Shown here: in pieces, positions 1-64,000 of the stretch | How positions within the stretch are numbered: position 1 is the first letter of the stretch | Layout: each line of letters starts with the position of its first letter | From: Bacteroidales bacterium | Lineage (GTDB): Bacteria > Bacteroidota > Bacteroidia > Bacteroidales > SZUA-534 | DNA length: 64,000 nucleotides | Direction of reading: 5' to 3' | Assembly (NCBI GenBank): GCA_045640185.1 | Contig: JAZUEN010000085.1 | Span: 3,525-67,524, forward strand | Program-made: the position numbers and the translations under genes | The notes under the pieces: generated by a model | Told to the model about the DNA's origin: nothing | Database searches by the model: none | Seen by the model: only the letters and a program-made list of their open reading frames with translations

Positions 1-357
1 GACACGGCAATCGCCGTTGCATTTGTGGCAACAAAACTGACAGTGGCAAACGGTGCCGATGTAGCCACAACAACCATCTTGGCAGATTCGGCGCCACAAA
101 AGGCAGTATTGGCACTTTTGGCACTCATTTCATTCGGTATCGTACAAATGCTAACCAATTTCAAATGGATAAATATGAACACGTTTGGATTTACTGTGAT
201 GATACCAATAATGACTTATGGACTCGGCAGTGCCATATGCGTTTCCAAGACAACAATCAATCCGTTATGGCTGACAATTTTGGCAGTGATGGCCATTGGC
301 GCAATAACGGCATCATACCTTACATTTAAGAAAAGAACAGGAACAAATTCAATCTAA
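1..357 (+). CDS. hypothetical multi-pass membrane protein, probably 5'-truncated by the window edge
   Basis: The frame is open from base 1, and the track start at 25 is a GTG. Hydrophobic stretches are VLALLALISFGIV, FGFTVMIPIMTYGLGSAI and LWLTILAVMAIGAI. No family recognised. Confidence 0.4.
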   Translation, partial: DTAIAVAFVATKLTVANGADVATTTILADSAPQKAVLALLALISFGIVQMLTNFKWINMNTFGFTVMIPIMTYGLGSAICVSKTTINPLWLTILAVMAIGAITASYLTFKKRTGTNSI

Positions 358-364
358 ACAGATT

Positions 365-1027
365 ATGAACCAAACATTTAACATACGCCGTTTTGGCAAA
401 TACCTAAAATTCCACATATCGGGCAACAGATGGTATTTTGGGATTTTCGCTCTGCTGACAATAGCAATATCAGTAATATTTGGAGCCAAAATGCCCAAAC
501 ACAACATCACCCCAATAGTGGTCTTCTCCACCGCATTATATGGAGTTTTAATGCTTTCGGTTATGCCGAATTGGGAAACGACGAAAGTCAGCGGATTGGG
601 AAGGATGATATCGATACCCGCATCGTCGGCCGAGAAATTCGCATCGGAATGTGTTGTAAAACTTGCCATTGCAGTAATACCATTTATCGTGCTACCCATT
701 TTCGGAGTTCAAGCATTTCCGAAAAGCACAGTCGGCTGGTTCTTTGTCGCCATTGTAACAGCAGTAATTCTGACCACTATGCTATTAAGCAATTTTCAGA
801 GCCAAAGCAACAACGGCAAAGCATCAAACTACAGCATATTTGTACTTTGCGTCCTGATGGTTGCAGGAGGCGTGATTCCTCAAATTGCAGAACGGAACCA
901 AGAACGATTCGACAGCATACGCGACTGCATATTCAGCCCGTCGACGGTCATAGCGCTGTTTGTTGTATCGATAGTACTGTTCTGTCTTTCATACTATTTC
1001 TACAAAAAAAGGAATGTAAAATTTTAA
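365..1027 (+). CDS. hypothetical multi-pass membrane protein
   Basis: 220-aa ORF with its ATG 8 nt after the previous stop and several long hydrophobic segments. The overlapping alternative frame 430..1035 is Ser/Arg/Cys-rich and looks non-coding. Confidence 0.5.
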   Translation: MNQTFNIRRFGKYLKFHISGNRWYFGIFALLTIAISVIFGAKMPKHNITPIVVFSTALYGVLMLSVMPNWETTKVSGLGRMISIPASSAEKFASECVVKLAIAVIPFIVLPIFGVQAFPKSTVGWFFVAIVTAVILTTMLLSNFQSQSNNGKASNYSIFVLCVLMVAGGVIPQIAERNQERFDSIRDCIFSPSTVIALFVVSIVLFCLSYYFYKKRNVKF

Positions 1028-1039
1028 AATTGTGACATC

Positions 1040-1390
1040 GTGGAATTTAAGGAATCAAAAGGCATATTTCAGCAGATAGCCGACCGCATCGGCGACCGCA
1101 TACTGTCGGGCGGACTGAAGTCGGGCGACAAACTCGAGTCGGTGCGCGAACTGGCCGTCGCCATTGGCGTGAACCAAAACACCATTATGCGGACATACAG
1201 CGAGATGCTTCGCGACGGAATACTGAACAACCAACGTGGCATCGGATTCTTTGTAGCGCCTGAGGCAAAAGACATCATAATTGGCAAACGCAAGGCAGAA
1301 TTTTTCAACGAAGATTTGCCTTACATTGCCAAGCAGGCACGGTTGCTGAACATACCTATCGACGAAATTGTCGACAAACTGAACGAATGA
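1040..1390 (+). CDS. GntR-family (short YtrA/YhcF-like) transcriptional regulator
   Basis: 116 aa with a GTG start. The winged-HTH segment KLESVRELAVAIGVNQNTIMRTYSEMLRDGIL is typical of GntR N-terminal domains, and there is no large effector domain. Confidence 0.8.
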   Translation: MEFKESKGIFQQIADRIGDRILSGGLKSGDKLESVRELAVAIGVNQNTIMRTYSEMLRDGILNNQRGIGFFVAPEAKDIIIGKRKAEFFNEDLPYIAKQARLLNIPIDEIVDKLNE

Positions 1391-1439
1391 CTTTTTTTAC
1401 AAAAAAATACTATTTTTAAAACATTTAAATCACATTACT

Positions 1440-2021
1440 ATGAAAAACAAAAAAACACTTTTGATTGTTGCCACACTATTTGTGGTCACATTGGCAAACG
1501 CACAAGATGCACGCTACGGCATCAAATCAGGCATCATTAAAACATCTGGAACCACACAAGGCATCACATCTACCGCCACCATCTATTTTGACAATTACGG
1601 CGAAAAAGAAGCTTCAACCACTGCCCTTGAAACACCAATGGGCAAGCAGGAAACAATGCAATTAACAACAAAAGATTCAATGTTTGTAATCAGCTTGACT
1701 CAAAAAATAGGGCAAAAACAAGCCTTGTCTGAGCAAATCAACTTTCTGAAAATCACCCCTGTCGACATCATCAAATACAAGATCAAGGACTTGGGCGAAG
1801 AGACTGTTGCAGGAAAGCCTTGCAAAAAATACTCGTTGCAACAAGAGCAAATGGGGCAAACCATCATCACTGAAGTAAGTGTATGGAATGGCATTACATT
1901 AAAAGCCACCATAAAATTGGGCGAAATGGAAGTTGGAACCCAAACAGCCACTGAAATTCAGGAAAATGCAGAAATTGAGCCATTAAAATTCGAGATTCCT
2001 GAAGGCGTCACATTTATGTAA
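1440..2021 (+). CDS. secreted hypothetical protein (signal peptide; beta-rich, LolA/DUF4412-like impression only)
   Basis: N-terminus MKNKKTLLIVATLFVVTLANAQ looks like a signal peptide. A strong terminator follows. Confidence 0.55.
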   Translation: MKNKKTLLIVATLFVVTLANAQDARYGIKSGIIKTSGTTQGITSTATIYFDNYGEKEASTTALETPMGKQETMQLTTKDSMFVISLTQKIGQKQALSEQINFLKITPVDIIKYKIKDLGEETVAGKPCKKYSLQQEQMGQTIITEVSVWNGITLKATIKLGEMEVGTQTATEIQENAEIEPLKFEIPEGVTFM

Positions 2022-2041
2022 ACGAGCATTTCCTCGGAACC

Positions 2042-2094
2042 AAAAGGTTGCAAGGCCTATCTAATTTGGGATAGACATTGCAACCTTTTTTTTT
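2042..2094 (+). terminator. Rho-independent terminator
   Basis: Arms aaaaggttgca / tgcaacctttt enclose an inner ctatc/gatag stem and are followed by a T-run. Confidence 0.75.
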
Positions 2095-2163
2095 AATAAT
2101 AAAAGCATTACACCTTGCAGACAAGGCATTCTGCAAAAACACTAAAAAATCATAAAATTTAGG

Positions 2164-2193
2164 TTTGATAAACCGCCAAAGCAACTACATTTG
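2164..2193 (+). promoter_or_regulatory. candidate Bacteroidetes sigma-A promoter for the rseC-like/rnf operon
   Basis: TTTG at 2164-2167 and TAcaTTTG at 2186-2193 match the -33 TTTG / -7 TAnnTTTG pattern. The motif ends about 22 nt upstream of the ATG at 2216. Confidence 0.5.
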
Positions 2194-2215
2194 TTATACG
2201 TAAACTACGTAGGCA

Positions 2216-2629
2216 ATGTCAGACGTAACATATTCACAACCCGGAACCATTGAGCAAATTAACGACGACTCAATAATAGTGCGCATCGACTGCAACTCGG
2301 CGTGCAGTGGCTGCCATTCCAAGGATTTGTGCATATCAACCGACAAGGCCGTAAAGCACATAACCATTGAGCCAGACGGCAACATCTACTCAATAGGTCA
2401 GCAAGTGACAGTCTTCAGCCAACAAAAAATTGCGTTCAAGGCATTGTTTTGGGGGTACCTCTGCCCGCTTCTGATTGTTGTGGCCTCACTGTTTGCGCTA
2501 ACTGGCATCGGGCTAAGCGAAGCAAAATCAGGGCTGATGGCAATTTCAGCCACAATCCCATATTATATGGTACTGTTTTTGCTACGCAACCATTTCAAGA
2601 AGAAATTTGTATTCAAAATAAAACTATAA
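2216..2629 (+). CDS. RseC/MucC-family (SoxR-reducing system) membrane protein
   Basis: The N-terminal Cys cluster (CNSACSGCHSKDLC) followed by two C-terminal TM helices is the usual RseC layout. The gene sits directly upstream of rnfB. Confidence 0.7.
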   Translation: MSDVTYSQPGTIEQINDDSIIVRIDCNSACSGCHSKDLCISTDKAVKHITIEPDGNIYSIGQQVTVFSQQKIAFKALFWGYLCPLLIVVASLFALTGIGLSEAKSGLMAISATIPYYMVLFLLRNHFKKKFVFKIKL

Positions 2630-2639
2630 ATCAAACATT

Positions 2640-3509
2640 ATGGAAATTGTATTGTACAGTGTAATCGCTTTAGGCTTGCTTGGATTGGTGCTGGCTGCCA
2701 TTCTGTATGTAGTGGCCCAAAAGTTCAAGGTACAAGAAGACCCACGCATTGACGAAATTGCGGCACTGCTGCCTGGAGCCAACTGTGGTGGCTGTGGCTA
2801 CCCTGGATGTCGGGGATTGGCAAGTGCCTTGGTGTCGGCTACCGACATAAGCGGCATGAAATGTCCAGCATCAAGTGCCGAAGTAATGCGGCAGATAGGG
2901 ACAATCCTTGGACAGGAAGTAACCGAAACAGAGCCCAAAATAGCCGTAGTGCGTTGCAACGGAACATGCCAAAACCGACAAACCGTCAACAAGTATGACG
3001 GAGCCGACTCATGCGCATTCGCATCAATGCTATATGCAGGCGACACAAACTGCAGTTTCGGATGTCTGGGCCATGGTGATTGCGTAGCCGCCTGCAAATT
3101 CGACGCCATCAGCATCAACCCTAACACCGGATTGCCAATTGTCGACGAGACAAAATGCGTTGCCTGCGGAGCCTGCGCAAAGGCATGTCCGAAAGGCATC
3201 ATCGAACTGCGCAACCGTGGCAAGAAAGACCGACGCCTGTTTGTATCGTGCGTGAACAAGGACAAGGGCGCAGTTGCCCGCAAGGCCTGCACAGCAGCCT
3301 GCATCGGATGCGGAAAATGCACCAAAGTATGCGCTTTTGAAGCCATCACCGTTGAAAACAACGTGGCATACATCGATTTTGAAAAATGCAAGATGTGCCG
3401 CAAGTGCGCAGCCGAATGCCCTACTGGTGCCATTCACGAAGTAAACTTCCCTCCGCGCCCACCAAAGAGCGAGGCCACAGAAGAAAAAACTGTACAAACA
3501 AACGCATAG
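2640..3509 (+). CDS. rnfB: Rnf electron-transport complex subunit B (polyferredoxin)
   Basis: N-terminal TM helix, CGGCGYPGC motif, and several CxxCxxCxxxCP ferredoxin motifs (CVACGACAKACP, CKMCRKCAAECP). Confidence 0.9.
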   Translation: MEIVLYSVIALGLLGLVLAAILYVVAQKFKVQEDPRIDEIAALLPGANCGGCGYPGCRGLASALVSATDISGMKCPASSAEVMRQIGTILGQEVTETEPKIAVVRCNGTCQNRQTVNKYDGADSCAFASMLYAGDTNCSFGCLGHGDCVAACKFDAISINPNTGLPIVDETKCVACGACAKACPKGIIELRNRGKKDRRLFVSCVNKDKGAVARKACTAACIGCGKCTKVCAFEAITVENNVAYIDFEKCKMCRKCAAECPTGAIHEVNFPPRPPKSEATEEKTVQTNA

Positions 3510-3520
3510 ACCACTGAAAT

Positions 3521-4852
3521 ATGTTCAAGACATTCAAAATAGGCGGTGTGCATCCCGAAGCCAACAAACTTTCGGCCGCAAAACCAATTGAAGATGCACA
3601 ATTGCCAAAAGTTGCCATCATACCATTGGGGCAACACATTGGCGCACCTGCCACTGCCGTTGTCCAAAAAGGCGACGTTGTCAAAGTTGGGCAACTGATT
3701 GGCCAGGCCAACGGTTTCGTATCGGCAAACATACACTCGTCTGTATCAGGAACCGTAGCGAAGGTTGAAGATGCCGTTGATGTGTCAGGATTCAAGAAAC
3801 CAGCCGTATACATCAATGTTGAAGGCGACGAATGGCTCGACAACATCGACCGCACCGATAAACTTGTTTCCGAAATAAAGGACGATGCCAAGACTATCAT
3901 CGGCAAGATAAAAGACGCCGGCATAGTTGGCATGGGCGGAGCGACATTCCCCGCTCACGTAAAACTGTCAATTCCCGATGGAAAGAAAGCCGACTTCCTG
4001 ATTATCAACGGTGTGGAATGCGAACCGTACCTTACGGCAGACCACAGGCTGATGCTCGAGAAAAGCCAGGAGCTGATTGTAGGCATCAAGATTCTGATGC
4101 GCGCCATCAACGTTGACAAGGCATACATCGGAATTGAAGCCAACAAGCCAGATGCAATCAGCAAACTGACAGAGTTGTGCAAATCAGAGCAAGGCATTGA
4201 AGTTGTGCCACTCAAGTTGAAATATCCGCAAGGCGGCGAGAAGCAACTCATAAACGCAGTTTCAGGCCGCGAAGTGCCTTCAGGCAAACTGCCAATAGAT
4301 GCCGGCGCCGTAGTGCAAAACGTGGGCACCGCATTTGCTGTATATGAGGCGGTGCAGAAGAACAAGCCACTAATAGAGCGTATCGTGACTGTGACAGGCA
4401 AGAACGTCAAAAATCCGTCGAACTTCAAGGCTCGCATCGGCACGCCAATAATCGACTTGATAAACGCAGCCGGTGGCGACACCGAAAACAGCGGAAAGAT
4501 AATAAGTGGCGGCCCGATGATGGGAAAGGCAATGTCGAACCTAGACTCTACAATAACAAAGGGCACATCAGGATTGCTCCTTATGAATGAGGAAGATGCT
4601 GTCCGTCCCGAAGCTGGACCGTGCATCCGCTGCGCGAAATGCGTTGACGCATGCCCCATGGGACTTGAGCCCTATCTGCTGATGCAATACAGCCAACGCC
4701 AAATGTGGGCCGAAGATGAAGCTAACCACATCATGGATTGTATCGAATGCGGCTGTTGCATTTTCTCTTGCCCGGCAAACCGTCCAATCCTGGACTATGT
4801 GCGCTTAGGCAAAAACACTGTTGGTAAAATAATCCGTTCAAGAAAACAATAA
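3521..4852 (+). CDS. rnfC: Rnf complex subunit C
   Basis: 443 aa with GMGGATFP (NADH/FMN-binding-like) and two 4Fe-4S motifs (CIRCAKCVDACP, CIECGCCIFSCP), in operon position after rnfB. Confidence 0.9.
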   Translation: MFKTFKIGGVHPEANKLSAAKPIEDAQLPKVAIIPLGQHIGAPATAVVQKGDVVKVGQLIGQANGFVSANIHSSVSGTVAKVEDAVDVSGFKKPAVYINVEGDEWLDNIDRTDKLVSEIKDDAKTIIGKIKDAGIVGMGGATFPAHVKLSIPDGKKADFLIINGVECEPYLTADHRLMLEKSQELIVGIKILMRAINVDKAYIGIEANKPDAISKLTELCKSEQGIEVVPLKLKYPQGGEKQLINAVSGREVPSGKLPIDAGAVVQNVGTAFAVYEAVQKNKPLIERIVTVTGKNVKNPSNFKARIGTPIIDLINAAGGDTENSGKIISGGPMMGKAMSNLDSTITKGTSGLLLMNEEDAVRPEAGPCIRCAKCVDACPMGLEPYLLMQYSQRQMWAEDEANHIMDCIECGCCIFSCPANRPILDYVRLGKNTVGKIIRSRKQ

Positions 4853-5811
4853 TGGGACAATTAGTAGTATCACCATCGCCACACACTCGCAGCGGTGTTT
4901 CAACCCCGAACCTGATGTTCGGAGTAATTGTGGCATTAATGCCAGCGCTAGCCGTTTCCGTCCTATATTTCGGAATTGGCTCGCTTATAGTGACATTCAC
5001 ATCAGTAGCAAGCTGCGTACTGTTTGAGTATCTAATCCAAAAATTCCTGCTGAAGCAAAAGCCGACCATTTGCGACGGCTCAGCAATACTTACCGGCTTG
5101 CTGCTGGCATTCAACCTGCCTTCAAACTTGCCGATAGGGATTGTCATTGCCGGTGCCGCATTCTCGATTGGAGTAGTAAAAATGGCATTCGGCGGACTTG
5201 GCCAGAACCTTTTCAACCCAGCGATAGGCGGACGCATTTTCCTTCTGATATCGTTCCCCGTGCAAATGACAACGTGGCCAGTGCCCAACGGCTTGGCTAC
5301 AAGTTATGTCGATGCCGCAACAGGCGCCACATCGCTTGCAATGATGAAAAACCACTTCGGCACTCTGCCTTGCACTACCGACATGTTTCTAGGCCAAATG
5401 GGTGGTAGTCTTGGCGAAGTTTCCGCATTGGCACTGCTCATCGGTTTTGCATACCTGCTTTATAGGCGAATAATAACCTGGCACATACCGGTAACCATAT
5501 TCGCAACCGTATTCGTTTTCCAGGGAATACTATATTTAGCTAATGCAGAACAATTTGCATCGCCAGTTGCACATCTTCTTGCTGGAGGCTTGATGCTTGG
5601 CGCAATATTCATGGCGACAGACTATGTGACATCGCCAATGAGCGTTCCGGGCAAGATAGTATATGCCATAGGAATAGGTGTGATAACCGTCATTATCAGG
5701 AACTTCGGTTCGTTCCCTGAAGGCGTCTCCTTCGCAATTCTGATTATGAACGCCTTTACGCCTATCATCAACACTTACATTAAACCTAAACGATTTGGGG
5801 AGGTAAAATAA
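4852..5811 (+). CDS. rnfD: Rnf complex subunit D
   Basis: Polytopic NqrB/RnfD-like protein (SPSPH.. N-terminus, TGATSLA, MATDYVTSP). Its start overlaps the rnfC stop. Confidence 0.9.
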   Translation: MGQLVVSPSPHTRSGVSTPNLMFGVIVALMPALAVSVLYFGIGSLIVTFTSVASCVLFEYLIQKFLLKQKPTICDGSAILTGLLLAFNLPSNLPIGIVIAGAAFSIGVVKMAFGGLGQNLFNPAIGGRIFLLISFPVQMTTWPVPNGLATSYVDAATGATSLAMMKNHFGTLPCTTDMFLGQMGGSLGEVSALALLIGFAYLLYRRIITWHIPVTIFATVFVFQGILYLANAEQFASPVAHLLAGGLMLGAIFMATDYVTSPMSVPGKIVYAIGIGVITVIIRNFGSFPEGVSFAILIMNAFTPIINTYIKPKRFGEVK

Positions 5812-6491
5812 TGGCACAAAAGGAATCATCACTCAAGAACATGTTGCTTGCGCTGACCGTGATAGCGCTTGTGGCATCTGGCCTAATGGCATTGATGTAC
5901 AACGTCACATCAGAGCCGATAGCAAAATCGAAAGAGCAGAAATCGGTTGACGCAATAAAAGCCGTACTTCCAGATTTCGACAAGATAGAAAACGACACGG
6001 CCAACGACCTTGCAATATTCAAGGCATACAATGCCAATGGCGATTTTATTGGAGCTGCAGTCGAGTCGTACTCAAACAATGGCTTTGGCGGACAGATAAA
6101 GGTCATGGTCGGATTTGACGCCAACGGCAACATAACCGAATATTCGGTATTGGACCAAAAGGAGACTCCCGGACTTGGCACCAAAATGGTAAGCTGGTTC
6201 CGTCCGCAAGAGGCAAAAGAAAAGAGCCTGCTCGAAAAGGCTTTTGGATTTGAAGTCAAGTCGGCCGAAAAGCAAAGCTCAATTATCGGCAAGAACCCTG
6301 CGGTCAACAACATGACTGTATCAAAAGACGGTGGCGAGATAGACGCAATAACAGCATCGACAATCAGTTCAAGAGCCTTTCTAGAATCGATTCGCACAGC
6401 CTACAACGCATACGCCGCAGCCAACAACCAAAAGACAACCGATGCCAATTCTGGCGCAACTCAAACAGTGGAGGGCAACGACAATGAATAA
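5811..6491 (+). CDS. rnfG: Rnf complex subunit G (FMN-binding)
   Basis: N-terminal TM anchor, ETPGLG and the FMN-attachment context DAITASTISS. Its start overlaps the rnfD stop. Confidence 0.85.
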   Translation: MAQKESSLKNMLLALTVIALVASGLMALMYNVTSEPIAKSKEQKSVDAIKAVLPDFDKIENDTANDLAIFKAYNANGDFIGAAVESYSNNGFGGQIKVMVGFDANGNITEYSVLDQKETPGLGTKMVSWFRPQEAKEKSLLEKAFGFEVKSAEKQSSIIGKNPAVNNMTVSKDGGEIDAITASTISSRAFLESIRTAYNAYAAANNQKTTDANSGATQTVEGNDNE

Positions 6492-7071
6492 CAATCTTAA
6501 AGTACTGCTAAACGGTCTGATTAAGGAAAACCCGACATTTGTACTGCTGTTGGGAATGTGCCCTACCCTTGGCACGACATCATCAGCCATAAACGGAATG
6601 AGCATGGGATTGGCAACGACATTTGTGCTAATCTGCTCAAACATAGCCATATCGCTCATCAAAAACTTTATTCCGGACAAAGTGCGCATACCAGCATACG
6701 TTGTGGTAATTGCAGCTTTTGTGACAATTGTGGAGATGGTCATGCAAGCCTACGTGCCTGCACTTTACGCCACATTGGGTCTGTTCATCCCGCTGATTGT
6801 GGTAAACTGCATCGTGCTAGGCCGTGCTGAAGCATTTGCCGCAAAGAACCCTGTCATACCATCACTTTTCGATGGTCTGGGAATCGGTCTTGGCTTCACA
6901 TGCGCACTAACACTGCTGGGCTGCATCCGCGAACTGCTCGGGACCGGCAAGGTTTTCAGCTGCGCCATCTATCCTGAAAACTACGGAATGCTGCTGTTTG
7001 TCTTGGCACCTGGCGCATTCATTGCCTTGGGGTTTCTTATCGCACTAGTCAACAAATTACGCAAATCATAA
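6484..7071 (+). CDS. rnfE: Rnf complex subunit E
   Basis: The ATG at 6484 (MNNNLKVLLNGL..) overlaps the rnfG stop by 8 nt. It is preferred over the track start at 6442, which lies inside rnfG. NqrD/RnfE-like polytopic sequence. Confidence 0.85.
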   Translation: MNNNLKVLLNGLIKENPTFVLLLGMCPTLGTTSSAINGMSMGLATTFVLICSNIAISLIKNFIPDKVRIPAYVVVIAAFVTIVEMVMQAYVPALYATLGLFIPLIVVNCIVLGRAEAFAAKNPVIPSLFDGLGIGLGFTCALTLLGCIRELLGTGKVFSCAIYPENYGMLLFVLAPGAFIALGFLIALVNKLRKS

Positions 7072-7084
7072 AAAGAGCTGAACC

Positions 7085-7660
7085 ATGGAATACTTACTGA
7101 TGTTTATAGCGGCTGTATTTGTAAACAATATCGTACTGTCGCAATTTTTAGGCATTTGCCCATTTCTGGGTGTATCAAAAAAGATTGGCACAGCCCTTGG
7201 AATGGCAGGCGCCGTCGCATTTGTACTTGTCCTTGCAACTATAGTCACATACTTGGCGAACTCGTGCATATTGGTCCCATTCGGGCTTGAATATATGCGC
7301 ACCATCACCTACATCCTGATTATTGCCACATTGGTGCAAATGGTTGAAATAGTGCTAAAAAAGGCTTCGCCAGCGCTCTACTCCGCTTTGGGCGTATTTC
7401 TTCCGCTAATCACGACAAACTGCTGCATATTGGGTGTGGCGTTGCTGGTAATACAAAAGGATTTCAGCCTATTGGAAAGCGTTGTATATGCATTTTCAAA
7501 CGCCATAGGTTTCGGATTTGCATTGGTTCTGTTTGCCGGCCTGCGTGAGCAGCTAAACCTTTCAAACACACCAAAAGCGATGCGCGGCATGCCTATTGCT
7601 CTTGTAACAGCAGGCATTTTGGCCATGGCATTCATGGGATTCTCCGGCTTGGTGAAATAA
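7085..7660 (+). CDS. rnfA: Rnf complex subunit A
   Basis: 191-aa polytopic NqrE/RnfA-like protein (NNIVLSQFLGICPFLGVS). Last gene of the operon. Confidence 0.9.
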   Translation: MEYLLMFIAAVFVNNIVLSQFLGICPFLGVSKKIGTALGMAGAVAFVLVLATIVTYLANSCILVPFGLEYMRTITYILIIATLVQMVEIVLKKASPALYSALGVFLPLITTNCCILGVALLVIQKDFSLLESVVYAFSNAIGFGFALVLFAGLREQLNLSNTPKAMRGMPIALVTAGILAMAFMGFSGLVK

Positions 7661-7750
7661 AAGAGCAGGAAACGTAGCAAAGAACGTCAACACTACAAAA
7701 ACAGCGACACGCACAACCCCCTTATAGCAAGACATTTGCGCTCTTGACTC

Positions 7751-7786
7751 ACGACAAAGGCTGTCAGTATTGGCAGCCTTTGTCGT
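7751..7786 (+). terminator. hairpin terminator after rnfA
   Basis: Perfect 13-bp inverted repeat acgacaaaggctg / cagcctttgtcgt with a 10-nt loop. The trailing T-run is weak. Confidence 0.6.
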
Positions 7787-7920
7787 CTATATATCAAAAG
7801 CCGAAAATAGAGAAAACCCAAAACGCATAAATCAGCATAAAAAGCGCGAAAACTCTTTGTTTTCTCGCTTTTGAGACTTATTTTTAATGCGTTTTGATTT
7901 GTACAAAAAAAGATTTAGCA

Positions 7921-10248
7921 ATGAAACTCAACATTCGCTCAAAAATCAGTCTATTTGTGCTGATTCCAATGTCGGCATACATAATTTTTCTAATCACATT
8001 CGTTGGCGTACGTACAACCAATCAGGCAGAATTCGATTCAGGGCACACAAGCCGTCTGCTCTCGGAGCGAACAGCCTGCCATGCAGAAATTGTCATCAAC
8101 GAGCATAAAGCAAGCATAAAAATGATGTCAGACGCATTATCGTTTCAGACACCAACCATGGACGACGGGCAACGCACCTTGTTCCGCCAAACCTTGGCGA
8201 ACGTGGCACAAGGCCAAAAATGCTGGGCACTGATCATGTCTGGCTTCTATGCCGACACTAACTACACCGATGGCGAATGGGTGCTGCTTCAGCCAAACGC
8301 AAACGGCAGCATTTCAGTCACCGACAACCAAAGTTTCATCCAAAGCAAATATGGCGAAATACTAAACTCATCAACCACTTCACTATACGAGCCTTACGAG
8401 TATGGCGACAAATTGCTGCTGAACATCAGCACTCCAATTTACCAAAGCGGCAACATCTGCGGTTTTGCCTGCAAAGCCATCAACATTGACGACTTCGACC
8501 TGCTCGCAAAAAAAGTCGTAAAGCAATTCAACGACGAAGTAACAAAGCACATTGTCAGCAGCAAAGGCACTGTAATTTACTCAAGCAACCCTAACGATGT
8601 CAACCAGAAGTTCTCACTCGGCTGTGAAGACAGCGTAAGCGCCAAGCAGCTTCTCGACAAAATGAACAAAGGCGAGTACATAACAAACATATTCAACAAA
8701 GATGGTTCAAGACTAAACACATACTTTACCCCTATCAATATAGGGACAAACTGTTACTGGTCGCTAGCGCTGACATTTCCGCTGACAAACATTTCGCAGA
8801 CGGCACTGGACACATTGTCAAAATCGTTGCTGGTAGCCATCATCGGACTGATACTAATGATAGTCTTGGTGCTTTGGATTGCAAAAAGCATTACAGTGCC
8901 TATCAGAAGCACCACCAAAGCCCTACACCTTTTGGCTTTAGGCGACACCGAAAGCATCCAGACACTGGACATCAAGACAAATGACGAACTTGAAGAAATG
9001 TCAAAATCGCTCAATCAGGTTGTTGACGGCATGCGCAAGTCTGAAACATTTGCCTTAAACATTGGAGAAGAAAACTTCGACAGCGACTTTCAAACTTTAA
9101 GCGACAAAGACCGCCTGGGCGACGCCTTGATAAAGATGCGCGACAACTTGAGCAAGAGCAAGGAAATTGAAGCAAAACGCAAGGAAGAGGAAGAACTGCG
9201 GAATTGGGCTACTGAAGGCATTGCAAAATTTGCAGAAATTCTCCGCAAAGACCAAGACAACCTTAAATCATTAAGCTACAACATCATGTCGCATTTGATT
9301 GATTACCTGAATGTCAATCAAGGCGCCTTGTTTGTAATAAACAACGACAACGATGAAGAAACCGTATTTTCAATGACCGCCGCCATTGCCTACGGAAGAG
9401 ACAAGTGCATCAACCGCGACATCAAGATTGGCGAAGGCCTGATTGGCCGTTGCGTCTACGAGCGCAAAACCATATACATCACCAAGGTTCCCGACGACTA
9501 TGTGCAAATAACATCTGGCCTGGGGAATGCGAATCCAAGTTGTGTGCTAATTGTACCTTGCTCACTTAACGAAGAGGTATATGGCGTAATTGAAATTGCC
9601 TCGTTTGAAGAACTCAAGCCTTACGAAATCGAATTCGTCGAAAAACTGGGCGAAAGCATAGCATCAACAATAGCAAGCGTAAAAGTCACTGAAAAGACCA
9701 ACAAACTGCTAAAGGCAAGCCAAATACAACGCGAAGAGCTATCATCGCAAGAAGAGGAATTGAGGCAAAACCTGGAGGAAATGCAAGCCACTCAAGAAGA
9801 CCTTCGCCGGCAAATGGATGAAAACCAAGAGATGAAGGACAACCTGTCGAAAGAAATTGGCCTGATGAACTCACTGATGGACAACATTCACGACTACATC
9901 TACTTCAAGGACTTGGAAGGCAAATTCATACGAGTCTCAAAATCTTACCTGCGGTGCGCCGATGTCGACTCCTATGATGATGTCATCGGCAAGAGCGACT
10001 TCGATCTATGCGCTATACAAAGCGAGGCTCAGCGCTACTTCGACGATGAGCAGCGAATCATAAAGACAAAGAAGCCAATACTGAACCAGATACAATGTGA
10101 ACACCGTCACGACACAACTATCTACACATCGACATCAAAATATCCGCTATACGATAGCTACGGCAACGTGATCGGCACATTTGGCCTGACATCAGAAGTC
10201 ACCAACTCGATTTTGGCAAAAGGTTCTGCCGTAAACAAAGAACAATAG
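7921..10248 (+). CDS. transmembrane sensor: extracytoplasmic (Cache-like?) domain-HAMP-GAF-coiled coil-PAS, with no recognisable output domain
   Basis: The ATG at 7921 gives MKLNIRSKISLFVLIP.. (TM1), with TM2 at LLVAIIGLILMIVLVLWIA. The HAMP-like linker is LALGDT..NDELEEMSKSLNQVVDGMRKSE and the GAF-like block is RNWATEGIAKF..NQGALFV..GEGLIG..IASF. The coiled coil is EEELRQNLEEMQATQEDL and the PAS-like end is IYFKDL..VIGKSDFDLC..GNVIGTFGLT. The track start at 7894 is a TTG. Confidence 0.75.
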   Translation: MKLNIRSKISLFVLIPMSAYIIFLITFVGVRTTNQAEFDSGHTSRLLSERTACHAEIVINEHKASIKMMSDALSFQTPTMDDGQRTLFRQTLANVAQGQKCWALIMSGFYADTNYTDGEWVLLQPNANGSISVTDNQSFIQSKYGEILNSSTTSLYEPYEYGDKLLLNISTPIYQSGNICGFACKAINIDDFDLLAKKVVKQFNDEVTKHIVSSKGTVIYSSNPNDVNQKFSLGCEDSVSAKQLLDKMNKGEYITNIFNKDGSRLNTYFTPINIGTNCYWSLALTFPLTNISQTALDTLSKSLLVAIIGLILMIVLVLWIAKSITVPIRSTTKALHLLALGDTESIQTLDIKTNDELEEMSKSLNQVVDGMRKSETFALNIGEENFDSDFQTLSDKDRLGDALIKMRDNLSKSKEIEAKRKEEEELRNWATEGIAKFAEILRKDQDNLKSLSYNIMSHLIDYLNVNQGALFVINNDNDEETVFSMTAAIAYGRDKCINRDIKIGEGLIGRCVYERKTIYITKVPDDYVQITSGLGNANPSCVLIVPCSLNEEVYGVIEIASFEELKPYEIEFVEKLGESIASTIASVKVTEKTNKLLKASQIQREELSSQEEELRQNLEEMQATQEDLRRQMDENQEMKDNLSKEIGLMNSLMDNIHDYIYFKDLEGKFIRVSKSYLRCADVDSYDDVIGKSDFDLCAIQSEAQRYFDDEQRIIKTKKPILNQIQCEHRHDTTIYTSTSKYPLYDSYGNVIGTFGLTSEVTNSILAKGSAVNKEQ

Positions 10249-10301
10249 CGCATAGCCAATGACGCAACCATTTGACAGAAAATCTAAATAATAAATACGC
10301 A

Positions 10302-12626
10302 ATGAAAATAAAACTAAACATCAAGTCGAAAATTCTTCTTTATGTTCTTGGCCCAATCTCCTTGTTCATCATATTCCTGATATTGTTTGTCGGCATAAGG
10401 AACGCATCCCGCGCCACAACAAACGCTGAAGATTTGATCAAGCAAGTTGCCAAGACACAAAGCGCAAATGCCTCATCAATACTGAGCAAATACGTGTCAA
10501 GCGTCAATTCGTTGGCAAACGCCTTCAGCGGAGAAGCCGACTACCTGGAAGAAAACCAACGCGAAGTTTTCGGCAACGTCCTTTTCAATATGGCTAATGC
10601 GACAAACAGCGACATGTGGGTGATTTGGAACTCGGAATTCTATGCCGACAGCAACCACATGGAGCGTGAATGGATCTTGCTGCAGCCAGCAAACGGCATT
10701 GCAAGAGTCAACGACGTCACTTTCGAATTCGAGTCCAGATTCGGCAGCTGCCTTGAGACGTCAAAGACTACCGTCTCCCCATCGTACGAATTTGAAGGCA
10801 ACTGGAGGATGAACATCACCTGTCCTATCTTCCAAAACGGCAACATTTGCGGTTTTGCCGGCATAACAATACCAAATTCGGAATTTGATCCGGTAACAAC
10901 TGAAAAGACATTTGAGGAAACTCAGATATACGTTGTCAATCAAGAAGGGAAATGCATTCTATCGAATGCCCAGTCATCGCCATCCGATTATTTCACATTT
11001 AGTGGCGACACCACTAACCTTGACAAGTTCAAGGTGATGATTGCAAATGGAGACTTCACATCAAAGACACTGATGATAAACGACCAAAAGACATTCACCG
11101 TAATGTCGCCTGTCAAAGTTGACGGAATCAAGAATTGGGCCGTTGGCATCAGTCTGGCTATCGACAATGTAACCAAAAGCGAGATGCACTCGCTATACAT
11201 ATCAATACTGGCGGCAATCATTGGCTTGTTAACCATCTGCATAATAGTGATTGTTGTCGCACGTGGCATCACCAACCCTATCAAGTTGACAACCGATGCC
11301 CTAAAAGTACTTGCATTAGGCGACACGGGGAACATCAACACTCTGACCGTCAATACAAACGACGAACTTGAAGACATGTCAAAATCACTGAATCAAGTGG
11401 TTGAAGGAATGCGAAAATCGGAATCGTTTGCCTTGGACATTGGCAATGGCAAATTCGAAAGCGAATTCAAAACCCTTAGCGACAAAGACCGGCTAGGCGG
11501 TGCATTGATAAAGATGCGCGAGAACCTTCTTGAAAACCAGAAAAGCGAGACCGCACGAAAGGAAGAAGAGGAATTGCGCAATTGGGCAACCGAAGGCATT
11601 GCAAAATTTGGCGAAATTCTCCGCAAGGACCAAAACAACATGAAGTCGTTGGGCTACAATATCATGTCGAACCTTATCGATTACCTAAAAGTTAGCCAAG
11701 GTGCCCTATTTGTCGTAAACAACGACGACGAAAACGACATCTACTTTTCACTAGTCACAGCCATTGCATATGGTCGCGACAAATACATAAAGAAAGACAT
11801 CCGCGAAGGCGAAGGCCTTGTGGGGCATTGCATATACGAGCGCAAGACCATCTACCTCACCGACATTCCTGACGACTACATGAGGATTACATCGGGACTA
11901 GGCACGGCCAACCCAAAATGCATACTGATTGTTCCTTGCGTGCTGAACAACGAAATATTCGGCATAATTGAAATAGCATCATTCACCGAACTCAAGCCAT
12001 ACGAAATCGAATTCGTCGAGAAACTGGGCGAAAGCATCGCTTCAACTGTCGCCAGCGTAAAGGTTACCGAAAAGACCAACAAGCTACTGCAGGCCAGCCA
12101 GGAACAAAGCTCCGAACTCACTTCAAGAGAAGAGGAACTTCGGCAGAACCTTGAGGAAATGCAGGCCACCCAAGAAGACCTCCACCGCCAAGTTGAAGAA
12201 AACCAGAAGATGAAAGACGAACTCGGCAAGGAAAAGAGCCTGCTCGACTCTCTGATGGAGACGGTCAACGATACAATATATTTCAAGGACCTAGACAGCA
12301 AGCTTATCCGAGTGTCACGTTCATTCCTAAACACAGTGGAACTTCCCACTTACGAAGATGTCATAGGCAAGACCGATTTCGACCTTTGCTCCGACATGAA
12401 CGAGGCCCAAAAATTCTACGACGAGGAACAGCGCATCATCAAAACCAGAAAGCCGTTGCTCAACCAAGTTCAAGAAGAGCACCGACATGGCAGCATAATA
12501 TATGTATCAACATCGAAATATCCACTTATTGATGCAAATGGTAACGTAATTGGAACATTCGGACTAACCACCGACGTCACCAACACCATAAAAAAGAAGA
12601 AAGAAATGGATGATGAAGAAAAATGA
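10302..12626 (+). CDS. paralogous transmembrane sensor with the same architecture (extracytoplasmic domain-HAMP-GAF-coiled coil-PAS)
   Basis: ATG at 10302 (MKIKLNIKSKILLYVLGP..). The cytoplasmic half is collinear with the previous gene and mostly identical. It lies 53 nt downstream of that gene with no hairpin between. The track start at 10272 is a TTG. Confidence 0.75.
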   Translation: MKIKLNIKSKILLYVLGPISLFIIFLILFVGIRNASRATTNAEDLIKQVAKTQSANASSILSKYVSSVNSLANAFSGEADYLEENQREVFGNVLFNMANATNSDMWVIWNSEFYADSNHMEREWILLQPANGIARVNDVTFEFESRFGSCLETSKTTVSPSYEFEGNWRMNITCPIFQNGNICGFAGITIPNSEFDPVTTEKTFEETQIYVVNQEGKCILSNAQSSPSDYFTFSGDTTNLDKFKVMIANGDFTSKTLMINDQKTFTVMSPVKVDGIKNWAVGISLAIDNVTKSEMHSLYISILAAIIGLLTICIIVIVVARGITNPIKLTTDALKVLALGDTGNINTLTVNTNDELEDMSKSLNQVVEGMRKSESFALDIGNGKFESEFKTLSDKDRLGGALIKMRENLLENQKSETARKEEEELRNWATEGIAKFGEILRKDQNNMKSLGYNIMSNLIDYLKVSQGALFVVNNDDENDIYFSLVTAIAYGRDKYIKKDIREGEGLVGHCIYERKTIYLTDIPDDYMRITSGLGTANPKCILIVPCVLNNEIFGIIEIASFTELKPYEIEFVEKLGESIASTVASVKVTEKTNKLLQASQEQSSELTSREEELRQNLEEMQATQEDLHRQVEENQKMKDELGKEKSLLDSLMETVNDTIYFKDLDSKLIRVSRSFLNTVELPTYEDVIGKTDFDLCSDMNEAQKFYDEEQRIIKTRKPLLNQVQEEHRHGSIIYVSTSKYPLIDANGNVIGTFGLTTDVTNTIKKKKEMDDEEK

Positions 12627-12657
12627 AAAAAGGGACTTGCAAGTCCCTTTTTTTTTT
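12626..12657. terminator. strong Rho-independent terminator (A-run/hairpin/T-run, potentially bidirectional)
   Basis: aaaaa agggact tgca agtccct ttttttttt immediately after the stop of the second sensor. Confidence 0.85.
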
Positions 12658-12757
12658 GCTGAAAACGACTAAAAGCACTAACATAAATAAACGTATTTCT
12701 CGTATCGCGTAGTTCCAGTTTTTTTGTGACTTTTGCGCACGTTTTTGAAATATAGAC

Positions 12758-14137
12758 ATGTCAAACAAAACCGCAGCACAATCGTTAGGTACAGACAATG
12801 TAGGCCGGTTGCTTTTACAATACTCACTTCCTGCAATAATTGCCACAGCCGCATCTTCAATCTACAATATAGTTGACCGCATTTTCATTGGACAAGGTGT
12901 CGGACCTTATGCCATTTCCGGATTGGCTCTGACACTCCCACTAATGAACATTTTCGCAGCCTTTGGCGCAATGATTGGCATTGGCGCATCGACAATGGTA
13001 TCAATCTACATGGGACAGAAAAACCACGAAGATGCTGTGCGCACACTTGGCAATGCCCTAATTCTCAACGTCATATTAAGCATCATAACCTCAATTTTCG
13101 GGTTAATATTCCTTGACAAGATATTAATGGCAATGGGTGCCAGCCAACACACGCTTCCGTATGCACGTGAATTCATGGAGATTGCCCTTATAGGCAACCT
13201 GTTTGTTCATGTCTACCTTGGCCTAAACCATCTAATGAGAGCTTCTGGTTTTCCTAAAAAATCAATGTACATAACGCTCACTACTGTAGCTATCAACGTC
13301 ACCCTGAACCCAATATACATTTTCGTATTCAAATGGGGAATTCGTGGCGCCGCTTTGGCAACACTATGCGGCCAAGTTGTCGGAACCATCATAGTACTCC
13401 GCCACTTTCTGCAGAAAGACAAGCCTTTGCACTTTGTGAAAGGTTGCTTCAATCTGAAAGGTAAAATTGTGTCAAACATATTTTCAATCGGTCTTGCCAA
13501 TTTCATGACTTTGCTATGCACCAGCCTTGTGGTTGTATTCCTAAACCGAAGCCTTGGCAAGTATGGTGGCGATTTCGCAATTGGCGCCTTTGGCATCATC
13601 AATAGCCTTCTGAACCTCATTGCAATGGTTGTGGCCGGGTTTACACAAGGAATGCAGCCTATTGCCGGATTCAATTTCGGAGCCCGCCAGCTGGACCGCG
13701 TAAAGCAAGTGTTCAAGCTAACTCTCATTTGTGGCACATCAGTCACGACATTGGGTTTTGCATTGAGTCAATTGTTTCCTCGATTCATTGCATCATTGTT
13801 TACAACGGATGCACAACTGATTGAATTGTCAGCACATGGGCTCAGAATCGCCATGGCTACATTCTTTATTGTTGGCATACAAATGGTTACAAGCAACTTT
13901 TTCCAGTCAATCGGGCGTCCGAAAATTGCAATCATTCTGTCAATGACGCGCCAATTGATAATCCTCATTCCAATGATGCTAATCTTGCCTCACCTATGGA
14001 ACCTTGGGCTGACCGGTGTATGGATGAGCATGCCGACATCTGACTTTCTATCGGCAATTGTGACAATGTGCACACTTTGGTATTTCATCAAAGTGAAAAA
14101 GATATTCTCGAACTACGAGTATAGGCTAAAACAGTAG
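12758..14137 (+). CDS. MATE-family efflux transporter
   Basis: 459 aa with about 12 TM segments. The N-terminal LLLQYSLPAIIATAASSIYNIVDRIFIGQGVG is typical of MATE/NorM-like proteins. Confidence 0.85.
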   Translation: MSNKTAAQSLGTDNVGRLLLQYSLPAIIATAASSIYNIVDRIFIGQGVGPYAISGLALTLPLMNIFAAFGAMIGIGASTMVSIYMGQKNHEDAVRTLGNALILNVILSIITSIFGLIFLDKILMAMGASQHTLPYAREFMEIALIGNLFVHVYLGLNHLMRASGFPKKSMYITLTTVAINVTLNPIYIFVFKWGIRGAALATLCGQVVGTIIVLRHFLQKDKPLHFVKGCFNLKGKIVSNIFSIGLANFMTLLCTSLVVVFLNRSLGKYGGDFAIGAFGIINSLLNLIAMVVAGFTQGMQPIAGFNFGARQLDRVKQVFKLTLICGTSVTTLGFALSQLFPRFIASLFTTDAQLIELSAHGLRIAMATFFIVGIQMVTSNFFQSIGRPKIAIILSMTRQLIILIPMMLILPHLWNLGLTGVWMSMPTSDFLSAIVTMCTLWYFIKVKKIFSNYEYRLKQ

Positions 14138-14144
14138 TCTCACA

Positions 14145-14903
14145 TCATAGTCTGACAACTTCAGATGCATTGTGCCTTGAAGTTGGCAACACTCTAACAT
14201 TTTGTGGCATTCCTGCGAAAACCGACAAAGCCTTCTCCACAGTATTGTTCTCGGCGGAAATGTGCGAAAGCAACAAGCACGATAATTGTGGCGATGCATA
14301 TCTTGATGCCAGCTCATAGGCTTGGTCGTTTGACAAATGCCCAACCTCCGATGCAACGCGATTTTTCAGATAATAAGGATACGACCCCTTCCATAGCATA
14401 TCGACATCATAATTCGACTCAAGGAAAACGGCCTCGCATTTTGAGAAATTGCTGACTACCATGTCATCAGCAATGCCAATGTCTGTCATGACACCTACTA
14501 TGTGAGCATCAACATTTACCAGGAAACTGCAGGGGTCTGAAGCATCGTGGCGCTTGCTGAAAGGCATGACTTTGATACCGAAAACGTCATACCCATCACC
14601 CGGCACAAACGTCTTAACATAAGGCGGACGATACTTGCCACAAGTGTTGTTCAATGTTTTCTGTGTAAAGAAAAATGGCACCTGCAAGCGTTTGCTTATG
14701 CCATAGGCGCCACAAACGTGGTCAGTATGCTCATGCGATATGAACACGGCTCGAATCTTGTCTACATTCAAACCGGCTTCTTCTGCTCGGTCAAGCAGCA
14801 TATTATAGTGAATGCCGGCATCTACCAAAACCGCATTTTCTTCATTGCCAATATAATAGCAATTTCCATTACTACCTGATGCAAGTGCGCAAATCTCAAT
14901 CAT
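14145..14903 (-). CDS. MBL-fold metallo-hydrolase
   Basis: HEHTDH (HxHxDH) motif, N-terminal ALASGSNGNCYYI, and about 250 aa. Confidence 0.85.
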   Translation of the reverse strand: MIEICALASGSNGNCYYIGNEENAVLVDAGIHYNMLLDRAEEAGLNVDKIRAVFISHEHTDHVCGAYGISKRLQVPFFFTQKTLNNTCGKYRPPYVKTFVPGDGYDVFGIKVMPFSKRHDASDPCSFLVNVDAHIVGVMTDIGIADDMVVSNFSKCEAVFLESNYDVDMLWKGSYPYYLKNRVASEVGHLSNDQAYELASRYASPQLSCLLLSHISAENNTVEKALSVFAGMPQNVRVLPTSRHNASEVVRL

Positions 14904-14928
14904 AGACTAAATTCGTTTTTCTGCGAAT

Positions 14929-15558
14929 TTAATCTTCATTTTCCATTTTGCCATTCAGCAAGTCATACTTTACGCACACTAATTCCAATGCATCACGAAG
15001 AGCGCTATTTATATCCTTGATTTCCAGCAAGTCCAATTCACTCAATTCGCGTCCACGCAATACGGTATCTCCCATTACCGGCAAATGCTTCAGCAATTCA
15101 ACCTTATTCGGGTTTGAGTTGAACGATTCCTTTAGCCAGAGACAACCTGTCATCTCAAGCTTATCTCCCTTAACGTGATACAGGCTTTCGCCAAACAAGC
15201 GGCATACAAACGGACGCAATGCATACTGCGTGCAATGTCCGTAGCCTAGGCTCTCGTCATCGTTGGCATAGTTGACACACATGATTTTCGAACAATCGTC
15301 AGTTTCAAGCAACATTTTCAGCTTTTCATCGGCCAGCCCCCTATCAAGCAAATCGATGGCCATTGGCAACATTTCAAAGACTGTCGCTTCCTTGTTTTCT
15401 GCCGATCCTAAACAGCACTTGCCACATTTTTCCTTACAATGGAAATTGTAGCAATTTGTAACTTTTGTCAATTTGGAATCGAGCCTTAAATATTGCGACT
15501 GCAATTCTGCAACACCTTCAAAATGCTGAAGCAATTGTTTCCGAACAGATTTCTTCAT
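14929..15558 (-). CDS. YkgJ-family Cys-cluster (UPF0153) protein
   Basis: CKEKCGKCC motif plus later Cys residues. The ATG at 15558 (MKKSVRKQ..) is preferred over the upstream track start at 15645. Confidence 0.6.
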   Translation of the reverse strand: MKKSVRKQLLQHFEGVAELQSQYLRLDSKLTKVTNCYNFHCKEKCGKCCLGSAENKEATVFEMLPMAIDLLDRGLADEKLKMLLETDDCSKIMCVNYANDDESLGYGHCTQYALRPFVCRLFGESLYHVKGDKLEMTGCLWLKESFNSNPNKVELLKHLPVMGDTVLRGRELSELDLLEIKDINSALRDALELVCVKYDLLNGKMENED

Positions 15559-15682
15559 AACGTACAAGTAAATCATTAAACACCTGACAATCTTTGCGGT
15601 GTAGGCAAATAAACTTGTACTGCCGTAGCGATTAAAATCGCCCAAAATGTATAAAAATGTTGCTATTGATGTTTGCTTATCA

Positions 15683-17695
15683 TCACTTTTTCTTTAGCAA
15701 CAATTCTTCTGCCACCAAGCACAAAAGCGCAAATGCGACAAACCAGCGCCAAAGGCCGTCTGACGAACGGGCCCCTGCAAATTTATTGGTCAAGGCCGTT
15801 TCTGACGCCTTGACTAATTCTGCATCAAACCCTTGTTGCGACAGTTGCTCCAGCACTTCATCCGCATTCCAGAATTGTTGCACCGACTCTTTCCTGTCAT
15901 AGTTGAACGAGACTTTTCCGACCGATTCTGCACCAGATTCCACCGTCCAAGCACCGGCATCAATCTCGGCGACATTGGGATACAGCACAATGCCGTTTCC
16001 GACGATGCGTTTTGCTGGATATATCTTTGTGCCACTGTCACTTGCAAGCGACAGATTTCTTGACAAGTCAAACATCGGCATGTCAACTTGCATATCTTGC
16101 CTTAGCACTGAGTATAGGCTACCTGCCGATGTGCTTTGTATTGCCATATTGTAATACAATGGGACGAATGCTGGATGAAACATTAAATTTGTCAGCTCCG
16201 ATGCAAACGGAACCGCCAATACATATACCTTACCTGATCCATAGCCATATGCAAACTGCAAATAATCGCCCGATTCAGCATCAAACAAGCGCTCAACACG
16301 TTGACGCGAAGTCGCCTCAACCTTGAAATACCCCTTATATGTTGGCATTGAATAATTGCTTTCCTTTGAAGAAAACACATCGCGAAACAGGCTGTGTGTC
16401 GTATTCAGGTTCGATGCCCTGCCATCTTGCTCAATCCAATCGGTCAATTTTGGGCCTTCCGTCGCCTTTAGCAAATTGTCAAATACAGCTGACTCCAATG
16501 GTAGCAATGCCAAATGCCCCCCTTTTGCCACATATTGAGCCAAGATATCGGTCAAGCCTGACGACAATGGCTCTTTTGTGTCGACTATCACAAACTGATA
16601 ATCAAACAATTTATCTTGTTGCACGTTGAATGGCGACACTCGGGAATAGCCGACATTCTTATCAGAAGCATATAGTGCCGAAAAATAGTCTTTTATCGGT
16701 TCTGCAGAAATGCGAAGCACCTTTGTTTGCGGTAAAATATCGTAGGCAAAATAGAGTTGATTGTCAAATGTTATTGGATAATCCTGAATTTCGACGCGAC
16801 CACTACTCCACCCTTGGGAACCATGTAAAAACGTGCATTGCACATCCGAAGCCCCTTTGGCATCTACTGAAAACGGAACGGCATTTTTCAGTGTGTCGTT
16901 TACATAAACCTGCAGACTTTGATTCTTTACCGGCTCTCTGCCATAATTACGCACCCTGACCGTCATTTCCTCGACTTTACCAGGATACAAGCCAGGCGAG
17001 CTGAACCATACTGAATCAATTGATAAATTGTTTTGTGTCTTATTTTCGAATGGCACCACAAAGACCCGCTGTCCTGCTATAGGATGCGCATTTGCAAGCA
17101 TGAACGCCGGCTTATGTAAATCACTGAGAATAAACGAATATATGATTTTTGTGCTATCTCTCCCTATTGTCTGCTGACGCGAAAGCACTTCATCAATATT
17201 TGTCACCAAATGTGTGGAACGTATATTTTGAACCCAATCAATATACTGTTCCTTACTTACCCAACGCTGTTGCTGCGGTTCCATTTCGTTGGTCATGAGC
17301 AAGAATTCGGTATGAGGCGGGAACAAGTCTGTAAGATTGCGTGCCATTGTCTTGGCCCATTCAAGCAAAACGCCGTATTCGCCATTCGCCTCCATGCTGA
17401 ACGAATTGTCGACATATACCGCAACCCTCAAATTGCCCGATTTCCGATTGCCATCTTGTGGAATGTATGGCCTAGCGAAAGCCATCACCGCAAATGCGAT
17501 TACGAGTATGCGCAACGCCAGCAACAACCACTTCCGAATTGTCGATCGTGACCGTTGCTCTGTCTGCAATGCCTTGACAAACTGCGTATTGCTAAATGGT
17601 ACTATCTGGTATCGATGCAAATTGAAAAAATGTATGATGACAGGAACGGCAATAGCCGTAAGAGCCCATAATACGTTTGGATACAAGAATTGCAT
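15683..17695 (-). CDS. BatA_N (aerotolerance-regulator N-terminal) domain membrane protein
   Basis: The N-terminus MQFLYPNVLWALTAIAVPVIIHFFNLHRYQIVPFSNTQFV matches the BatA N-terminal pattern. There is a second TM helix and a C-terminal TM anchor, and the middle is large and uncharacterised. Confidence 0.6.
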   Translation of the reverse strand: MQFLYPNVLWALTAIAVPVIIHFFNLHRYQIVPFSNTQFVKALQTEQRSRSTIRKWLLLALRILVIAFAVMAFARPYIPQDGNRKSGNLRVAVYVDNSFSMEANGEYGVLLEWAKTMARNLTDLFPPHTEFLLMTNEMEPQQQRWVSKEQYIDWVQNIRSTHLVTNIDEVLSRQQTIGRDSTKIIYSFILSDLHKPAFMLANAHPIAGQRVFVVPFENKTQNNLSIDSVWFSSPGLYPGKVEEMTVRVRNYGREPVKNQSLQVYVNDTLKNAVPFSVDAKGASDVQCTFLHGSQGWSSGRVEIQDYPITFDNQLYFAYDILPQTKVLRISAEPIKDYFSALYASDKNVGYSRVSPFNVQQDKLFDYQFVIVDTKEPLSSGLTDILAQYVAKGGHLALLPLESAVFDNLLKATEGPKLTDWIEQDGRASNLNTTHSLFRDVFSSKESNYSMPTYKGYFKVEATSRQRVERLFDAESGDYLQFAYGYGSGKVYVLAVPFASELTNLMFHPAFVPLYYNMAIQSTSAGSLYSVLRQDMQVDMPMFDLSRNLSLASDSGTKIYPAKRIVGNGIVLYPNVAEIDAGAWTVESGAESVGKVSFNYDRKESVQQFWNADEVLEQLSQQGFDAELVKASETALTNKFAGARSSDGLWRWFVAFALLCLVAEELLLKKK

Positions 17696-17806
17696 TGCGT
17701 TCTGTTTTATTGGTAAAGATATGTTTTTTGCAATGACGAACCAGAAAATAAAAAGCGCAAGCGGTAACTGCCACCTGCGCTTTTATAATATGCTTAAATG
17801 CCAATG

Positions 17807-19339
17807 TTACTTTATTGGCAATGTATCAATTGCCTTGTTGATTCGAGCAAGTGTCTCTTCCTTTCCGATAAACTCACAAATGTCGAATATGCTTGGACCT
17901 TGGCTGATTCCCAGAACAGCAATGCGCAAAGTATTCATCAGCTGTCCCATTGAAAGCTGATTGTCCATAATCCACTGATGAATTTCCGGTTCTGTTTCAG
18001 CTGACGTGATCTTTTCACATTCCGAAAGTCTCGAGGCTAGCTTTTTCAGGTTATCAACATTCTCTTGCCTCCAAAACTTGTTTACCGATTTTTCATCAAA
18101 CTGTCCCGGTGCCATAAACATATATTCTGTCAATGGAAGCAAGTCTTTAGGGAATGTGGCCCTTTCCTTAATCAGAGATACGGCTTTGGCAGCGCGTTCC
18201 AAAGTTGTGCTGACGCCCTTTTCCGAAAGCATTGACAATAGCAAACCTCCCAAATAGGCGTCATCGCAATGGCGGATATACTGTGCATTGAACCATTTTG
18301 CCTTTTCAGGATTGAAACGTGCGCCCGCCTTGCTTACCTTTTCAAGAGAGAACGAAGCAATCAACTCATCCATTGAGAACAGTTCCTGCTCGGTACCTGG
18401 ATTCCAACCCAAAAGAGCCAACATATTGATGAATGCCTGTGGAAGATAACCATCCTCGCGGTATCCTGACGAAACCTCGCCGTTTGGTGCCACCCAACGC
18501 AATGGGAACACAGGGAACCCGAACTTGTCGCCGTCGCGCTTGCTCAACTTGCCTTGACCTTGTGGCTTGAGAAGCAACGGCAGATGAGCGAATTCAGGCT
18601 GTGTATCGGTCCAGCCAAATGCACGATACAGCAAATAGTGCAAAGGCAACGACGGCAACCACTCCTCACCACGAATGACGTGCGTAATCTCCATCAAATG
18701 GTCGTCGACGATGTTGGCCAAATGGTAAGTCGGCAACTGGTCGGCTGACTTGTATAGCACCTTGTCGTCAAGAGTTGATGTGTTTATGGTTATATGTCCA
18801 CGGATGATATCGTCCATCTCAACATTCTCGTTTTCAGGCATCTTGAAACGGACAACCCATTGGTCGCCACGCTCGATGCGTTGCTTAACCTCATCGGCCG
18901 ACAACTTCAGCGATGTCTCCAACTGATTGCGCACCTGATAGTTGTAGGCAAATGTCAGACCTTTCGATTCGGCATCCTTGCGCATTGCGTCAAGCGACTC
19001 GGCCGAATCGAATGCATAATATGCATTGCCGGAATCGACAAGTTGTTGTGCATATTTCAGATAAATAGCGCGACGCTCACTTTGGCGGTATGGTGCGTGC
19101 GGGCCACCCTGCTCGACACCTTCATCAGTCTTGATACCGCACCATTTCAGTGCCTCAATTATATAGGCCTCGGCTCCAGGAACGAATCGCTGTGAATCGG
19201 TATCCTCTATGCGGAGAATGAAATCGCCCCCATTCTTGCGGGCGAACAGATAATTGTAAAGGGCGGTGCGGACTCCACCAATGTGAAGTGCTCCTGTGGG
19301 ACTTGGCGCAAAGCGCACTCTTACACGACGGTTTGTCAT
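17807..19339 (-). CDS. gltX: glutamate--tRNA ligase
   Basis: RVRFAPSPTGALHIGGVRTALYNYLFA (HIGH region) and KLSKR (KMSKS-type) motif, 510 aa. Confidence 0.95.
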   Translation of the reverse strand: MTNRRVRVRFAPSPTGALHIGGVRTALYNYLFARKNGGDFILRIEDTDSQRFVPGAEAYIIEALKWCGIKTDEGVEQGGPHAPYRQSERRAIYLKYAQQLVDSGNAYYAFDSAESLDAMRKDAESKGLTFAYNYQVRNQLETSLKLSADEVKQRIERGDQWVVRFKMPENENVEMDDIIRGHITINTSTLDDKVLYKSADQLPTYHLANIVDDHLMEITHVIRGEEWLPSLPLHYLLYRAFGWTDTQPEFAHLPLLLKPQGQGKLSKRDGDKFGFPVFPLRWVAPNGEVSSGYREDGYLPQAFINMLALLGWNPGTEQELFSMDELIASFSLEKVSKAGARFNPEKAKWFNAQYIRHCDDAYLGGLLLSMLSEKGVSTTLERAAKAVSLIKERATFPKDLLPLTEYMFMAPGQFDEKSVNKFWRQENVDNLKKLASRLSECEKITSAETEPEIHQWIMDNQLSMGQLMNTLRIAVLGISQGPSIFDICEFIGKEETLARINKAIDTLPIK

Positions 19340-19350
19340 AGTTACACGTT

Positions 19351-19387
19351 TTTATCTAAAACAAAAAAAGCTGCCTTTCTGCAGCTT
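19351..19387 (-). terminator. hairpin + U-run terminator between tRNA-Glu and gltX
   Basis: On the minus strand, aagctgc agaaag gcagctt is followed by TTTTTGTTTT. Only about 18 nt remain before the gltX ATG. Confidence 0.65.
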
Positions 19388-19390
19388 GTG

Positions 19391-19462
19391 TAGTCGATAG
19401 GAGAATCGAACTCCTATTTAGAGATTGAGAATCTCTCGTCCTAACCGTTAGACGAATCGACC
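19391..19462 (-). tRNA. tRNA-Glu (anticodon CUC)
   Basis: A hand-folded 72-nt cloverleaf. The acceptor stem is GGTCGAT/ATCGACT (G1-U72 wobble) and the D arm is GTCT-AACGGTTA-GGAC. The anticodon arm is AGAGA-TTCTCAA-TCTCT, the variable loop is 4 nt, and the T arm is AGGAG-TTCGATT-CTCCT. CCA is not encoded. Confidence 0.85.
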
Positions 19463-19543
19463 GGTTATGTTTTACGGGTGCAAAAGTAGGCAAAATTTAT
19501 TCTCTTGCAACACTACTCCATTTATTTGAAAAAATATTTTCAC

Positions 19544-19581
19544 AAAAAAAAAACGACAACTGCGATCAATTGCCGTTTTTT
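19544..19581 (-). terminator. imperfect hairpin flanked by A- and T-runs, after the 78-aa gene
   Basis: Minus strand: aaaaaacggcaattgatcgcagttgtcg followed by a T10 run. The stem has two mismatches. Confidence 0.5.
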
Positions 19582-19598
19582 GATGTCTTTAGATTATA

Positions 19599-19835
19599 TC
19601 ACTTTGATTTTATCATGTCAATAATCTCATCCAAACTCTTTTTTGAATTTGGCATCACAGTTTCTGGAACGGGCTTGCCTGTTGCTGTTGCAGCCAAATA
19701 GCGCTTACATTCCTTATACTTACCTGGCACCAGACAATACATATTTCTATAGGCGACTCCTGTATAATCATTAACCAAAACGCCCTTCACGAAAATTGGG
19801 CATTTATCCAACTTTCCACATACATCATTTTCCAT
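19599..19835 (-). CDS. small Cys-containing hypothetical protein (78 aa)
   Basis: ATG start with Cys at positions 6, 12, 34 and 43 and a Lys-rich C-terminus. Bounded by its own terminator. No family recognised. Confidence 0.5.
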   Translation of the reverse strand: MENDVCGKLDKCPIFVKGVLVNDYTGVAYRNMYCLVPGKYKECKRYLAATATGKPVPETVMPNSKKSLDEIIDMIKSK

Positions 19836-19906
19836 AACTCAATAATTTTTCAAAAAACACTACCCATATACGCTTATCACAACATTTTTGTTTCAATTAA
19901 TGCGAA

Positions 19907-21301
19907 TTATTTTTCTCCAGAAAACATTGGATCCCACGCCGGCAATCTTATTGGTTTCATTTTAAGCATAGTTAAAATCTTTGGGGAACAATATTTTTTA
20001 TTTACCACAACCCTGAACATATACTCATCAAACCATTCATCTGTCATGATAAGATGTCCTTTATAGCCATAATCGCCACCCCAGCTATTCTGCAATTTCC
20101 ATTTTGCCGGCTTTCCTTCGGCATTCAAATCGACTGCCACTAATGTCATTGCGTGGCTCGATCCGCTGTCGAACGTCAAAATGCGTTGTTTTTTAGTCAT
20201 GCCGAATGTCGTGCCGAATAAGCTGGAATAGTCGTAATTATCAATATCCAACATCCCGTTTTTGCTGTTCAGGCATTTTGCCACATCGCAGCTAAAATAC
20301 ATTGCCGAAGAATCTTTAAGGCTTGCTATCACTGGAGCTTTCAAGTCTTCAACATCCAAATTGAGATATAGCCAATTGTGGCCTTCGTAAAGATGTCTGT
20401 CGCAATCTATCTCATACACTTGATTATATGGGCGCGACGGGTCGTTCATCAGCATGACATAATCAGAATACAGGTTCTCATCGGTTCCATAGATATAATG
20501 GTAGAATTCGAGTGGTGTGTATGTTTTAGGCTCGTTTTTCGCCTTGCCATTGCTGTCTTTCGGTGCCCAAGTGAACTGCGTCACAGGCTCGCCGTAAGCC
20601 ATCACCAATATCCGATAGACAGTCTTCAGCTGCTCCACCTTGAGTTGTTCAAGCGACTCTTGAGAAACACCGCTTTCTGCCTTTTCTCGCAGAACTATGC
20701 CAAATTCTCGCAACTTGCGTTTCAATATATTGTCAATTTCCGAGGTGTTGTCGCTATTGTATGTTTCCGCCATAATATCCTGAGGAACAAGGCCATATTT
20801 CATTACCAAATCGGCTACGCCGGCATAGGTTCCGCCATCGCTCAACGGATTTTGGAAAAGCCACCTTACCATCTGGTCGTCAATAGGCTTTGCCCTTGTG
20901 TCGATTATGCACTGAAGGAACAGATTACTCTTTTCGAGCTGGTCATAAAAGAATAGGTAAATGTTGCTGAAAAAGAAGTCGCTGATATCAAACTTCTTCA
21001 TTGCTTTTGCACGCAAGACGTTCATTCCGGAGAACAGCCAGCAACGGCCACTACTGCATTGGTCTGAAATGCCACTGTATGGCACTTCTACGCTAAAATA
21101 CGTGTCTGGCGTTGACGTATTCTCCTGATTTAGCGCCAGTGCTTTCAGCGAATTGGCACTGACAGCATTGCGCAATGCCTTATCGGTTGGAGAATTGGCA
21201 TAACTTCCTTTCAGCAACTGTAACACCTGTGGCGTTATAGCCTCTTGCGCCATTGCCGACATGGCAAATAAAGCGGAGATTGTCAGTATTAACTGTTTCA
21301 T
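19907..21301 (-). CDS. C1B-family cysteine aminopeptidase (PepC / bleomycin-hydrolase-like), secreted form
   Basis: Catalytic context QCSSGRCWLFSGMN, plus SHAMTLVAVD and QNSWG. Has an N-terminal signal peptide. Confidence 0.85.
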   Translation of the reverse strand: MKQLILTISALFAMSAMAQEAITPQVLQLLKGSYANSPTDKALRNAVSANSLKALALNQENTSTPDTYFSVEVPYSGISDQCSSGRCWLFSGMNVLRAKAMKKFDISDFFFSNIYLFFYDQLEKSNLFLQCIIDTRAKPIDDQMVRWLFQNPLSDGGTYAGVADLVMKYGLVPQDIMAETYNSDNTSEIDNILKRKLREFGIVLREKAESGVSQESLEQLKVEQLKTVYRILVMAYGEPVTQFTWAPKDSNGKAKNEPKTYTPLEFYHYIYGTDENLYSDYVMLMNDPSRPYNQVYEIDCDRHLYEGHNWLYLNLDVEDLKAPVIASLKDSSAMYFSCDVAKCLNSKNGMLDIDNYDYSSLFGTTFGMTKKQRILTFDSGSSHAMTLVAVDLNAEGKPAKWKLQNSWGGDYGYKGHLIMTDEWFDEYMFRVVVNKKYCSPKILTMLKMKPIRLPAWDPMFSGEK

Positions 21302-21424
21302 TTTATGATAGTATGATAATTCAACGGATTCAAACTTAATTCATTTTTCATATTGAATTGCAAAACTTTCGTCTTTTTTCATTCAGCGCTGTAGATTATT
21401 TTTGCGCCCACAAAAAAAAGACAG

Positions 21425-22417
21425 ATGTCGCAACTGCAAGATTTTTTCAATTACGTATGGCATAGGGGCAAGAACTCGTGCATCACGCTCTTCAAGTTTA
21501 TGATTCCCGTATCCATTCTGATTCGGTTCATTCAGCAATGGGGGCTCTTGTCGTATATATGCGATTTTCTTGAACCGATAATGGGCATTGTAGGGTTGCC
21601 CGCCGAAACCGCGATAGTATGGCTCACGACAATGGTTGTTAGCATCTACGGCGGATTCCTCACGCTATTCAGCATCTATCCTTCAATGGAGCCTATGACA
21701 GTGGCGCAAATGACAACTTTGTTTACAATGATGCTGGTGGCACATACTTTCCCAATCGAAATCACCATCTCGCAAAAGACTGGAATCAAAGGCTGGGTGA
21801 TGACCTCCATACGATTTGGATTTGCAATAGTACTTGGAATGATTATGTCGAGGATGTACAACGCTATCGGCGCATTGCAAGAGGAAGCCACCATATCGCC
21901 ATTCCTTACCACATCGCAGACATCGTGGGGCGCCTGGGCAATAAACGAGATAAAGAACTATGGAGTAATAACTTGCGTAATATTCACACTTGTAATCTTC
22001 TTGCATCTGCTTGATGTAACTGGACTAATAAAGATAGTGAACAAGGTTATGGAACCGACACTCAAATGGCTTGGAATTAGCAAGAAAGTGCTTCCGATAA
22101 CCATCATCGGACTCACTTTGGGCATTGCTTATGGTGGCGGACTGCTGATTGAGGAAAGCAAGCAAAAGGACATCGACATAAAAGGCATCTTCTACTCAAT
22201 GACTCTGATGGGGCTGTTTCACAGCATAATAGAGGACACGATACTGATGCTTTCAATGGGCGGTCACTGGACTGGCGTGGTGCTGTTCAGGTTCATTTTC
22301 GCCTGCACAATAACATTCGTGTTTGTCAAATGCACCAATAATATTCCTATCGAACGCTTTTCAAAACTGTTTATGACAAAGGATATGCAAAGACGTGCCA
22401 CCCAGCAAATTTCGTAA
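21425..22417 (+). CDS. nucleoside-recognition (Gate) domain membrane protein
   Basis: Polytopic 330-aa protein. LEPIMGIVGLPAETAIVWLTTMVVSIYGG resembles the Gate-domain motif. Confidence 0.55.
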   Translation: MSQLQDFFNYVWHRGKNSCITLFKFMIPVSILIRFIQQWGLLSYICDFLEPIMGIVGLPAETAIVWLTTMVVSIYGGFLTLFSIYPSMEPMTVAQMTTLFTMMLVAHTFPIEITISQKTGIKGWVMTSIRFGFAIVLGMIMSRMYNAIGALQEEATISPFLTTSQTSWGAWAINEIKNYGVITCVIFTLVIFLHLLDVTGLIKIVNKVMEPTLKWLGISKKVLPITIIGLTLGIAYGGGLLIEESKQKDIDIKGIFYSMTLMGLFHSIIEDTILMLSMGGHWTGVVLFRFIFACTITFVFVKCTNNIPIERFSKLFMTKDMQRRATQQIS

Positions 22418-22419
22418 TT

Positions 22420-22914
22420 ATGGCAAAATATGTATGGCTATTCCCTATCTTATTTATGGTTCACGACTTGGAAGAGTTGATAGGCCTGAAATGGTGGCTT
22501 GACAAGAACCTCGACATTCTCCAAAAACGCTTTCCGAAAATTGCGGGCAAATTTGCAGGTTACAATACTGAAGGCATGGCACTTGCCGTACTTGAGGAAT
22601 TTCTGCTTTGCCTTGCGATATGCGGATGCGCGCTGTCACTCGACAAGACTTGGCTATGGTGTTTCTGGTGGGGAACATTTATGGCATACACAATACATCT
22701 GGTAATCCACATAGGCCAAAGCATTGTTTTGCGGAAATACGTTCCGTGCCTGATTACAAGCATAATATGCCTACCAATCAGCATTTACATACTGGCAGAA
22801 ACGATGTCAATAATAGATGCAGGAATAGCACAAATGGTTGTTTACAGCATTATCGGACTTGCGGTTGTAGGAACAAACCTGCTTTTTGCACAAAAGTTGA
22901 TTCGAGTGCTATAG
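22420..22914 (+). CDS. HXXEE-domain membrane protein
   Basis: The N-terminal helix ends in HDLEE. Four to five TM segments. Starts 2 nt after the previous stop. Confidence 0.65.
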   Translation: MAKYVWLFPILFMVHDLEELIGLKWWLDKNLDILQKRFPKIAGKFAGYNTEGMALAVLEEFLLCLAICGCALSLDKTWLWCFWWGTFMAYTIHLVIHIGQSIVLRKYVPCLITSIICLPISIYILAETMSIIDAGIAQMVVYSIIGLAVVGTNLLFAQKLIRVL

Positions 22915-22931
22915 TCGCAAACAACGTGCGA

Positions 22932-25370
22932 CTAAAAGTTAATTGACAGTTTCACATTGAACCTACGGCCTGTCAACGAGTTCTCTACTGCATACTGACG
23001 GTTGTTAAAATCTGTCACCCACTCGTATGAAGCGACGTTCTGGCGGTCGATGACGTTCAGTATTTCGGCACAAATCCACGCTTCCTTCACATAATAGAAC
23101 AGACTGCTTTTAGTATATGTCTTGGAACTGTTTTTCAGACTCTTGGAAAATCCCAAATCGACACGCTGATACGACTGCATACGGCCAGTAGCCATATATC
23201 TTGGCGAGTTAGGCGGTCCGAACGGCAACTTTGAGCCAAAGTTGATTTGCAAGTGCACCTTATAATCTGGGTTGCCAGGGAAATAATCCTGAAAGAACAT
23301 ACTGATATTCAGACGCTGGTCGGTTGGACGAGGAATGTAGCCTGGATGTGTCTCGTACTGGTTTCCATCGGCATCGGTCTTGACCCACACATCGTTTCGG
23401 ATATCTTCCTCGGTCTGCATAAGTGATAGGCTGAACCACGAATCGACTCCTTTGACAAACTCACCGTTGACCTTCATATCGAGGCCTACAGCATATCCAT
23501 CGGCATCATTCTGGCCCGAATAAATAGTACGCAGATTGTCAACCTGATACGAAATCAAATCAGTCATACGCTTGTAATACAATTCGGCAATAAACTTGAA
23601 CGGACGATTCCACGCAGTGAAATTCATATCGGCGCCCGCAACAAAATGGATTGATTTCTGTGCCTTGATATCGTGATTAATATGTCCACCGGGCAAGCGC
23701 ATCTCCTTATAAAAAGGTGACTGATAGTAATATCCTGCCGACAATTTAAATAGAATGTCACGCTTCCAATTAGGCTTGTAGGAAAGGCTGGCTCGTGGCG
23801 ACACCAAAAGTTCGTCATTGAAGTCCCAGTAATTGGCTCTGACACCCAATGTAAGGTGCATGTCGGACGAATCGAGCTTGAAGGAAAAGACATCTTGAAC
23901 GTATGCCGTAAAACGTGAAGAAGACACGTCGTTTTTTGCACGCAGGAAATAGTTCATGTTGACCGAAGTGTCGGAATGAGGCATAGAGTAGCCAGCAGAA
24001 TCAATCATTGTCCATTCCGAAAGGTTGTCGTTTATCTCCTGGCGGGAAAATGTCAACCCCCAATTGACGAAATGCTGTTCGACACTCAACATGCCCTTAT
24101 GTTCGATAGTGTACACATTGGCATTCAGATAATTGCGACCGTGGTTACGGAATGCGCCTATGCCCACGGTACTGACACTGTCGCCATAGGAGCCGGACCC
24201 CACGGCGTTATCGACTTCATTGATAAAGTATTCGCTCAAGACATCGAACGTCTCGCTCTCTTTTGTACTAAAAGCCGACGCCGTAACTTTCAGGCTAAAA
24301 TCATCGTTGGCTTTATAATCTGCCGAAACCGCACCCATGTAAGTATAAAACGCATCGCTCTCGCTTCCCTCGAAAAACATGCGCAGCTCCATCGGCTGAT
24401 TCATAAGGCCGAACTTTGTACGGCGGTTGCGTGGCGTGAAATTGTAAACGTTAGTTGAGCAGTTTCCGAGAAATCCCAATTCAACTTTGCTTGTCAAGTC
24501 AAAAGACCAATAAGTCTGGAAATCGAGAAATTTGGGATCATAGTCGCCTGATGTTTCCAGAGAATTCAACAAATATTTAGTCGTCTTGTATCTTAAGCCT
24601 GAAATATGGTGGAACCTATGGTTGAAACTGTCGCCATGAACCATTACCGAACCGCCGAACAAACTGCCGGAAGCTGTTCCGCCCCATCCGCTCGGACGCT
24701 TGTACTTGATGTCCAAAACCGATGACATCTTGTCGCCATATTTGGCATCAAAACCGCCTGCCGAGAAAAGCAGTGACGACACCATGTCGCTATTGACGAA
24801 GCTCAACCCTTCCTGTTCACCCGAACGCACCAAAAACGGACGGTAAACCTCAATGCCATTGACATAAACAAGATTCTCGTCGAAGCTGCCGCCACGTACA
24901 GAATACTGCGAGCTCATCTCGTTGTTTGAAGCCACGCCCGGCATCGTCTTTATCAGGCTTTCAATGCTACCCGACGCATCTGGCAATACGCTCATTACTT
25001 TAGGATTGAGACGGGTCAATGTGCTCTTGCGAACCTGCACATCCTCAACTGTCACTTGCTCCAATTCCTGTGAAGTGGCAACCAAAGCCACGTCCAATTT
25101 GCGTTGCTGACCTTCGGCCAGCAAAACCTCCTCCCATTGCGTCTGGTATCCCAATACGGAAAAAGAGACATACAGCGACTTTCCCGCCGGCAACTGTAGA
25201 CGATACTCGCCATTGATATCGGTTATCGTGCCTTTGGAATTGCCTTTCAAAACAACATTCGCAAACTCAATGGGCTCGCCCGACTGGTTTGTGACCTTGC
25301 CGTAGATGCAAGTCTGCGCATGAGCCACACTAGTGACCAAAACCAGAATTGCCAACAACAATGTTCTCAC
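22932..25370 (-). CDS. TonB-dependent-receptor-like outer-membrane barrel with CarboxypepD_reg N-terminal domain
   Basis: A signal peptide followed by IYGKVTNQSGEPIEFANVVLKG..TDINGEYRL (carboxypeptidase regulatory-like fold), a plug-like region, and a long beta-rich body ending ..FNVKLSINF. Confidence 0.8.
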   Translation of the reverse strand: MRTLLLAILVLVTSVAHAQTCIYGKVTNQSGEPIEFANVVLKGNSKGTITDINGEYRLQLPAGKSLYVSFSVLGYQTQWEEVLLAEGQQRKLDVALVATSQELEQVTVEDVQVRKSTLTRLNPKVMSVLPDASGSIESLIKTMPGVASNNEMSSQYSVRGGSFDENLVYVNGIEVYRPFLVRSGEQEGLSFVNSDMVSSLLFSAGGFDAKYGDKMSSVLDIKYKRPSGWGGTASGSLFGGSVMVHGDSFNHRFHHISGLRYKTTKYLLNSLETSGDYDPKFLDFQTYWSFDLTSKVELGFLGNCSTNVYNFTPRNRRTKFGLMNQPMELRMFFEGSESDAFYTYMGAVSADYKANDDFSLKVTASAFSTKESETFDVLSEYFINEVDNAVGSGSYGDSVSTVGIGAFRNHGRNYLNANVYTIEHKGMLSVEQHFVNWGLTFSRQEINDNLSEWTMIDSAGYSMPHSDTSVNMNYFLRAKNDVSSSRFTAYVQDVFSFKLDSSDMHLTLGVRANYWDFNDELLVSPRASLSYKPNWKRDILFKLSAGYYYQSPFYKEMRLPGGHINHDIKAQKSIHFVAGADMNFTAWNRPFKFIAELYYKRMTDLISYQVDNLRTIYSGQNDADGYAVGLDMKVNGEFVKGVDSWFSLSLMQTEEDIRNDVWVKTDADGNQYETHPGYIPRPTDQRLNISMFFQDYFPGNPDYKVHLQINFGSKLPFGPPNSPRYMATGRMQSYQRVDLGFSKSLKNSSKTYTKSSLFYYVKEAWICAEILNVIDRQNVASYEWVTDFNNRQYAVENSLTGRRFNVKLSINF

Positions 25371-25455
25371 TGACGTTTTTTTTAATGAGTTGCAAAAATA
25401 ATCAATTGCCCTTACTGCCTACAAACTGAAATGAAACATTTTTATTGTTGGTTGA

Positions 25456-26607
25456 CTAAAATTTCATTGACTTTTCTATCAATTCGCACACCTTGGCATT
25501 GAAATTATGCTCATTTATTCCTGTTACACTTTCAAGTATATTGAAAAAACGCTGGCGTTCCTTGTTCATATTGCCACTCGACAAAAGTTTGACCACGGCA
25601 TCAAAACCTTGCTCCGCCTCAACCTGCTCAATAATCAATGCATTGACAAACTGCGTGATTAACAAATGTTTCTCTTTTGAATCACCGAAATTGAAACGCT
25701 CAAAATAGAGTTTCAACCAATCGGTTTCGGCATCATATTTCATATTTGCCTTGAACTTCGACTTGATTTCGTTCCAACTCATACCCCAACTTCCGCCATA
25801 CACATAACCGCCACCACAAACCATATAAGAATTTACGGCATCACTTTCTATGGCCAACGATGCACGAGAATGGAACAAATCGTGAGAATCGATACCTTCA
25901 TCTTTATATCTATTTGTGTAAAAATAAAATGCGACATCAGGGTATTCAAAGTCAACCATTGGCCAACTTGAGCCCACCGCATCACGTAAGTAATTAATTC
26001 CCAACAATCGAAACATCTGCATCAACGAGGTACCATTCTCACACAGAAACGCATTGGCAGGGTGAATCGCGCCAAATTTTCGGTCGAAGGACAAAGCAGT
26101 TTCCACATAACGTTCAGCCAACAATCTATCGGCATCATTGTTAAAATAGACATTTATTCCTTCACAACCGACCGTCTGCATAGCCTTCATATTCCTACTC
26201 AAAACGGACGAAAACAAGTATCTGCCTTCCAACTTTGTGGCGACAATCTCAAACAACGACAACAACTGGTCGCTGACAGCATTGACAATTGAAAGTTGGA
26301 CCAGGCAAGTATCAGCCGTCAAAGGCGCAATATCGACAATTGAAACGCGAACATTGGTATCTTCGACAGCTTTCTGCAATTCATCGCACAAAATCTCGAA
26401 TTGGGGCATAGAAAACGTCTTGTCGGCAGGCAGACACCAACCACTTTCAAAATTGGCATCAGCTAAATCGGTGCACAAGCCATTAATTCCCGTCAGCAGT
26501 GCCGAACTGTCAACTGACTGTGGCACATCAATATCCGTCGAGACATTAATTGCCATTGACGGGGCAAGCAAAAACATATTGAGAATTATTGCGATCAATC
26601 GGTTCAT
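25456..26607 (-). CDS. secreted hypothetical protein
   Basis: 383 aa with an N-terminal signal-like MNRLIAIILNMFLLAPSMA. Lies 85 nt upstream of the barrel gene on the same strand. No family recognised. Confidence 0.55.
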   Translation of the reverse strand: MNRLIAIILNMFLLAPSMAINVSTDIDVPQSVDSSALLTGINGLCTDLADANFESGWCLPADKTFSMPQFEILCDELQKAVEDTNVRVSIVDIAPLTADTCLVQLSIVNAVSDQLLSLFEIVATKLEGRYLFSSVLSRNMKAMQTVGCEGINVYFNNDADRLLAERYVETALSFDRKFGAIHPANAFLCENGTSLMQMFRLLGINYLRDAVGSSWPMVDFEYPDVAFYFYTNRYKDEGIDSHDLFHSRASLAIESDAVNSYMVCGGGYVYGGSWGMSWNEIKSKFKANMKYDAETDWLKLYFERFNFGDSKEKHLLITQFVNALIIEQVEAEQGFDAVVKLLSSGNMNKERQRFFNILESVTGINEHNFNAKVCELIEKSMKF

Positions 26608-26650
26608 TTTTTCAGATTTAATGAATAAATTAGTATAAAAAATTACGATT

Positions 26651-27061
26651 ATGGTTTCACAATTTCAAATCACATTGCCGAACTATCACAGAGGTTACCA
26701 CTTGATAACTGGTACAATAATAAAAAATCTTCCCGAATTACCAGAGCAAGGTCTACTGCATCTTATGATTCAGCACACTTCGGCGGGATTGTCGATAAAT
26801 GAGAACGCCGACCCATCGGTTCGCTCCGACTTTGAGTATTTCTTTGACAAACTGGTGCCCGAACGCGACCCTAACTACACCCACGACACTGAAGGCGACG
26901 ACGATATGCCTGCTCACATCAAGGCATCAATAATTGGTCCGTCGGTGACGATTCCTATCACCAACCACCAACTGAATCTTGGCACCTGGCAAGGCATCTA
27001 TCTTTGCGAATTCCGCAACTACGGTGGCAAGCGCAACATTGTGGGAACCATTTACAGTTAA
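26651..27061 (+). CDS. YjbQ/UPF0047-family protein (secondary thiamine-phosphate synthase-like)
   Basis: HTSAGLSINENADPSVRSD, DDDMPAHIKASIIGPS and LGTWQGIYLCEFR are the hallmark motifs of this family. Confidence 0.85.
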   Translation: MVSQFQITLPNYHRGYHLITGTIIKNLPELPEQGLLHLMIQHTSAGLSINENADPSVRSDFEYFFDKLVPERDPNYTHDTEGDDDMPAHIKASIIGPSVTIPITNHQLNLGTWQGIYLCEFRNYGGKRNIVGTIYS

Positions 27062-27179
27062 TCATCTGGGAATCACCGATGTCCGCCGACGTGAATTGAA
27101 CGCTGATTGAATGATTGACAAGTTTCAATTACCCAATTCAAGTTGGTTTCTGACAAGGTTGTAGTAGAACCAATCTTGA

Positions 27180-27470
27180 TCACTTGCGGTTAAGCACGCC
27201 TGTGTCGGAATCGCTGTTGTACTTGAGTTGTCTTACAGCAGACTTGCCCGCACCCCACCCGACATTGTAAATCAGGTTGACATACAGCATATTGGCATAA
27301 TCTTCAACCACTTGTGTCTTGTTTGAAGAAATAAGGTCGGAACCTATCACCTTGTTTATTTCCTTATTGCCCTTGTAAAATGGATACCTGACGGCTAAAG
27401 CCACGGTCAAGTCCTTGATTGAATTCGCAAGCCGAAACAAATCGTTTCTTGTACATTCAATGCAAAACAA
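27180..27470 (-). pseudogene. possible C-terminal remnant of a second OMP_b-brl_3-type barrel gene (96-codon ORF, TTG start only)
   Basis: The ORF is in the same frame as the upstream barrel gene, directly after TGA-TGA. Beta-strand-like segments end in ..NVGWGAGKSAVRQLKYNSDSD.., which resembles the tail ..NFAKGKDLDSQKILEISDYDD.. of the full-length gene. Confidence 0.3.
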
Positions 27471-27473
27471 TCA

Positions 27474-29777
27474 TCAATACATAAACCTTGCATCATCGTA
27501 ATCTGATATTTCCAAAATCTTCTGGCTGTCCAAATCCTTGCCTTTGGCAAAATTCCAGGTTATTGACAGGCTCAATGCCCGATTCTTGGTTTTCAGATTT
27601 GACTTTGAACTGTTATATACCAACGATGATGAGGTTGTTTTATTGCTGAATTTGTCCTCAATAAATGGGAACAGGCACTGAACACCGAAAGTAAAATTGT
27701 TCAACTTGTAATTGATATCCACATACGAGACCTTTTCGTATCCTTCTTTTTTCAAGCCATTCAACATATGGTTGCCATACATTTGCAAGTATGAGCACGA
27801 AAAATCGCCATAACTGTATTGAGCGTTGAAATACAACGGGAAGAACCAATTGTCGACGGTTTCCGCGCCTTTAGATTCTGTAAACATCTGATACGTGGCA
27901 CTTCCTTGAACAGAAAACTCGAGACACTTTATTGGCTTATACATTAAGTACAATGACGGTCCGACTTCCGAAAAATCGTGTGCATTCATTGTCAACAAGT
28001 TGATTGCGCCATTACGTTCCACATACTTTTCAAACAATTTATGGTACGTATAGTTGTAATCGACATTAAACATCAAGAAGAAACTTGAACTTGGCTGAAA
28101 AGTGTATTGAGCGGAAAGACTGTAATTTGTGCTGTTTTCAACATCCTTGTTGCCTGAACTGTAAAAATTCTGCATTATAAGTATCTTGTTTTCACTCATC
28201 TGTTGCAGAGTCGGCATTTCAGTATACGAACTAAAATTCAGATTCACAACATTTTTACGATTCAAATAATAACCCAAATTCACTTTTGGGGTGAAAGTCC
28301 AATTTGAAAATCCGTCTTCACGACTGTCAAACGTAGCACCTAAACCAAAATCGTACATAAAGTTTCCTAATTCGGCTGTCGATTCAGCATAAAGATAATG
28401 TTTCCAAATATTTACATTGTCAACAGAATTATCCGCAAGTGTGTTTTTGATTGTATTTTTCAAAAATGACCTTTGCCCTTGATAGCCAAACTCCAAAGAC
28501 ATCACATCATTGCTGTATGAATAATACACCTCACCCGCAAGCAATTGTTTATCAGCCTGCATATCAAGCATATCGACAAAAACAACGGCAGAATCGACGA
28601 CATTTATCTCTGTTGACAACGACTTTTGTTCATTGCTCATATTTGAATACAAGATATCGGTGGCAATGAAACTGCTTTGGGAAAAGTTTTTTGAAAAATA
28701 CAAGTCGAGACTGGGATTCAGCGACTTTATACGGTCCGACTGTGAACTTTCACGGCTGAATGAATTTGTATCAACACAAAACATAGAGGTTCCAGAGCCG
28801 TCTGTCTTTGTTGTCGACTTGGCTATTGAAGCCGTCATTTGCAATGTATAATCATCGGGCAACTGATTTTGCCAAATCAAAGATGCACTGTTTTGATTTC
28901 CCCATTCGTTATATTTCTTTGAGTAATCGTATTCATAATTACTTGACTGAATACCATATTTATAAACACCTGATTCTTCATCCTTTACATCTCTATTATG
29001 ATTTATGTGCGTGCCAATGTCGAAAGTGAGTTTGTTACGGCCACTTATAAGCGCGACCATTCCTCTTGCCTGCGAATACATTTGCCCTGCCCTGACATAA
29101 GCCTCGCCGACAATGCCGTTCTCTTCAGGTTTTACTTTCACATTGACAACAACTTCCGCATCGTTTGCATATCGCAATGGTGGCACTTTATATAATTCGA
29201 CACTTGTCACGTTTTTGGCGCGAATCAGTTCCAACTCCCCGTCAGAAGCCTTAACTCCATTTATCAATATCAAGATAGACTTGCCGTCAATGGTAGACAA
29301 TTTGTTGTCAACGGCACTTATGTGCAATTCGGGCATCTCCTTGACCAAATCACGCGCCTCCGACGCCGACTGTATCTGTTCTGAAGTGAACGTGTACGAT
29401 GACTTGTTAAGCCCGATTTTTGCCCGACTTTCAACCACATTCACCTCACCTAACATTTCCGAATCCAATTCGAGTTGAATATCGACATTGACATAATCTT
29501 CTTCGGACAAATCAACATTTCGGAAATACGGCTTATAGCCAATGCAAGTTGCCTTGACAATGTATTTTCCTTTCTCCAAATCAATTGAATAATCGCCACT
29601 CAAATCTGAAACGGTTCCTGAAACCATTGAACTGTCATCTTCATTGAAAACCGCAACATTGACAAACGGGACAATGCTATCAGACTCTGTGACAACACCA
29701 TACAGAACTACTTGTTGTGCCAGCAATATTTTCCCGAACAACAACAAGGCTACCAATAAATAAGTTTTTTTACGCAT
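27474..29777 (-). CDS. outer-membrane beta-barrel family protein with CarboxypepD_reg N-terminal domain
   Basis: ATG at 29777 (MRKKTYLLVALLLFGKILLAQ), then LYGVVTESDSIVPFVNVAVF..SDLSGDYSI and a plug-like region. The beta-rich body is rich in Tyr, Asn and Ser. Confidence 0.75.
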   Translation of the reverse strand: MRKKTYLLVALLLFGKILLAQQVVLYGVVTESDSIVPFVNVAVFNEDDSSMVSGTVSDLSGDYSIDLEKGKYIVKATCIGYKPYFRNVDLSEEDYVNVDIQLELDSEMLGEVNVVESRAKIGLNKSSYTFTSEQIQSASEARDLVKEMPELHISAVDNKLSTIDGKSILILINGVKASDGELELIRAKNVTSVELYKVPPLRYANDAEVVVNVKVKPEENGIVGEAYVRAGQMYSQARGMVALISGRNKLTFDIGTHINHNRDVKDEESGVYKYGIQSSNYEYDYSKKYNEWGNQNSASLIWQNQLPDDYTLQMTASIAKSTTKTDGSGTSMFCVDTNSFSRESSQSDRIKSLNPSLDLYFSKNFSQSSFIATDILYSNMSNEQKSLSTEINVVDSAVVFVDMLDMQADKQLLAGEVYYSYSNDVMSLEFGYQGQRSFLKNTIKNTLADNSVDNVNIWKHYLYAESTAELGNFMYDFGLGATFDSREDGFSNWTFTPKVNLGYYLNRKNVVNLNFSSYTEMPTLQQMSENKILIMQNFYSSGNKDVENSTNYSLSAQYTFQPSSSFFLMFNVDYNYTYHKLFEKYVERNGAINLLTMNAHDFSEVGPSLYLMYKPIKCLEFSVQGSATYQMFTESKGAETVDNWFFPLYFNAQYSYGDFSCSYLQMYGNHMLNGLKKEGYEKVSYVDINYKLNNFTFGVQCLFPFIEDKFSNKTTSSSLVYNSSKSNLKTKNRALSLSITWNFAKGKDLDSQKILEISDYDDARFMY

Positions 29778-29902
29778 AAAAATGTCCCTTGCAACTAAAT
29801 GCAACACATATCACATTTCCACCACCTTCAATTCGGTACGGCGGTTGGTTTCACGACCTTCGGCGGTTGAATACCAATTAATTATTATAAATAAACCTAT
29901 AC

Positions 29903-30484
29903 TTAAATCCAATTGCTGACTTCTGTTGAATTTTGATTCACGTCAGATTTCTTCACAACAATTGTACCGCAAATGCTGTCGTGAAGGGCCTGATGCTTTT
30001 CACTTGCAGAAAAGAAGCAACCAACAAACACAACCAAGCCCAACAAGTTTCCGAAAGTGTTGAACAATACAGAGGCAACCAACAGTGACAAAACTGCACA
30101 AACCTTGCCTATATGCTTAATCAGATAACGTGACAACAGCGCCAATGGCGAAGCCTGCCCACCTTCAACCCCAACAATCTGCAAGCCCAGCATCAATTTG
30201 CCCAACGATTTTCCAATGAAAATTTCAGGCAAAAAATACAGCAAACGGGCGACATTTACCAAAACGCCAACTCTCGTCGCCGACACCATTATCGATATCA
30301 TATTTTCATCATATAAATTGGCTAGCATCGGATTTGCCGACAATGTCTGTTCCAACTGCGCCCTTGTCGATTCCAGCAAAAACGAAGGGAACAACTTGCT
30401 CAAGACAAAAGCCAAAATCCAAACCAACACAACATCTATTGCAAAAGCACCCAAACGTGGGCCAAACCCGATTCTTTCTTTCAT
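29903..30484 (-). CDS. RDD-family membrane protein
   Basis: ATG at 30484 (MKERIGFGPRLGAFAIDVVLVWILAFVL..) and three to four TM helices. The N-terminal pattern is RDD-like. Confidence 0.6.
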   Translation of the reverse strand: MKERIGFGPRLGAFAIDVVLVWILAFVLSKLFPSFLLESTRAQLEQTLSANPMLANLYDENMISIMVSATRVGVLVNVARLLYFLPEIFIGKSLGKLMLGLQIVGVEGGQASPLALLSRYLIKHIGKVCAVLSLLVASVLFNTFGNLLGLVVFVGCFFSASEKHQALHDSICGTIVVKKSDVNQNSTEVSNWI

Positions 30485-30710
30485 AATTCCGCTATTTTTT
30501 ATGTTACACAAATATATAAATATGTTCAAAATCCGGTCTAAAACCGAACACCATTAAATTTATGCAAAATGGTACTATCTGACTAATAAAACATTAGACA
30601 AAACACCAAAAATATTTTTCAAAAAAAGGGGTTCAAGCTATTGCAGATATCAAAAAAGGCACTACTTTTGCAACGCTTTTCGGAAATGAGAGCAACAAAG
30701 TTCTAACAAT

Positions 30711-30784
30711 GGTGTGGTAGTTCAGTTGGTTAGAATATCGGCCTGTCACGCCGGAGGTCGCGAGTTCGAGTCTCGTCCGCACCG
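30711..30784 (+). tRNA. tRNA-Asp (anticodon GUC)
   Basis: GGTGTGG acceptor stem, D loop AGTTGGTTAG, anticodon loop CTGTCAC and T arm CGAGTTCGAGTCTCG. 74 nt, hand-folded. Confidence 0.9.
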
Positions 30785-30787
30785 CAG

Positions 30788-30822
30788 AAGCCTGATTAAC
30801 GTAAGTTAGTCGGGCTTTTTTT
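30788..30822 (+). terminator. Rho-independent terminator after tRNA-Asp
   Basis: 13-bp stem aagcctgattaac / gttagtcgggctt (two G-U pairs), loop gtaa, then a T-run. Confidence 0.75.
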
Positions 30823-30895
30823 ATTTCATTGTGCAAGCAAAAAAAGCAAAGACGAATAAAACCGCCTTTGCCCTTTTGTCGGCCAACGCTATATT

Positions 30896-31120
30896 CTACA
30901 GCACCTTTATCGTATTTCCGAGCACTTCAACGACATCACCGTGACGTAGCTTTGCACGCTTGCGAGTCTCGGTCACACCATTAAGCTTCACCATACCGTC
31001 ATCGACAAACAAATTGGCTTGTGCGCCACTCTCACTGATCCGAAGGAGCTTTATCAGCTTATTGAGCTCAATGAACGGCTCGGTTCCGTCAGTTGTCGGT
31101 TTTAGTTCAAATTCTATCAT
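30896..31120 (-). CDS. small S4-domain RNA-binding protein (YbcJ-like)
   Basis: ATG at 31120 (MIEFELK..). ISESGAQANLFVDDGMVKLNGVTETRKRAKLRHGDVVEV fits the S4 alpha-L motif. Confidence 0.7.
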   Translation of the reverse strand: MIEFELKPTTDGTEPFIELNKLIKLLRISESGAQANLFVDDGMVKLNGVTETRKRAKLRHGDVVEVLGNTIKVL

Positions 31121-31163
31121 GGCATTTGTTTTTTTTCGCAAAAGTAAAAACCTTACTGTCTTG

Positions 31164-31799
31164 CTACGACATTTTTTTCAGATTCTTTGCAACCGTATCT
31201 CCGTCACGGTATTCCTGTCGCACAAAATTAGCGTCATACTCAAGGAAACGGATTATGTCGTCAGTAATGCCAATTGGATGCACATTCGGGATTACCGTGG
31301 TTCGGAATTGGTAGCCTATTCCCGAATTCTGTATCAACTTTATTGAACGCCATATGTTTGGCATAATCAACGTTGCATCCTTGCCGATTATCTGTGAATA
31401 TGAGTTGGCGTCTGGATTTGACTTTATGTCCATTGCCATGAAATCGAGCAGTTTTTCCGCCAAGAGACGTTCAAGCATGTCTGGATTGGTGCCGTTGGTG
31501 TCGAGCTTTATGCAATACCCCAAATTGCGTATTGCGCGCAGAAAATCGGGCAAATCGCCATGAATGGTCGGTTCACCACCTGTAACGACAACGCCTTCGA
31601 GCCAACCGCGACGGCTGTCAAGGTACCTCAGCACCTCGTCGACGTCGATAATCTTGTTTTGTCCAAACAATTCGGGCAACACTAATGACGGGTTGTGACA
31701 ATAACCACAGCGGAAATTGCATCCCTGGGTGAATATGACACTCGCCATTTTATCTGGATAGTCAATAAAACTTTGCTTTACCAGCCCTGCGATTTTCAT
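31164..31799 (-). CDS. nrdG: anaerobic ribonucleoside-triphosphate reductase activating protein (radical SAM)
   Basis: CNFRCGYCHNP radical-SAM motif. Directly downstream of nrdD. Confidence 0.9.
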   Translation of the reverse strand: MKIAGLVKQSFIDYPDKMASVIFTQGCNFRCGYCHNPSLVLPELFGQNKIIDVDEVLRYLDSRRGWLEGVVVTGGEPTIHGDLPDFLRAIRNLGYCIKLDTNGTNPDMLERLLAEKLLDFMAMDIKSNPDANSYSQIIGKDATLIMPNIWRSIKLIQNSGIGYQFRTTVIPNVHPIGITDDIIRFLEYDANFVRQEYRDGDTVAKNLKKMS

Positions 31800-31881
31800 T
31801 TTCGGTATATCTTTTTTACAAAAAAAGGAAAGTGGCCCGAGACTGAATCTGGAACCACTTTGGCTTACGACAAACGATTTG

Positions 31882-34023
31882 CTATAGGTTCAACGACTTG
31901 TCGAACAATTTACGCTCACTGAACTCCTGGCGCTTGCCGTCGTTCCATTGCTCTATTGGGCGCAAGTAGCCTACTATTCGTGAATACACCTGACAGCTGG
32001 TATCTTGGCCTTCCTCCTCGCATTTCGGGCACTTGTGGTGTTCGCCGAATATATAGCCGTGTTCTGGACAAATGCTGAATGTAGGCGATAGCGTTATGTA
32101 TGGCAGATGGAATGTATTTGTCACCTTACGGATCAATTTCTTGACTGCCTCGTTTGAAAGTTGGCTTTCGCCCAAGAATGTATGGAAAACCGTTCCACCC
32201 GTGTACCTTGTCTGCAAGTCGTCTTGCAGGCGCAGTGCCTCGAACAAATCGTCGGTGAAATAGACTGGCAACTGGCTTGAATTTGTATAATACGGCTTTG
32301 CGCCACGGCGAACGTGCTCTTCGTTGGCAGTGATGATATCGTTGTACTCCGCCTTGTCAATTTTTGCCAAGCGGTACGATGTCCCTTCGGCCGGAGTTGC
32401 TTCCAAATTGTATATGTTTCCCGTCTCGGTCTGGAATTCAGCCAATTTGTCGCGCATGTGATCAAGCACCTTAACGGCAAACGAATGGCCCAAGTCATCT
32501 ACAAGACTGCATCCCAAAAAATTAAGGCAACATTCGTTCATGCCAACAATTCCGATTGTCGAGAAGTGGTTTTTCCAATACCTGCCAGTACGTTGCTTTA
32601 TATTGCGCAAATAGAATCTGGAGTATGGATAAAGTCCTCTATCAGTCAGATTCTCAATAACCTTTCGTTTAATTTCAAGGCTATCTTTTGCAAGTTCCAT
32701 AAGTTTGTCAAGCCGTTGGAAAAATTCATTTTCCGACTTTGATTCGTAGCCCAAGCGAGGCAGGTTGATGGTCACAACGCCTACACTGCCCGTCAATGGG
32801 TTTGCTCCAAACAGGCCACCGCCACGTTTCTGCAACTCGCGCTTGTCAAGTCGCAAACGGCAGCACATGCTACGTACATCGTCAGGACTCATGTCGGAAT
32901 TGACGAAATTTGAGAAATACGGAATGCCGTACTTTGCTGTTATTTCCCAAATCTTTGCGTATGCCGGATTATCCCATTCAAAGTCCTTGGTAATGTTGTA
33001 GGTAGGTATAGGGAACGAAAACACACTGCCGTTGGCATCGCCCTCCGACATGACATCGGCAAATGCGGCATTGAAAATGTCCATCTCCTTCTGGAAATCG
33101 CCGTAAGTGTCATCTTGCAACTTGCCTCCAACGATGACCGGATGGTCTTTAAGAGTCGATGGGACCTTCAAGTCGAGCGTTATGTTTGTGAATGGTGTCT
33201 GGAAACCCACACGCGTCGGCACATTTATATTGAACATAAACTCTTGCAACGACTGTTTCACCTGTTCATACGTCAAGTTGTCATATCGGATGAATGGAGC
33301 CAGATAAGTATCGAAACTCGAGAAAGCCTGTGCTCCTGCAGCTTCGCCCTGCATGGTGTAGAAGAAGTTCACTATTTGGCCTAACACGGTGCGCAAATGC
33401 TTTGCAGGACTGCTTTCTATCTTGCCGGGGACGCCTGTGAAACCAGTCATGAGCAAATCTTCCAAATCCCATCCCACACAATAGACACTCAAAAAGCCCA
33501 GGTCGTGAATATGCATGCGACCCGACTGATATGCCTGCCGTATCTCGTCAGGATACACACGTTCCAGCCAATATTGAGAACTGATGACTGTGGCAATGTG
33601 CTGGTTCAATCCCTGCAAGGAATATGATGAGTTCGCGCTTTCCTTTATGCGCCAATCATTTAAATCGATGTATTTATCGATGATGTCCATGTTTGAAAGC
33701 AGCTCCTTTGTGTTACGCATGCTTTCATGCTGCTTTCTGTATACGATATAGGCCTTTGCAACATCAAACAATTTATTGTCGAACAAAACCTTTTCTACCG
33801 TATCCTGAACTTCCTCAACTGTTGGCGTATAATCGACCTTATCGAACAAATTGAGTTTTTGCAAGACTTCAAGCATCAAATCTTCCGCTTGCTGACGATT
33901 TGCCTTGCCGACAGCCCTTAACGCCTTAAAGATCGCAAAGCTGATTTTCTCGGCCTCAAAATTCACAATGCGCCCGTCGCGCTTGCAAATCTTAATTGAC
34001 GGTAACGATAATTTTGACTCCAT
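31882..34023 (-). CDS. nrdD: anaerobic ribonucleoside-triphosphate reductase
   Basis: N-terminal ATP-cone-like segment, C-terminal Zn ribbon (CPEHG..HKCPKCEE) and glycyl-radical motif SRIVGYLRP. Confidence 0.95.
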   Translation of the reverse strand: MESKLSLPSIKICKRDGRIVNFEAEKISFAIFKALRAVGKANRQQAEDLMLEVLQKLNLFDKVDYTPTVEEVQDTVEKVLFDNKLFDVAKAYIVYRKQHESMRNTKELLSNMDIIDKYIDLNDWRIKESANSSYSLQGLNQHIATVISSQYWLERVYPDEIRQAYQSGRMHIHDLGFLSVYCVGWDLEDLLMTGFTGVPGKIESSPAKHLRTVLGQIVNFFYTMQGEAAGAQAFSSFDTYLAPFIRYDNLTYEQVKQSLQEFMFNINVPTRVGFQTPFTNITLDLKVPSTLKDHPVIVGGKLQDDTYGDFQKEMDIFNAAFADVMSEGDANGSVFSFPIPTYNITKDFEWDNPAYAKIWEITAKYGIPYFSNFVNSDMSPDDVRSMCCRLRLDKRELQKRGGGLFGANPLTGSVGVVTINLPRLGYESKSENEFFQRLDKLMELAKDSLEIKRKVIENLTDRGLYPYSRFYLRNIKQRTGRYWKNHFSTIGIVGMNECCLNFLGCSLVDDLGHSFAVKVLDHMRDKLAEFQTETGNIYNLEATPAEGTSYRLAKIDKAEYNDIITANEEHVRRGAKPYYTNSSQLPVYFTDDLFEALRLQDDLQTRYTGGTVFHTFLGESQLSNEAVKKLIRKVTNTFHLPYITLSPTFSICPEHGYIFGEHHKCPKCEEEGQDTSCQVYSRIVGYLRPIEQWNDGKRQEFSERKLFDKSLNL

Positions 34024-34314
34024 ATAATTGTGTATTAATGATTAACGACATGCAACCCAACAAACCGAGCCCCATTCATCGGAACAGATTTTTCGATTTT
34101 CAGCAATGAATAAAAGTGGTTTGTGAATCACCCATATCAAAGTAAGTCAATGACGACGTTAAAAGGAAGCTCAACGAGATTCACTTGTTAACACGGCCAT
34201 GTTCATTTTCGCGCAAGCCAATGGGCACAAATGGTTGAAGCATGAAAAAATCTTTTCGTCGCTACTTTCGGACTCTGATTTGCCGATGTCTGAAATCGCC
34301 TCAACACGGAACGG

Positions 34315-35028
34315 TCACATCGTTAATCTTGCCAAATAGTCGAAATGCGGACCGTCAAGCACCTTTTCACACTTAAGCCCGCTTTTAAAGGCTTCGTGCT
34401 TGAGTGTCTCAAAATCGACAAACAGCCACTTGAATTTTTCCGACCTGATGTTGCGGTAACGCGCTGAAAAAAGCATTTCACCATAATAGTCGCCATTCAA
34501 ATCGATGGTGCAGCTTCCGTCCTCTTCTGCATAGAGGTATATCAAGTCCGAAGAATCGAGCAATATCTGCCCGTCTTTGGCCATGAGAGACTTGCATTTT
34601 TCGAAAAAGCGAGGCAGTCCGCCAAGTGTTCCACTCATGCCGGCTCCATTCATAAGGAACAGCAACGTATCAAATGGAGATTCGCTGAATTCGAAGAAAT
34701 CGGCAGCTACCGCATTGAGGCCACGCTGTTGCATGACCTCGACAGACAGCACCGAGCTATCGATAGATGTGACATCAACGCCTTTTGACTTTAGGCATGC
34801 CGAATGGGCGCCTGCTCCCGCGCCGACATCAAGCACCCGCCCACAAGCCATATTCAAGGCACGTTGCTCTATTTCAGGCATTTCGTCATATGTGCGGAAC
34901 AGATATGGGACAGGAAGTTCATCCGACGCTGTCAAATGCGTACTGGTAAACAGCTTACATGTCTTACGCTTATGGAAATAGTCGCTTATGGCCTGACCCA
35001 TCGGGTCGTTTTCTGGACGTAGCAGCAT
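34315..35028 (-). CDS. class I SAM-dependent methyltransferase
   Basis: VLDVGAGAGAHS (motif I), about 237 aa. Confidence 0.75.
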   Translation of the reverse strand: MLLRPENDPMGQAISDYFHKRKTCKLFTSTHLTASDELPVPYLFRTYDEMPEIEQRALNMACGRVLDVGAGAGAHSACLKSKGVDVTSIDSSVLSVEVMQQRGLNAVAADFFEFSESPFDTLLFLMNGAGMSGTLGGLPRFFEKCKSLMAKDGQILLDSSDLIYLYAEEDGSCTIDLNGDYYGEMLFSARYRNIRSEKFKWLFVDFETLKHEAFKSGLKCEKVLDGPHFDYLARLTM

Positions 35029-35034
35029 ATATGG

Positions 35035-37497
35035 CTATTCGTATTGATATGTGCGCTTTACTCGACGCGAAATGCCAGTCAGCACTTCGTATGGTATGGT
35101 GTTCATCCATTCGGCGACTTGCGTTATCGGCAAGTTTTTCCCGAATATCTCTATCGGGTCGCCTTCGTGTGCATCAAGGCCAGTGACATCTACCATGCAG
35201 ATATCCATGCATATGTTTCCGACGATTGGCACCAGATGTCCTTTGTACCACAATTTCCCGTTACCATTGCCCAAGCATCTTCTCAAACCGTCGGCGTATC
35301 CTATTGGCACTGTGGCTATATCCGAATCGCGTGTCAATTTGCCACGCCGGCTGTATCCTACTGTTGCGCCAGCCTTCAGGTGCTTGATTTGTGCGAGCGA
35401 GCTGGTAAGTGTTGCTATTGGCTGCAATTGCGCGCCAGCCACACTCAAGCCATAAAGTCCTATTCCCAGCCTGACCATGTCGTACTGATAGTTGTCGGAG
35501 AAACGCTCAATGCCTGCCGAATTTAGTATGTGGCGTTTGATTGGATAGCCCATCTGCGCAATAATCGCGCTACTCATGGAGTCAAACGCCTTAAGCTGAG
35601 AAAATGTATAGTCGTCCTGATCATACTCGTCGGCCGTGGCGAGATGCGAGAATATCGTCTTTATCTTCAAACCCGTGGCCTGTTTAACTGCAGAGATGCA
35701 TTCATCGGTCTCTTCTGGCATGAAGCCTGAACGGTGCATGCCAGTATCGAGCTTAAGGTGGATTGGGTAGTCTGTTTGGCCGGCATCAATCACCGTCTGA
35801 TTGAATGTATTGAGTGTCACATAATTGTATATTTCCGGCTCCAGTCTGTACTCTATAATTTGCGAGAAACTTTCGCGCTCGGGATTCAGCACCAAGATTG
35901 GAATGTGGATGCCATCGCGACGCAGCTCCACTCCTTCGTCGGCAAAAGCAACGGCAATCATTGCCACTCGCTGATATTGGCACAAATTGGCTATCTCGTG
36001 AGTTCCGCTTCCATACGCAAAGGCCTTCAGCATACAGCACATTTCCGTTGTAGGCTTCAGCAAGCTCTTGAAATAGTTCAGATTATACTCCATAGCAGAC
36101 AAGTCGATTGTCATGATTGTCTGATGCGACTGTTTTTGCAAGACCGACGAGATGCGTTCGAAGCCAAACGAACGCGCGCCCTTAAGCAATACTGACGAAT
36201 TCTGTATTTTGCTGAAATCGAACTTTTCAAGAAATTCCGATGTTGACAGGAAAAAGTCCTTGCGCAAATCGAAATAATTGGCAAACGATTTTATGTCCGG
36301 GCCGATACCTATCAGCCTATCCACTTTTTTTTGCCTTATCAATATGGCTATATGGTGGTACAAATCCGGCTTTGCATACCCGCTCTGCTCTATATCACTA
36401 ATTATCAACACCTTTTGTGGATGTTGATTTTGAACCCCCAAATAATCAAGTGCAATATGCAGCGACTCCATATCGCAGCTATAGCTGTCGTTTATTATGG
36501 AACAGTTATTGTTGCCGTCCTTAAGCTCAAGGCGCATTGCAATTGGCTCAAGGTTGGCCAGACGCTTGCAAATCACCTGGCTGTCATAACCGAATACAAT
36601 CATTAGCGACCATACTTGCAAGGCATTTTCGACAGAAGCCCTATCGGCAAATGGTATTTGCACTGAATAGCGCTCGTTGTTGTACATTGCCTTGATTATC
36701 GCACTTGTAGGCTGGTATTCAACCGATTCGACATACAAATTGACATCGGGCATTGTTCCCCACGTGAACAACTTTACGTCGGGGCTTATTTGCGACTTGA
36801 TTTTTTCTCTTACCAGTTGGTTGTCTGCGCCGTAAATCAACACCTGAACATTTTTGAACAGTTTCAACTTTTCGTTGATTTTCTGCTCGATGCTTTCGAA
36901 ATTTTCCTGATGGGCATCTCCAATATTAGTAAAGATGCCAATATTAGGCTTGATGATATTTTCAAGGGCATCCATCTCATTTGGCTTGGAAATTCCTGCC
37001 TCAAAAATGCCCATATTGTTATCTGGCTGAAGTAGCCATACCGACAAAGGCACTCCTATCTGGCTATTGTAGCTTTTAGGGTTTCTGGCTATCAGCTTTT
37101 CTGGTGCCAGACATTGACATGCCCATTCCTTTACAATTGTCTTTCCGTTGCTACCGGTAATGCCAACCACAGGCATAGCCATCTTTTGCCTATGCCAAGC
37201 GACCAACTTGTGTAGCGCCAGAAGGGTATTGTCGACCACTATGAAATTGGCATATAGATATTCTTCTTCTTTTTGTGGCATGCTATCCACAACAAAGTTC
37301 CTTACGCCCGCCTTATATAGTTCCGGGATGAACTTGTGTCCATCGTTTCGGGTTCCCTTCAATGCAAAAAACAAGCTCTCGCGAGCAAATACAACCTTCC
37401 GGCTGTCGATAAGGATATGCGAAATTGTTCCGCCCGAACCGCGCAACAGTTTTCCTCCAATTACGGCGGATATATCGCCTATAGAATAACTTGCCAT
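35035..37497 (-). CDS. bifunctional UDP-N-acetylmuramoyl-tripeptide--D-alanyl-D-alanine ligase / alanine racemase fusion
   Basis: The N-terminal half is MurF-like (VVGITGSNGKT P-loop). The C-terminal half is Alr-like (MLKAFAYGSG PLP-lysine context, ..YADGLRR..). This fusion is characteristic of Bacteroidota. Confidence 0.9.
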   Translation of the reverse strand: MASYSIGDISAVIGGKLLRGSGGTISHILIDSRKVVFARESLFFALKGTRNDGHKFIPELYKAGVRNFVVDSMPQKEEEYLYANFIVVDNTLLALHKLVAWHRQKMAMPVVGITGSNGKTIVKEWACQCLAPEKLIARNPKSYNSQIGVPLSVWLLQPDNNMGIFEAGISKPNEMDALENIIKPNIGIFTNIGDAHQENFESIEQKINEKLKLFKNVQVLIYGADNQLVREKIKSQISPDVKLFTWGTMPDVNLYVESVEYQPTSAIIKAMYNNERYSVQIPFADRASVENALQVWSLMIVFGYDSQVICKRLANLEPIAMRLELKDGNNNCSIINDSYSCDMESLHIALDYLGVQNQHPQKVLIISDIEQSGYAKPDLYHHIAILIRQKKVDRLIGIGPDIKSFANYFDLRKDFFLSTSEFLEKFDFSKIQNSSVLLKGARSFGFERISSVLQKQSHQTIMTIDLSAMEYNLNYFKSLLKPTTEMCCMLKAFAYGSGTHEIANLCQYQRVAMIAVAFADEGVELRRDGIHIPILVLNPERESFSQIIEYRLEPEIYNYVTLNTFNQTVIDAGQTDYPIHLKLDTGMHRSGFMPEETDECISAVKQATGLKIKTIFSHLATADEYDQDDYTFSQLKAFDSMSSAIIAQMGYPIKRHILNSAGIERFSDNYQYDMVRLGIGLYGLSVAGAQLQPIATLTSSLAQIKHLKAGATVGYSRRGKLTRDSDIATVPIGYADGLRRCLGNGNGKLWYKGHLVPIVGNICMDICMVDVTGLDAHEGDPIEIFGKNLPITQVAEWMNTIPYEVLTGISRRVKRTYQYE

Positions 37498-37578
37498 TTC
37501 ATTTAGATTTTCAACAAAGATAAGCGGGTTAGTCCTGCATAGCCCAAATTCATCTGCATTTTATGCACACTCGAAAGT

Positions 37579-38076
37579 TTATTCGGCAACTTGCCTTTCG
37601 GATTCCGGCCAATTGCCATACGGATTCTGCGCCAAATACGAATTATAGTAACGCCTATCGCCCGTAACTTCCGTCCCAATCCAATAAGGCAGCTTCACTT
37701 GCTGGTTCTCCGACTCTAGTTCCACTTCAGCCATCACCAGGCCTTCATTTTCGCCAAAGAACACATCGACTTCGTATTTAAGATTTTCTACAGGCACAAT
37801 GTATCTGACTTTTTCCACGACACCCGGCAAGCACAGGCGGAGCAACAGCTCGGCCTCATCGTCTGGTATCTCCTTTTCCCATTCGAATCGGCTCATATCG
37901 TTTTGCCCGCTCGAGCCTTTTATGGTGATGTAGCCCTTGCCACCGTTAATTCTGATGCGTACCGTCCGCTGTGGGTCTAATGACAGATAGCCCTGGCATA
38001 TCCTGCTCTGCGAAATAGCCAAATGACGGAACTCTCCCTTAACCAAGAACTTTCGTTCTATCTCACAATAGTTCAT
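37579..38076 (-). CDS. CYTH-domain protein (triphosphate tunnel metalloenzyme family)
   Basis: N-terminal EIERKFLV motif, 165 aa. The start overlaps the upstream stop (ATGA). Confidence 0.8.
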   Translation of the reverse strand: MNYCEIERKFLVKGEFRHLAISQSRICQGYLSLDPQRTVRIRINGGKGYITIKGSSGQNDMSRFEWEKEIPDDEAELLLRLCLPGVVEKVRYIVPVENLKYEVDVFFGENEGLVMAEVELESENQQVKLPYWIGTEVTGDRRYYNSYLAQNPYGNWPESERQVAE

Positions 38077-39170
38077 TTCCTTTCCGTTTTTATTTTCGAC
38101 GCCAACTCTATTGAATTGAGCAAATTATATTGTTGCGACTTGACAGAGAATCGTTCCTCGACAGTTCTGCGCCCCGCCTCGCCTAACATTCTCCTGATTT
38201 CCACCGATTCTATCAGCTGGCTTAAACAATCAACCCATTCCTTTTCGGTCGATGCCAAGAATCCGTTTTTCCCATGTTCGATAATGTCGACATTGACACC
38301 AACTGGCGACATGACCGTGGCTATGCCTAACGACATATACTGAATGCCTTTGAATCCACATTTTCCGCATGACCATTTGTCATCAGGCAATGGCATGATT
38401 CCGATATCAACCGCGTTCAGTTCCTCCACCTCGGCATCCTTGCTCCATTTTGTGCTTTTCAGCTTGATATCCGGCAATTCATAATCGACATCGACTATAA
38501 CCTTAAAGTCGACAGCATCGCCATATTTCTTCTTGATTTCAGCCAATGCGGGAACTGAATTTTGAAAATGTTTGAGCGTTGTGGTGCTGCCTATCCAGCC
38601 GATAGTCACACAACTGGTGTCGCGTGCTCCACGATACCTGAACAAATCGGTATCAATTGTCGTTGGCACAACTACGACATTTACATTCGACAGTCGCGCA
38701 TAATCAGCCAAAAACGAATTGCCGACTGTAACCACGTCTGCCATCCTGGCTATTTTTGATGTTTTTGCTGAGCTTTTCAGCCAGCTCAAATTCTTGTTCG
38801 ATTCCGATATGTCATTCATCCAAATGGCATCATCGAAGTCAAAAACCATCGACGCCTTGCTTTTTGACAGTAGCCATTCAATTATAGTTCCGCCCAAAAA
38901 GTGTGCTTCACGATAAACTATCACGCAATCGAACTTTGACGAGATTAGCACATCTTTAATCCTGATTGCCAATCCCTTGATGGCGATAGCACACTTTGCC
39001 ATGTAATTGCCTTTCCTATAAAAGCGTTTGTCGTCAGATTCATTTAGCAAGAATGAATATGTAATGTCATACCCGCTGGATTCCAGGAATTTCATGTACT
39101 GTTCAAAACGGAATCTTTGCCCTGGCGACCTGCCTGGCCTATGTGGCGCTATATATAACAGACGTTTCAC
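38073..39170 (-). CDS. GT4-type (GT-B) glycosyltransferase
   Basis: 365 aa with a GTG start overlapping the upstream stop (GTGA). The C-terminal half has the EX7E-like region ..GFLAST.KEW... Confidence 0.7.
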   Translation of the reverse strand: MKRLLYIAPHRPGRSPGQRFRFEQYMKFLESSGYDITYSFLLNESDDKRFYRKGNYMAKCAIAIKGLAIRIKDVLISSKFDCVIVYREAHFLGGTIIEWLLSKSKASMVFDFDDAIWMNDISESNKNLSWLKSSAKTSKIARMADVVTVGNSFLADYARLSNVNVVVVPTTIDTDLFRYRGARDTSCVTIGWIGSTTTLKHFQNSVPALAEIKKKYGDAVDFKVIVDVDYELPDIKLKSTKWSKDAEVEELNAVDIGIMPLPDDKWSCGKCGFKGIQYMSLGIATVMSPVGVNVDIIEHGKNGFLASTEKEWVDCLSQLIESVEIRRMLGEAGRRTVEERFSVKSQQYNLLNSIELASKIKTERK

Positions 39171-40399
39171 TGCGTAACCTTTTCGTAAATTGACAAATAT
39201 GATGCTACACCCCTATCGAGTGAGAATCTGTCGCAAGCCAGTTGCCTCGATTGCGGCTTCGAATCAATAGGCAATTTTAGCATTTTTTCTATTGCATTTC
39301 GATAATCAGCCGAACTCCAACCGTCAATCAGCACCCCCAAAGGATTATTCCTGATTATCTCATCAACATCGCCAACACCTTTGTTTGTCAGGCATGGTAT
39401 GCCGAGCGACATCAGTTCAGCCAACTTTGTCGGCGACGAAGCCTTCTTCGACCATGCAGGTTTTATGAAGAAGAGCGAGGCGCTTGACAGCATTGCCAAC
39501 TGTGGCACCTCATCACGAGTTGCCGGCTGGATGGCAATCCGGTCTTGACTGATGCCATGCCTGGCAGCCTCTGCAAGAATCGCGTCTCTGTCATCTTTTG
39601 TTATGAGCAGGAATTTTGCATCGTTGCATTTCTTCTGCAGCTCGACAAAAAAATCCATCATTTCCGGCAACATGTACCAAGTCCCGACCGACCCCAGATA
39701 CGACAGCACGAAATCTTCCTTGGAGATATTCAGTACTTTGCGCCACCTGTCGATTTTATCAACATTCTGATTCCGGTAATCGAAATGCGCAACATCAGCG
39801 CAACATGGTATGACCGTAATCTTATCTGCACCAACGTCTGGCAGGTTCCATGACAAGATTTCGGTTTTTGCCACATTTGTCAAGCTCACAATTGCATCTG
39901 CGCAAGACATGAACTGCCGTTCCTTCCTTTTGAAAAAGTCATACACCTGCCTATACACAATATGTCTTGTGTTCCAAATATTGCCATCGACACGTTCATC
40001 CGCATAGAAGCCTCGCATATCGAAAACAAAATGGCAACCACATTTGCGTTTCATAGACAATCCCACAAATGCCGATATGTAACTTCTGCAATGAACTATC
40101 GAAAATTCATTTTCCCGATTAAGCTTATATGCCATATGCATCATCTTCAATATATCGAGCATTGTCGAGACAATTGGCGGGCGTTTGGTATATCCAATTG
40201 GATGCCAATTGATTTTATGAGAAGAAACTATTGCATCGACATCTGACTTTCCTTTGGAAAACACGTCTGGCTTTTCTGCACTTATCAATGTCACTTCATA
40301 GCCATTGTCCGACAATCCGCACAAATACGGCAACACCTGTGAGCGCCCAAGCGAATCGGTCATTCCATCATATGATATGTACAATACACGAATGCCCAT
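39167..40399 (-). CDS. GT4-type (GT-B) glycosyltransferase
   Basis: N-terminus VLYISYDGMTDSLGRSQVLPYLCGLS is typical of one GT4 subgroup. 410 aa. The start overlaps the miaA stop (TAATG). Confidence 0.7.
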   Translation of the reverse strand: MGIRVLYISYDGMTDSLGRSQVLPYLCGLSDNGYEVTLISAEKPDVFSKGKSDVDAIVSSHKINWHPIGYTKRPPIVSTMLDILKMMHMAYKLNRENEFSIVHCRSYISAFVGLSMKRKCGCHFVFDMRGFYADERVDGNIWNTRHIVYRQVYDFFKRKERQFMSCADAIVSLTNVAKTEILSWNLPDVGADKITVIPCCADVAHFDYRNQNVDKIDRWRKVLNISKEDFVLSYLGSVGTWYMLPEMMDFFVELQKKCNDAKFLLITKDDRDAILAEAARHGISQDRIAIQPATRDEVPQLAMLSSASLFFIKPAWSKKASSPTKLAELMSLGIPCLTNKGVGDVDEIIRNNPLGVLIDGWSSADYRNAIEKMLKLPIDSKPQSRQLACDRFSLDRGVASYLSIYEKVTQ

Positions 40400-41301
40400 T
40401 ATATGGTCAAGATATATTTTTTAATGGCATCTTCTTCCGACCGGTCGAACCACTTCATCTGCGTGTAACGGCTGAACCAGGTCATCTGCCTTTTAGCGTA
40501 TCTGCGCGAGTTGCGTTTTATCAGGCGCACAGCTTCCTCATAATCGTACTGGCCACTGAAATAGCCAAAAAATTCCTTATAACCGACAGTATTGAGTGAA
40601 TTCAAGTCACGATATTCATATAGGCTTCTGGCTTCCGCCTCCAAGCCCGATTCAAGCATCGAATCCACACGGCTATCTATTCTGGAATAAAGCAAATACC
40701 TATCCATTGTCAATCCGACCATTTCAATATCAAAAAAACGCTCCTTGACCTTGCCTGTTCGTAATGACGAATATGTTTTGCCAGTCTGTTCCATCACCTC
40801 AAGAGCCTTTATGACACGTTTCGGATTTACAATGTCTGCCGTTGAATAATAATCAGGGTCCAATCTGCGCAATTCTTCACGCAATGCGTCAATGCCTTCT
40901 GCCTTTGCCCTTTCGGCCAGTTTTGTCCTGACTTCTTGATTTACAGTCGGCAAATCGTCAATGCCACGCACAACTGCATCGATGTACATTCCAGATCCTC
41001 CGACCATAAGCACTCTGTCATGTCTTTCGAATAATTTTTCGAGCAAGCTGACAACATCCAACTCAAACCGTCCCGCACTATAATAGTCAGTTATTGAGAG
41101 GTTGCCTATAAAGTGATGCTTGACTGCCGACAATTGTGCTGGCGACGGCTGGGCCGATCCTATGACAAGTTCCTTAAACATCTGCCGCGAATCGCACGAC
41201 ACTATTTCAGTACCCATAGCCAAAGCCAATTCAATACTCAAATCAGTTTTGCCAATGCCTGTTGGCCCTGTCAGTATTACAAGTTTTTTGGCTTTTGTCA
41301 T
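40399..41301 (-). CDS. miaA: tRNA dimethylallyltransferase
   Basis: ILTGPTGIGKT P-loop, SCDSRQMFKEL, and a length of 300 aa. Confidence 0.95.
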   Translation of the reverse strand: MTKAKKLVILTGPTGIGKTDLSIELALAMGTEIVSCDSRQMFKELVIGSAQPSPAQLSAVKHHFIGNLSITDYYSAGRFELDVVSLLEKLFERHDRVLMVGGSGMYIDAVVRGIDDLPTVNQEVRTKLAERAKAEGIDALREELRRLDPDYYSTADIVNPKRVIKALEVMEQTGKTYSSLRTGKVKERFFDIEMVGLTMDRYLLYSRIDSRVDSMLESGLEAEARSLYEYRDLNSLNTVGYKEFFGYFSGQYDYEEAVRLIKRNSRRYAKRQMTWFSRYTQMKWFDRSEEDAIKKYILTI

Positions 41302-41309
41302 TTCCCTTT

Positions 41310-41828
41310 TTATTCTATGCTGTAACCGTCGCTCATTTCATCGGAAAGTTCGTCAAAGTCGAAATCGTCCGATGTCATTTCCTCCCCGCTGAACAAGGAG
41401 TCGTCGCCTTCCAAAAAATCCGATTCTGGTGCGACTTGTGGCGGTATATGCCCATCAAGCCTCAACGCACAAGGTGCAGGCAGACTATCTTCGTCTGATT
41501 CTGAAATTATGTTGCCGAAAAGTAGCCTTTCCGAAAAATAATCAAACACATAAAGCATCTTTTGCCCCGTCTTGCCAAAAAACTTGCCAAAAAGCGTATC
41601 CGACATCAAACGGCACCCCTCGCCCATATCCATAAGCGTTATTTCTTCGAGTTTCTCCCATTTTGCATTTGACACGAAAAACGATGCAAGGAACTTGTCA
41701 TCGAAGTTCAATTTTTTCTGTATTGCATTGTGCAAATCGGCAAATGTATGTTTTGGAGAGACTTTGACGTCCAGTTCAAAATCCGGTTCCTCGTCTGAGA
41801 CAAACCTTATCGTATAAACCATTTCCAT
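41310..41828 (-). CDS. hypothetical protein with acidic C-terminal tail (pRiA4b ORF-3/MM3350-like impression only)
   Basis: 172 aa. ..FADLHNAIQKKLNFDDKFLASFFV.. and ..MLYVFDYFSERLLF.. loosely fit that fold family. The C-terminus is DDFDFDELSDEMSDGYSIE. Lies 8 nt upstream of miaA. Confidence 0.4.
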   Translation of the reverse strand: MEMVYTIRFVSDEEPDFELDVKVSPKHTFADLHNAIQKKLNFDDKFLASFFVSNAKWEKLEEITLMDMGEGCRLMSDTLFGKFFGKTGQKMLYVFDYFSERLLFGNIISESDEDSLPAPCALRLDGHIPPQVAPESDFLEGDDSLFSGEEMTSDDFDFDELSDEMSDGYSIE

Positions 41829-41858
41829 AAGTTTTTAGTTCAACAAATAGCATAAGTA

Positions 41859-41866
41859 CAAATGTA
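41859..41866 (-). promoter_or_regulatory. candidate -7 promoter element (TAcaTTTG) for the hyp-miaA-GT-GT-CYTH unit
   Basis: The minus strand reads TACATTTG about 30 nt upstream of the ATG at 41828. No clean -33 TTTG seen. Confidence 0.4.
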
Positions 41867-41900
41867 GGAAAAAGCGCAATGCCTATTGTCCTTTTATGAC

Positions 41901-41934
41901 AAAAAAGGCCGGACGCTGAAGCATTCGGCCTTTT
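41901..41934 (-). terminator. Rho-independent terminator after the CCC-motif gene
   Basis: Minus strand: aaaaggccg - loop - cggcc followed by TTTTTTG. Confidence 0.7.
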
Positions 41935-41952
41935 CGCTAAACGTAATGGTAA

Positions 41953-42300
41953 TCAACCAAATATTTCGGAAAATATTGCACATGTCGTTGCCACTCCCAC
42001 AAATATATACACAAATATGGCAAACAACAGCCAGACTCCACTCAAGCATACTCCGATGATGCCACATATACGGCCTGATTTTGTATTCTTATACGACACC
42101 ATAGTGTATAATTCCGGATTTTGGCCATACAGTTTCATTGCCTTTCCTCCCATTACAATGGCTAAGATTCCCATGACAAATCCCAACAGCATAAATGGAC
42201 CGCAACAAATGCAAGCTATACTTAGAATTCCCATCACCAATATGGCTGAAGAATTCGGCAAAATGACATTGCCACCCTTTAACAATTGATTTTCTTCCAT
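41953..42300 (-). CDS. CCC-motif small membrane protein (DUF4190-like)
   Basis: ILVMGILSIACICCGPFMLLGFVMGILAIVMGGKAMKLY..SYKNTKSGRICGIIGVCLSG matches my memory of this family. 115 aa. Confidence 0.65.
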   Translation of the reverse strand: MEENQLLKGGNVILPNSSAILVMGILSIACICCGPFMLLGFVMGILAIVMGGKAMKLYGQNPELYTMVSYKNTKSGRICGIIGVCLSGVWLLFAIFVYIFVGVATTCAIFSEIFG

Positions 42301-42310
42301 AACAATAGTT

Positions 42311-42613
42311 TTATGACATTTTCAATAAATAATTAACTACTATAAGGACGACACATATTATAAATAGTGACAGCAAAATTCTACTTCCATTCCTGAATTT
42401 AAAAAACAGATGCGCCACAAGGAATATGAACAGCACAATCAAGGGTATCAATGCCGGGAACATCAAGAAGCTATCAACGACATTACCTTGAAGTAAAAGA
42501 TGCAATGCCCGTTGTGTTCCACACCACGGGCATTCAATACCTAGATATTTTTTAAAGAAACACGGAATGTCAAAATTGTAGTCAAACAGACTCAGCAACA
42601 TAAGTGCCACCAT
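42311..42613 (-). CDS. DUF2752-family membrane protein
   Basis: CFFKKYLGIECPWCGTQRALHLLLQG is the DUF2752 signature (C..GxxCPxCGxTRA). 100 aa with three to four TM helices. Confidence 0.75.
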   Translation of the reverse strand: MVALMLLSLFDYNFDIPCFFKKYLGIECPWCGTQRALHLLLQGNVVDSFLMFPALIPLIVLFIFLVAHLFFKFRNGSRILLSLFIICVVLIVVNYLLKMS

Positions 42614-42621
42614 CTAGATGA

Positions 42622-44610
42622 TCAACCTTTTTGGTAATTGATTGCCATTTCTGCAATTTTTGCCATAACCTCGTCTTGACCTGTTGTGTTGATGACAAGG
42701 TCATATACACGTTCTATGTCTCCCAACTGATTTACATATGGGGTAAACGTATGTGAGAATTTCATTTCCAGGCCTTGGAAATCTGTCTTAACGTCATAAA
42801 CCACACTTTCACCCGACAATACTCTTTCCCAAGTCTCGTTAAATCTATCCTTATCGTCTGACGATGTTGCGTATAGGTCGGCAAACTTCATCCCGACAAA
42901 TTCCGTAATATCGACTCTTGACAGTTGCAACATCTTGTCGTTTACAGAAATGATGGTTCCCGACAAGTCAATATCAATTGTACCAAGTGTATTGTTTATG
43001 GCATCTATGGCCAAGCGCATCTCTGCTTCACGACGAGACGCTTCTTCCTGCGTAGCTTGCATCTCCTCCATATTTTGGCGAAGTTCCTCTTCCTGCGACG
43101 AAAGCTCCTCGCTGCGAGTCTTTGATTCCGCAAGCAGCTTGCCTGTCTGCTCGTTTATTCTGACACTGGAAATCGTTGAAGCTATATTTTCGCCAAGCGT
43201 CTGCAAGAAGTCAATTTGATGCTGAGGAATCTCGTTAAACGATGCCAACTCGATGACGCCAAGCACGGTGTCGTTGATGACCAACGGAACGAGCAGCAGA
43301 TAGTTTGGTTCCGCGCCACCCAAACCTGAAGTCAGTCGGATATATTCTTCCGGTATTTCCTTTAGGTAAACCGGCAATTTTTCAAATGCGCAACGGCCGA
43401 CAAGGCCTTCTGTCAATTCAAAATTGACCTTTAGATATTTTTCGCGATTGTATGCAACAGCACTCTTCATTTCGAAGAATTGGTTGGTTTCATCCTGTTC
43501 GTTCAATATATATATGGCACCCTGATTGACTCCTAAGTAATCGATCAAATGGCGCATGACATTGCTTGACAGCATTTCCATGTTTTCGGAATTATGTCGC
43601 AATATGTCGCCAAAATCTGCAAGACCCTTTGTTGTCCAGTTTCTGATTTCGTCTTCTTTCTGGCGTTTCTTGTTTGCTTCGTCAGAAATGCTCAAATTCT
43701 TGCGCATTTCAAGCAAGGCATTGCCTAAAATGTCTTCCTCGCCCAATGACTCATACTCGGAACCATAATTTCCCCTTCCTATCTCCACGGCAAACTCTGA
43801 AGTCTTGCGCAACGAATCGATGAATCCGTTCAAAGCATCGCCCATGTCACCGATTTCGTCATTTTGTGTCACCAGCTTTTCATTAGGCAAAATACCCTTT
43901 GTCATTGTAAGCAGGAACTCCTTCAGTTTATAGACAGGAACGACTATGCTTCGTATTGTAAGCATACTTACTATCAATACGATTACAACAATTATCAAGA
44001 CTGAATACACCACGAAACTTTGGAACCAAGCAAAAGATGCCTCCATTTTATTATTGGCAGCTTCCGCTTTTTTTGACATCACTGCCGTCAAAGCCTCTAT
44101 CTCTGCCAAGATGTTATCGGTTTGAACCATGACCTCGCCACCATCTTCAACCATCATCTCGTATTCCAATTTAACTATACCTTCATAGTCATCGAATGTA
44201 ACAAGAGACAGCATTATTTCCTGATGAACCATAAAAAGGGTATCACTTATGCCAGAAAATATCGTTTCCAAAGCTTTCCGTTCACTTTCGTCCCAATGCT
44301 CTGAGATAGACATCAACTCATTGTGTAATTTCGGATACTGCACATCATGCATATTCTTCAACTTATTCTTTTCTTGGGTTTCTTTCATTTCGCTGACCCA
44401 GTGCCGTATCAACATTCGTGAATTTGTAATCATGGTATTGCAATCCTGCAGGCCAGACATGGACGGATTATATACGTTCATAATGTCATCGTTCAGCTTT
44501 CTATTCGCATTTGATGTTGAATATGTCACTAAACCATTGATGATTACAACTAGAAGAAGTGAGCCGAAGCCAATAAGAAGTTTATTGGAAATTGTTAAAC
44601 GAGCATTCAT
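42622..44610 (-). CDS. third paralogue of the output-less sensor: TM-helical extracytoplasmic domain-TM-HAMP-GAF-coiled coil-PAS
   Basis: The ATG at 44610 (MNARLTISNKLLIGFGSLLLVVII..) is preferred, because the TTG track start at 44637 lies inside the promoter motif. IRNWTTKGLADFGDILR..NQGAIYIL..TEGLVG..LASF and EELSSQEEELRQNMEEMQATQEE are collinear with the genes at 7921 and 10302. The protein ends after a PAS-like block. Confidence 0.7.
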   Translation of the reverse strand: MNARLTISNKLLIGFGSLLLVVIINGLVTYSTSNANRKLNDDIMNVYNPSMSGLQDCNTMITNSRMLIRHWVSEMKETQEKNKLKNMHDVQYPKLHNELMSISEHWDESERKALETIFSGISDTLFMVHQEIMLSLVTFDDYEGIVKLEYEMMVEDGGEVMVQTDNILAEIEALTAVMSKKAEAANNKMEASFAWFQSFVVYSVLIIVVIVLIVSMLTIRSIVVPVYKLKEFLLTMTKGILPNEKLVTQNDEIGDMGDALNGFIDSLRKTSEFAVEIGRGNYGSEYESLGEEDILGNALLEMRKNLSISDEANKKRQKEDEIRNWTTKGLADFGDILRHNSENMEMLSSNVMRHLIDYLGVNQGAIYILNEQDETNQFFEMKSAVAYNREKYLKVNFELTEGLVGRCAFEKLPVYLKEIPEEYIRLTSGLGGAEPNYLLLVPLVINDTVLGVIELASFNEIPQHQIDFLQTLGENIASTISSVRINEQTGKLLAESKTRSEELSSQEEELRQNMEEMQATQEEASRREAEMRLAIDAINNTLGTIDIDLSGTIISVNDKMLQLSRVDITEFVGMKFADLYATSSDDKDRFNETWERVLSGESVVYDVKTDFQGLEMKFSHTFTPYVNQLGDIERVYDLVINTTGQDEVMAKIAEMAINYQKG

Positions 44611-44634
44611 TGATAATACATTTTTGTTCCTTAC

Positions 44635-44642
44635 CAAAAATA
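44635..44642 (-). promoter_or_regulatory. candidate -7 promoter element (TAttTTTG) for the sensor/DUF2752/CCC unit
   Basis: The minus strand reads TATTTTTG about 25 nt upstream of the ATG at 44610, just downstream of a terminator. Confidence 0.4.
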
Positions 44643-44688
44643 AGGTTTTATTTTTAAGTGTAACGATTTTATGCGACTAATTTTGGAT

Positions 44689-44730
44689 AAAAAAAAGAAA
44701 GGATGGCAACCAATAGATTGTCATCCTTTC
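44689..44730 (-). terminator. Rho-independent terminator after the YfiR-like gene
   Basis: Minus strand: gaaaggatg - 16-nt loop - catcctttc followed by a T8 run. Confidence 0.7.
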
Positions 44731-44758
44731 CTGTATGTTTTCATATCCGCCATTCAGG

Positions 44759-45259
44759 CTAAAGCGCCATGTTGAGCAATTGTGTGCTTATTTGTAATTT
44801 TCGTTCGCTCGTCGCCTCTTTGTTGACCTCGAATTTGATTTTTCCGTCAATCACCTTGAAGTTTATGCAAGAGCCTTTTTCCAATGAACCCGAGCGTTCT
44901 GTCAGTATAAGAGTAGAAGTTCCTTGCAATTTCGAAGTCACCTCTTCCATTTTTGCCGCGCTACTCTCACTCGATGCCAAGAACAATATATGGCATTTTG
45001 GCAGTTCCTCAATAGATTTCAGTTTCAGCACTTCTATTGCTTGCGTACCCACTTTTTTCAGGTTTGTCAGGTCACGCAATTGATTATACACTTCACTGTT
45101 TCCAATAACGCATATTACAAAATTGCCACTTTTATCAGCAGCAGGCCATTCTATCTGCTTAGTGAAGTTATATGTATACAAGGCCTTGTATTTTGCTTCC
45201 TGAGCAAAACCAGCTGTTACGCTAACGATTGCAAAAACCACTAATAAAAAACGTTTCAT
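44759..45259 (-). CDS. YfiR-family (DUF4154) periplasmic protein
   Basis: A signal peptide, then YKALYTYNFTKQIEWP..NFVICVIG..CHILFLASSE..TLILTE..GSCINF..KIKFEVN..LQISTQLLNMA. This follows the YfiR/DUF4154 pattern closely. Confidence 0.75.
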   Translation of the reverse strand: MKRFLLVVFAIVSVTAGFAQEAKYKALYTYNFTKQIEWPAADKSGNFVICVIGNSEVYNQLRDLTNLKKVGTQAIEVLKLKSIEELPKCHILFLASSESSAAKMEEVTSKLQGTSTLILTERSGSLEKGSCINFKVIDGKIKFEVNKEATSERKLQISTQLLNMAL

Positions 45260-45547
45260 AATTCAATTTTTATCTCTCAACACACAAAACAGAAACTACG
45301 CTAAAATACAAAAAAAATCGACATTGCCACTCAAATGGCACTTTTTTGCAAAAAACATCGAAAAAAGATGTGTTTTCTTTTACGAAAATTGACTTATCCA
45401 TCCGAAAATTTGACATTAAACGATTGGAGGAGGATTTGTACCGTACTAAGCCCTACTTTTGGTGACACTTTTCAACGAATAATAGAAATGCGCATTTTAA
45501 AAATTCCGAAATGAAGTTATTTTTGCGCTGACAATATCGTTACACAT

Positions 45548-47674
45548 ATGGAAAAACATTTCATCAAGCATAGAGATTTATTTTTTGGCATCTGCGTTTC
45601 CTCCTTATTTGTGATTTTGCCGTTCATCTGGGCCGACAAGACAATGCTTGACGCATCACTACTCCCCCGCCAAGCCGCATTGTCAATCTTTTTATTGGCA
45701 ATGACGATATTCATAATTTCCCTATCAGGTAAATTCTCCATGACATTCGGAAAGCAGGAAAAGATAATCTTTGGCGGACTACTTATATTCATGGCCATGC
45801 ACATTGTTTCATGCATAAATGTCATAAACCGCCATGAAGCAATATTCCATATTGCAAAGGAATACATGTTCTGTCTATTCTTTTTCTACATATACCTCAT
45901 TCTCAGAGAATTCAGAAAAAACCGCGATATGTTGATAAAGACGGCACTAACCGCCAGCATCGTTTTTATTGCAATTGGGTACATACAACTTGTGAAATCG
46001 GATTTCAGCGATTTCCTTGCAGCAGAAGACCACCGTTCGTACTACTTCAACTTGGTAATGGACAATGTTTTTTCAACATGTTCCAACAAGAACCTGTTTG
46101 CGTCACTATTGTTCATAACCATTCCTTTTGCCTTATACACCCTGATCAGCAATCATGAGACTAGAAAATCAGCCATCGTATGGCGAACAATATCGGCCAT
46201 AACAATTGTAGCCAATGCGACATTGATTGTCCTACTAATGTCAAGGACCGTATTTGCGTCTATATTTTTGACATTAATGGCATTTGCAGCCATTTCATAC
46301 ATATATATATTCCGCATTAGCCCGGAAAAACATGGCACAAAGGTCTCCCCAAAAGCAAAGAAGATTTGTATAGTTGCTCCTATAGTTGTTGTTTTAGCTG
46401 CCATAATTTTTGTGCAATCAACCGACACCATATTGGAGAACACCATAAAAGAACGTATCGGGCTTACTTTTAACCCCGAAAAATATGGTTACCGCGACAA
46501 CGAGCACGGTGAATCATCAACAGCGATGAGAACAATCATATGGTCAAAAACTATCGAAATGGTTAAAGACCGTCCTATAGTTGGGCACGGAATTGGCCAA
46601 TGGCAAATCATTGTTCCCAAATATGGTGTTGACGAATTCGGTGAGAAACTAAGAAACGGCAACCAGACATTCCAACGCCCACACAACGATTATCTGTGGT
46701 TCGCTTCAGAATTGGGATTAATCGGATTGATTGGATACCTGATTTTCTACATAGGAATCATCTACATCTGTATTTGCAACATAAAGGAATCAAATGACAA
46801 GGACACCATAGTATTCAACATATTAGCCGTATCGGCGCTTATTGGTTGGATGGTCGTATACAATTTAGACTTTTCCCACGAAAGAATAGAACACAACATC
46901 ATGTATCTATCAATCGCAGCCATTGCGCTGTCCGACTACCATGCGGCACGAAGTAAAGACGACAAATGCGCATCAAAAGCCGGTTCAATATTAATATTGG
47001 CCGTTTGCGCAGGAATAAGCATTATCGGGACGTACCAATCGTACCAATACTACAAAGGGGAATCAAACGGAAGGTTGATATTGGAAAGGCACTATGCCCA
47101 CAAATGGGACCAAGTCATACAGCTGACAAACGACATCCATTCGCAACCATACACATTAAACAACTTTACAACTCCGATGCCATACTACAGAGGTGTCGCT
47201 TTTTCAATGAAAGGCGACCAAGAGTCGGCAATAAAGGAATTTGACAAGTGTATGCAGATACACCCCTACTGCATACTGAATTTTTGTTCGAAAGGAATTG
47301 CCCTCATTAAATCTGGCAAATATGACGAAGCCTTGGATTGTCTCAGCAACGCGCTTGCGATGTCGCCAAGATGCACCGACGCCTTATACAATACAGCGAT
47401 TTGCCATTTCAACAAAAAGGACATCAACAACGCTTTCCTGTACATAAACAAGATTCCTTTCGACGTCAAGGATAAGTCCGCCAGCTTTTATGAAACATAT
47501 CTGATGATATACAAAAAGATGGCACTTGAGAAGAAAGACATCTACAACCGGGACAATCTTGTGTCATGGATCAACGATGACAAGAAAGTGGCTAACACCA
47601 TTAAGAAATACCAAAAGGAGAATCGCTCCGACTTGAGCGAACTGCTACTTGAAGAGCTTGGTTCAAGCAATTAG
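45548..47674 (+). CDS. O-antigen-ligase-like (Wzy_C) polytopic membrane protein fused to a C-terminal TPR domain
   Basis: About 10-12 TM helices. A large loop carries FQRPHNDYLWFASELGLIGLIGY (Wzy_C-type motif). The C-terminal ~230 aa contain TPR-like repeats (..GDQESAIKEFDKCMQIHP.., ..GKYDEALDCLSNALAMSP..). Confidence 0.7.
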   Translation: MEKHFIKHRDLFFGICVSSLFVILPFIWADKTMLDASLLPRQAALSIFLLAMTIFIISLSGKFSMTFGKQEKIIFGGLLIFMAMHIVSCINVINRHEAIFHIAKEYMFCLFFFYIYLILREFRKNRDMLIKTALTASIVFIAIGYIQLVKSDFSDFLAAEDHRSYYFNLVMDNVFSTCSNKNLFASLLFITIPFALYTLISNHETRKSAIVWRTISAITIVANATLIVLLMSRTVFASIFLTLMAFAAISYIYIFRISPEKHGTKVSPKAKKICIVAPIVVVLAAIIFVQSTDTILENTIKERIGLTFNPEKYGYRDNEHGESSTAMRTIIWSKTIEMVKDRPIVGHGIGQWQIIVPKYGVDEFGEKLRNGNQTFQRPHNDYLWFASELGLIGLIGYLIFYIGIIYICICNIKESNDKDTIVFNILAVSALIGWMVVYNLDFSHERIEHNIMYLSIAAIALSDYHAARSKDDKCASKAGSILILAVCAGISIIGTYQSYQYYKGESNGRLILERHYAHKWDQVIQLTNDIHSQPYTLNNFTTPMPYYRGVAFSMKGDQESAIKEFDKCMQIHPYCILNFCSKGIALIKSGKYDEALDCLSNALAMSPRCTDALYNTAICHFNKKDINNAFLYINKIPFDVKDKSASFYETYLMIYKKMALEKKDIYNRDNLVSWINDDKKVANTIKKYQKENRSDLSELLLEELGSSN

Positions 47675-48228
47675 AAGAGCAAGTGCTCAATCAATATCTT
47701 AACGCCAATACCAATAAGGACCACTCCGCCAACAAGCCCGAAATTGAACTTGCAAAGGTGCCGGAAACTCGCGCCCAAGTAAGCTCCGACAATTGTCAAG
47801 ACAAAAGACACCATTGCGATCAACAATGACGGCGACAATAGTGAATTGCACATTATCCCCAAATTGATTCCGACAGCAAGAGCGTCAATGCTTGTTGCCA
47901 CTGCCAGTCCGACCAATGTCTTCATATTGGTTGGATCAAAAGGTTTTGCATCTTCTTCATTGAAAGACTCCCTAATCATGTTCGCACCGATGACAAAAAG
48001 CAGCCCAAAAGCGACCCAATGGTCAAATGACTCAATATATTCAGAAAAACCACTGCCGGCCAACCACCCGGCAACCGTCATCATGCCTTGAAAACCACCG
48101 AAGAACAAAGCCATGACCAGTACATCGCGGAACCTTGGCTTTTGCAATATCAGACCTGACATTACGGACACCGCAAAACAATCCATTGCCAGCGCAACGG
48201 CAATCATTATAATATCCAACGCTTCCAT
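47671..48228 (-). CDS. mntP: manganese efflux pump MntP
   Basis: IAVALAMDCFAVS and ATSIDALAVG (duplicated DUF204 motifs). 185 aa with six TM helices. Confidence 0.9.
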   Translation of the reverse strand: MEALDIIMIAVALAMDCFAVSVMSGLILQKPRFRDVLVMALFFGGFQGMMTVAGWLAGSGFSEYIESFDHWVAFGLLFVIGANMIRESFNEEDAKPFDPTNMKTLVGLAVATSIDALAVGINLGIMCNSLLSPSLLIAMVSFVLTIVGAYLGASFRHLCKFNFGLVGGVVLIGIGVKILIEHLLF

Positions 48229-48349
48229 ATCTTATTTTTTTCGGGCCTCAAATATATAAAAACACTGTCAATGCCCAATTTATTATACATTTGCAGTCAC
48301 TTTTAAGTCACACTAATTCTGACAAAACACATCAAAACAATTCATAAAT

Positions 48350-49489
48350 ATGCGATTCACATCAGGAAACCAAGGCGGAAGGAATTACAGCAACAAGAAT
48401 TCCAAACCTTATTCATCAGAATCAAAAAGATATGATGAATCAAAATCACAGTCGAGAGGACAGCGATCAAGATTTGGCAAGCCTCACTCATCAAACGAAG
48501 AAGACGAAGACCGGCCTCGCAGAAACAGCAAATTCAGCGACAGGCAACACAAAAGGCCCGAAGGCAATGGGTCGAGCAGATTTGATGAAGGAAGAGAATT
48601 CAAACCTCGTTTCAATCAAGGGAATCGCAAGAGAAACTCAAACCACGACGAATTTGGCAACGAAGAATATTCACAACGCCCAAGGAAGGAATTCAGACAT
48701 GAAGACAACGGCAAATTCCGTCAAGGATTTGGCAACAAGGGGAAACGTCGCGAGACTTCATTCACAGAAGATGAAGGCGTAAGGCTTAACAAGTACATAG
48801 CCAATGCAGGAGTATGCAGCCGTCGTGATGCAGAGCAATACATAACAGCGGGCGTAGTAACAATCAACGGGAAAGTCGTCACTGAACTTGCGACAAAAGT
48901 GCACTATGGCGATGTCGTAAAATTCAACAATGCACCGTTAATGCCAGAAAAGAAGACTTACATCTTGTTGAACAAGCCCAAAGACTATGTGACAACAACA
49001 GATGACCCTCACGCCACAAAAACTGTCATGGACCTAATTGGCGATGCCGGCAAAAACAGAGTATACCCGGTCGGCCGTCTTGACCGTGCCACTACCGGCC
49101 TACTACTATTGACAAACGACGGCGACCTAGCCGAACACCTATGCCACCCTCGCTACAATAAGCAAAAAATCTATCAAGCCACACTCGACCATAAAATAAC
49201 ACCTGAAGACATCGAGAAACTGATAAATGGCGTTGAATTGGAAGACGGTCTTGCAAAAGCCGACGACATAGACTACTGCAACCCTGACGACCCGTGCGAA
49301 GTCGGCATCGTCATCCACTCTGGAAGAAACAGGATTGTGCGCCGCATGTTCGAATCGATCAATTACAAGGTGAAGAAACTTGACAGGGTTTACTATGCCG
49401 GGCTTACAAAGAAAAATCTGCCAAGAGGCAAATGGAGATTCCTGACAGAAAAGGAAATTGTAATGTTGAAACGTGGTACATATAATTAA
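48350..49489 (+). CDS. RsuA/RluB-family rRNA pseudouridine synthase with a ~140-aa basic low-complexity N-terminal extension
   Basis: S4 domain VRLNKYIANAGVCSRRDAEQYI, catalytic GRLDRATTGLLLLTNDG, preceded by an Arg/Lys/Ser/Asn/Glu-rich region. Confidence 0.85.
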   Translation: MRFTSGNQGGRNYSNKNSKPYSSESKRYDESKSQSRGQRSRFGKPHSSNEEDEDRPRRNSKFSDRQHKRPEGNGSSRFDEGREFKPRFNQGNRKRNSNHDEFGNEEYSQRPRKEFRHEDNGKFRQGFGNKGKRRETSFTEDEGVRLNKYIANAGVCSRRDAEQYITAGVVTINGKVVTELATKVHYGDVVKFNNAPLMPEKKTYILLNKPKDYVTTTDDPHATKTVMDLIGDAGKNRVYPVGRLDRATTGLLLLTNDGDLAEHLCHPRYNKQKIYQATLDHKITPEDIEKLINGVELEDGLAKADDIDYCNPDDPCEVGIVIHSGRNRIVRRMFESINYKVKKLDRVYYAGLTKKNLPRGKWRFLTEKEIVMLKRGTYN

Positions 49490-49569
49490 TAAAAACTGTT
49501 TTTGCAGATTTCAGATCTTTATGTACTTTTAAGCGTTACCCTAAAACCGCATAAAGATTCAACTAAAAA

Positions 49570-50073
49570 ATGAGTGAACTTGTAGAAATACTGAAATATG
49601 AAGGTGAAATCACCTTTGATAAGATAGAATACATTCTAACTCTTTTTAATCAAAACCTGCCTAACACAGTAAGCATGGTTTGCAAGACAAGGCTATTCTC
49701 CATTATGGTTGAATGCCTTGAGAATGCATATCGCCACAATTATCGGAGTCCAGAGCAAAACCCACAAATAAAAATTGAGCTGAACCAGAATGGCGACAAA
49801 ACAAGCCTAACTGTAGGAAACCTTATCAACAACAATGAACTACCTTCGTTGACAAACCGCATTGACGAGCTAAACTTGATGGATATAGCTGAAATAAAGA
49901 AGAAGTACAACGACACAATCAAGAAGACCCACATTTCGGAAAAAGGTGGAGCCGGCTTGGGTTTGCTGAAAATACTTCGAAGCACAAAAGAGCCATTAAA
50001 GTACAGTGTCACAAAAATAGACAATGACTGTTCGTTTATAAACATTACGATAACAATTACTGACAATAATTAA
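49570..50073 (+). CDS. SiaB-like GHKL-type protein kinase (RsbW/SpoIIAB-like)
   Basis: N-box-like ECLENAYRHN and G-box EKGGAGLGLLKI in a 167-aa protein. Lies directly upstream of a DUF1987 gene. Confidence 0.65.
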   Translation: MSELVEILKYEGEITFDKIEYILTLFNQNLPNTVSMVCKTRLFSIMVECLENAYRHNYRSPEQNPQIKIELNQNGDKTSLTVGNLINNNELPSLTNRIDELNLMDIAEIKKKYNDTIKKTHISEKGGAGLGLLKILRSTKEPLKYSVTKIDNDCSFINITITITDNN

Positions 50074-50079
50074 AGGCAT

Positions 50080-50481
50080 ATGGAAGCCATACACATTCAC
50101 GAGACAACCACATCTCCTGCCGTCATTTTCGACTTTGACAATGACATTTTCGAAATAACAGGATGCTCACGCCCAGAAGATGTAGTCGCTTTTTACGGCC
50201 AACTTGTCGATTGGCTTATCAACCTGAAAGACAACGTAACAGACGACCTGAAAATAGAGAGAGCAAACAAGCCTCTGGTATTTAAGCTATGCTACAACTA
50301 TTTCAACTCATCATCTGCAAAATACATTTTGGACATAATCCTGCTCATCGACGGACTATATAAGAAAGGGCTAAATGTCGTTATCGAATGGCAATACAAA
50401 AAAGACGATGACGACATGCTTGAAACTGGTGAAGAATTTACCGACCTGATCACATGTCCGCTGAAATTCATCGCCATATAG
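50080..50481 (+). CDS. DUF1987 / SiaC-like regulatory phosphoprotein
   Basis: TSPAVIFDFDNDIFEITGCSRPEDVVAFYGQLVDWL and ..YFNSSSAKYILDIILLI.. fit the DUF1987 pattern. 133 aa, starting 6 nt after the kinase gene. Confidence 0.7.
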   Translation: MEAIHIHETTTSPAVIFDFDNDIFEITGCSRPEDVVAFYGQLVDWLINLKDNVTDDLKIERANKPLVFKLCYNYFNSSSAKYILDIILLIDGLYKKGLNVVIEWQYKKDDDDMLETGEEFTDLITCPLKFIAI

Positions 50482-50523
50482 CCGACAGAGGCAACCATAC
50501 TAACACAGATTAACTGAGTAAGA

Positions 50524-51063
50524 ATGCCTGCAATAAAACCATTTAACAGCATAATGCCCAATATTGCAAAGAATTGCTTCATTGCAGAGAATGCCACCAT
50601 TATCGGCCAAGTCACCATTGGCGACAATTGCAGCATATGGTATGGTTGTGTCTTGAGAGGCGATGCCGGCTCAATAAAGATTGGCAAATGCACAAATATA
50701 CAAGATGGTGCTGTAATCCATTGCTCTGAAGGAAAATCGGAGACCGACATTGGCGACAACGTCACAATTGGCCATAACGCCATAGTCCATGGCGCCACCA
50801 TTAAAGACAATGTGCTTATCGGCATGGGGGCAACCATATTGGATAACGCCATTGTCAACGAGAACACCATAATCGGTGCAAACGCACTTGTTCCTGGCAA
50901 TTTAGAACTGGAGCCAAACAGCATCTACGCAGGTGTGCCAGCCAAAAAGGTAAAAGTCCTGCCACAAAATTACGACATGATAAAAGAGTCCGCCTTACAT
51001 TACTGCGAACTTAAAGACAAATACATGGAGCATAAGCGCGAATGGATCAGCTCTGCGAAATGA
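50524..51063 (+). CDS. gamma-carbonic-anhydrase-like / hexapeptide-repeat (YrdA/PaaY-like) protein
   Basis: Left-handed beta-helix hexapeptide repeats (IGDNCSIWYGCVLRGD..IGKCTNIQDGAVIH..IGHNAIVHGATI). Confidence 0.85.
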   Translation: MPAIKPFNSIMPNIAKNCFIAENATIIGQVTIGDNCSIWYGCVLRGDAGSIKIGKCTNIQDGAVIHCSEGKSETDIGDNVTIGHNAIVHGATIKDNVLIGMGATILDNAIVNENTIIGANALVPGNLELEPNSIYAGVPAKKVKVLPQNYDMIKESALHYCELKDKYMEHKREWISSAK

Positions 51064-51069
51064 GAATCG

Positions 51070-52479
51070 CTAAGCGACAGGTGTCAGCCCCATCTCCTTG
51101 CCTTTCTGCAACATAAACGCATAAGCCGCCTCATATGTGTTTTCTATGACGCCATCAAGAATGGCGTCTTTTATGGCGTTCTTGATGTTTCCAATTGCAG
51201 GACAAGGTGGCAACGCAAAGGTGGCTATTATCTCCTCGCCTGATATTGGCGGTTGCCAATTACGCACGCGGTCTTTCTCTTCGACCTCGACTAGTTTTCG
51301 GCGCACCAATTGATAATTGTCAAGAAAGCGCAAGACTTTTTCTGGATTTTTTGATGTGATGTCGGCATCACAAAGGAGCATCAAGTCGTCTATGTCATCA
51401 CCGGCCTCAAAGAGCAAACGACGCACTGCGCTGTCAGTTACAATATCCTCGACCAGGACAATTGGACGCATGTGAAGCATAACCAGTTTCTGGACATACT
51501 TCATCTTCTCGTTCATTGGCAACTTCATATTCTTGAAAATGCCGGGAATCATTTTTCCTCCAACGAACTCATGTCCGTGGAATGTCCATCCAAGCCCCTT
51601 TACATAGCGTTTTGTCACCGGTTTGCCTATGTCGTGCAAAAGGGCAGCCCAGCGGAGCCACAAATCGGCAGAATGTTCGCAAATGTTATCAAGGACTTCC
51701 ATCGTATGGTAAAAATTGTCCTTATGCTTGCATCCATCAACTACATCAACACCTTTCAGCGCTTCCAATTGAGGGAAAACCAGTTCAAGCAACCCGACCT
51801 TTTGCAACAGTTTTATGCCCACGGAAGGCTTGTTTGACTGCATTATCTTGTTGAATTCCTCTGAAACCCGCTCCATTGATATAATCTTGATGCGTTCCTT
51901 GTTGCGGGCAATTGCCTCGAAAGACTCATCAGTTATGCGGAAATCCAGTTGAGTTGCAAACCTGATTGCCCTCAACATACGTAAAGGGTCATCAGAATAA
52001 GTTGTGTCAGGCTCAAGAGGCGTGCGTATTATCCTATTCTGCAAATCCGACATTCCGTCGAACGGATCGACAAGCTGTCCGAACCTATCGGGATGCAAAT
52101 CGATTGCCAACGCGTTTATAGTGAAATCACGCCTGCGCTGATCATCTTCCAACGTGCCATCCTCGACAATCGGTTTGCGAGAATTTCGATTGTACGACTC
52201 CTTTCGCGCTCCGACAAATTCCACATCAACTCCACGATAGCGGAACATTGCCGTTCCGAAATTGCGATAGACAGTAACCTTGGGCGATTTCAGCAGCCGG
52301 GAAGCCGTTTCTTGTGCCAGCTCAATTCCGCTGCCAAGCGTAACCACATCAATATCCTTCGATGGCCGGCCAAGTATTTTGTCTCTGACAAAGCCACCTA
52401 TGACGAACGCCCGCTGATTGCGTTCACCCAATATCTGTGAAATAGTCTTGAATATTATATTATTGAGATGTTCTTTCAT
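51070..52479 (-). CDS. CCA-adding / poly(A) polymerase-family tRNA nucleotidyltransferase with HD domain
   Basis: [19 protein letters not shown] (nucleotidyltransferase head), RRDFTINA, and LLHDIGKP (HD). Confidence 0.85.
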
Positions 52480-52549
52480 CTAAAAGCTATTGTACGGCAA
52501 AGAATTTCATTTCCTTTGACAGGGAAAGAATACCCTTGGCTTCGCGTCG

Positions 52550-52557
52550 CAAAAGTA
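52550..52557 (-). promoter_or_regulatory. candidate -7 promoter element (TActTTTG) upstream of the CCA/HD gene
   Basis: The minus strand reads TACTTTTG about 70 nt upstream of the ATG at 52479. Confidence 0.35.
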
Positions 52558-52649
52558 CAATTATTCGTATATGAATAGCAGTGTTTTAAACTTTTTAGCA
52601 AGATTGACATTTGCCTCAATCGACAAAAAACATTCTAACCGTTACATTT

Positions 52650-53279
52650 CTATAGTTTAGACTTCACCCGATTCACAAAATCAATTATGGAATCGACCGT
52701 ACCCTGCACCCCTAAACGCGACACGCTAAGCGACATATCGTACGTTTCCGCCTGTCCCCATACTTTGTTGGAATAATAATTATAGTAAGTTGCCCTACGC
52801 TTGTCGTTCCGTTCTATCAGCGCGACCGCCCTACTCGACTCAATAGGCATACGGGCGCATACTCGCCTTACGCGGTCTTCCATGTCAGCATGGAGGAAAA
52901 CGCTAATGCAGTTTGGATGGTCGCGAAGTATATAATCAGAACAACGCCCGACAATTACACAGCTGCGCTCATCAGCAAGTTTGCGGATAACGTCGCTCTG
53001 CACCTTAAACAGATTATCATCGGACATGAGATTGTCAGACGGATTCAGACCAGACATAAATTCACCGAACGACTGGAATATGTTTTTTGACCGAGGTTGC
53101 TCGTCTACAGCCTCAAAGACTTCTGGCTCGAAGCCGATTTCCTTTGCCGCCAACGCAAGCAATTCCTTATCGAAGTAATCGTAGTTCAACTCTTCAGCAA
53201 GCCGTTGACCGACAACTCGTCCGCCACAACCAAACTGACGGCCTATGCTGATTATTATTTTCTCATCGCTCATATTCAT
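52650..53279 (-). CDS. cytidylate-kinase-like family protein
   Basis: ATG at 53279 (MNMSDEKIIISIGRQFGCGGRVVGQRLAEEL..). The GxGG P-loop-like start is typical of this family. Confidence 0.7.
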   Translation of the reverse strand: MNMSDEKIIISIGRQFGCGGRVVGQRLAEELNYDYFDKELLALAAKEIGFEPEVFEAVDEQPRSKNIFQSFGEFMSGLNPSDNLMSDDNLFKVQSDVIRKLADERSCVIVGRCSDYILRDHPNCISVFLHADMEDRVRRVCARMPIESSRAVALIERNDKRRATYYNYYSNKVWGQAETYDMSLSVSRLGVQGTVDSIIDFVNRVKSKL

Positions 53280-53367
53280 TTCTTTTTTCACAAGACACAC
53301 GCCTCGTAAAACCATAAGGCAATTTACAAAACAGGCAGGAACCTTAGCCCTGCCTGCCAGTTTTTTT

Positions 53368-54099
53368 TTATTCGAACAATCTCAAATTCAACTTTTCCAT
53401 TTCCGCCTCAAGCTTCTCATGCTTACGGAAAACATACGAGACTCCATATTCGGCCGCCTTTTCCCTTTTCAACACAGGCGGATTGTCGCTAAAATGATCT
53501 TCTATTTCATTCCAAAGATTGAGGATTATACGGTCAGCCTTGACACGCAACTCCGATATTTTGGCAAGAGCCTTTGAATTCGAATCCTGAAGCCCCTTTT
53601 GGGAGATGTTCAATCGGACAAAATCCTCGTAATGAACCTTGACACGCGCAATGGTCGGATTTGTGACAGGTGTCAGCCCTTCGAATATACGCTTCTGCTC
53701 ACCATCGATCAATTTCTTGCCCCACAGAATGACATCATTTTCCGTATTCAACTGTGGTAATTTTGTCTCATCTTCAGGCAAATCGAAATACTTGCGAGTG
53801 TCAGGCTTCATTTCGCCTCTGGCAATGGCGAAGTTCAGCACTTGGATAAAATGAGAGATATAAAGGCGGGACTTTCTGAAACTTTCCTGATGTTGCTTGT
53901 TCTTTGATGTCTGCCGCTCAAACACATCACGTTGCATCATTATTGCCTGTTCAAATTCCGGCAAAAAATAACGAAGCTCCTGAAGCGTCGATGCACTATA
54001 TGGCAAATCCATAGGCAAGGCGTTCACTGACTTTTCCAAAGCACTTTGCATTGCTCGCAAACGAGCACTATCCGTATTCGGTAATCTTCTGTATGGCAT
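53368..54099 (-). CDS. hypothetical protein (243 aa, helical)
   Basis: The ATG at 54099 (MPYRRLPNTDSARLRAMQ..) is preferred because the upstream part of the track ORF is AT-rich, Ile/Asn/Phe-rich junk. No family recognised. Confidence 0.55.
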   Translation of the reverse strand: MPYRRLPNTDSARLRAMQSALEKSVNALPMDLPYSASTLQELRYFLPEFEQAIMMQRDVFERQTSKNKQHQESFRKSRLYISHFIQVLNFAIARGEMKPDTRKYFDLPEDETKLPQLNTENDVILWGKKLIDGEQKRIFEGLTPVTNPTIARVKVHYEDFVRLNISQKGLQDSNSKALAKISELRVKADRIILNLWNEIEDHFSDNPPVLKREKAAEYGVSYVFRKHEKLEAEMEKLNLRLFE

Positions 54100-54522
54100 A
54101 ATTATGTTATGTATTGAAAAACGGCACGAATATAGGACAATTCTATTACGAACGCAAGTATTCGCAGAAAATATTTTTCTTATTTCCAGAATGTTATAAA
54201 AAAGCAAATTATTAACACAAAATAAACGGCCAATAATCAACAGAAAATAAACGTATTATAAACATGCAATGAATAGTTGTCAACAATGTAATAAACAAAA
54301 TTCTGTTTACAACTTTACGTTACAAAAAGCGATAATACTTTTATGTAAAAAGACGAGAGGTTCTTTGGTGGCACAAAAAAAACGCGCACAATGCGTCCGC
54401 GTCTACATTTTTGGATTGTTTTCGGGATAAGAGAATGAGACAACAATTTCACGCCAATGGCCGAACAGCCATCGACAAATCGCTTATATAAGTCAGAGAA
54501 AATCTTTATCGGCGTGGATTCG

Positions 54523-56364
54523 CTATACGAACCTGTTTTTCCACCATTGATGGAGGCAAATCAAGGCCCATACCCGATTGTACAAATAGCCAACCTTTTT
54601 GTCGTAGAACAAATGCAACAGATGCTCCACTTCCGAACAGTCGACCAATTGGGCCGTTTCAACCAACTGCCGATTGAGATATTCATCGGTCAAATAGCGC
54701 AAATCGGTCCATAGCCAATGGCACAAAGGCACGCTGAATCCCCATTTAGGCCGTTCGAACAACTCTTTTGGCAAATATTCATACAGCACCTGTTTCAGCA
54801 AATACTTTTGTTCACCATTTCTGACTTTGAGGCTTTTATGCAAGTTTGCGGAAAATTCGACGATGCGGTAATCCAGCAACGGCACTCGAGACTCGAGCGA
54901 ATACCGCATTGAAGCCCTATCAACCTTGACTAGCAAATCATCTGGCAGATAATATGACAAATCGAACATCGACTGACGTTCCGCGGCCGAAAGATTGCGC
55001 ACAAGCGACGGAACCATAGCCATATAATCAGGCTGAGGCCCACAGCATAGGCTGTCTGCCTCTGCGGCCGAAAACAAATACTGTTCCTGCGAGAAAATGT
55101 GTTTTTGCAAATTATCTGAACTGCGCCATCCAAACATTTTAGATATGCGCTGGTAGCGACTGTTTCCGAAGCTCAGTGCCATTTCAATAGGCTTCCGCAA
55201 AGTCGCGACGCATTGGTTGTCAAGCCGGTCTGCCCAATTGTACATTCCGTATCCGAGGAAAAGCTCATCGCCACCATCGCCCGTAAGCACCATTTTCACG
55301 TCTTTTGAAGCCAAAAAAGACACAAGCATTGTTGGCAATGCTGACGAATCGGCGTAAGGTTCATCGTAATAGTAAAACATGTCGGCGATTCGGTCCATGG
55401 CATCTTTCTCTGTCATCATAAGAGTGTGATGGCACGTATCCAATTGCTTGGCGACTTGTGCCGAATACATTGACTCGTCGTGCTTGCTATCCTTAAATCC
55501 GATCGAAAAGGTATTGGTACGCGTTCCGCTCACACGACGCGCAACTGCCGTCACCAAAGAGCTATCGATGCCTCCGCTCAAAAAAGTGCCATACGGGACA
55601 TCGGCAATCAGCCTATAGCGAACAGAACTTTCAACAAGGTTCTGCAAAGTCCTCTTAGCCTGACAAAAATCGGCAATTGGTTCAGGCCGCATCGTATCGT
55701 ACAGATTCCAGTATTTAGTGACAGACAATGTCGAGCCGTCAAATACAGCATACTGTCCTTGCTGGAATTTATACACATTATTATATATGGTATTAGGCGC
55801 CGGCACATATCCCAACAGCAAAAACTGCCATACTGCCGGCCTGTTTATCCCCTTGTTTTTCTGGAACACCGGCAACTGTTCTATCGACTTCAATTCTGAA
55901 GCGAATGCGAACACACCATCTTCGTAATAATAGAACAATGGCTTCACTCCCATTCTGTCACGGAACAGATAGATGCGTTGTGTGGCAATCTCGCAAATTG
56001 CAATGGCGAACATTCCGTTCAACCGCTCGACGAACTGTGGGCCAAGCTTTTCAAAGGCCTCGACAACGACTTCAGTGTCAGAGCTTGTACGCATCTTTAT
56101 CCCCAAATCGGAAGCCACCTCGGAATAATTATAGATTTCGCCATTGAATACGGCAACATATTTTCCTGAATGGGAACACATTGGCTGATTGGCCTTTTCC
56201 GACAAATCTATAATGCTTAAACGCCGATGCCCCATCTTCACCTTGTCTCCCATATAATAGCCACAAGCGTCAGGGCCTCGATGCGACAATTTTTCGACCA
56301 TTGCAACAAGTTCGTTGCGGCCCATCGAATCCTTTCCGGAGAAAAAACCTGCTATTCCACACAT
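54523..56364 (-). CDS. asnB: asparagine synthase (glutamine-hydrolysing)
   Basis: The ATG at 56364 gives MCGIAGFF (N-terminal nucleophile Cys2). SGGIDSS PP-loop. About 613 aa. Confidence 0.9.
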   Translation of the reverse strand: MCGIAGFFSGKDSMGRNELVAMVEKLSHRGPDACGYYMGDKVKMGHRRLSIIDLSEKANQPMCSHSGKYVAVFNGEIYNYSEVASDLGIKMRTSSDTEVVVEAFEKLGPQFVERLNGMFAIAICEIATQRIYLFRDRMGVKPLFYYYEDGVFAFASELKSIEQLPVFQKNKGINRPAVWQFLLLGYVPAPNTIYNNVYKFQQGQYAVFDGSTLSVTKYWNLYDTMRPEPIADFCQAKRTLQNLVESSVRYRLIADVPYGTFLSGGIDSSLVTAVARRVSGTRTNTFSIGFKDSKHDESMYSAQVAKQLDTCHHTLMMTEKDAMDRIADMFYYYDEPYADSSALPTMLVSFLASKDVKMVLTGDGGDELFLGYGMYNWADRLDNQCVATLRKPIEMALSFGNSRYQRISKMFGWRSSDNLQKHIFSQEQYLFSAAEADSLCCGPQPDYMAMVPSLVRNLSAAERQSMFDLSYYLPDDLLVKVDRASMRYSLESRVPLLDYRIVEFSANLHKSLKVRNGEQKYLLKQVLYEYLPKELFERPKWGFSVPLCHWLWTDLRYLTDEYLNRQLVETAQLVDCSEVEHLLHLFYDKKVGYLYNRVWALICLHQWWKNRFV

Positions 56365-56448
56365 AATCGTCCTGATTTGCCTCAAAAATAATTATGAATT
56401 GCGAATTCTAAATTATGCAACTTATTTTTGCGTACAAAATGTATTGCG

Positions 56449-56835
56449 ATGGATGAAGTTAGAATTGACAAATGGCTTTGGGATGTCCGGATATTCAAGA
56501 CCCGCAGCCAAGCCGCCGATGCGTGTCACAAGGGGCACATACTAATTGACGACGTTCCTGTCAAGGCCTCGCGCACAATTAAGGTTGGCGACATTGTTGA
56601 AGTAAAGAAGAATCCCGTTCTATATCGATACAAGGTTCTCTCCATTCCACCTTCAAGGGTGTCCGCTAAACTAGTGCCCGAACTCATCGAAGACTTGACG
56701 CCCGAACAGGAAATCCTGAAGATAGACCTTTTGCGTGCCGACATAAACGGACATCGTGACCGTGGCACAGGACGCCCTACAAAGCGCGACCGGCGAATGC
56801 TCGACATTTGGATGAATGGCGATGACGACTATTGA
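56449..56835 (+). CDS. S4-domain RNA-binding protein (Hsp15/HslR-like)
   Basis: ATG at 56449. VRIDKWLWDVRIFKTRSQAADACHKGHILIDDVPVKASRTIKVGDIV is Hsp15-like. Confidence 0.75.
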   Translation: MDEVRIDKWLWDVRIFKTRSQAADACHKGHILIDDVPVKASRTIKVGDIVEVKKNPVLYRYKVLSIPPSRVSAKLVPELIEDLTPEQEILKIDLLRADINGHRDRGTGRPTKRDRRMLDIWMNGDDDY

Positions 56836-56856
56836 ATGGCGCATGCACCGACCGAA

Positions 56857-56896
56857 TAAAAAAAAAGGGGATGACACTATTGCCATTCCCTTTTTG
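56857..56896. terminator. bidirectional hairpin terminator between convergent genes
   Basis: A-run, aaaggggatg / cattcccttt stem (one G-U pair), then a T-run. Confidence 0.7.
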
Positions 56897-56916
56897 CACT
56901 GTCGAATCAGCTTCTG

Positions 56917-57744
56917 TTATTTTGCCTTTCCTTGCCAGACAAAGCAATCGTCAAATTTCAGCGACTCTGCATCCGGCACATTGCGGAACAAGCCATATAT
57001 TGCAGAACCGCTACCGGTCATTGACGCATAGGACGCCCCTAGCCTGTACAATTCATTTTTAATCTTTGGCAAGATAGGATACATGCCGAAAATAGGCGTT
57101 TCAAAATCGTTCACCATCTTTTCCGGCCATTCTTCAGGTGATATGGAGAGCAAATCCATAATCGGATATTTTGGCGCCTGCGGAGTAAGAAGCCCGTATG
57201 CCTGCGACGTGTTGACGTGGACATCTGGCTTTACGACTACTATTGTATAACCAGACAAATCAACTTTCACGGGATTGAGCATTTCGCCTCGACCTGTCGC
57301 ATAAGCCGGCTTATTCTGCACAAAAAATGCGCAATCGCTACCTAACATTGATGCATAACGCTGCATATCCTGCTGGCTCAACTTCAAATCGAACATCTTA
57401 TTGAGCGCCGTTATCATAAATGCGCAGTCGGCCGACCCGCCACCAAGGCCGGCTCCCATTGGCACCTGTTTTCGCAACGACGCCTTAACCGGAGGTAAAT
57501 TGAAATCGGCATTCAGTAAATAATAGGCCCTGCTTACAAGATTTGAATCAAGAGCGCCGTCTATTGCCAAACCATCGATACTTAACTCGAATTTTTTGGC
57601 GCCTATGTGTTTATTTTCTGTTAATTTTAATTCATCAGTCATACTAAGCGGAACCATCAGTGTTTCAAGATTATGGAACCCGTCTGGACGCTTGGAGACA
57701 ATATTCAAACCGATGTTAATTTTTGCATTTGGACGAACTATCAT
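56917..57744 (-). CDS. ispE: 4-(cytidine 5'-diphospho)-2-C-methyl-D-erythritol kinase
   Basis: NAKINIGLNIVSKRPDGFHNLET and PMGAGLGGGSADCA (GHMP kinase motif). Confidence 0.9.
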   Translation of the reverse strand: MIVRPNAKINIGLNIVSKRPDGFHNLETLMVPLSMTDELKLTENKHIGAKKFELSIDGLAIDGALDSNLVSRAYYLLNADFNLPPVKASLRKQVPMGAGLGGGSADCAFMITALNKMFDLKLSQQDMQRYASMLGSDCAFFVQNKPAYATGRGEMLNPVKVDLSGYTIVVVKPDVHVNTSQAYGLLTPQAPKYPIMDLLSISPEEWPEKMVNDFETPIFGMYPILPKIKNELYRLGASYASMTGSGSAIYGLFRNVPDAESLKFDDCFVWQGKAK

Positions 57745-57861
57745 AGTAATATAATGAGTAATACATTTTTGTTTATAAATATAAACCTATAAATTTAAAG
57801 AACGCACGACATCCTCTTATTTTTGTCGCGATAATTTTTGACACGACAAACAGCATTGACT

Positions 57862-59406
57862 ATGGCAAAGAAATACAAAACTGAAAAAGTCGAACCGACA
57901 GAAAGCCTGTTCGCGGGCACCGGCAAAGTTCCACCACAAGCCATCGATTTTGAAGAATCGGTATTGGGCGCACTAATGCTTGAGAAAGATGCAATACTGC
58001 AGGTTGCAGAAATACTCAAGCCGGAATATTTCTACAAAGAGGAACATGGCAAGATCTACTCGGCCATTCTAAAGCTATTCTCTGACCACAACCCGATAGA
58101 CATAAACACTGTCGCACAAGAATTGAAAATAGAGAAGAAACTTGACGAGATTGGAGGACCTTCGTATTTAATCAACCTGACTAACCGAATCGCATCAACG
58201 GCGCATATAGAATACCACTCACGCATAATTGCGCAAAAATACACACAACGCGAGCTCATCAGGATTGGCGCCGAAATGCAGAAACAAGGCTTCGAGGATG
58301 TTGAAGACGTGTCAGACATGCTGCAACAAGCAGAACAAAGCATATTTGAGCTGTCGGTAGGCAATGTAAAGAAGGAAGTGTCATCGATGGACCAAGTATT
58401 GAAAGAGGCATACGAGCAACTGCAAGAGGCATCAAAGCGCGATGACGGATTGAGTGGCGTGCCAAGCGGATTCAGAAGCCTTGACGAGCTGACACTTGGA
58501 TGGCAAAAATCAGACTTGGTAATCATTGCGGCTCGTCCTGCAATGGGAAAGACAGCCTTTGTCCTATCAATGGCCCGCAACATTGCAGTCGAATCAAACA
58601 TACCTGTTGCAATCTTTTCACTGGAAATGTCATCTGTTCAGTTGGTAAACCGTATCATAAGCAGCGAAGCTGAAATAACCAGTTCCAAGCTAAGGACAGG
58701 AAAGCTCACCAATCTGGAATGGAAAAATCTGGAAACCAAGATGAAGCAACTCGAACTTGCGCCAATGTACATCGACGACACTCCTGCACTATCCCTGACC
58801 GAATTCCGTTCAAAAATTCGGCGACTGAAGCAATTGCATGACATAAAAATAGCAATAATCGACTACCTTCAGCTGATGACTGCAGGAGGCAACCAGCAAA
58901 GCCGTGAGCAGGAAGTTAGCACAATATCAAGATCACTAAAGGCCATTGCAAAGGAAATCGGCATTCCAATAATAGCATTGAGCCAGTTGAGCCGAGCTGT
59001 TGAACAGCGTGGCGGTGACAAACGTCCTCAGCTGTCCGATTTGCGCGAATCGGGAGCCATTGAACAAGATGCCGACATGGTAATCTTCATACACAGACCC
59101 GAATACTATGGAATAAAAGCAGACGAAGCGGGAAACTCCATGATTGGCGTTGCCGAAATCATTGTTGCGAAGCACCGTAATGGTGCCGTTGACGATGTAA
59201 GGCTGCAATTCAAGAGTGAGTTTACCCGATTCTGCAATCCAGAAGACGGCTCGTTAGGGAAAGTTGTATTCCAATCGAAAATGAACTCGAGTCCTGCACA
59301 AAGCACCGAGGCCCCCAGCTCCGGATTTACACCGAACACAAACTTCGACAATCCTCAACCGGACGCAAAACAAGACTTGAACCCAACCGACTCAATCCCA
59401 TTTTAA
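57862..59406 (+). CDS. dnaB: replicative DNA helicase
   Basis: ATG at 57862. PPQAIDFEESVLGALML, Walker A ARPAMGKTAF, IDYLQLM and SQLSR. TAttTTTG at 57818-57825 is a candidate promoter element. Confidence 0.95.
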   Translation: MAKKYKTEKVEPTESLFAGTGKVPPQAIDFEESVLGALMLEKDAILQVAEILKPEYFYKEEHGKIYSAILKLFSDHNPIDINTVAQELKIEKKLDEIGGPSYLINLTNRIASTAHIEYHSRIIAQKYTQRELIRIGAEMQKQGFEDVEDVSDMLQQAEQSIFELSVGNVKKEVSSMDQVLKEAYEQLQEASKRDDGLSGVPSGFRSLDELTLGWQKSDLVIIAARPAMGKTAFVLSMARNIAVESNIPVAIFSLEMSSVQLVNRIISSEAEITSSKLRTGKLTNLEWKNLETKMKQLELAPMYIDDTPALSLTEFRSKIRRLKQLHDIKIAIIDYLQLMTAGGNQQSREQEVSTISRSLKAIAKEIGIPIIALSQLSRAVEQRGGDKRPQLSDLRESGAIEQDADMVIFIHRPEYYGIKADEAGNSMIGVAEIIVAKHRNGAVDDVRLQFKSEFTRFCNPEDGSLGKVVFQSKMNSSPAQSTEAPSSGFTPNTNFDNPQPDAKQDLNPTDSIPF

Positions 59407-59408
59407 GC

Positions 59409-60671
59409 GTGAAACATAAATTTGGAACATTGACATTGCTACTGTTGCTTTTGCTGAAAGAGGCCAGTGCTTCGTATCTGCTAATACCTATGGATGAGGC
59501 GCAAAGCAACCACCTTAAGGCTTATGGCATAACCTATTGGGTGTTGGAGAGCCAGATTCCTGCACAATGGTTGCTCAACTATCGTGGAGGCAGTTTCATG
59601 ATGCAATACAGCAAAGCTATTGAGACCGAATGTGTCATACGCAATGTCAGCTACGAGGTCATTGCCGATGCCAAAGCCTCCAATATTCTAACCGAGATAA
59701 GTGGCGAAGACGTAAACATGGATGCCCTGAAACTTGAAAAAGCGCCCAAAATTGCAGTTTATTCGCCCAAAGACAAATTGCCATGGGACGATGCCGTAAC
59801 CATGGTCCTGACATACGCCGAGATACCTTACACTATAATATATGACGAAGAAATTGTCAATGGCGAATTAAGCCAATACGATTGGCTGCACCTTCACCAC
59901 GAAGACTTCACCGGACAATACGGCAAATTCTACGCGGCATATAAAAACACAGGATGGTACACAAGCCAAGTCAGCAACGCAGAAGCTGACGCCAAAAGAA
60001 TGGGCTTCGACAAGGTATCGAAACTGAAGCTATATGTTGCACAGACAATAAAGGACTATGTCGCCAACGGAGGATTCCTATTCGCAATGTGTTCTGCAAC
60101 CGACTCTTATGACATCGCCCTAGCTGCCGCCAATACCGACATTTGCGAGTATATGTTTGATGGCGATGCCATGGACCCACAAGCCCAAAACAAGCTGAAT
60201 TTCGACAATACTTTTGCATTCCAGAACTTCACTCTGGAAAAGAACCCTCTTGTTTATGAATATTCAGACATTGACGTGACAACATCTCGCAAGGTGAATT
60301 CCGAAAACGACTATTTCACTCTGTTCGAATTCTCGGCAAAATGGGACCAAGTTCCAACCATGCTATGCCAAAACCATGAAACAACCATTCGCGGCTTTAT
60401 GGGACAGACTACTGCATACAACTCAAAACTGCTAAAGCCTAACGTTCTGATTATGGGCGAAAACAAATCTGCCGGCGAGGCACGCTACATACACGGGGAA
60501 TTTGGCAAAGGCACATGGACGTTCTATGGGGGGCACGACCCTGAAGATTACCAACATTTTGTAGGCGACAAGCCGACTAATCTGGAGATGTATCCCAACT
60601 CTCCCGGATTCAGGCTAATACTCAACAACGTGCTCTTCCCTGCCGCAAAGAAAAAAAAGATGAAAACATAA
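59409..60671 (+). CDS. secreted hypothetical protein (possible class-I glutamine-amidotransferase-like fold)
   Basis: GTG start 2 nt after the dnaB stop. Signal-like LTLLLLLLLKEASA. KIAVYSP..PWDDAV and GGFLFAMCSATDS suggest a GATase1-like elbow, which is a weak inference only. Confidence 0.45.
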   Translation: MKHKFGTLTLLLLLLLKEASASYLLIPMDEAQSNHLKAYGITYWVLESQIPAQWLLNYRGGSFMMQYSKAIETECVIRNVSYEVIADAKASNILTEISGEDVNMDALKLEKAPKIAVYSPKDKLPWDDAVTMVLTYAEIPYTIIYDEEIVNGELSQYDWLHLHHEDFTGQYGKFYAAYKNTGWYTSQVSNAEADAKRMGFDKVSKLKLYVAQTIKDYVANGGFLFAMCSATDSYDIALAAANTDICEYMFDGDAMDPQAQNKLNFDNTFAFQNFTLEKNPLVYEYSDIDVTTSRKVNSENDYFTLFEFSAKWDQVPTMLCQNHETTIRGFMGQTTAYNSKLLKPNVLIMGENKSAGEARYIHGEFGKGTWTFYGGHDPEDYQHFVGDKPTNLEMYPNSPGFRLILNNVLFPAAKKKKMKT

Positions 60672-60692
60672 AACAGACATCCTTATACAAAT

Positions 60693-60722
60693 AAAAAATG
60701 GCGCTTTATGGCGCCATTTTTT
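60693..60722. terminator. bidirectional Rho-independent terminator
   Basis: aaaaaatggcgc tttatg gcgccatttttt, a perfect stem flanked by A- and T-runs between convergent genes. Confidence 0.85.
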
Positions 60723-60738
60723 ATTATTCGGAATCAAT

Positions 60739-62172
60739 CTATTTATATCGGAAGCCTATTGTCAATGCAAAATTTCCCTTCATGTTTTTCAACTTTGACG
60801 CACTATCATCATATCCATACAAATAATATGTCTCCGATTTTGTATTCAAGCTATACCCTAAATCGACATATAACCCTGGCATCCTGAACCCGACACCTGC
60901 ACTATATGACATAATACTTGACTTCGAGTTTTCGTGGTCATTGACATACGGGCTTCCATAATAGCCAACGCCACCACGCAAAGCCATCGGGCCTACCAGC
61001 AATTCACCTCCCACTCGCAAATTGACATTTGTTCTATATATATCAGATATAACATCATTTACATAATTGAAATCGTAATGGTGGTTATGCGTATCAAGCG
61101 ATACATTTGAATAATTGACAACCTCGCAATCAACATCAATCATGCCCAATTTTTGAGAGACTAAGGCGAGACTAGCTATGAACCTGCCTGGTGTGTTCAA
61201 TTCCCAATCAATTGCTCCGCTTGAATTTGCCTTATTTGTGCCTAGATTTTCCTCATCGTAATATATTGAAGAAACGACCTCATCATAATAGTCATCTTCC
61301 ATTTGTACAATTGTCGGTGTATGATAAGCCAAGCCAAGACGCACATTGTCATTTAGCCAATAGATTGTTCCCAACTTGACATTAATGCCTCCGCCAACCG
61401 AATGGAACTCATCGTAAACCGAGAAATTGTCAAGACTGATAGGGTGGCTAGGGGTCTCTTCATACTTCGAACTCTGAAAATAGTCAATTCTCATAATATT
61501 GAAAGACGCACCGAAATACCATTTGTCATTAAGGTTAAAGCCCATCATAATTGCATATTCCCCCACGGAACCTGATGATTTTAGCTTCTTGGATTGACGC
61601 GAGCCATAGCTTCCAGCCATCTCGTAATCTGTATAGTAATAACCAGAAGCCGAATCCATTATGAACAAATCTGCATCATAGAACAGGTTGTCATAATTCT
61701 CATCGAAAAAGTCAATTTCGTAATCAAGCATCGAATAATCATTCTCACCTTTTACGAAAACACTTCTGTTGAAATCAGTCAGTCTGTTATACGCAAAGCC
61801 GAAACTTACTGACTTGCATCCCTTGTCTATGCCTGTTTCATAGGTATTGCTGAATCCGATATTCGAAAAATTGAAATTTGTCTTAGACACGTTGCCAGAC
61901 TCACCGTAATAGGTTGACTTCACCTTACTTGTATTCCACGATGGAGTTACCGAAAAGTATCCTGAACGCGTAACGCTCAAACCTGCAGGATTAATCGACA
62001 TCGCCGTAAAATCAGCACCTATGGCACCCATCGCGCCTCCCATCGAATTGAATTTTGCCGTTCCCGCAGGCACAATATTAATGTAGCGTATGGCATCATC
62101 CTCGTTCTGCGCCATTGATACGATGGCTGAGCCAAGCATCATTGCCGATATTATTATTGTCTTTTTATTCAT
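60739..62172 (-). CDS. FadL/PorV-like outer-membrane beta-barrel protein
   Basis: A signal peptide, then DDAIRYINIVPAGTAKFNSMGGAMGAIGADFTAMSINPAGL (G..A..D....NPA pattern of FadL/PorV-type barrels). The body is an alternating beta pattern ending ..LTIGFRYK. Confidence 0.55.
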   Translation of the reverse strand: MNKKTIIISAMMLGSAIVSMAQNEDDAIRYINIVPAGTAKFNSMGGAMGAIGADFTAMSINPAGLSVTRSGYFSVTPSWNTSKVKSTYYGESGNVSKTNFNFSNIGFSNTYETGIDKGCKSVSFGFAYNRLTDFNRSVFVKGENDYSMLDYEIDFFDENYDNLFYDADLFIMDSASGYYYTDYEMAGSYGSRQSKKLKSSGSVGEYAIMMGFNLNDKWYFGASFNIMRIDYFQSSKYEETPSHPISLDNFSVYDEFHSVGGGINVKLGTIYWLNDNVRLGLAYHTPTIVQMEDDYYDEVVSSIYYDEENLGTNKANSSGAIDWELNTPGRFIASLALVSQKLGMIDVDCEVVNYSNVSLDTHNHHYDFNYVNDVISDIYRTNVNLRVGGELLVGPMALRGGVGYYGSPYVNDHENSKSSIMSYSAGVGFRMPGLYVDLGYSLNTKSETYYLYGYDDSASKLKNMKGNFALTIGFRYK

Positions 62173-62205
62173 ATCTCCAACAAATTAAATTGGTTGTAAA
62201 ATCCA

Positions 62206-63528
62206 CTATCTGCGTCCATGGCTTGAACCGCCACCGCTACTACGACCACCGCCACCACTATAACTACGACTGCCAGAAGACGAAGAACTGCTTCTGTAAC
62301 TTGAAGACGAAGAACTGCTTCTGTAGCTCGATGATGATGAGCTGCTTCTGTAGCTCGATGATGATGAACTTGAACGTGCTGGTGCCGAATAGCTTGACGA
62401 GCTATAACTGCTAGATTGTACAGGCGTTGAGTAGCTTGATGTGTTCGACCTGCTAGAACGTGCAGATGTTGAGTAGCTTGATGTGTTCGACCTGCTGGTA
62501 CGTGCCGGTGCAGTTGCATTCGAAACATTAGCGGAGCTGCTACTGGAAGTATAACGAGCGGAATTTGTCGGCTTTGAAGGCAAATGACCGCCATTTTCAC
62601 TTCTGGCAATTGCGTTGTCTCTAGTTGTTGCTCTTACTGTTGTCCGGTTATTTACAGAACCCGCAGACCTGCCTGAGGCGCTTGAAGACGCAACCGCCCT
62701 ATTGGCTCTTGCATTATCATTTAACTGTTTTGCAGGATTCGCCTGTGACGCCCTCCCCCTTGCTTTTGTTTGCGTCTGTGCATTGTTTGACGCAACACTC
62801 GAAGAGCTTGACCTTACCGACGAGTTCCTTGTGTTAGCGACCCCACCTCCTGCGCCATTGCCACTCCGTGACACCGCATTATTTCCACCATACCTATGAT
62901 GCGCATAGTCTCTATGATGTTTGTCATTGTAGCCATAATATGCATAAGTGTCATGATGATGATGTGGGTGATGATGGTATCCATAATATCCATAATATCC
63001 ATAATCATAGTAATAATGATGGTAATACCATGAATCCCAATACCCATAATAGAAACTATAATGGTAATAAGGATAGTAGTCAAAATAAGGGTAATACAAA
63101 GAACCATAGAAATACCTGTCATACCAGAGTGAACCATAATAAAATGGTGAACTCCAAGGACCACCCCATCTATCGACATATAACAGATTGACAGTGACTG
63201 GTGTCACTTCGACTTTCGTCTCGCCATCCTCGAAATATGTTCCATTGTAGTCGTCGCTGAAACGTGCCAAGCGACGTTCGTACTCACCCATTTCGTCGGC
63301 ATCGGCCAAGGTATCCACCGCGATAGAATCGTAGGCTACTGCGGTAGCCAAAGCCATCTGATCATTTTCATTCGACGGAACTTGTGTCGCCGAAGCAACA
63401 AGATGCGCATCTATTTTAGCATTATAATACGTATCGTCATAATAACTTGAAAATCCCGTCATTGTGCTACACGACGTCGCGAATCCTATTGCGCCAATCG
63501 CTATTGACATTAAAGCTAGATTTTTCAT
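62206..63528 (-). CDS. lipoprotein with Tyr/His-rich low-complexity core and Ser/Arg/Asn-rich repetitive tail
   Basis: Lipobox-like MKNLALMSIAIGAIGFATSC and an ~100-aa ordinary segment. Next comes ..FYYGSLWYDRYFYGSLYYPYFDYYPYYHYSFYYGYWDSWYYHHYYYDYGYYGYYGYHHHPHHHH.., followed by ~230 aa of S/R/N/A/T with the repeat SSSSSSSYR. The ORF is uninterrupted and lies 33 nt upstream of the barrel gene. Confidence 0.6.
   Translation of the reverse strand: MKNLALMSIAIGAIGFATSCSTMTGFSSYYDDTYYNAKIDAHLVASATQVPSNENDQMALATAVAYDSIAVDTLADADEMGEYERRLARFSDDYNGTYFEDGETKVEVTPVTVNLLYVDRWGGPWSSPFYYGSLWYDRYFYGSLYYPYFDYYPYYHYSFYYGYWDSWYYHHYYYDYGYYGYYGYHHHPHHHHDTYAYYGYNDKHHRDYAHHRYGGNNAVSRSGNGAGGGVANTRNSSVRSSSSSVASNNAQTQTKARGRASQANPAKQLNDNARANRAVASSSASGRSAGSVNNRTTVRATTRDNAIARSENGGHLPSKPTNSARYTSSSSSANVSNATAPARTSRSNTSSYSTSARSSRSNTSSYSTPVQSSSYSSSSYSAPARSSSSSSSYRSSSSSSSYRSSSSSSSYRSSSSSSGSRSYSGGGGRSSGGGSSHGRR
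62274..62513 (-). repeat. intragenic tandem repeats (27-bp unit x4; 42-bp unit x2)
   Basis: 27-bp periodicity over about 62274-62381 (..gaagacgaagaactgcttctgta.. / ..ctcgatgatgatgagctgcttctgtag..), encoding SSSSSSSYR units. Two 42-bp units start at 62430 and 62472 (gagtagcttgatgtgttcgacctgct..), encoding ..SRSNTSSYST... Confidence 0.8.
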
Positions 63529-63600
63529 AGTCGTATTTTATTTTAAGTTATTACTCTTTTGTTTTAATTTGCGCCTAATTAACAACGACAAAATAAATAA

Positions 63601-64000
<400 letters not shown>

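Follow-up and report, generated by a model that had tools for sequence, protein, structure and literature searches.

The window, that is, the whole stretch of 64,000 nucleotides (64 kb) that was analysed, carries two adjacent paralogous genes, here called ORF A and ORF B. The genes and their immediate flanks are as follows.

7754..7785, + strand: hairpin 3' of rnfA, 12-bp stem, no T-run; it parts the rnf operon from ORF A
7921..10248, + strand: ORF A, 775 aa; TM segment, dCache-like ectodomain, TM segment, HAMP, linker helix, GAF, connector helix, PAS, stop
10302..12626, + strand: ORF B, 774 aa; paralogue of ORF A (53% identity overall) with the same architecture
12626..12653, strand not given: intrinsic-terminator-like element, a strong hairpin with A/T runs on its flanks, immediately 3' of ORF B

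An alignment of orthologues (MK[LI]KLNI...) backs the ATG codons at 7921 and 10302 as starts, and the NCBI and ENA gene calls give identical products of 775 and 774 aa. Upstream of ORF A lie rnfB-A, and the gene downstream of the terminator is MatE. These are the flanks reported in the preliminary description, which had rnf upstream and a strong terminator followed by a MATE pump downstream; the hairpin on the rnf side was not among the matches of a terminator scan. The same tandem pair follows rnf in another locus (L006), and the location is kept in Salinivirgaceae. This location was taken as synteny, since the hairpin intervenes and since other genes are inserted between rnf and the pair in locus L001. 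The adjacent genes were considered as sources of a partner and rejected: the rnf genes, MatE, a metallo-beta-lactamase-fold protein, a CxxCxxCC protein, BatA, GltX and others are not related to signalling.

Both proteins consist of a TM segment, a double-Cache domain, a second TM segment, HAMP, a helical linker, GAF, a helix of 89 residues, PAS and a short helix before the stop. The parts are located in ORF B as follows.

10407..11171, + strand: periplasmic double-Cache (residues 36-290); Pfam dCache_1 E 1e-8, two PDC modules in the model, Foldseek
11172..11636, + strand: TM2, HAMP (319-372) and helical linker (373-445); Pfam and model, 69-73% identity to ORF A
11637..12056, + strand: GAF (446-585); GAF_2 52 bits, PDB 5w10 GAF E 3e-4, model
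12057..12266, + strand: connector helix (586-655), in the model a section of a single continuous helix, 566-654
12267..12626, + strand: C-terminal PAS (656-762), short terminal helix (760-773) and stop; PAS_4 36.6 bits, model pLDDT 90.6, Foldseek

The Pfam matches differ in strength. GAF_2 (449-584, 48-52 bits) and PAS_4 (654-762, 32-37 bits, cut-off 23.1) exceed their cut-offs in both proteins, and HAMP (319-372) lies at the cut-off in ORF A (25.8 bits) and about 2 bits below it in ORF B (23.1 bits). The dCache_1 match of ORF B reaches 35 bits against a cut-off of 45, which relatives in the family exceed. The full-length AlphaFold model of ORF B has two alpha/beta modules (104-191 and 208-286), which are PDC modules in tandem, carried on a long stalk helix with TM segments on either side, as in dCache domains. 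In Foldseek searches these modules matched the dCache ligand-binding domains of Tlp3, TlpA, TlpC, PctC/D and mmHK1S, with target TM scores of 0.65-0.75. The HAMP, GAF and PAS folds are likewise seen in the AlphaFold models. The succession of TM segment, ectodomain, TM segment, HAMP, GAF, coiled coil and PAS, previously read by eye, is therefore borne out by Pfam, two AlphaFold models and Foldseek. Cysteines resembling the catalytic ones of fRMsr were noticed by eye in the GAF domain and discounted, as their positions differ and they are not kept in distant members.

The same description held that neither protein has a recognisable output module, and HMM scans, the two models and Foldseek agree: no kinase, cyclase, MCP, PP2C, STAS or HTH module was found in ORF A or ORF B. 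In Pfam and NCBIfam, no H-box/HATPase, GGDEF/EAL/HD-GYP, MCPsignal, SpoIIE, STAS or HTH match appeared at E<=1, and Pfam has no match C-terminal of the PAS domain, after which 12 residues remain. The known receptor classes were considered in turn. HisKA/H-box and HATPase_c of histidine kinases are absent, Pfam and NCBIfam giving only partial matches to sensor parts, and so is the PF00015 hairpin of MCPs, the NCBIfam CtpM match being confined to TM2-HAMP. GGDEF, EAL, HD-GYP and class III cyclase domains are missing from both proteins (Pfam, NCBIfam) and from the relatives listed. The C-terminal PP2C/SpoIIE domain of SiaA-type proteins is found neither in ORF A and ORF B nor in a third family member encoded in the window. 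Nor do Pfam and NCBIfam give any HTH or other DNA-binding match of the kind that would mark a one-component regulator; the match to VqmA covers its PAS part only. A cryptic effector in the C-terminal block was ruled out by HMMs, a PDB sequence search, the AlphaFold model and Foldseek. This block, which might have proved to be a known output domain, is a canonical, plain PAS fold (pLDDT 90.6), with VqmA, NifL, BvgS, CitA PASc and short LOV proteins as the best Foldseek matches.

ORF A and ORF B are members of an undescribed family of putative receptors which, as judged from sequence comparisons, is very large and essentially confined to Bacteroidota. It comprises 10,879 clusters of 50% identity at E<=1e-30, and at least 547 loci bearing its helix motif occur in species-representative genomes, almost all of them Bacteroidota. 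Orthologues might have continued into a kinase or cyclase domain, and they do not: in each of the 27 sequences aligned, the most distant of which has 28% identity, the stop falls 3-25 residues past the PAS domain. When the 150 closest clusters (50% identity) were surveyed, 64 proved to end no more than 60 residues after their first PAS, and most others add nothing but PAS/GAF repeats; a hemerythrin seed is matched by four clusters and a kinase seed by one (P0198). None of 124 homologues from 81 genome loci matches kinase or receiver seeds, and three have PP2C. Tandem arrays are present in 23 of the 81 loci, those of 2-4 paralogues being common. ORF A and ORF B are only 25% identical in the ectodomain and 64-73% identical in the cytoplasmic part. 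In the alignment of the PAS domain, few positions are invariant across the family (only D663, G689 and G747).

The most constant part of the family is the helix between GAF and PAS. The motif EEE[LM]RQN[LM]EE[LM]QATQE is nearly invariant there (92-99% conserved over 436 distinct windows) and occurs exactly in ORF A, ORF B and the third member; it defines a HAMP-GAF-connector-PAS family. Its positions in the pair are:

9751..9801, + strand: the invariant motif in ORF A, exact match
12129..12179, + strand: the motif in ORF B, residues 610-626, EEELRQNLEEMQATQED, exact match

In the preliminary description this segment had been recorded as a highly charged coiled coil, and neither its invariant signature nor the size of the family was recognised. 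The Glu pairs of the helix have heptad spacing, occupy positions b and c by the register assigned here, and are almost never Gln. The methylation consensus of MCPs is [ASTG][ASTG]xx[EQ][EQ]xx[ASTG][ASTG], with the second Glx at heptad c, and non-canonical sites are also known (PMC6829392). Canonical sites were rejected for the connector, as the full consensus occurs in 2 of 424 connector windows and otherwise only half-sites such as EExxAT are present.

Further signalling genes are encoded at a distance from the pair.

42625..44610, - strand: third family member, 662 aa; TM segment, helical ectodomain (faint 4HB_MCP), TM segment, HAMP-like region, GAF, connector, PAS, stop
44762..45259, - strand: gene for a YfiR/HmsC-like (DUF4154) periplasmic protein, Pfam E 5e-36, directly upstream of the third member
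49570..50073, + strand: SiaB-like protein (DUF6272, HATPase-like), Pfam E 2e-27, PDB 6kko chain A E 1.3e-7
50080..50481, + strand: SiaC-family regulatory phosphoprotein (DUF1987), Pfam E 2e-29, profile to PDB 6kko_C/6k4f E 9e-26

The third member has the connector motif EEELRQNMEEMQATQEE, and no output domain was found in it. The pairing of a family member with a YfiR-like gene recurs in L009, L010, L093 and other loci. By their matches to PDB 6kko, SiaB and SiaC of the window are true homologues, and the SiaB-like protein is a candidate Ser/Thr kinase of a partner switch. The earlier statement that no output module is encoded beside the tandem pair stands for the adjacent genes, but does not extend to the 64-kb window, where the third member with its YfiR-like gene and the SiaB/SiaC pair had been overlooked. 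No PP2C, CheR or CheB is encoded within these 64 kb, and no kinase or receiver domain was detected there with the seeds used.

In four distant genomes (loci L072, L073, L080 and L099), family members have further signalling genes as neighbours. Each of these clusters, which represent 4 of about 90 loci, contains a receptor, CheR and CheB, a small GAF protein, a GAF-PAS-PP2C protein, SiaB and SiaC; the family member lies between the CheR and CheB genes, CheD is present in only one cluster, and CheA, CheW and MCPsignal were found in none of the four. The GAF-PAS-PP2C protein bears the same GAF-motif-PAS module as the receptors, and its subfamily is well conserved (2,336 matches, all 120 listed being at least 59% identical). 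In one genome the cluster adjoins the gliding genes sprB and porP/sprF. The commonest non-family neighbour cluster is TPR-PP2C, in 18 of 87 loci or in 10 when a match to the phosphatase part is required; as such genes may be abundant there, the adjacency may be partly due to chance. SiaC is located within 10 kb of a family member in 7 loci. Of three independent contexts examined reciprocally from SiaC, two lack any family member inside a distance of 10 kb, and the third is simply syntenic with the window.

The best overall explanation, with a probability of roughly 0.55, is that both genes encode complete, functional transmembrane receptors without an output domain, which signal by contact with a partner. 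The lack of a transmitter, foreseen in the preliminary description, is confirmed; the contact that it proposed is a reasonable inference from this lack together with the conserved stop and the plain PAS fold. A ligand bound at the periplasmic double-Cache would act through HAMP and GAF on the long helix and from there on the PAS domain, and the output would be an altered protein-protein contact. As the ectodomains diverge, the cytoplasmic module is conserved and tandem arrays are frequent, the family suggests, in a design like that of chemoreceptors, a convergence of many inputs on a single partner.

The likeliest class of partner, put forward tentatively, would be a partner switch of PP2C phosphatase, SiaB kinase and SiaC phosphoprotein, because the four clusters join a receptor with a motif-bearing GAF-PAS-PP2C protein, SiaB and SiaC, and because the window itself encodes SiaB and SiaC. 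Against it, ORF A and ORF B have no adjoining partner gene and PP2C, CheR and CheB are missing from the window. Since CheR and CheB, once with CheD, flank the receptor in the four clusters, the Glu pairs that recur at heptad spacing on the invariant helix could conceivably be methylated for adaptation, a proposal made by analogy and with low confidence. An equally speculative extension is a chemosensory-like pathway of Bacteroidota that dispenses with CheA and CheW. Paralogous receptors with variable ectodomains would share the GAF-helix-PAS transmitter, and CheR and CheB would tune them by methylating the Glu-pair helix. The receptors would control the GAF-PAS-PP2C phosphatase directly, by contact through the homologous module, and the phosphatase, opposing the SiaB kinase, would set the phosphorylation state of SiaC. 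The neighbourhood of sprB and porP/sprF in one genome suggests that such a pathway might steer gliding motility.

To our knowledge, little is understood of signalling in Bacteroidota beyond hybrid two-component systems and ECF sigma factors, and chemotaxis machinery is usually said to be missing from the phylum. Thousands of output-less receptors with an invariant helix, and their occasional clustering with CheR/CheB and PP2C/SiaB/SiaC, would offer an entry to a possibly new relay mechanism. If only the more modest reading is true, they still constitute a large new class of accessory sensors with a motif diagnostic for annotation. The family occurs in the cultured species Draconibacterium orientale (L072) and Perlabentimonas gracilis (L058), which makes genetics and biochemistry feasible.

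Among other explanations, the receptors might serve as co-sensors that dimerise with or touch, via the GAF-helix-PAS module, a histidine kinase encoded elsewhere and modulate its activity, as RetS acts on GacS and NifL on NifA. This appears improbable, even if several observations are in its favour: the cluster P0198 joins the module to a kinase seed match, local NCBIfam matches span the leucine-zipper/PAS part of ArcB, and PAS-PAS contacts are frequent among the Foldseek matches, e.g., in the NifL-NifA complex 9qq6. A PAS-rich hybrid kinase also follows SiaC in L073 and L080; however, an ABC transporter takes its place in L072 and L099, no kinase recurs beside family members in the 81 loci, and the seeds used detected none in the window. 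It is more improbable still that function resides in the GAF and PAS domains as such, which would bind a nucleotide, metabolite or cofactor, the protein serving without a partner as a ligand sink or regulating Cache binding in an inside-out manner, a mechanism for which we know of no precedent. The closest solved PAS relatives do bind ligands (VqmA-DPO, NifL-FAD), and hemerythrin, another sensing module, terminates some relatives; but the scarcity of invariant PAS positions speaks against a single conserved cofactor, and the invariant helix and the clustering with CheR, CheB and PP2C indicate a relay. That the genes are truncated or decaying kinase or cyclase genes, functionless remnants akin to pseudogenes, has the missing output domain as its sole support and is highly implausible: kinase truncation is refuted by the conserved stop and the census of relatives, the same ending occurs in thousands of clusters, the paralogues have kept their cytoplasmic parts far better than their ectodomains, and the frames are intact, with a terminator immediately after ORF B.

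The preliminary description knew of no characterised protein with this architecture, and the literature searched accords with this, containing neither a description of the family nor a CheA-less CheR/CheB-PP2C cluster. Partial parallels exist. MCPs with dCache domains (Tlp3, PctA-C, McpB) have the same TM-dCache-TM-HAMP topology and match the ectodomain structurally in Foldseek. They too are devoid of a catalytic domain of their own, occur as numerous paralogues whose sensors vary while the cytoplasmic part is conserved, and have heptad-spaced Glu pairs on a long helix, and CheR/CheB lie beside one member of the family in four genomes. Unlike MCPs, the family has GAF, helix and PAS in place of the MCPsignal hairpin, its clusters lack CheA and CheW, and the canonical methylation consensus is not matched.

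Bacteriophytochrome XccBphP, which Foldseek matched to the full-length model, likewise combines GAF, a long helix and a terminal PAS without an enzyme domain, but the two align with a very large rmsd, and the match does not speak for homology past the shared domains. Bacteriophytochromes are soluble PAS-GAF-PHY photoreceptors with a bilin chromophore and without membrane, Cache or HAMP parts. In XccBphP and in RpBphP1 the C-terminal PAS serves as output; RpBphP1 binds the repressor PpsR2. Short LOV proteins (PpSB1-LOV, PpSB2-LOV, W619_1) also have a PAS core flanked by an N-terminal and a C-terminal, J-alpha-like helix, and they lack an effector; in contrast to the family, they are stand-alone flavin photoreceptors, and the LOV flavin-binding signature is not evident in the PAS domains of ORF A and ORF B.

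In the SiaA-SiaB-SiaC(-SiaD) system of Pseudomonas aeruginosa, a membrane HAMP sensor sets the phosphorylation of SiaC via PP2C and the SiaB kinase (PMC7647112, PMC8457831). SiaB and SiaC of the window are homologous to its components, and modules related to that of the receptors occur in fusion with PP2C, with SiaB and SiaC coming next. The window receptors differ in lacking PP2C, no diguanylate cyclase SiaD was seen, and in the family clusters the sensor is a protein distinct from the phosphatase, with CheR/CheB as additional components. In YfiB-YfiN-YfiR (TpbB), YfiR represses the membrane HAMP protein YfiN (PMC4655355). The third window member is similarly paired with a YfiR/HmsC-like gene, but it ends in PAS where YfiN ends in GGDEF.

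The two tandem membrane receptors, ORF A and ORF B, each carry the conserved motif of the helix connecting GAF and PAS (the connector).

7921-10248, ORF A, 775 aa, same strand as ORF B
9751-9801, connector motif in ORF A
10302-12626, ORF B, 774 aa, same strand as ORF A
12129-12179, connector motif in ORF B
12626-12653, strong terminator-like hairpin, followed by a MatE gene

The ATG starts of both agree with the N-termini of aligned orthologues, and the recorded gene calls are exactly their products (NCBI contig of 67,855 bp; ENA contig of 97,821 bp). Upstream of ORF A lie rnf genes and then a hairpin at 7754-7785; the flanks are as first described, with rnf upstream and a terminator-like hairpin and MATE pump downstream. 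Receptor genes just 3' of the rnfBCDGEA operon were seen in several Salinivirgaceae genomes (window 2640-7660, L001, L006). The same tandem pair directly follows rnf in L006, the nearest relative with long flanks. Three unrelated genes sit between operon and receptors in L001, so the adjacency seems to reflect common ancestry of the gene order and not a functional connection.

HAMP (319-372), GAF_2 (about 449-584) and PAS_4 (654-762) were recognized by Pfam in both proteins, confirming the HAMP-, GAF- and PAS-like blocks of the preliminary description, together with a below-threshold dCache_1 in ORF B (E 1e-8). No domain was found by Pfam downstream of the PAS in either protein, and NCBIfam gave only partial matches, to sensor portions of kinases and chemoreceptors. 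The full-length AlphaFold model of ORF B (mean pLDDT 76) comprises the following residues.

7-75, TM/stalk helix
104-191 and 208-286, two alpha/beta modules
287-381, TM2 continuing into HAMP
397-441, helix
447-565, GAF
566-654, single unbroken helix
658-758, PAS
760-773, terminal helix

The ectodomain resembles ligand-binding dCache domains from chemoreceptors and from kinases (Foldseek target TM-scores 0.65-0.75). A second model, of residues 600-774 alone (mean pLDDT 90.6), matches PAS domains only in Foldseek, including VqmA, NifL, BvgS, CitA PASc and short LOV proteins, and a PDB sequence search of the C-terminal block agrees. The hidden C-terminal effector named beforehand as contrary evidence was not found by model, Foldseek or PDB search, and two receptors ending after PAS with no output module are what Pfam, NCBIfam, AlphaFold and Foldseek support.

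With a family profile built from 27 aligned sequences, 10,879 representatives of 50%-identity clusters matched at E<=1e-30, and 78,861 did so at E<=1e-10. Among the best 150 of the 10,879, the protein stops no more than 60 residues beyond its first PAS in 64 cases, and the longer ones mostly carry extra PAS/GAF repeats; hemerythrin seeds match four of these 150 and a kinase seed one. Eight representatives with unexplained tails contain Cache, HAMP, GAF and PAS only, as scanned by Pfam. A census of 124 non-redundant homologue ORFs from 81 loci gave 105 ending in PAS and 19 with HAMP-GAF only, with hemerythrin seed matches in four, PP2C seed matches in three and a kinase or receiver domain in none of the 124. 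Two to four members stand side by side in 23 of the 81 loci. Scanning species-representative genomes for the connector motif revealed at least 547 loci encoding relatives, and nearly all among the matches listed are Bacteroidota.

The stop falls 3-25 residues past the PAS core in all 27 aligned sequences, down to 28% identity; the ending is thus conserved among orthologues, a point the preliminary description had left to alignment. ORF A and ORF B are 53% identical overall, with only 25% in the periplasmic domain versus 64-73% across HAMP, linker, GAF, connector and PAS, which indicates a cytoplasmic part under strong constraint and sensors that have diverged. The receptors probably signal by protein contact as such (probability about 0.75), and the receptor subunits would relay the periplasmic signal in this way via their GAF-helix-PAS module. 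A terminal PAS serving as output has precedents in XccBphP, among the Foldseek matches of the full-length model, and in short LOV proteins, among those of the C-terminal model. The family proteins work most like chemoreceptors and resemble SiaA-type sensors in gene context, but do not qualify as MCPs, kinases, cyclases, PP2C sensors or one-component regulators by the tests that define those classes. A role as co-sensor of a histidine kinase appears unlikely, and one as ligand sink or inside-out regulator considerably more so. That ORF A and ORF B are decaying gene remnants is refuted by their conservation and has next to no probability.

The connector signature is A-Q-E-E-E-[ML]-R-Q-N-[ML]-E-E-[LM]-Q-A-T-Q-E-E, with most positions 92-99% conserved (436 distinct windows, 378 proteins). 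Its three Glu pairs, seven residues apart, would occupy the outward-facing positions b and c under our heptad assignment. The MCP methylation consensus is [ASTG][ASTG]xx[EQ][EQ]xx[ASTG][ASTG] (PMC6829392). It occurs in full in 2 of 424 connector windows only; otherwise the connector carries only half-sites, e.g., EExxAT, and Gln almost never replaces Glu in the pairs of the windows compared. It is doubtful that CheR/CheB would methylate this helix.

When all neighbouring ORFs at 87 loci were clustered, no neighbour proved universal. A Che/PP2C/SiaB/SiaC cluster was observed at 4 of roughly 90 loci. The commonest non-family neighbours are TPR + SpoIIE/PP2C phosphatases (18 of 87 loci; 10 with a match demanded in the phosphatase part), and SiaC lies near family members at 7 loci. 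Genes of this TPR-PP2C type, of about 750 aa, directly adjoin receptors at L018:7267-9564 and in L019, L031, L032 (three within 10 kb) and L068, from Rikenellaceae-like and other Bacteroidales MAGs. The conserved cluster is found at four loci.

L099:4637-13624
L080:9369-20703
L073:81-10241
L072:728-12286

It comprises CheR (once CheD too), an output-less family receptor, and then CheR, a stand-alone CheB methylesterase or both. A small GAF protein of the membrane comes next, then an approximately 870-aa GAF-PAS-PP2C protein with the same connector motif, SiaB and SiaC, and the cluster ends in a hybrid kinase or fused ABC-2 transporter. The family member lies inside, on the same strand, at three of the four loci; in L072 it is divergent and two genes off. 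The receptor of L099, 722 aa long, fits the family profile at E 1e-116 and carries the motif SEQEEEMRQNMEELKATQEE, and its cluster adjoins the gliding genes sprB and porP/sprF. The PP2C protein represents a well conserved, widespread Bacteroidales subfamily (2,336 matches; identity of 59% or more in each of the 120 listed). Neither CheA nor CheW nor any MCPsignal protein was found at these loci, and a literature search retrieved no description of the family or of the CheA-less cluster. That the family marks a categorically new chemosensory-like pathway is improbable. The phosphorylation state of SiaC in Pseudomonas is governed by SiaA, a PP2C phosphatase, together with the kinase SiaB, and SiaC then goes on to bind its target (PMC7647112, PMC8457831). 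A PP2C/SiaB/SiaC switch is a possible, tentative target of receptor contact. No PP2C, CheR or CheB gene lies within the 64-kb window. Chemoreceptor genes are usually scattered away from che operons, so missing adjacency is weak evidence against a receptor-cluster link.

Further related genes occur in the window.

42625-44610, minus strand, third family member, 662 aa, with a differing, helical (non-Cache) ectodomain, ending after PAS
44762-45259, minus strand, YfiR/HmsC-like (DUF4154) gene directly upstream of the third member
49570-50073, SiaB-like DUF6272 gene, about 5 kb beyond the YfiR-like gene
50080-50481, SiaC-family gene

The third member also has the connector motif, and its pairing with a YfiR-like gene recurs in relatives from Cytophagales and elsewhere in Bacteroidota (L009, L010, L054, L075, L084, L020, L093). 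The SiaB and SiaC proteins have matches in 6kko, the SiaB-SiaC complex of P. aeruginosa (E 1.3e-7 and 9e-26, respectively), and no PP2C or diguanylate cyclase adjoins the pair at 49570-50481. A family member lies within 10 kb in one of three independent SiaC neighbourhoods, namely one syntenic with the window. In relatives, a pseudouridine synthase gene consistently precedes the pair (L093, L097). Divergent from the YfiR-like gene, 45548-47671 encodes a membrane protein of 708 aa that joins an O-antigen ligase-like Wzy_C part to TPR repeats, an arrangement kept in L093 and L094.

Other variants were observed among the relatives. Four paralogues stand in a row on one strand at L034:3042-12034, L042:7625-17288 and L055:5315-14377, and triples in L020, L037, L041, L049, L052, L079 and L085. 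In one sub-branch the PAS is followed by a terminal hemerythrin domain (L021:1832-4738; P0045-P0048, P0148, P0156, P0175), which may serve in O2/iron sensing and not as an output. Giant relatives, 2,000-2,400 aa long (P0121, P0122, P0125, P0128, P0140, P0203, P0214), without kinase, receiver, PP2C or hemerythrin matches in the seed search, seem to be built entirely of GAF/PAS repeats and contain the connector motif up to six times.

Follow-up and report, generated by a model that had tools for sequence, protein, structure and literature searches.

The window, a stretch of 64,000 nucleotides of Bacteroidales DNA, carries a compact unit of three genes. A membrane sensor gene is followed, 8 nt after its stop codon, by a gene for a DUF2752 protein and, after a further 10 nt, by a gene for a CCC-motif membrane protein. 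The three genes, their promoter and the hairpin behind them all lie on the minus strand (Table 1). Coordinates and gaps are exactly those of an initial annotation of this DNA, and the promoter element and closing hairpin that it had noted are both present. The sequence TAnnTTTG is the −7 promoter element of Bacteroidota, and the copy ahead of the sensor, TATTTTTG, is located at 44635-44642. The bare pattern occurs at chance level in the window (57 matches versus 55 expected). The block AAAATAAAAnnnTATTTTTG around this copy is invariant in six relatives, while the rest of the spacer is 46% identical. Within the 150 nt 5′ of DUF2752 the motif is absent at all seven loci inspected (the window and six relatives), and the RNA of the sensor-DUF2752 junction shows no stable fold (z = −0.19). 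Past the closing hairpin, a TAnnTTTG at 41859-41866 lies ahead of the following gene. The single transcript that the initial annotation had predicted is thus likely from the packing, the conserved promoter and the closing hairpin, and the three genes probably share it. Lacking a promoter of their own in the window genome, the DUF2752 and CCC genes are most likely read from the sensor promoter up to the hairpin near 41900, so that their expression would track that of the sensor. An Rfam scan of positions 41000-46000 (E ≤ 1) gave no match.

Table 1 Features of the sensor unit and its surroundings, in positions of the window.
Feature	Position	Strand	Remarks
YfiR/HmsC-like (DUF4154) periplasmic protein	44759..45259	−	166 aa, signal peptide; directly upstream of the sensor
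Hairpin and U-run	44697..44730	−	Ends the transcript of the YfiR-like gene; −30.3 kcal/mol, z = −6.0
Promoter block AAAATAAAAccTTATTTTTG	44635..44655	−	Conserved; contains TAnnTTTG at 44635-44642
Membrane sensor	42622..44610	−	662 aa; TM1, 4HB-like helical outer domain, TM2, HAMP-like region, GAF, E/Q-rich coiled coil, PAS
DUF2752 protein	42311..42613	−	100 aa; N-terminal CPxCG knuckle, then two hydrophobic helices
CCC-motif membrane protein	41953..42300	−	115 aa; two long hydrophobic helices; motif CICCGP
Terminator-like hairpin and U-run	~41899..41937	−	Closes the unit; −19.2 kcal/mol, z = −2.85
PRiA4_ORF3-like gene	41310-41828	−	Context only; older DUF2752-CCC-(LuxC)-miaA string
miaA	40399-41301	−	Context only; older DUF2752-CCC-(LuxC)-miaA string

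The sensor starts at the ATG at 44610, and an equivalent M-N/K-A-R start was found in all orthologues. Two TM segments (residues 6-24 and 199-217) lie on either side of an outer domain of about 175 residues. The sensor matches the 4HB_MCP_1 profile over the full profile length, at a sub-threshold score (17.2 bits, cutoff 27, E 0.004). Profile searches called GAF_2 at residues 343-480 and PAS_4 at residues 547-642, and did not call HAMP in the window sensor itself. Among 15 orthologues, HAMP was matched in ten and 4HB_MCP_1 in five. The coiled coil, as read from the sequence, contains Glu-Glu pairs spaced by seven residues (508/509, 515/516 and 522/523). All the motifs quoted in the initial annotation were found in the sensor, and they are shared in slightly changed form with two paralogues (7894-10248 and 10272-12626); its coordinates and domains for this gene likewise stand.

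The same annotation described the sensor as lacking an output domain, and the present analysis agrees. No domain was found 3′ of PAS, and the protein stops 20 residues past it. The orthologues are 650-670 aa long, every one of them ending after PAS. Profile searches did not find HisKA or HATPase_c in the sensor, NCBIfam kinase matches were limited to the HAMP region (residues 155-273), and a profile search against PDB sequences gave nothing beyond PAS matches of a generic kind (MmoS and Aer among them). GGDEF was absent from the window sensor, the 15 orthologues and ten longer relatives, and MCPsignal (PF00015) was absent at E ≤ 0.01 from the window sensor and the 15 orthologues. The additional segments of the longer relatives (837-1131 aa) were PAS or hemerythrin domains only in all ten cases, with no enzymatic output.

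The DUF2752 protein matched PF10825 at residues 18-65 (58 bits, cutoff 27, E 1e-15). It carries CPWCGTQRA and has TM segments at residues 49-67 and 79-97. Across 17 sequences, nine residues never vary (C18, C28, P29, C31, G32, Q34, R35, A36, H68). Its AlphaFold model is all-helical (mean pLDDT 79.8) and gave nothing at E ≤ 0.001 in a Foldseek search against PDB. The CCC protein matched NF040945, “CCC motif membrane protein” (81 bits versus a cutoff of 65), and PF07666 (MpPF26; 52 versus 37.2), and was modelled as a helical hairpin (mean pLDDT 75.7). The CCC motif is loose, with a single invariant Cys (C32) across 13 homologues. As the initial annotation had noted, both small families are functionally uncharacterised, and the literature collection searched contained no publication on DUF2752 or “CCC motif membrane protein”. 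A PADLOC scan of the three proteins for a role in anti-phage defence returned nothing meaningful. Base composition showed only the lower G+C expected of membrane-protein genes, and a recent insertion of the two genes was not retained as an explanation.

DUF2752 and CCC are an independent, widespread and conserved two-gene cassette. In metagenome loci collected by means of a DUF2752 alignment, CCC was directly 3′ of DUF2752 in 50 of 64, the median spacing being about 12 nt. Proteins of the DUF2752 family (PF10825) are accompanied by small two-helix membrane partners (CCC/MpPF26, DUF4190 or TM2), and the window pair is typical in its CPxCG knuckle and in having CCC about 10 nt on. It differs in being headed by a sensor gene in place of a Memo, DUF4412 or PGA_cap gene. 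The usual setting in the metagenome loci sampled has Memo/radical-SAM genes upstream and LuxC-like and miaA genes downstream, and miaA was the third gene past DUF2752 in 12 of 36 unrelated loci; Smr/RecQ and PGA_cap/Ffh are further contexts. The gene upstream of the cassette was on the same strand in 54 of 64 loci, 25 of these 54 with a gap of 30 nt or less. The cassette thus sits close behind whatever gene precedes it, and a short gap is nothing peculiar to the sensor. Weak DUF2752 matches in two loci (L007 and L008) were discarded since neither has the CPxCG motif. In L081 and L182, a GAF/PAS protein three genes 5′ of the cassette resembled the sensor at the domain level only, had no tblastn match and was regarded as a coincidence.

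A relative of the sensor was present in only one of the 50 loci that had 700 nt or more of sequence upstream; the other 49 have the DUF2752/CCC pair without the sensor, an outcome which the initial annotation itself had named as refuting its proposal of a linked unit. Seen from the sensor, a DUF2752 gene was adjacent to the 4HB-type sensor in one of 53 species-representative genomes, that of a close relative. The proposed sensor-DUF2752-CCC synteny persists in eight distinct Salinivirgaceae loci, and 52 of the 53 sensor representatives have no adjacent pair. These comparisons suggest that DUF2752 and CCC are not the sensor’s general output. The two proteins most likely form a small membrane complex of their own, with a role unrelated to the window sensor and possibly holding a Cys3-His metal site.

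The gene directly upstream of the sensor, on the same strand at a distance of 148 nt, encodes a YfiR-like protein. This protein matched PF13689 (124 bits, cutoff 24.9, E 5e-36) and fell under the NCBIfam cutoffs of NF053586 (YfiR proper; 42.9 versus 85) and NF053591 (TOL_0243 YfiR-like; 114.3 versus 125). Its N-terminus is hydrophobic at residues 1-19. A single-sequence search against PDB found nothing, and a profile of 15 YfiR-like relatives matched YfiR chains only, with a weak E value (0.017). A hairpin with a U-run separates the gene from the sensor, and relatives carry a hairpin and T-run of other sequence at the same site. Genes around the locus include those for a Wzy/TPR protein and MntP; no YfiB-type OmpA-like lipoprotein gene was found in the window locus. 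The gene immediately 5′ of the sensor, in the same orientation, was YfiR-like for 29 of 51 4HB-type sensors, in orders including Bacteroidales and Cytophagales, and for none of the 27 paralogues whose sensing domain is of another type (Fisher p = 8e-8). The initial annotation had seen no candidate partners encoded with the sensors besides the two small Cys-bearing proteins, and this is wrong in view of such a conserved neighbour. On genomic evidence, the conserved partner of the 4HB-type sensor would be the YfiR-like periplasmic protein, made from its own transcript. A literature search on YfiR in Bacteroidetes returned nothing relevant.

The YfiBNR and HmsCDE systems are known from Pseudomonas aeruginosa and Yersinia, and the outer domain of YfiN is PAS-like, with no helical bundle. 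The window resembles these systems in having the gene of a DUF4154/YfiR-like secreted protein beside that of an inner-membrane protein that combines an outer sensing domain with a HAMP-like region, an adjacency that is kept over large evolutionary distances. The repressor in YfiBNR is the periplasmic protein YfiR, and its target is YfiN, an inner-membrane cyclase with HAMP and GGDEF domains (PMC4655355). The window sensor, in contrast, has no GGDEF or other enzymatic output, and a predicted helical bundle takes the place of the PAS-like outer domain of YfiN. A YfiB-type OmpA lipoprotein gene is missing, with a POTRA/Omp85-like gene upstream in some relatives. The window YfiR-like gene also has its own terminator and scores below both NCBIfam YfiR cutoffs.

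We lean towards a lineage-specific operon fusion, in which a sensor gated in the manner of YfiR and YfiN, with output in trans, has become joined to an unrelated cassette. In an ancestor within the Salinivirgaceae, the sensor gene would have landed directly ahead of the older, self-standing Bacteroidota cassette of DUF2752 and CCC. By analogy with YfiR-YfiN, the YfiR-like protein may bind the helical outer domain of the sensor and set its state, and HAMP would then relay the signal to the GAF/coiled-coil/PAS module. Against the analogy, the outer domain of YfiN is PAS-like, whereas the proposed binding would involve a 4HB domain. The module itself would act in trans through protein-protein contact, because neither the sensor nor any of the ten longer relatives has an enzymatic output.

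Alternatively, in the Salinivirgaceae only, the sensor may have taken on DUF2752 and CCC as its partners or effectors in the membrane, for example via its TM helices or HAMP, and they would provide a local output. We consider this doubtful. The trio is kept in eight distinct Salinivirgaceae loci, with sensor identities of 53-100%, and most of its junctions are −4 to +8 nt. Junctions that overlap or span no more than 8 nt are found in the window, L002, L174, L176 and L178 (the ends of the sensor and DUF2752 genes overlap in L176 and L002), with no promoter motif before DUF2752. The trio is intact in L175 with both flanks different and in L171 with different downstream genes. Such persistence would be expected of a functional operon and would count against a fusion, and a sensor family with no recognisable output of its own would suit a local one. 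The cassette is also present in L176-L178, where the YfiR-like gene has been lost, and within the Salinivirgaceae the YfiR link (10 of 14 loci) is not clearly stronger than the cassette link (8 of 15). However, a neighbour-joining tree of the sensors is consistent with one gain of the linkage followed by one or two losses, and a linkage of single origin is one independent observation. The sensor is intact with no cassette beside it in a clade of close relatives at 75-76% identity (L001, L003, L004 and L169), and L181 and L179 likewise have no adjacent pair; in L181 the sensor abuts LuxC at 9 nt with no cassette between. In L171 a gap of about 100 nt with a terminator-like hairpin and T-run separates the sensor from DUF2752. 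Neither of the two further paralogues of the window has DUF2752/CCC neighbours. The cassette is without a sensor at 49 of 50 loci and is tightly appended to unrelated genes. The DUF2752-CCC-(LuxC)-miaA string recurs in L174, L176, L178 and L181.

It is improbable that the order is merely inherited and that DUF2752-CCC is read from an unrecognised promoter in the 3′ end of the sensor: a 10-kb string bounded by Wzy and the glycosyltransferases (Wzy, YfiR-like, sensor, cassette, LuxC, PRiA4, miaA, GT) is indeed collinear in relatives and includes genes nobody would tie to the sensor, and the L171 gap and hairpin would fit, but the 8-nt gap in the window, the lack of TAnnTTTG 5′ of DUF2752 at seven loci, the unstructured junction RNA and the overlapping gene ends argue against it.

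With the operon fusion as the preferred reading, the signalling of the sensor itself can be compared with that of 4HB-HAMP methyl-accepting chemotaxis proteins. These also have two TM segments and no enzymatic domain; since the sensor shares this lack, its signalling must likewise be by protein contacts. Their 4HB-HAMP front end has a possible counterpart in the 4HB-like outer domain and HAMP-like region of the sensor, for which the 4HB match is sub-threshold and HAMP is called in orthologues only. The Glu-Glu pairs of the coiled coil at seven-residue spacing are a further likeness, and CheR and CheB genes flank a few of the sensor paralogues. Unlike these proteins, the sensor has no MCPsignal domain, and GAF and PAS replace the kinase-control hairpin. 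None of CheA, CheW, CheR and CheB is encoded in the window.

The sensor belongs to a very large family, with over 4,400 clusters (50% identity, E ≤ 1e-30), and the relatives fetched were nearly all from Bacteroidota. The architecture of the family comprises Cache or 4HB, HAMP, GAF, a coiled coil with E/Q heptads, and PAS, and no enzymatic output domain was found in any member examined. GAF-PAS-PP2C (SpoIIE) proteins carry the same helix motif as the sensors. A more speculative and rather unlikely idea is that the family represents chemoreceptors without the chemotaxis kinase. YfiR-like proteins would gate the 4HB subclass, CheR/CheB would methylate the conserved QEEELRQNMEELQATQEE helix, and signalling would be in trans to partner-switching proteins of the GAF-PAS-PP2C (SpoIIE) type, with DUF2752-CCC as a bystander. 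A literature search on CheR/CheB/GAF/SpoIIE found nothing relevant.

These results remove a tempting but weak lead, in which an output-less sensor would find its missing output in small Cys-rich membrane proteins, and replace it with a better-supported one, the pairing of a YfiR-type periplasmic regulator with a non-cyclase sensor across Bacteroidota. DUF2752 and CCC are now documented as a conserved, unstudied cassette, and its commonest neighbourhood is a starting point for its function. For the very large sensor family, in which no output domain was found, the mode of signalling becomes a testable question.

The sensor, a 4HB-type membrane protein, and the cassette of DUF2752 and CCC-motif genes behind it form a tight reverse-strand trio, and the genes, spacing, terminator and promoter element described in the initial annotation were all borne out by coordinates, gaps, profile scores and folding. 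That annotation had read the trio as one transcript, in which the two small proteins were the only candidate partners or outputs of a sensor lacking an output domain. This interpretation is partly supported: a single transcript is likely in the window genome, but cassette and sensor are mostly unlinked elsewhere.

Features of the sensor locus in window coordinates
Feature	Position	Strand	Remarks
Closing hairpin + U-run	~41899-41937	-	-19.2 kcal/mol, z = -2.85
CCC-motif protein, 115 aa	41953-42300	-	10 nt after DUF2752 gene
DUF2752 protein, 100 aa	42311-42613	-	8 nt after sensor stop
Sensor, 662 aa membrane protein	42622-44610	-	start ATG 44610
Promoter element TATTTTTG	44635-44642	-	part of conserved 20-nt block
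Secreted YfiR/HmsC-like protein gene	44759-45259	-	PF13689 E 5e-36; NF053591 114 bits

The annotated ATG is the true sensor start, because the orthologues all start at the same M-N/K-A-R. The promoter pattern occurs at chance frequency across the window and alone would mean little; the 20-nt block around it is invariant in six relatives, while the rest of the spacer is poorly conserved. No TAnnTTTG-type promoter motif was found in the 150 nt ahead of DUF2752 in the window or in six relatives. In one homologous locus (L171:6002-6110), about 100 nt separate the sensor stop from DUF2752 and contain a terminator-like hairpin (GGTGATTTGATAA...TTATCAAATCACC) followed by TTTTTT. Co-transcription of sensor and cassette may therefore be attenuated or lost in L171.

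The linkage was examined from both sides. On the sensor side, scanning species-representative genomes gave 80 loci, nearly all of them in Bacteroidota; the outer domain was of the same 4HB type in 53, and DUF2752 adjoined the sensor in one of these 53, the close relative L002. In a cassette-side scan of metagenomes (80 loci centred on DUF2752), CCC was the next gene after DUF2752, in the same orientation, in 50 of the 64 loci with sufficient downstream sequence (median gap ~12 nt). A sensor relative accompanied the cassette in 1/50 loci with at least 700 nt upstream, again a close relative (L089). The sensor-DUF2752-CCC linkage is therefore not general. A same-strand gene lies upstream of the cassette in 54/64 loci, and 25 of these 54 gaps are no longer than 30 nt, so that close spacing is a habit of the cassette rather than a mark of the sensor. 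The commonest cassette setting (L089-L168, e.g. L108, L135, L097, L123) was radical SAM, Memo-like, DUF2752, CCC, LuxC-like acyl-CoA reductase and miaA, with miaA being the third gene past DUF2752 in 12/36 loci. This neighbourhood might hint at the function of the cassette. Other settings were DUF2752-CCC-CCC between Smr and RecQ, and PGA_cap-DUF2752-CCC-Ffh, the latter found in other Salinivirgaceae. At L143:3480-4200, a TM2-domain protein and then a second, divergent DUF2752 gene adjoin the first DUF2752; the small membrane proteins that pair with DUF2752 may differ from locus to locus.

Relatives in the Salinivirgaceae share a collinear string with patchy loss of parts: Wzy(-), then (nitroreductase, POTRA/Omp85-like)-DUF4154-sensor-(DUF2752-CCC)-(LuxC)-PRiA4-like-miaA-glycosyltransferases. 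The trio is present in the window, L002, L089, L174, L171-173, L175, L176/177 and L178 (sensor identity 53-100%). The cassette is absent and the sensor intact in L001, L003, L004 and L169/170 (all 75-76%), L181 (52%; LuxC 9 nt after the sensor), L179/180 (48%) and L005 (45%); in L003, miaA directly follows the sensor. The four close relatives without the cassette group as a single clade in a neighbour-joining tree. This pattern fits sensor and cassette having been brought together once, with one or two later losses, and the sensor-cassette linkage thus amounts to one evolutionary observation. A functional link between sensor and cassette would be favoured by L175, which keeps the trio between different flanks on both sides, and by L176-178, which keep the cassette and have lost the YfiR-like gene. 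The trio is best explained as an operon fusion within one bacterial family, with sensor and cassette in general each doing without the other; in the window genome, the cassette would ride on the sensor promoter.

Both small proteins belong to catalogued families (DUF2752, PF10825 at 58 bits; CCC, PF07666 at 52 bits and NF040945 at 81 bits, where the cutoff is 65), and our literature search found no paper on either. Residues C18, C28, C31 and H68, the last within the first hydrophobic helix, are invariant in 17 DUF2752 proteins, suggesting that they may bind a metal at the membrane face as a Cys3-His site. The predicted DUF2752 structure is helical (mean pLDDT 79.8) and had no match among PDB folds. 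For the CCC-motif protein, in which a single cysteine is invariant, the predicted structure is a hairpin of two helices (mean pLDDT 75.7).

The initial annotation omitted the YfiR-like (DUF4154) gene upstream of the sensor. This gene ends with a strong hairpin and U-run (-30.3 kcal/mol, z = -6.0), and at the corresponding position relatives have a hairpin whose sequence differs; the gene is therefore read as its own transcript. A YfiR-like gene is the immediate same-strand upstream neighbour in 29 of the 51 4HB-type sensor loci with sufficient upstream sequence, spanning Bacteroidales, Cytophagales (Marivirga, Cyclobacteriaceae, Roseivirgaceae, Chryseolinea) and others, versus 0/27 for paralogues whose outer domains are of other types (Fisher p = 8e-8). 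Relative to the cassette, the YfiR-like gene is thus the deeper and independently repeated associate of the sensor. Pseudomonas YfiR is a repressor of YfiN, a HAMP-GGDEF protein whose outer domain it binds (PMC4655355). By analogy, the YfiR-like protein would gate the sensor as YfiR gates YfiN, with a different output. The window system falls outside YfiBNR: it has neither a GGDEF domain nor a YfiB gene, and its YfiR-like protein falls below equivalog cutoffs (slightly so for NF053591). In more distant Salinivirgaceae, a 530-590-aa protein is encoded just upstream of the DUF4154/sensor pair (L176:2193-3875, L178:2193-3863, L179:621-2381, L181:1544-3127). Its precomputed Pfam matches are weak or faint POTRA/Omp85 in L176 and L179, and it has no such match in L178 or L181. 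This protein, whose gene is absent from the window, could be an outer-membrane third component analogous to YfiB. In Cytophagales-type loci (L014, L017, L019, L024, L025, L029, L031, L035, L043, L066, L079), a Tll0287-like (PF11845) protein with a CxxCH haem motif directly follows the 4HB-type sensor, giving a trio of YfiR-like, sensor and haem protein.

In the sensor, a pair of transmembrane segments (residues 6-24 and 199-217) encloses a helical outer domain of ~175 residues, which 4HB_MCP_1 matched over its full profile length below threshold (E 0.004). Next come a HAMP-like region (Pfam called HAMP in 10/15 orthologues), GAF (343-480), the highly conserved helix EELSSQEEELRQNMEEMQATQEE and PAS (547-642), and the protein ends 20 residues past PAS. 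The cytoplasmic module is common to two window paralogues with Cache-type outer domains (7894-10248 and 10272-12626). These stand in tandem right after an Rnf operon (RnfB/C/D/G/E/A-like, 2640-7660) and ahead of a MatE transporter gene; no YfiR-like, DUF2752 or CCC gene neighbours them (2640-14137).

The sensor family comprises 4,414 clusters (50% identity) at E <= 1e-30. None of ten longer relatives of 837-1131 aa (P0165, P0181, P0197, P0198, P0214, P0236, P0239, P0241, P0255, P0283) had a kinase, cyclase or phosphatase output; the additions were PAS only or, in one, hemerythrin. In two loci from different orders (L075:2964-11648 and L065:5980-13920), a family sensor clusters with CheR, CheB, a small GAF protein and GAF-PAS-PAS-SpoIIE(PP2C). 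In L075, CheR flanks the sensor on both sides (the second upstream) and DUF6272 closes the cluster; in L065, a HisKA-containing gene lies between sensor and CheR. CheR also adjoins paralogues at L037:4284-8668 and L070:42-3186. Such clusters suggest methylation-tuned signalling to a partner-switching module. Since, in addition, the helix motif of the sensor family (EELxxNEEELRQNxEEM) recurs in the L075 phosphatase and the window helix has Glu-Glu pairs at seven-residue spacing, the idea suggests itself that the sensor might be a methyl-accepting transducer signalling in trans. The window contains no CheR, CheB or SpoIIE genes. A stand-alone DUF6272 gene (49570-50073, +; E 1.7e-27) follows a pseudouridine synthase gene and is ~5 kb away from the sensor.

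The trio is an ordinary lineage-specific operon arrangement of catalogued, unstudied families, and the more interesting leads adjoin it, namely the pairing of sensor and YfiR-like protein and a sensor family without a recognisable output domain.

Follow-up and report, generated by a model that had tools for sequence, protein, structure and literature searches.

A Tyr- and Arg-rich lipoprotein, predicted to be disordered, is encoded with a FadL-fold outer-membrane barrel of the BSAP-1 receptor family in Bacteroidota

The window—that is, the whole 64,000-nucleotide stretch of Bacteroidales DNA analyzed here (GCA_045640185.1 JAZUEN010000085.1:3525-67524)—carries on its minus strand an ORF for a 440-residue lipoprotein precursor (62206-63528, from ORF calling) and, behind a spacer of 33 nt delimited by the ORF ends (62173-62205), an ORF for a 477-residue FadL-fold barrel (60739-62172), which was assigned on Pfam, model, and profile evidence to the B1R (BSAP-1 receptor) family. 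An AT-rich intergenic region of 99 nt (63529-63627) lies between this pair and the divergently transcribed proS, which starts with an ATG at 63628 on the plus strand, and presumably holds divergent promoters; proS adjoins the pair in the same divergent arrangement in 64 of 80 related genome loci. A bidirectional intrinsic-terminator hairpin (60690-60725), with a perfect 15-bp stem and a fold energy of −18.8 kcal/mol (z = −6.25), separates the barrel gene from a convergent gene for a 420-residue protein. The spacer, the stem, and the NPAG hatch of the barrel bear out an earlier note on this DNA, which had described an operon-like pair with a FadL-type barrel, closed by a bidirectional terminator.

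The same note had read the 440-residue ORF as coding and had described in it a lipoprotein signal and three blocks of differing composition, and this was confirmed by the lipobox, the composition, and the reading frames, each of the five other frames containing 11-47 stops across the ORF. A near-identical contig from another sample (99.6% identity to the window over 3.5 kb), which covers the last ~285 codons of the ORF, differs within them by six substitutions and no indels, leaving the frame open. Disruption of the frame in relatives, which had been named as evidence against the claim, was not found: this close relative has an intact frame, as do over 100 more distant members. A reading of the ORF as non-coding or as an artifact was rejected on the strength of this conservation. 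An exact look-up of three window proteins in a protein collection gave no match. Among about 50 ORFs in the window, the 440-residue protein alone exceeds 35% Tyr/Trp/His/Phe over 60 residues (0.70, with all others at or below 0.28) and alone exceeds a Ser/Arg/Asn/Thr/Gly fraction of 0.6 over its last 100 residues (0.82, with all others at or below 0.40).

Within this precursor (all coordinates on the minus strand), a signal peptide ending in a lipobox (aa 1-20, 63469-63528; GFATSC at aa 15-20, cleaved before the Cys, a pattern match only) is followed by an N-region (aa 21-115, 63184-63468) that is acidic in composition (net charge −13, pI 4.05) and disordered in the AlphaFold model, and then by two blocks delimited by composition, namely an aromatic block (aa 116-219, 104 residues, 62872-63183) and a basic Ser/Arg/Asn/Thr tail (aa 220-440, 221 residues, 62209-62871). 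The N-region carries two motifs: M1, YYDDTYYN (aa 29-36, 63421-63444), and M2, EYERRLARFSDDY (aa 82-94, 63247-63285). The aromatic block consists of 33% Tyr, 13% His, 11% Gly, and 5% Trp and contains the stretches YGYYGYYGY and HHHPHHHH. The tail—36% Ser and 11% Arg, with a net charge of +25 and a pI of 12, and encoded by DNA containing in-frame 27-nt and 42-nt repeats—closes with the Gly-rich, RR-terminated sequence GGGGRSSGGGSSHGRR (62209-62256). Disorder is predicted over the whole length of the protein, with a mean pLDDT of 44 in the AlphaFold model and short helices only at aa 40-46 and 82-87, the rest being coil. The segment of about 100 residues behind the signal, earlier called ordinary, is thus modeled as coil with two short helices and not as a folded domain.

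No Pfam match was obtained for the window partner or for 13 of its relatives, and NCBIfam gave only a weak signal-peptide match to the PG1828 lipoprotein family (11.6 bits; cutoff 50). No C-terminal sorting signal of the T9SS CTD or PEP-CTERM-like type was detected in the tail with Pfam, NCBIfam, or AlphaFold, and the tail has 7% hydrophobic residues and, in the AlphaFold model, no helix. [quoted passage not shown] Nothing relevant was found in the literature on disordered Bacteroidota lipoproteins or periplasmic condensates.

The partner family is previously uncharacterized and without a Pfam or NCBIfam model, as the earlier failure to recognize it had suggested, and "hypothetical" is the source name of every member sampled. 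In a search with the family profile, which gave full-length matches, 4,976 cluster representatives fell within E ≤ 1e-3; tightening the limit to 1e-10 left 2,379 of them, and to 1e-30 left 293. A protein of this architecture is encoded directly 5′ of the barrel in every one of the ~72 GTDB species loci, and in ~31 of the 33 human-gut contigs, that have enough upstream sequence; loci L001-L006 likewise carry a disordered protein at this position. The synteny proposed as a check is thus retained, and the pair was shown to be a conserved operon-like two-gene unit of the Bacteroidota outer membrane. A lipobox was found by regular expression in 80 of 106 members, a few more having been missed by the expression, and most members lacking one have a signal of the signal-peptidase-I type ending in AQ. 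The partner was shown to be Sec-exported; in the window it is lipidated, and about one relative in five carries a signal-peptidase-I signal instead. The five positions after the lipid Cys contain no acidic residue in 72 of 80 relatives and one in the other 8.

The M1 consensus, [YN]DD[VIL]Y[YF], is present in 87 of 98 members and the M2 consensus, DY.Y..R[IL]RRFH.P, in 77 of 98, and two basic residues form the C-terminus in 91 of 106, R439 and R440 of the window protein being invariant in alignments A1 and A3. Selection was shown to preserve the two motifs near the mature N-terminus, the succession of an acidic, a Tyr/Trp/Gly-rich, and a basic block, and the Gly-rich C-terminus with its final pair of basic residues; the composition of the tail drifts between lineages. 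The window protein has M1, M2, the aromatic block, the basic tail, the basic C-terminus, and the position 5′ of a B1R-type barrel. An aromatic and basic architecture ending in RR is also found on other N-terminal domains that do not adjoin a barrel, and M1 and M2 are, among the proteins examined, confined to those linked to a barrel. A 570-residue protein paired with a DUF5723 protein in L004, considered as a paralogous pair, was rejected as an ordinary surface lipoprotein with a barrel, unrelated to the family.

These figures weigh on the idea that the His/Tyr block binds metal or heme. The window protein is as rich in His as noted above, and one barrel homologue (P0132) bears the label "hemin receptor"; however, the label is an unverified automatic annotation, only 19 of 106 members have a run of at least three His, and the family's aromatic block (median 116 residues; 27% Tyr, 13% Gly, 7% Trp) has only 4.4% His, with whole lineages using Trp/Gly or Asn/Trp blocks in place of a His/Tyr block. 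Metal binding, as first proposed, is thus unlikely as a conserved role, and metal or heme binding is hardly credible as an explanation of the module.

The barrel has a signal peptide (aa 1-21), and its mature N-terminus, QNEDDAIRY, is conserved together with the NPAG hatch (aa 22-70, 61963-62109, minus strand), of which N61-P62-A63-G64 is invariant in the family alignment. Its AlphaFold model (pLDDT 88.4, about 14 strands) shows a 14-strand FadL fold, predicted to be plugged by the hatch. An extracellular loop, L2 (aa 145-190, 61603-61740, minus strand), with 12 acidic and no basic residues, is predicted from the loop topology, which was taken from the secondary structure of this model and not from its coordinates. 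The match to PF03349 is marginal (30.1 bits; gathering cutoff 29.7), and many barrel homologues carry a precomputed match to the same model. A PDB sequence search with the single barrel gave a chance match only, and a family profile (A2, 26 sequences) matched only TbuX (25.8 bits); in Foldseek, the probability was 1.0 for FadL, TodX, TbuX, and BamG, with BtBamG, EcFadL, and FjBamG as the best matches at ~13% identity.

The barrel clade was shown to be distinct from BamG, PorV, and the classical FadL/TodX transporters. With FadL, TodX, and TbuX it shares the fold, the N-terminal NPA(G) hatch, and a kinked strand at ~13% identity, but it differs from classical FadL in its long acidic L2 and obligatory partner gene; its conserved mature N-terminus is, by our count, about seven residues longer than that of E. 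coli FadL. Of the earlier "FadL/PorV-like" description, the FadL half holds (Foldseek TM 0.54-0.66 against FadL and BamG) and the PorV half does not (21.8 bits against an NCBIfam PorV2 cutoff of 325; E = 8e-6 and TM 0.32-0.40 against PorV chain 8gl6_F). PorV, also a FadL-family barrel of Bacteroidota, binds the C-terminal signals of other proteins at the surface, and the window partner has no type IX C-terminal domain.

BamG is among the top Foldseek matches (9hiv_F, E = 8e-20; also 9n2d_B and 9hjm_F), and the BamG-BamH and BamG2-BamH2 operons resemble the window pair in that a 14-strand FadL-fold barrel, with an extended and conserved N-terminus in both BamG and the window barrel, serves as the platform for an adjacently encoded lipoprotein. 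Neither phmmer nor the family profile, however, matched these three BamG chains at E ≤ 10, although Foldseek shows them to be present in the PDB library searched. Furthermore, barrels of the window family are larger (477-556 residues, against about 390-406 in BamG), BamH is a folded surface lipoprotein, unlike the window partner with its predicted disorder and missing surface-export signal, and the B. fragilis member of the window family can be deleted, in contrast to the essential BamG. In BtBamA and FjBamA pulldowns, BamG is the only FadL-type barrel listed among the co-purifying subunits.

The barrel fold also weighs on the suggestion that the partner is a secreted matrix protein, adhesin, or amyloid-like cargo exported through the barrel, as in the curli or Fap systems. 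Such a role would fit the aggregation-prone Tyr/Gly-rich block and the constant adjacency of the barrel gene, but FadL-fold barrels are plugged 14-strand channels through which protein export is without precedent, most members are lipid-anchored, and the partner, whose tail drifts in composition, has no repeat structure of the amyloid-subunit type. Export of this kind is very improbable.

In the literature on BSAP-1, the B. fragilis barrel is treated as a toxin receptor without known function, and its upstream gene is said only to be exported and not to be the toxin target. The receptor, B1R(S) or OmpS, is BF9343_1563, its resistant orthologue is BF638R_1645, and the upstream gene is BF9343_1562, BF638R_1644, or HMPREF1080_01555. 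All 25 published peptides of BF9343_1563 match exactly in locus L093, the barrel of which scores 306.6 bits against a family HMM built from the window barrel and 80 genome loci; the concatenated mass-spectrometry peptides score 105 bits against the same HMM, and the ORF 5′ of the L093 barrel scores 149.5 bits against the partner HMM. By these sequence comparisons, the window barrel and B1R(S) were shown to belong to the same family. Indeed, the B. fragilis barrel has the hatch and the HTPT and DYE.VDYS motifs of the window barrel, and its upstream ORF has M1, M2, the aromatic block, and a Ser/Arg tail ending in GRR. The barrels are ~29% identical and the partners 34% in a global alignment inflated by composition. 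Differences are a signal-peptidase-I signal in the B. fragilis partner instead of a lipobox, a longer L2 (74 residues), and a prmA-like neighbor in place of proS. A mutant lacking the B. fragilis barrel grows normally in rich medium and is defective in colonization (PMC4999547).

A second relative is found in F. johnsoniae, in which proS (Fjoh_4939), a lipoprotein (Fjoh_4940), and a barrel (Fjoh_4941) follow each other as in the window. Fjoh_4940 is, like the window partner, of the signal-peptidase-II type and without a Pfam domain, and Fjoh_4941 is a 55-kDa FadL homologue with published peptides mapping in order onto the barrel family. These proteins are probable orthologues of the pair, as judged by synteny, size, and six mapped peptides rather than full sequences; a homologue search with the six Fjoh_4941 peptides joined into one query returned five candidates, none of which scored. 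Fjoh_4940 was detected by mass spectrometry, which supplies the peptide evidence once called for, and was classed as periplasm-facing and abundant in membrane fractions. In proteomic data, Fjoh_4941 was observed upon depletion of TamL to rise 5.6-fold and Fjoh_4940 2.6-fold; Fjoh_4941 falls upon depletion of BamG. A drop in Fjoh_4941 in outer-membrane-vesicle data is common to almost all barrels and thus uninformative. Locus tags for the pair in B. thetaiotaomicron were not found in supplement tables or among UniProt accessions near proS.

The cationic C-terminal domain of BSAP-1 binds a negatively charged extracellular groove of the receptor, and the toxin kills less well without the last seven residues of this domain (PMC12853789). 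The domain is 38 residues long and ends in RRP, with six Arg and one Lys among these residues and none that is acidic. Six Arg, again without any acidic residue, are counted in the last 38 residues of the partner, in the window as in B. fragilis (family medians five and zero), a likeness drawn with the published charged positions of the toxin domain and not with its full sequence. On the topology taken from the model's secondary structure, L2 has a net charge of −12 in the window and −7 both as the family median and in B. fragilis, and the periplasmic turns are near zero. In B. fragilis, the segment that varies between strains takes in the toxin gene together with the barrel gene and the 3′ portion of its upstream neighbor (PMC4999547), and BSAP-1 binding is strain-specific even within B. 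fragilis. The bsap-1 gene is absent from the human-gut loci that were fetched.

The reading that we tentatively put forward, as a possible one, is that the partner tail is the barrel's own ligand, docked on L2 and imitated by BSAP-1. The disordered protein would be the barrel's own partner, held there by M1 and M2; among the proteins examined, these motifs occur only in barrel-linked ones, and the aromatic block and tail also elsewhere. The tail, which is rich in Arg, devoid of acidic residues, and free at its RR end, would dock on the strongly acidic extracellular L2. To get there, this small-residue segment would be threaded during BAM assembly through either the lumen of the FadL-type barrel or its lateral opening, and the bulky aromatic block and N-region would remain periplasmic. 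A plug or ligand so tethered to the barrel might gate or stabilize a channel for hydrophobic compounds, and BSAP-1 would kill by offering a look-alike tail to the same acidic groove. The earlier ideas of a polyanion-binding tail and of a plug for the barrel are compatible with the evidence, and the tail-ligand reading is a specific form of both. In the RcsF-OmpA/C/F complexes, a disordered positive segment of the lipoprotein RcsF, an envelope-stress sensor of enterobacteria, is threaded through the barrel lumen during BAM assembly and so spans the outer membrane; these proteins are unrelated to the window pair, for which the orientation would be opposite and threading is a proposal.

Several points count against this docking. 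Lacking a surface-export signal, and in some members a lipid as well, the partner is placed on the periplasmic side by the rule usual for Bacteroidota, whereas the groove is extracellular; and the barrel keeps the invariant NPAG hatch, which normally plugs a FadL-type lumen. When B. thetaiotaomicron or B. uniformis is made to express B1R(S) by itself, BSAP-1 is still bound, and the groove is thus accessible, at least without the cognate partner; both hosts carry their own copy of the two-gene module. In favor of docking, the charge of the extracellular loops is anticorrelated with that of the partner tail (rho = −0.51, p = 5e-6; independent contrasts, r = −0.39, p = 4e-4), and neither the periplasmic-turn charge nor the charge of the cytoplasmic ProS correlates with the tail. 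However, loop charge is correlated more strongly with the partner N-region (+0.63), and the loop-tail correlation falls to −0.17 once the N-region is controlled for, which speaks against tail docking. The charge correlation could alternatively stem from a habitat-driven composition of all extracytoplasmic segments.

A doubtful alternative is that the partner is wholly periplasmic, held by its lipid and/or by a barrel serving only as an anchor. The Tyr-rich stickers and Arg tail would self-associate, through cation-π contacts and between acidic N-region and basic tail, or would bind periplasmic polyanions (peptidoglycan, anionic lipids), giving a layer or spacer under the membrane. The missing export signal, the classing of the candidate orthologue Fjoh_4940 as periplasm-facing, its abundance in membrane fractions, and the anticorrelation of tail and N-region charge within the partner (rho = −0.60) favor this alternative, as does the same architecture on N-terminal domains not linked to a barrel, which suggests that the module has a function of its own. 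Left unexplained are the strict pairing with one barrel clade, the charge co-variation with extracellular loops rather than periplasmic turns, and the likeness of the tail end to the receptor-binding tail of BSAP-1.

It is unlikely that the partner is a dedicated assembly factor, with the tail and aromatic block transiently shielding the acidic, aromatic L2 and the strands until insertion by BAM. Such a role would accord with the co-variation of tail charge with that of the future extracellular loops, the partner's first place in the operon, the joint rise of both F. johnsoniae proteins upon TamL depletion, and the specialization of the Bacteroidota BAM for barrel-lipoprotein complexes (PMC12578637). 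Yet B1R(S) is displayed on the surface of heterologous hosts without its cognate partner, albeit hosts with a module of their own, and an abundant, lipid-anchored protein of 400 residues with an invariant C-terminus seems more than a holdase needs.

There is also a very slight chance that the module is the missing outer-membrane device moving surface lipoproteins of Bacteroidota across the membrane, in which the FadL-type lateral opening would pass acyl chains between lumen and bilayer and the polycationic partner would capture the acidic export signal after the lipid Cys. The distribution of the pair across the phylum, the joint rise of the probable F. johnsoniae orthologues and LolA homologues under TamL depletion, a condition in which lipoproteins build up, and the growth in rich medium with poor colonization of the B. 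fragilis barrel mutant are compatible with such a device, and none of them is a test of it.

The barrel family is of practical interest, with the B. fragilis member deciding sensitivity to the MACPF toxin BSAP-1 and being needed for gut colonization. Shown here for this receptor family are its constant pairing with a conserved Tyr/Arg block protein, predicted to be disordered, its separation from both BamG and PorV, and the resemblance between the toxin's receptor-binding tail and the partner's own tail. This resemblance provides a testable idea of the receptor's normal ligand and of why, between strains, the barrel gene is replaced jointly with the 3′ end of the gene for its partner. The pair would represent a third way in which the FadL fold serves Bacteroidota as a platform for docking, and its thousands of lineages form a large natural set of extracytoplasmic disordered proteins whose conservation lies in composition and block order rather than sequence.

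The partner, a 440-aa protein encoded at 62206-63528 on the minus strand, is followed after a gap of 33 nt by the gene for the barrel, a 477-aa FadL-fold protein (60739-62172, minus strand), as determined from ORF reading. A signal peptide with a lipobox (GFATS↓C) opens the partner, and three blocks follow: an acidic block (aa 21-115; net −13, pI 4.05), an aromatic block (aa 116-219; 33% Tyr, 13% His, 11% Gly, and 5% Trp, with YGYYGYYGY and HHHPHHHH present), and a basic tail (aa 220-440; 36% Ser and 11% Arg, net +25, pI 12) with the C-terminal end GGGGRSSGGGSSHGRR. The five other frames of this ORF contain 11-47 stops, and none of the other ORFs in the 64-kb window comes close to it in composition. 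Two in-frame tandem DNA repeats in the tail—27 nt × 3.5 at 62276-62370 and 42 nt × 2.3 at 62408-62505—encode SSSSSSSYR and SRSNTSSYST.. units, and their copy number is the same in the strain variant L091. This variant, a contig from another sequencing run, is 99.6% identical over 3.5 kb (15 substitutions and 0 indels), with the 440-aa frame intact over the portion covered, namely the last ~285 codons. The unusual ORF and its barrel companion, which had been singled out in the earlier note, are real and were accurately described.

On one side, an AT-rich spacer of 99 nt separates the pair from the divergent proS, a plus-strand gene with its start at 63628. On the other side, the barrel gene and a convergent gene are separated by a hairpin with a perfect 15-bp stem (−18.8 kcal/mol, z = −6.25). 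The convergent gene, a 420-aa ORF at 59409-60671 (plus strand; 393 aa from the first ATG), directly follows the stop codon of dnaB (57838-59406), shows a signal-peptide-like N-terminus on the GTG-start reading, has no Pfam or NCBIfam match, and shares the common terminator with the barrel gene.

The Pfam model Toluene_X matched the barrel just above threshold (30.1 versus 29.7 bits), and the AlphaFold model is confident (pLDDT 88.4, pTM 0.83). The top Foldseek matches in the PDB were BtBamG (9hiv_F, E = 8e-20), E. coli FadL, FjBamG, PgBamG, TodX, TbuX, and CymD, at ~13% identity and TM 0.5-0.66. The PorV label previously attached to the barrel does not hold, with NCBIfam PorV2 far below threshold (21.8 versus 325 bits) and PorV much lower in the Foldseek ranking (E = 8e-6). 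At the sequence level, the only PDB match reached by the family profile was TbuX (4e-5), which places the barrel in a FadL-fold clade of its own. Conservation is strong at the mature N-terminus (Q-N-E-x-D-A-L-R-Y-S ... GTAR..SMGGAFGALGGD.S..S.NPAG), where by our own count the stretch before NPA is ~7 residues longer than in E. coli FadL. A topology read from the model strands, in which the break at 134-135 is taken as the kink of FadL S3, predicts that aa 145-190 form extracellular loop L2. This long loop contains 12 acidic and 0 basic residues in the window barrel; across the family its median length is 54 aa and its median net charge −7, while the periplasmic turns are short and neutral.

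BamG, likewise a FadL-fold barrel, is an essential subunit of the Bacteroidota BAM complex and holds the surface lipoprotein BamH (PMC12578637, PMC12611786; both 2025); a BamG2-BamH2 operon has been described as well, and four FadL paralogues are present in B. thetaiotaomicron (PMC12578637, PMC12611786). Identification of the barrel as BamG was rejected because of the restriction of the profile match to TbuX. The two systems are alike in combining a FadL-fold docking barrel with a partner encoded adjacently, but differ in that the partner here is taken to be an intrinsically disordered block protein. Indeed, the AlphaFold2 model of the partner, built from a 28-sequence alignment, has a mean pLDDT of 44 and, outside the signal peptide, consists of coil and two short helices (aa 40-46 and 82-87), and the protein is treated as intrinsically disordered on the basis of this model.

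A first, word-indexed search with the 440-aa partner returned 34 proteins, all 380-500 aa long and derived from Bacteroidales metagenomes, none of them with a Pfam domain and the few with a source name annotated as hypothetical. Most run from a signal through a DD.YY motif, a Y.ERI.RFH motif, a Tyr/Trp/His/Gly block, and an S/R-rich tail to a C-terminal RR, and in alignments the final two Arg were the sole invariant mature positions. When the partner profile was run with HMMER against the full set of 1.84 billion cluster representatives, 4,976 matched at E ≤ 1e-3, of which 2,379 also passed E ≤ 1e-10 and 293 passed E ≤ 1e-30; most matches were full length, and all sampled source-named clusters were labelled "hypothetical protein." Across the family the blocks keep their order: first the acidic region, with a median net charge of −10; next the aromatic block, with a median length of 116 aa and a content of 27% Y, 13% G, 7% W, and 4% H; and last the basic tail, with a median length of 235 aa, 26% S, 12% R, and a net charge of +23. 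Two basic residues form the C-terminal end in 91 of 106 members. Two short motifs mark the acidic region: M1, [YN]DD[VIL]Y[YF][ST]P.D, present in 87 of 98 members at a distance of 2-12 residues from the mature N-terminus, and M2, DY.Y[AS].R[IL]RRFH.P, present in 77 of 98. Tail chemistry depends on lineage, being S/R in Bacteroidales and P/N/Q/K in Flavobacteriales-like members, and certain lineages have Trp/Gly-rich or Asn/Trp-rich aromatic blocks. Runs of three or more His occur in only 19 of 106 members, which speaks against the metal-binding role once suggested for the His block. In two barrel-linked variants (L012 2809-3900 and L068 1932-3056), the N-terminal ~250 aa are non-repetitive and rich in Lys and Glu, the DD.Y motif comes late, the PYPYWAGYPYWYG aromatic block is short, and the tail, which ends in RGRRK, has only 19 aa.

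By regular expression, at least 80 of 106 members have a lipobox, and most of the others have a signal-peptidase-I site ending in AQ with M1 directly after it. Acidic residues are absent from the five positions after the Cys in 72 of the 80 lipoproteins; by the Bacteroidota rule as applied in PMC12578637, those 72 therefore lack the surface-export signal.

Barrel homologues numbered 1,209 at E ≤ 1e-5, the nearest (54% identity) being from Salinivirgaceae rumen MAGs. When one genome per GTDB species was scanned with the barrel alignment, 530 of the first 600 candidates were confirmed, and 80 loci were fetched from Bacteroidales, Flavobacteriales, Sphingobacteriia, Saprospiraceae, Chitinophagaceae, and others. 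At every one of the ~72 loci where 1.3 kb or more precedes the barrel, the same-strand ORF immediately upstream has the partner architecture—that is, a signal peptide, a 60-aa stretch of 28-68% Y/W/H/F, a hydrophilic basic tail, and, with two exceptions, a basic C-terminus—at a gap of 3-253 nt, and proS is the divergent neighbor at 64 of the 80 loci. The barrel gene in L002 (7404-8871; GCA_002305545.1) is read as two ORFs of 105 and 377 aa, probably through a frameshift or assembly error, and is a single 509-aa ORF in the near-identical contigs L001 and L003. In L004 (2692-5778, minus strand), a separate pair adjoins the module, namely a 570-aa surface lipoprotein (export signal C-DGDYD, no Pfam match) followed by a DUF5723 barrel; its composition is ordinary, and it is unrelated to the present finding.

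The aromatic, S/R, and RR architecture was also observed behind other, apparently folded, N-terminal domains in exported Bacteroidales proteins, as in six of the 34 homologues; examples are P0005/P0011/P0025, with NLDLNGDG.VDYL..YIIEP, P0014/P0029, and P0032. In the two families checked, those of P0005 and P0029 (loci L087-L090), no FadL-type barrel adjoins, and the neighbors are ribBA, recQ, and TPM-phosphatase genes. Thus, M1 and M2 go with the barrel, and the C-terminal architecture, which can be attached elsewhere, looks like a portable module.

The MACPF toxin BSAP-1 of Bacteroides fragilis acts on the receptor B1R(S) (BF9343_1563, 556 aa), which has been described as belonging to the FadL family and carrying an extracellular domain (PMC12853789). 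The mass-spectrometry peptides of this receptor (PMC12853789 supplement) bear the barrel family motifs and score 105 bits against the family HMM. A metagenome scan with them returned human-gut contigs, of which L093 has all 25 peptides exactly; its barrel scores 306.6 bits, and its upstream 444-aa ORF scores 149.5 bits against the partner profile, with the order VMAQ↓SNNDDLYFVPSK..., DDYEYAERIIRFRNP, a W/G/Y block with HHHH, and an S/R/T tail ending in GGGGGSSRGRR. The partner lies upstream in ~31 of the 33 human-gut contigs with room for it. In gut Bacteroides (L093, L099, L103, L107, L109, L121), the module adjoins a prmA-like gene instead of proS, and the partner has a signal-peptidase-I signal and no lipobox; thus, both proS linkage and lipidation have been lost there. 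The gene upstream of the receptor gene (BF638R_1644/HMPREF1080_01555) was reported to encode a product that is exported via a signal-peptidase-I site and is not the toxin target, and its 3′ part lies, like the barrel gene and bsap-1, within the strain-variable segment; the remarks of that paper on this gene are limited to these points (PMC4999547, 2016). Colonisation of gnotobiotic mice by the barrel deletion mutant was defective (P = 2e-6), but its growth in rich medium was normal (PMC4999547).

A probable orthologue of the pair is Fjoh_4940/Fjoh_4941 of Flavobacterium johnsoniae, judging from the proS neighbor (Fjoh_4939), the size of Fjoh_4941 (55 kDa), and its published peptides, which fall in order along the barrel family. 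Fjoh_4941 is a FadL homologue, and the adjacent Fjoh_4940 is an SPII-type, periplasm-facing lipoprotein without a Pfam domain that was detected by mass spectrometry; upon TamL depletion they increased 5.6-fold and 2.6-fold, respectively (PMC12045153).

BSAP-1 binds B1R(S) via a 38-residue C-terminal domain (6 Arg, 1 Lys, 0 acidic; end R-R-P), which occupies a groove of strongly negative charge in the receptor's extracellular domain; charge mutations abolish binding, and killing is weakened when the final seven residues are removed (PMC12853789). In the partner, the C-terminal 38 residues contain 6 Arg and 0 acidic residues in both the window and B. fragilis proteins, with a family median of 5 Arg and 0 acidic (no acidic residue in 84% of members). 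It may be proposed that L2, the acidic domain, naturally binds the basic, RR-terminated tail, and that BSAP-1 copies this tail. Over 71 pairs, the net charge of the predicted extracellular loops was correlated with tail charge (rho = −0.51) and with N-region charge (+0.63), and no correlation was found for the periplasmic turns or cytoplasmic ProS. The tail correlation persists in independent contrasts on the barrel tree (r = −0.39, p = 4e-4) and drops to a partial −0.17 after controlling for the N-region; habitat effects on all exposed segments may underlie this covariation. If the tail is the L2 ligand, it must cross the outer membrane, the weakest step, against which stand the missing export signal of the partner and the intact hatch of the barrel. 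The small residues of the tail and the building of barrel-lipoprotein complexes by Bacteroidota BAM would be compatible with threading. Two other readings avoid this topology problem: the partner may be wholly periplasmic, forming a self-associating or polyanion-binding layer, or may serve as a pre-assembly chaperone for the acidic loop of the barrel.

No description of the partner was found in the literature searched. The pair belongs to a very large unnamed Bacteroidota family; in one species, the family's barrel is already known to serve as the receptor of a toxin and as a factor in colonisation. With the partner tail as the proposed ligand of L2, the finding offers the BSAP-1 receptor a candidate natural ligand, one open to simple experiments.
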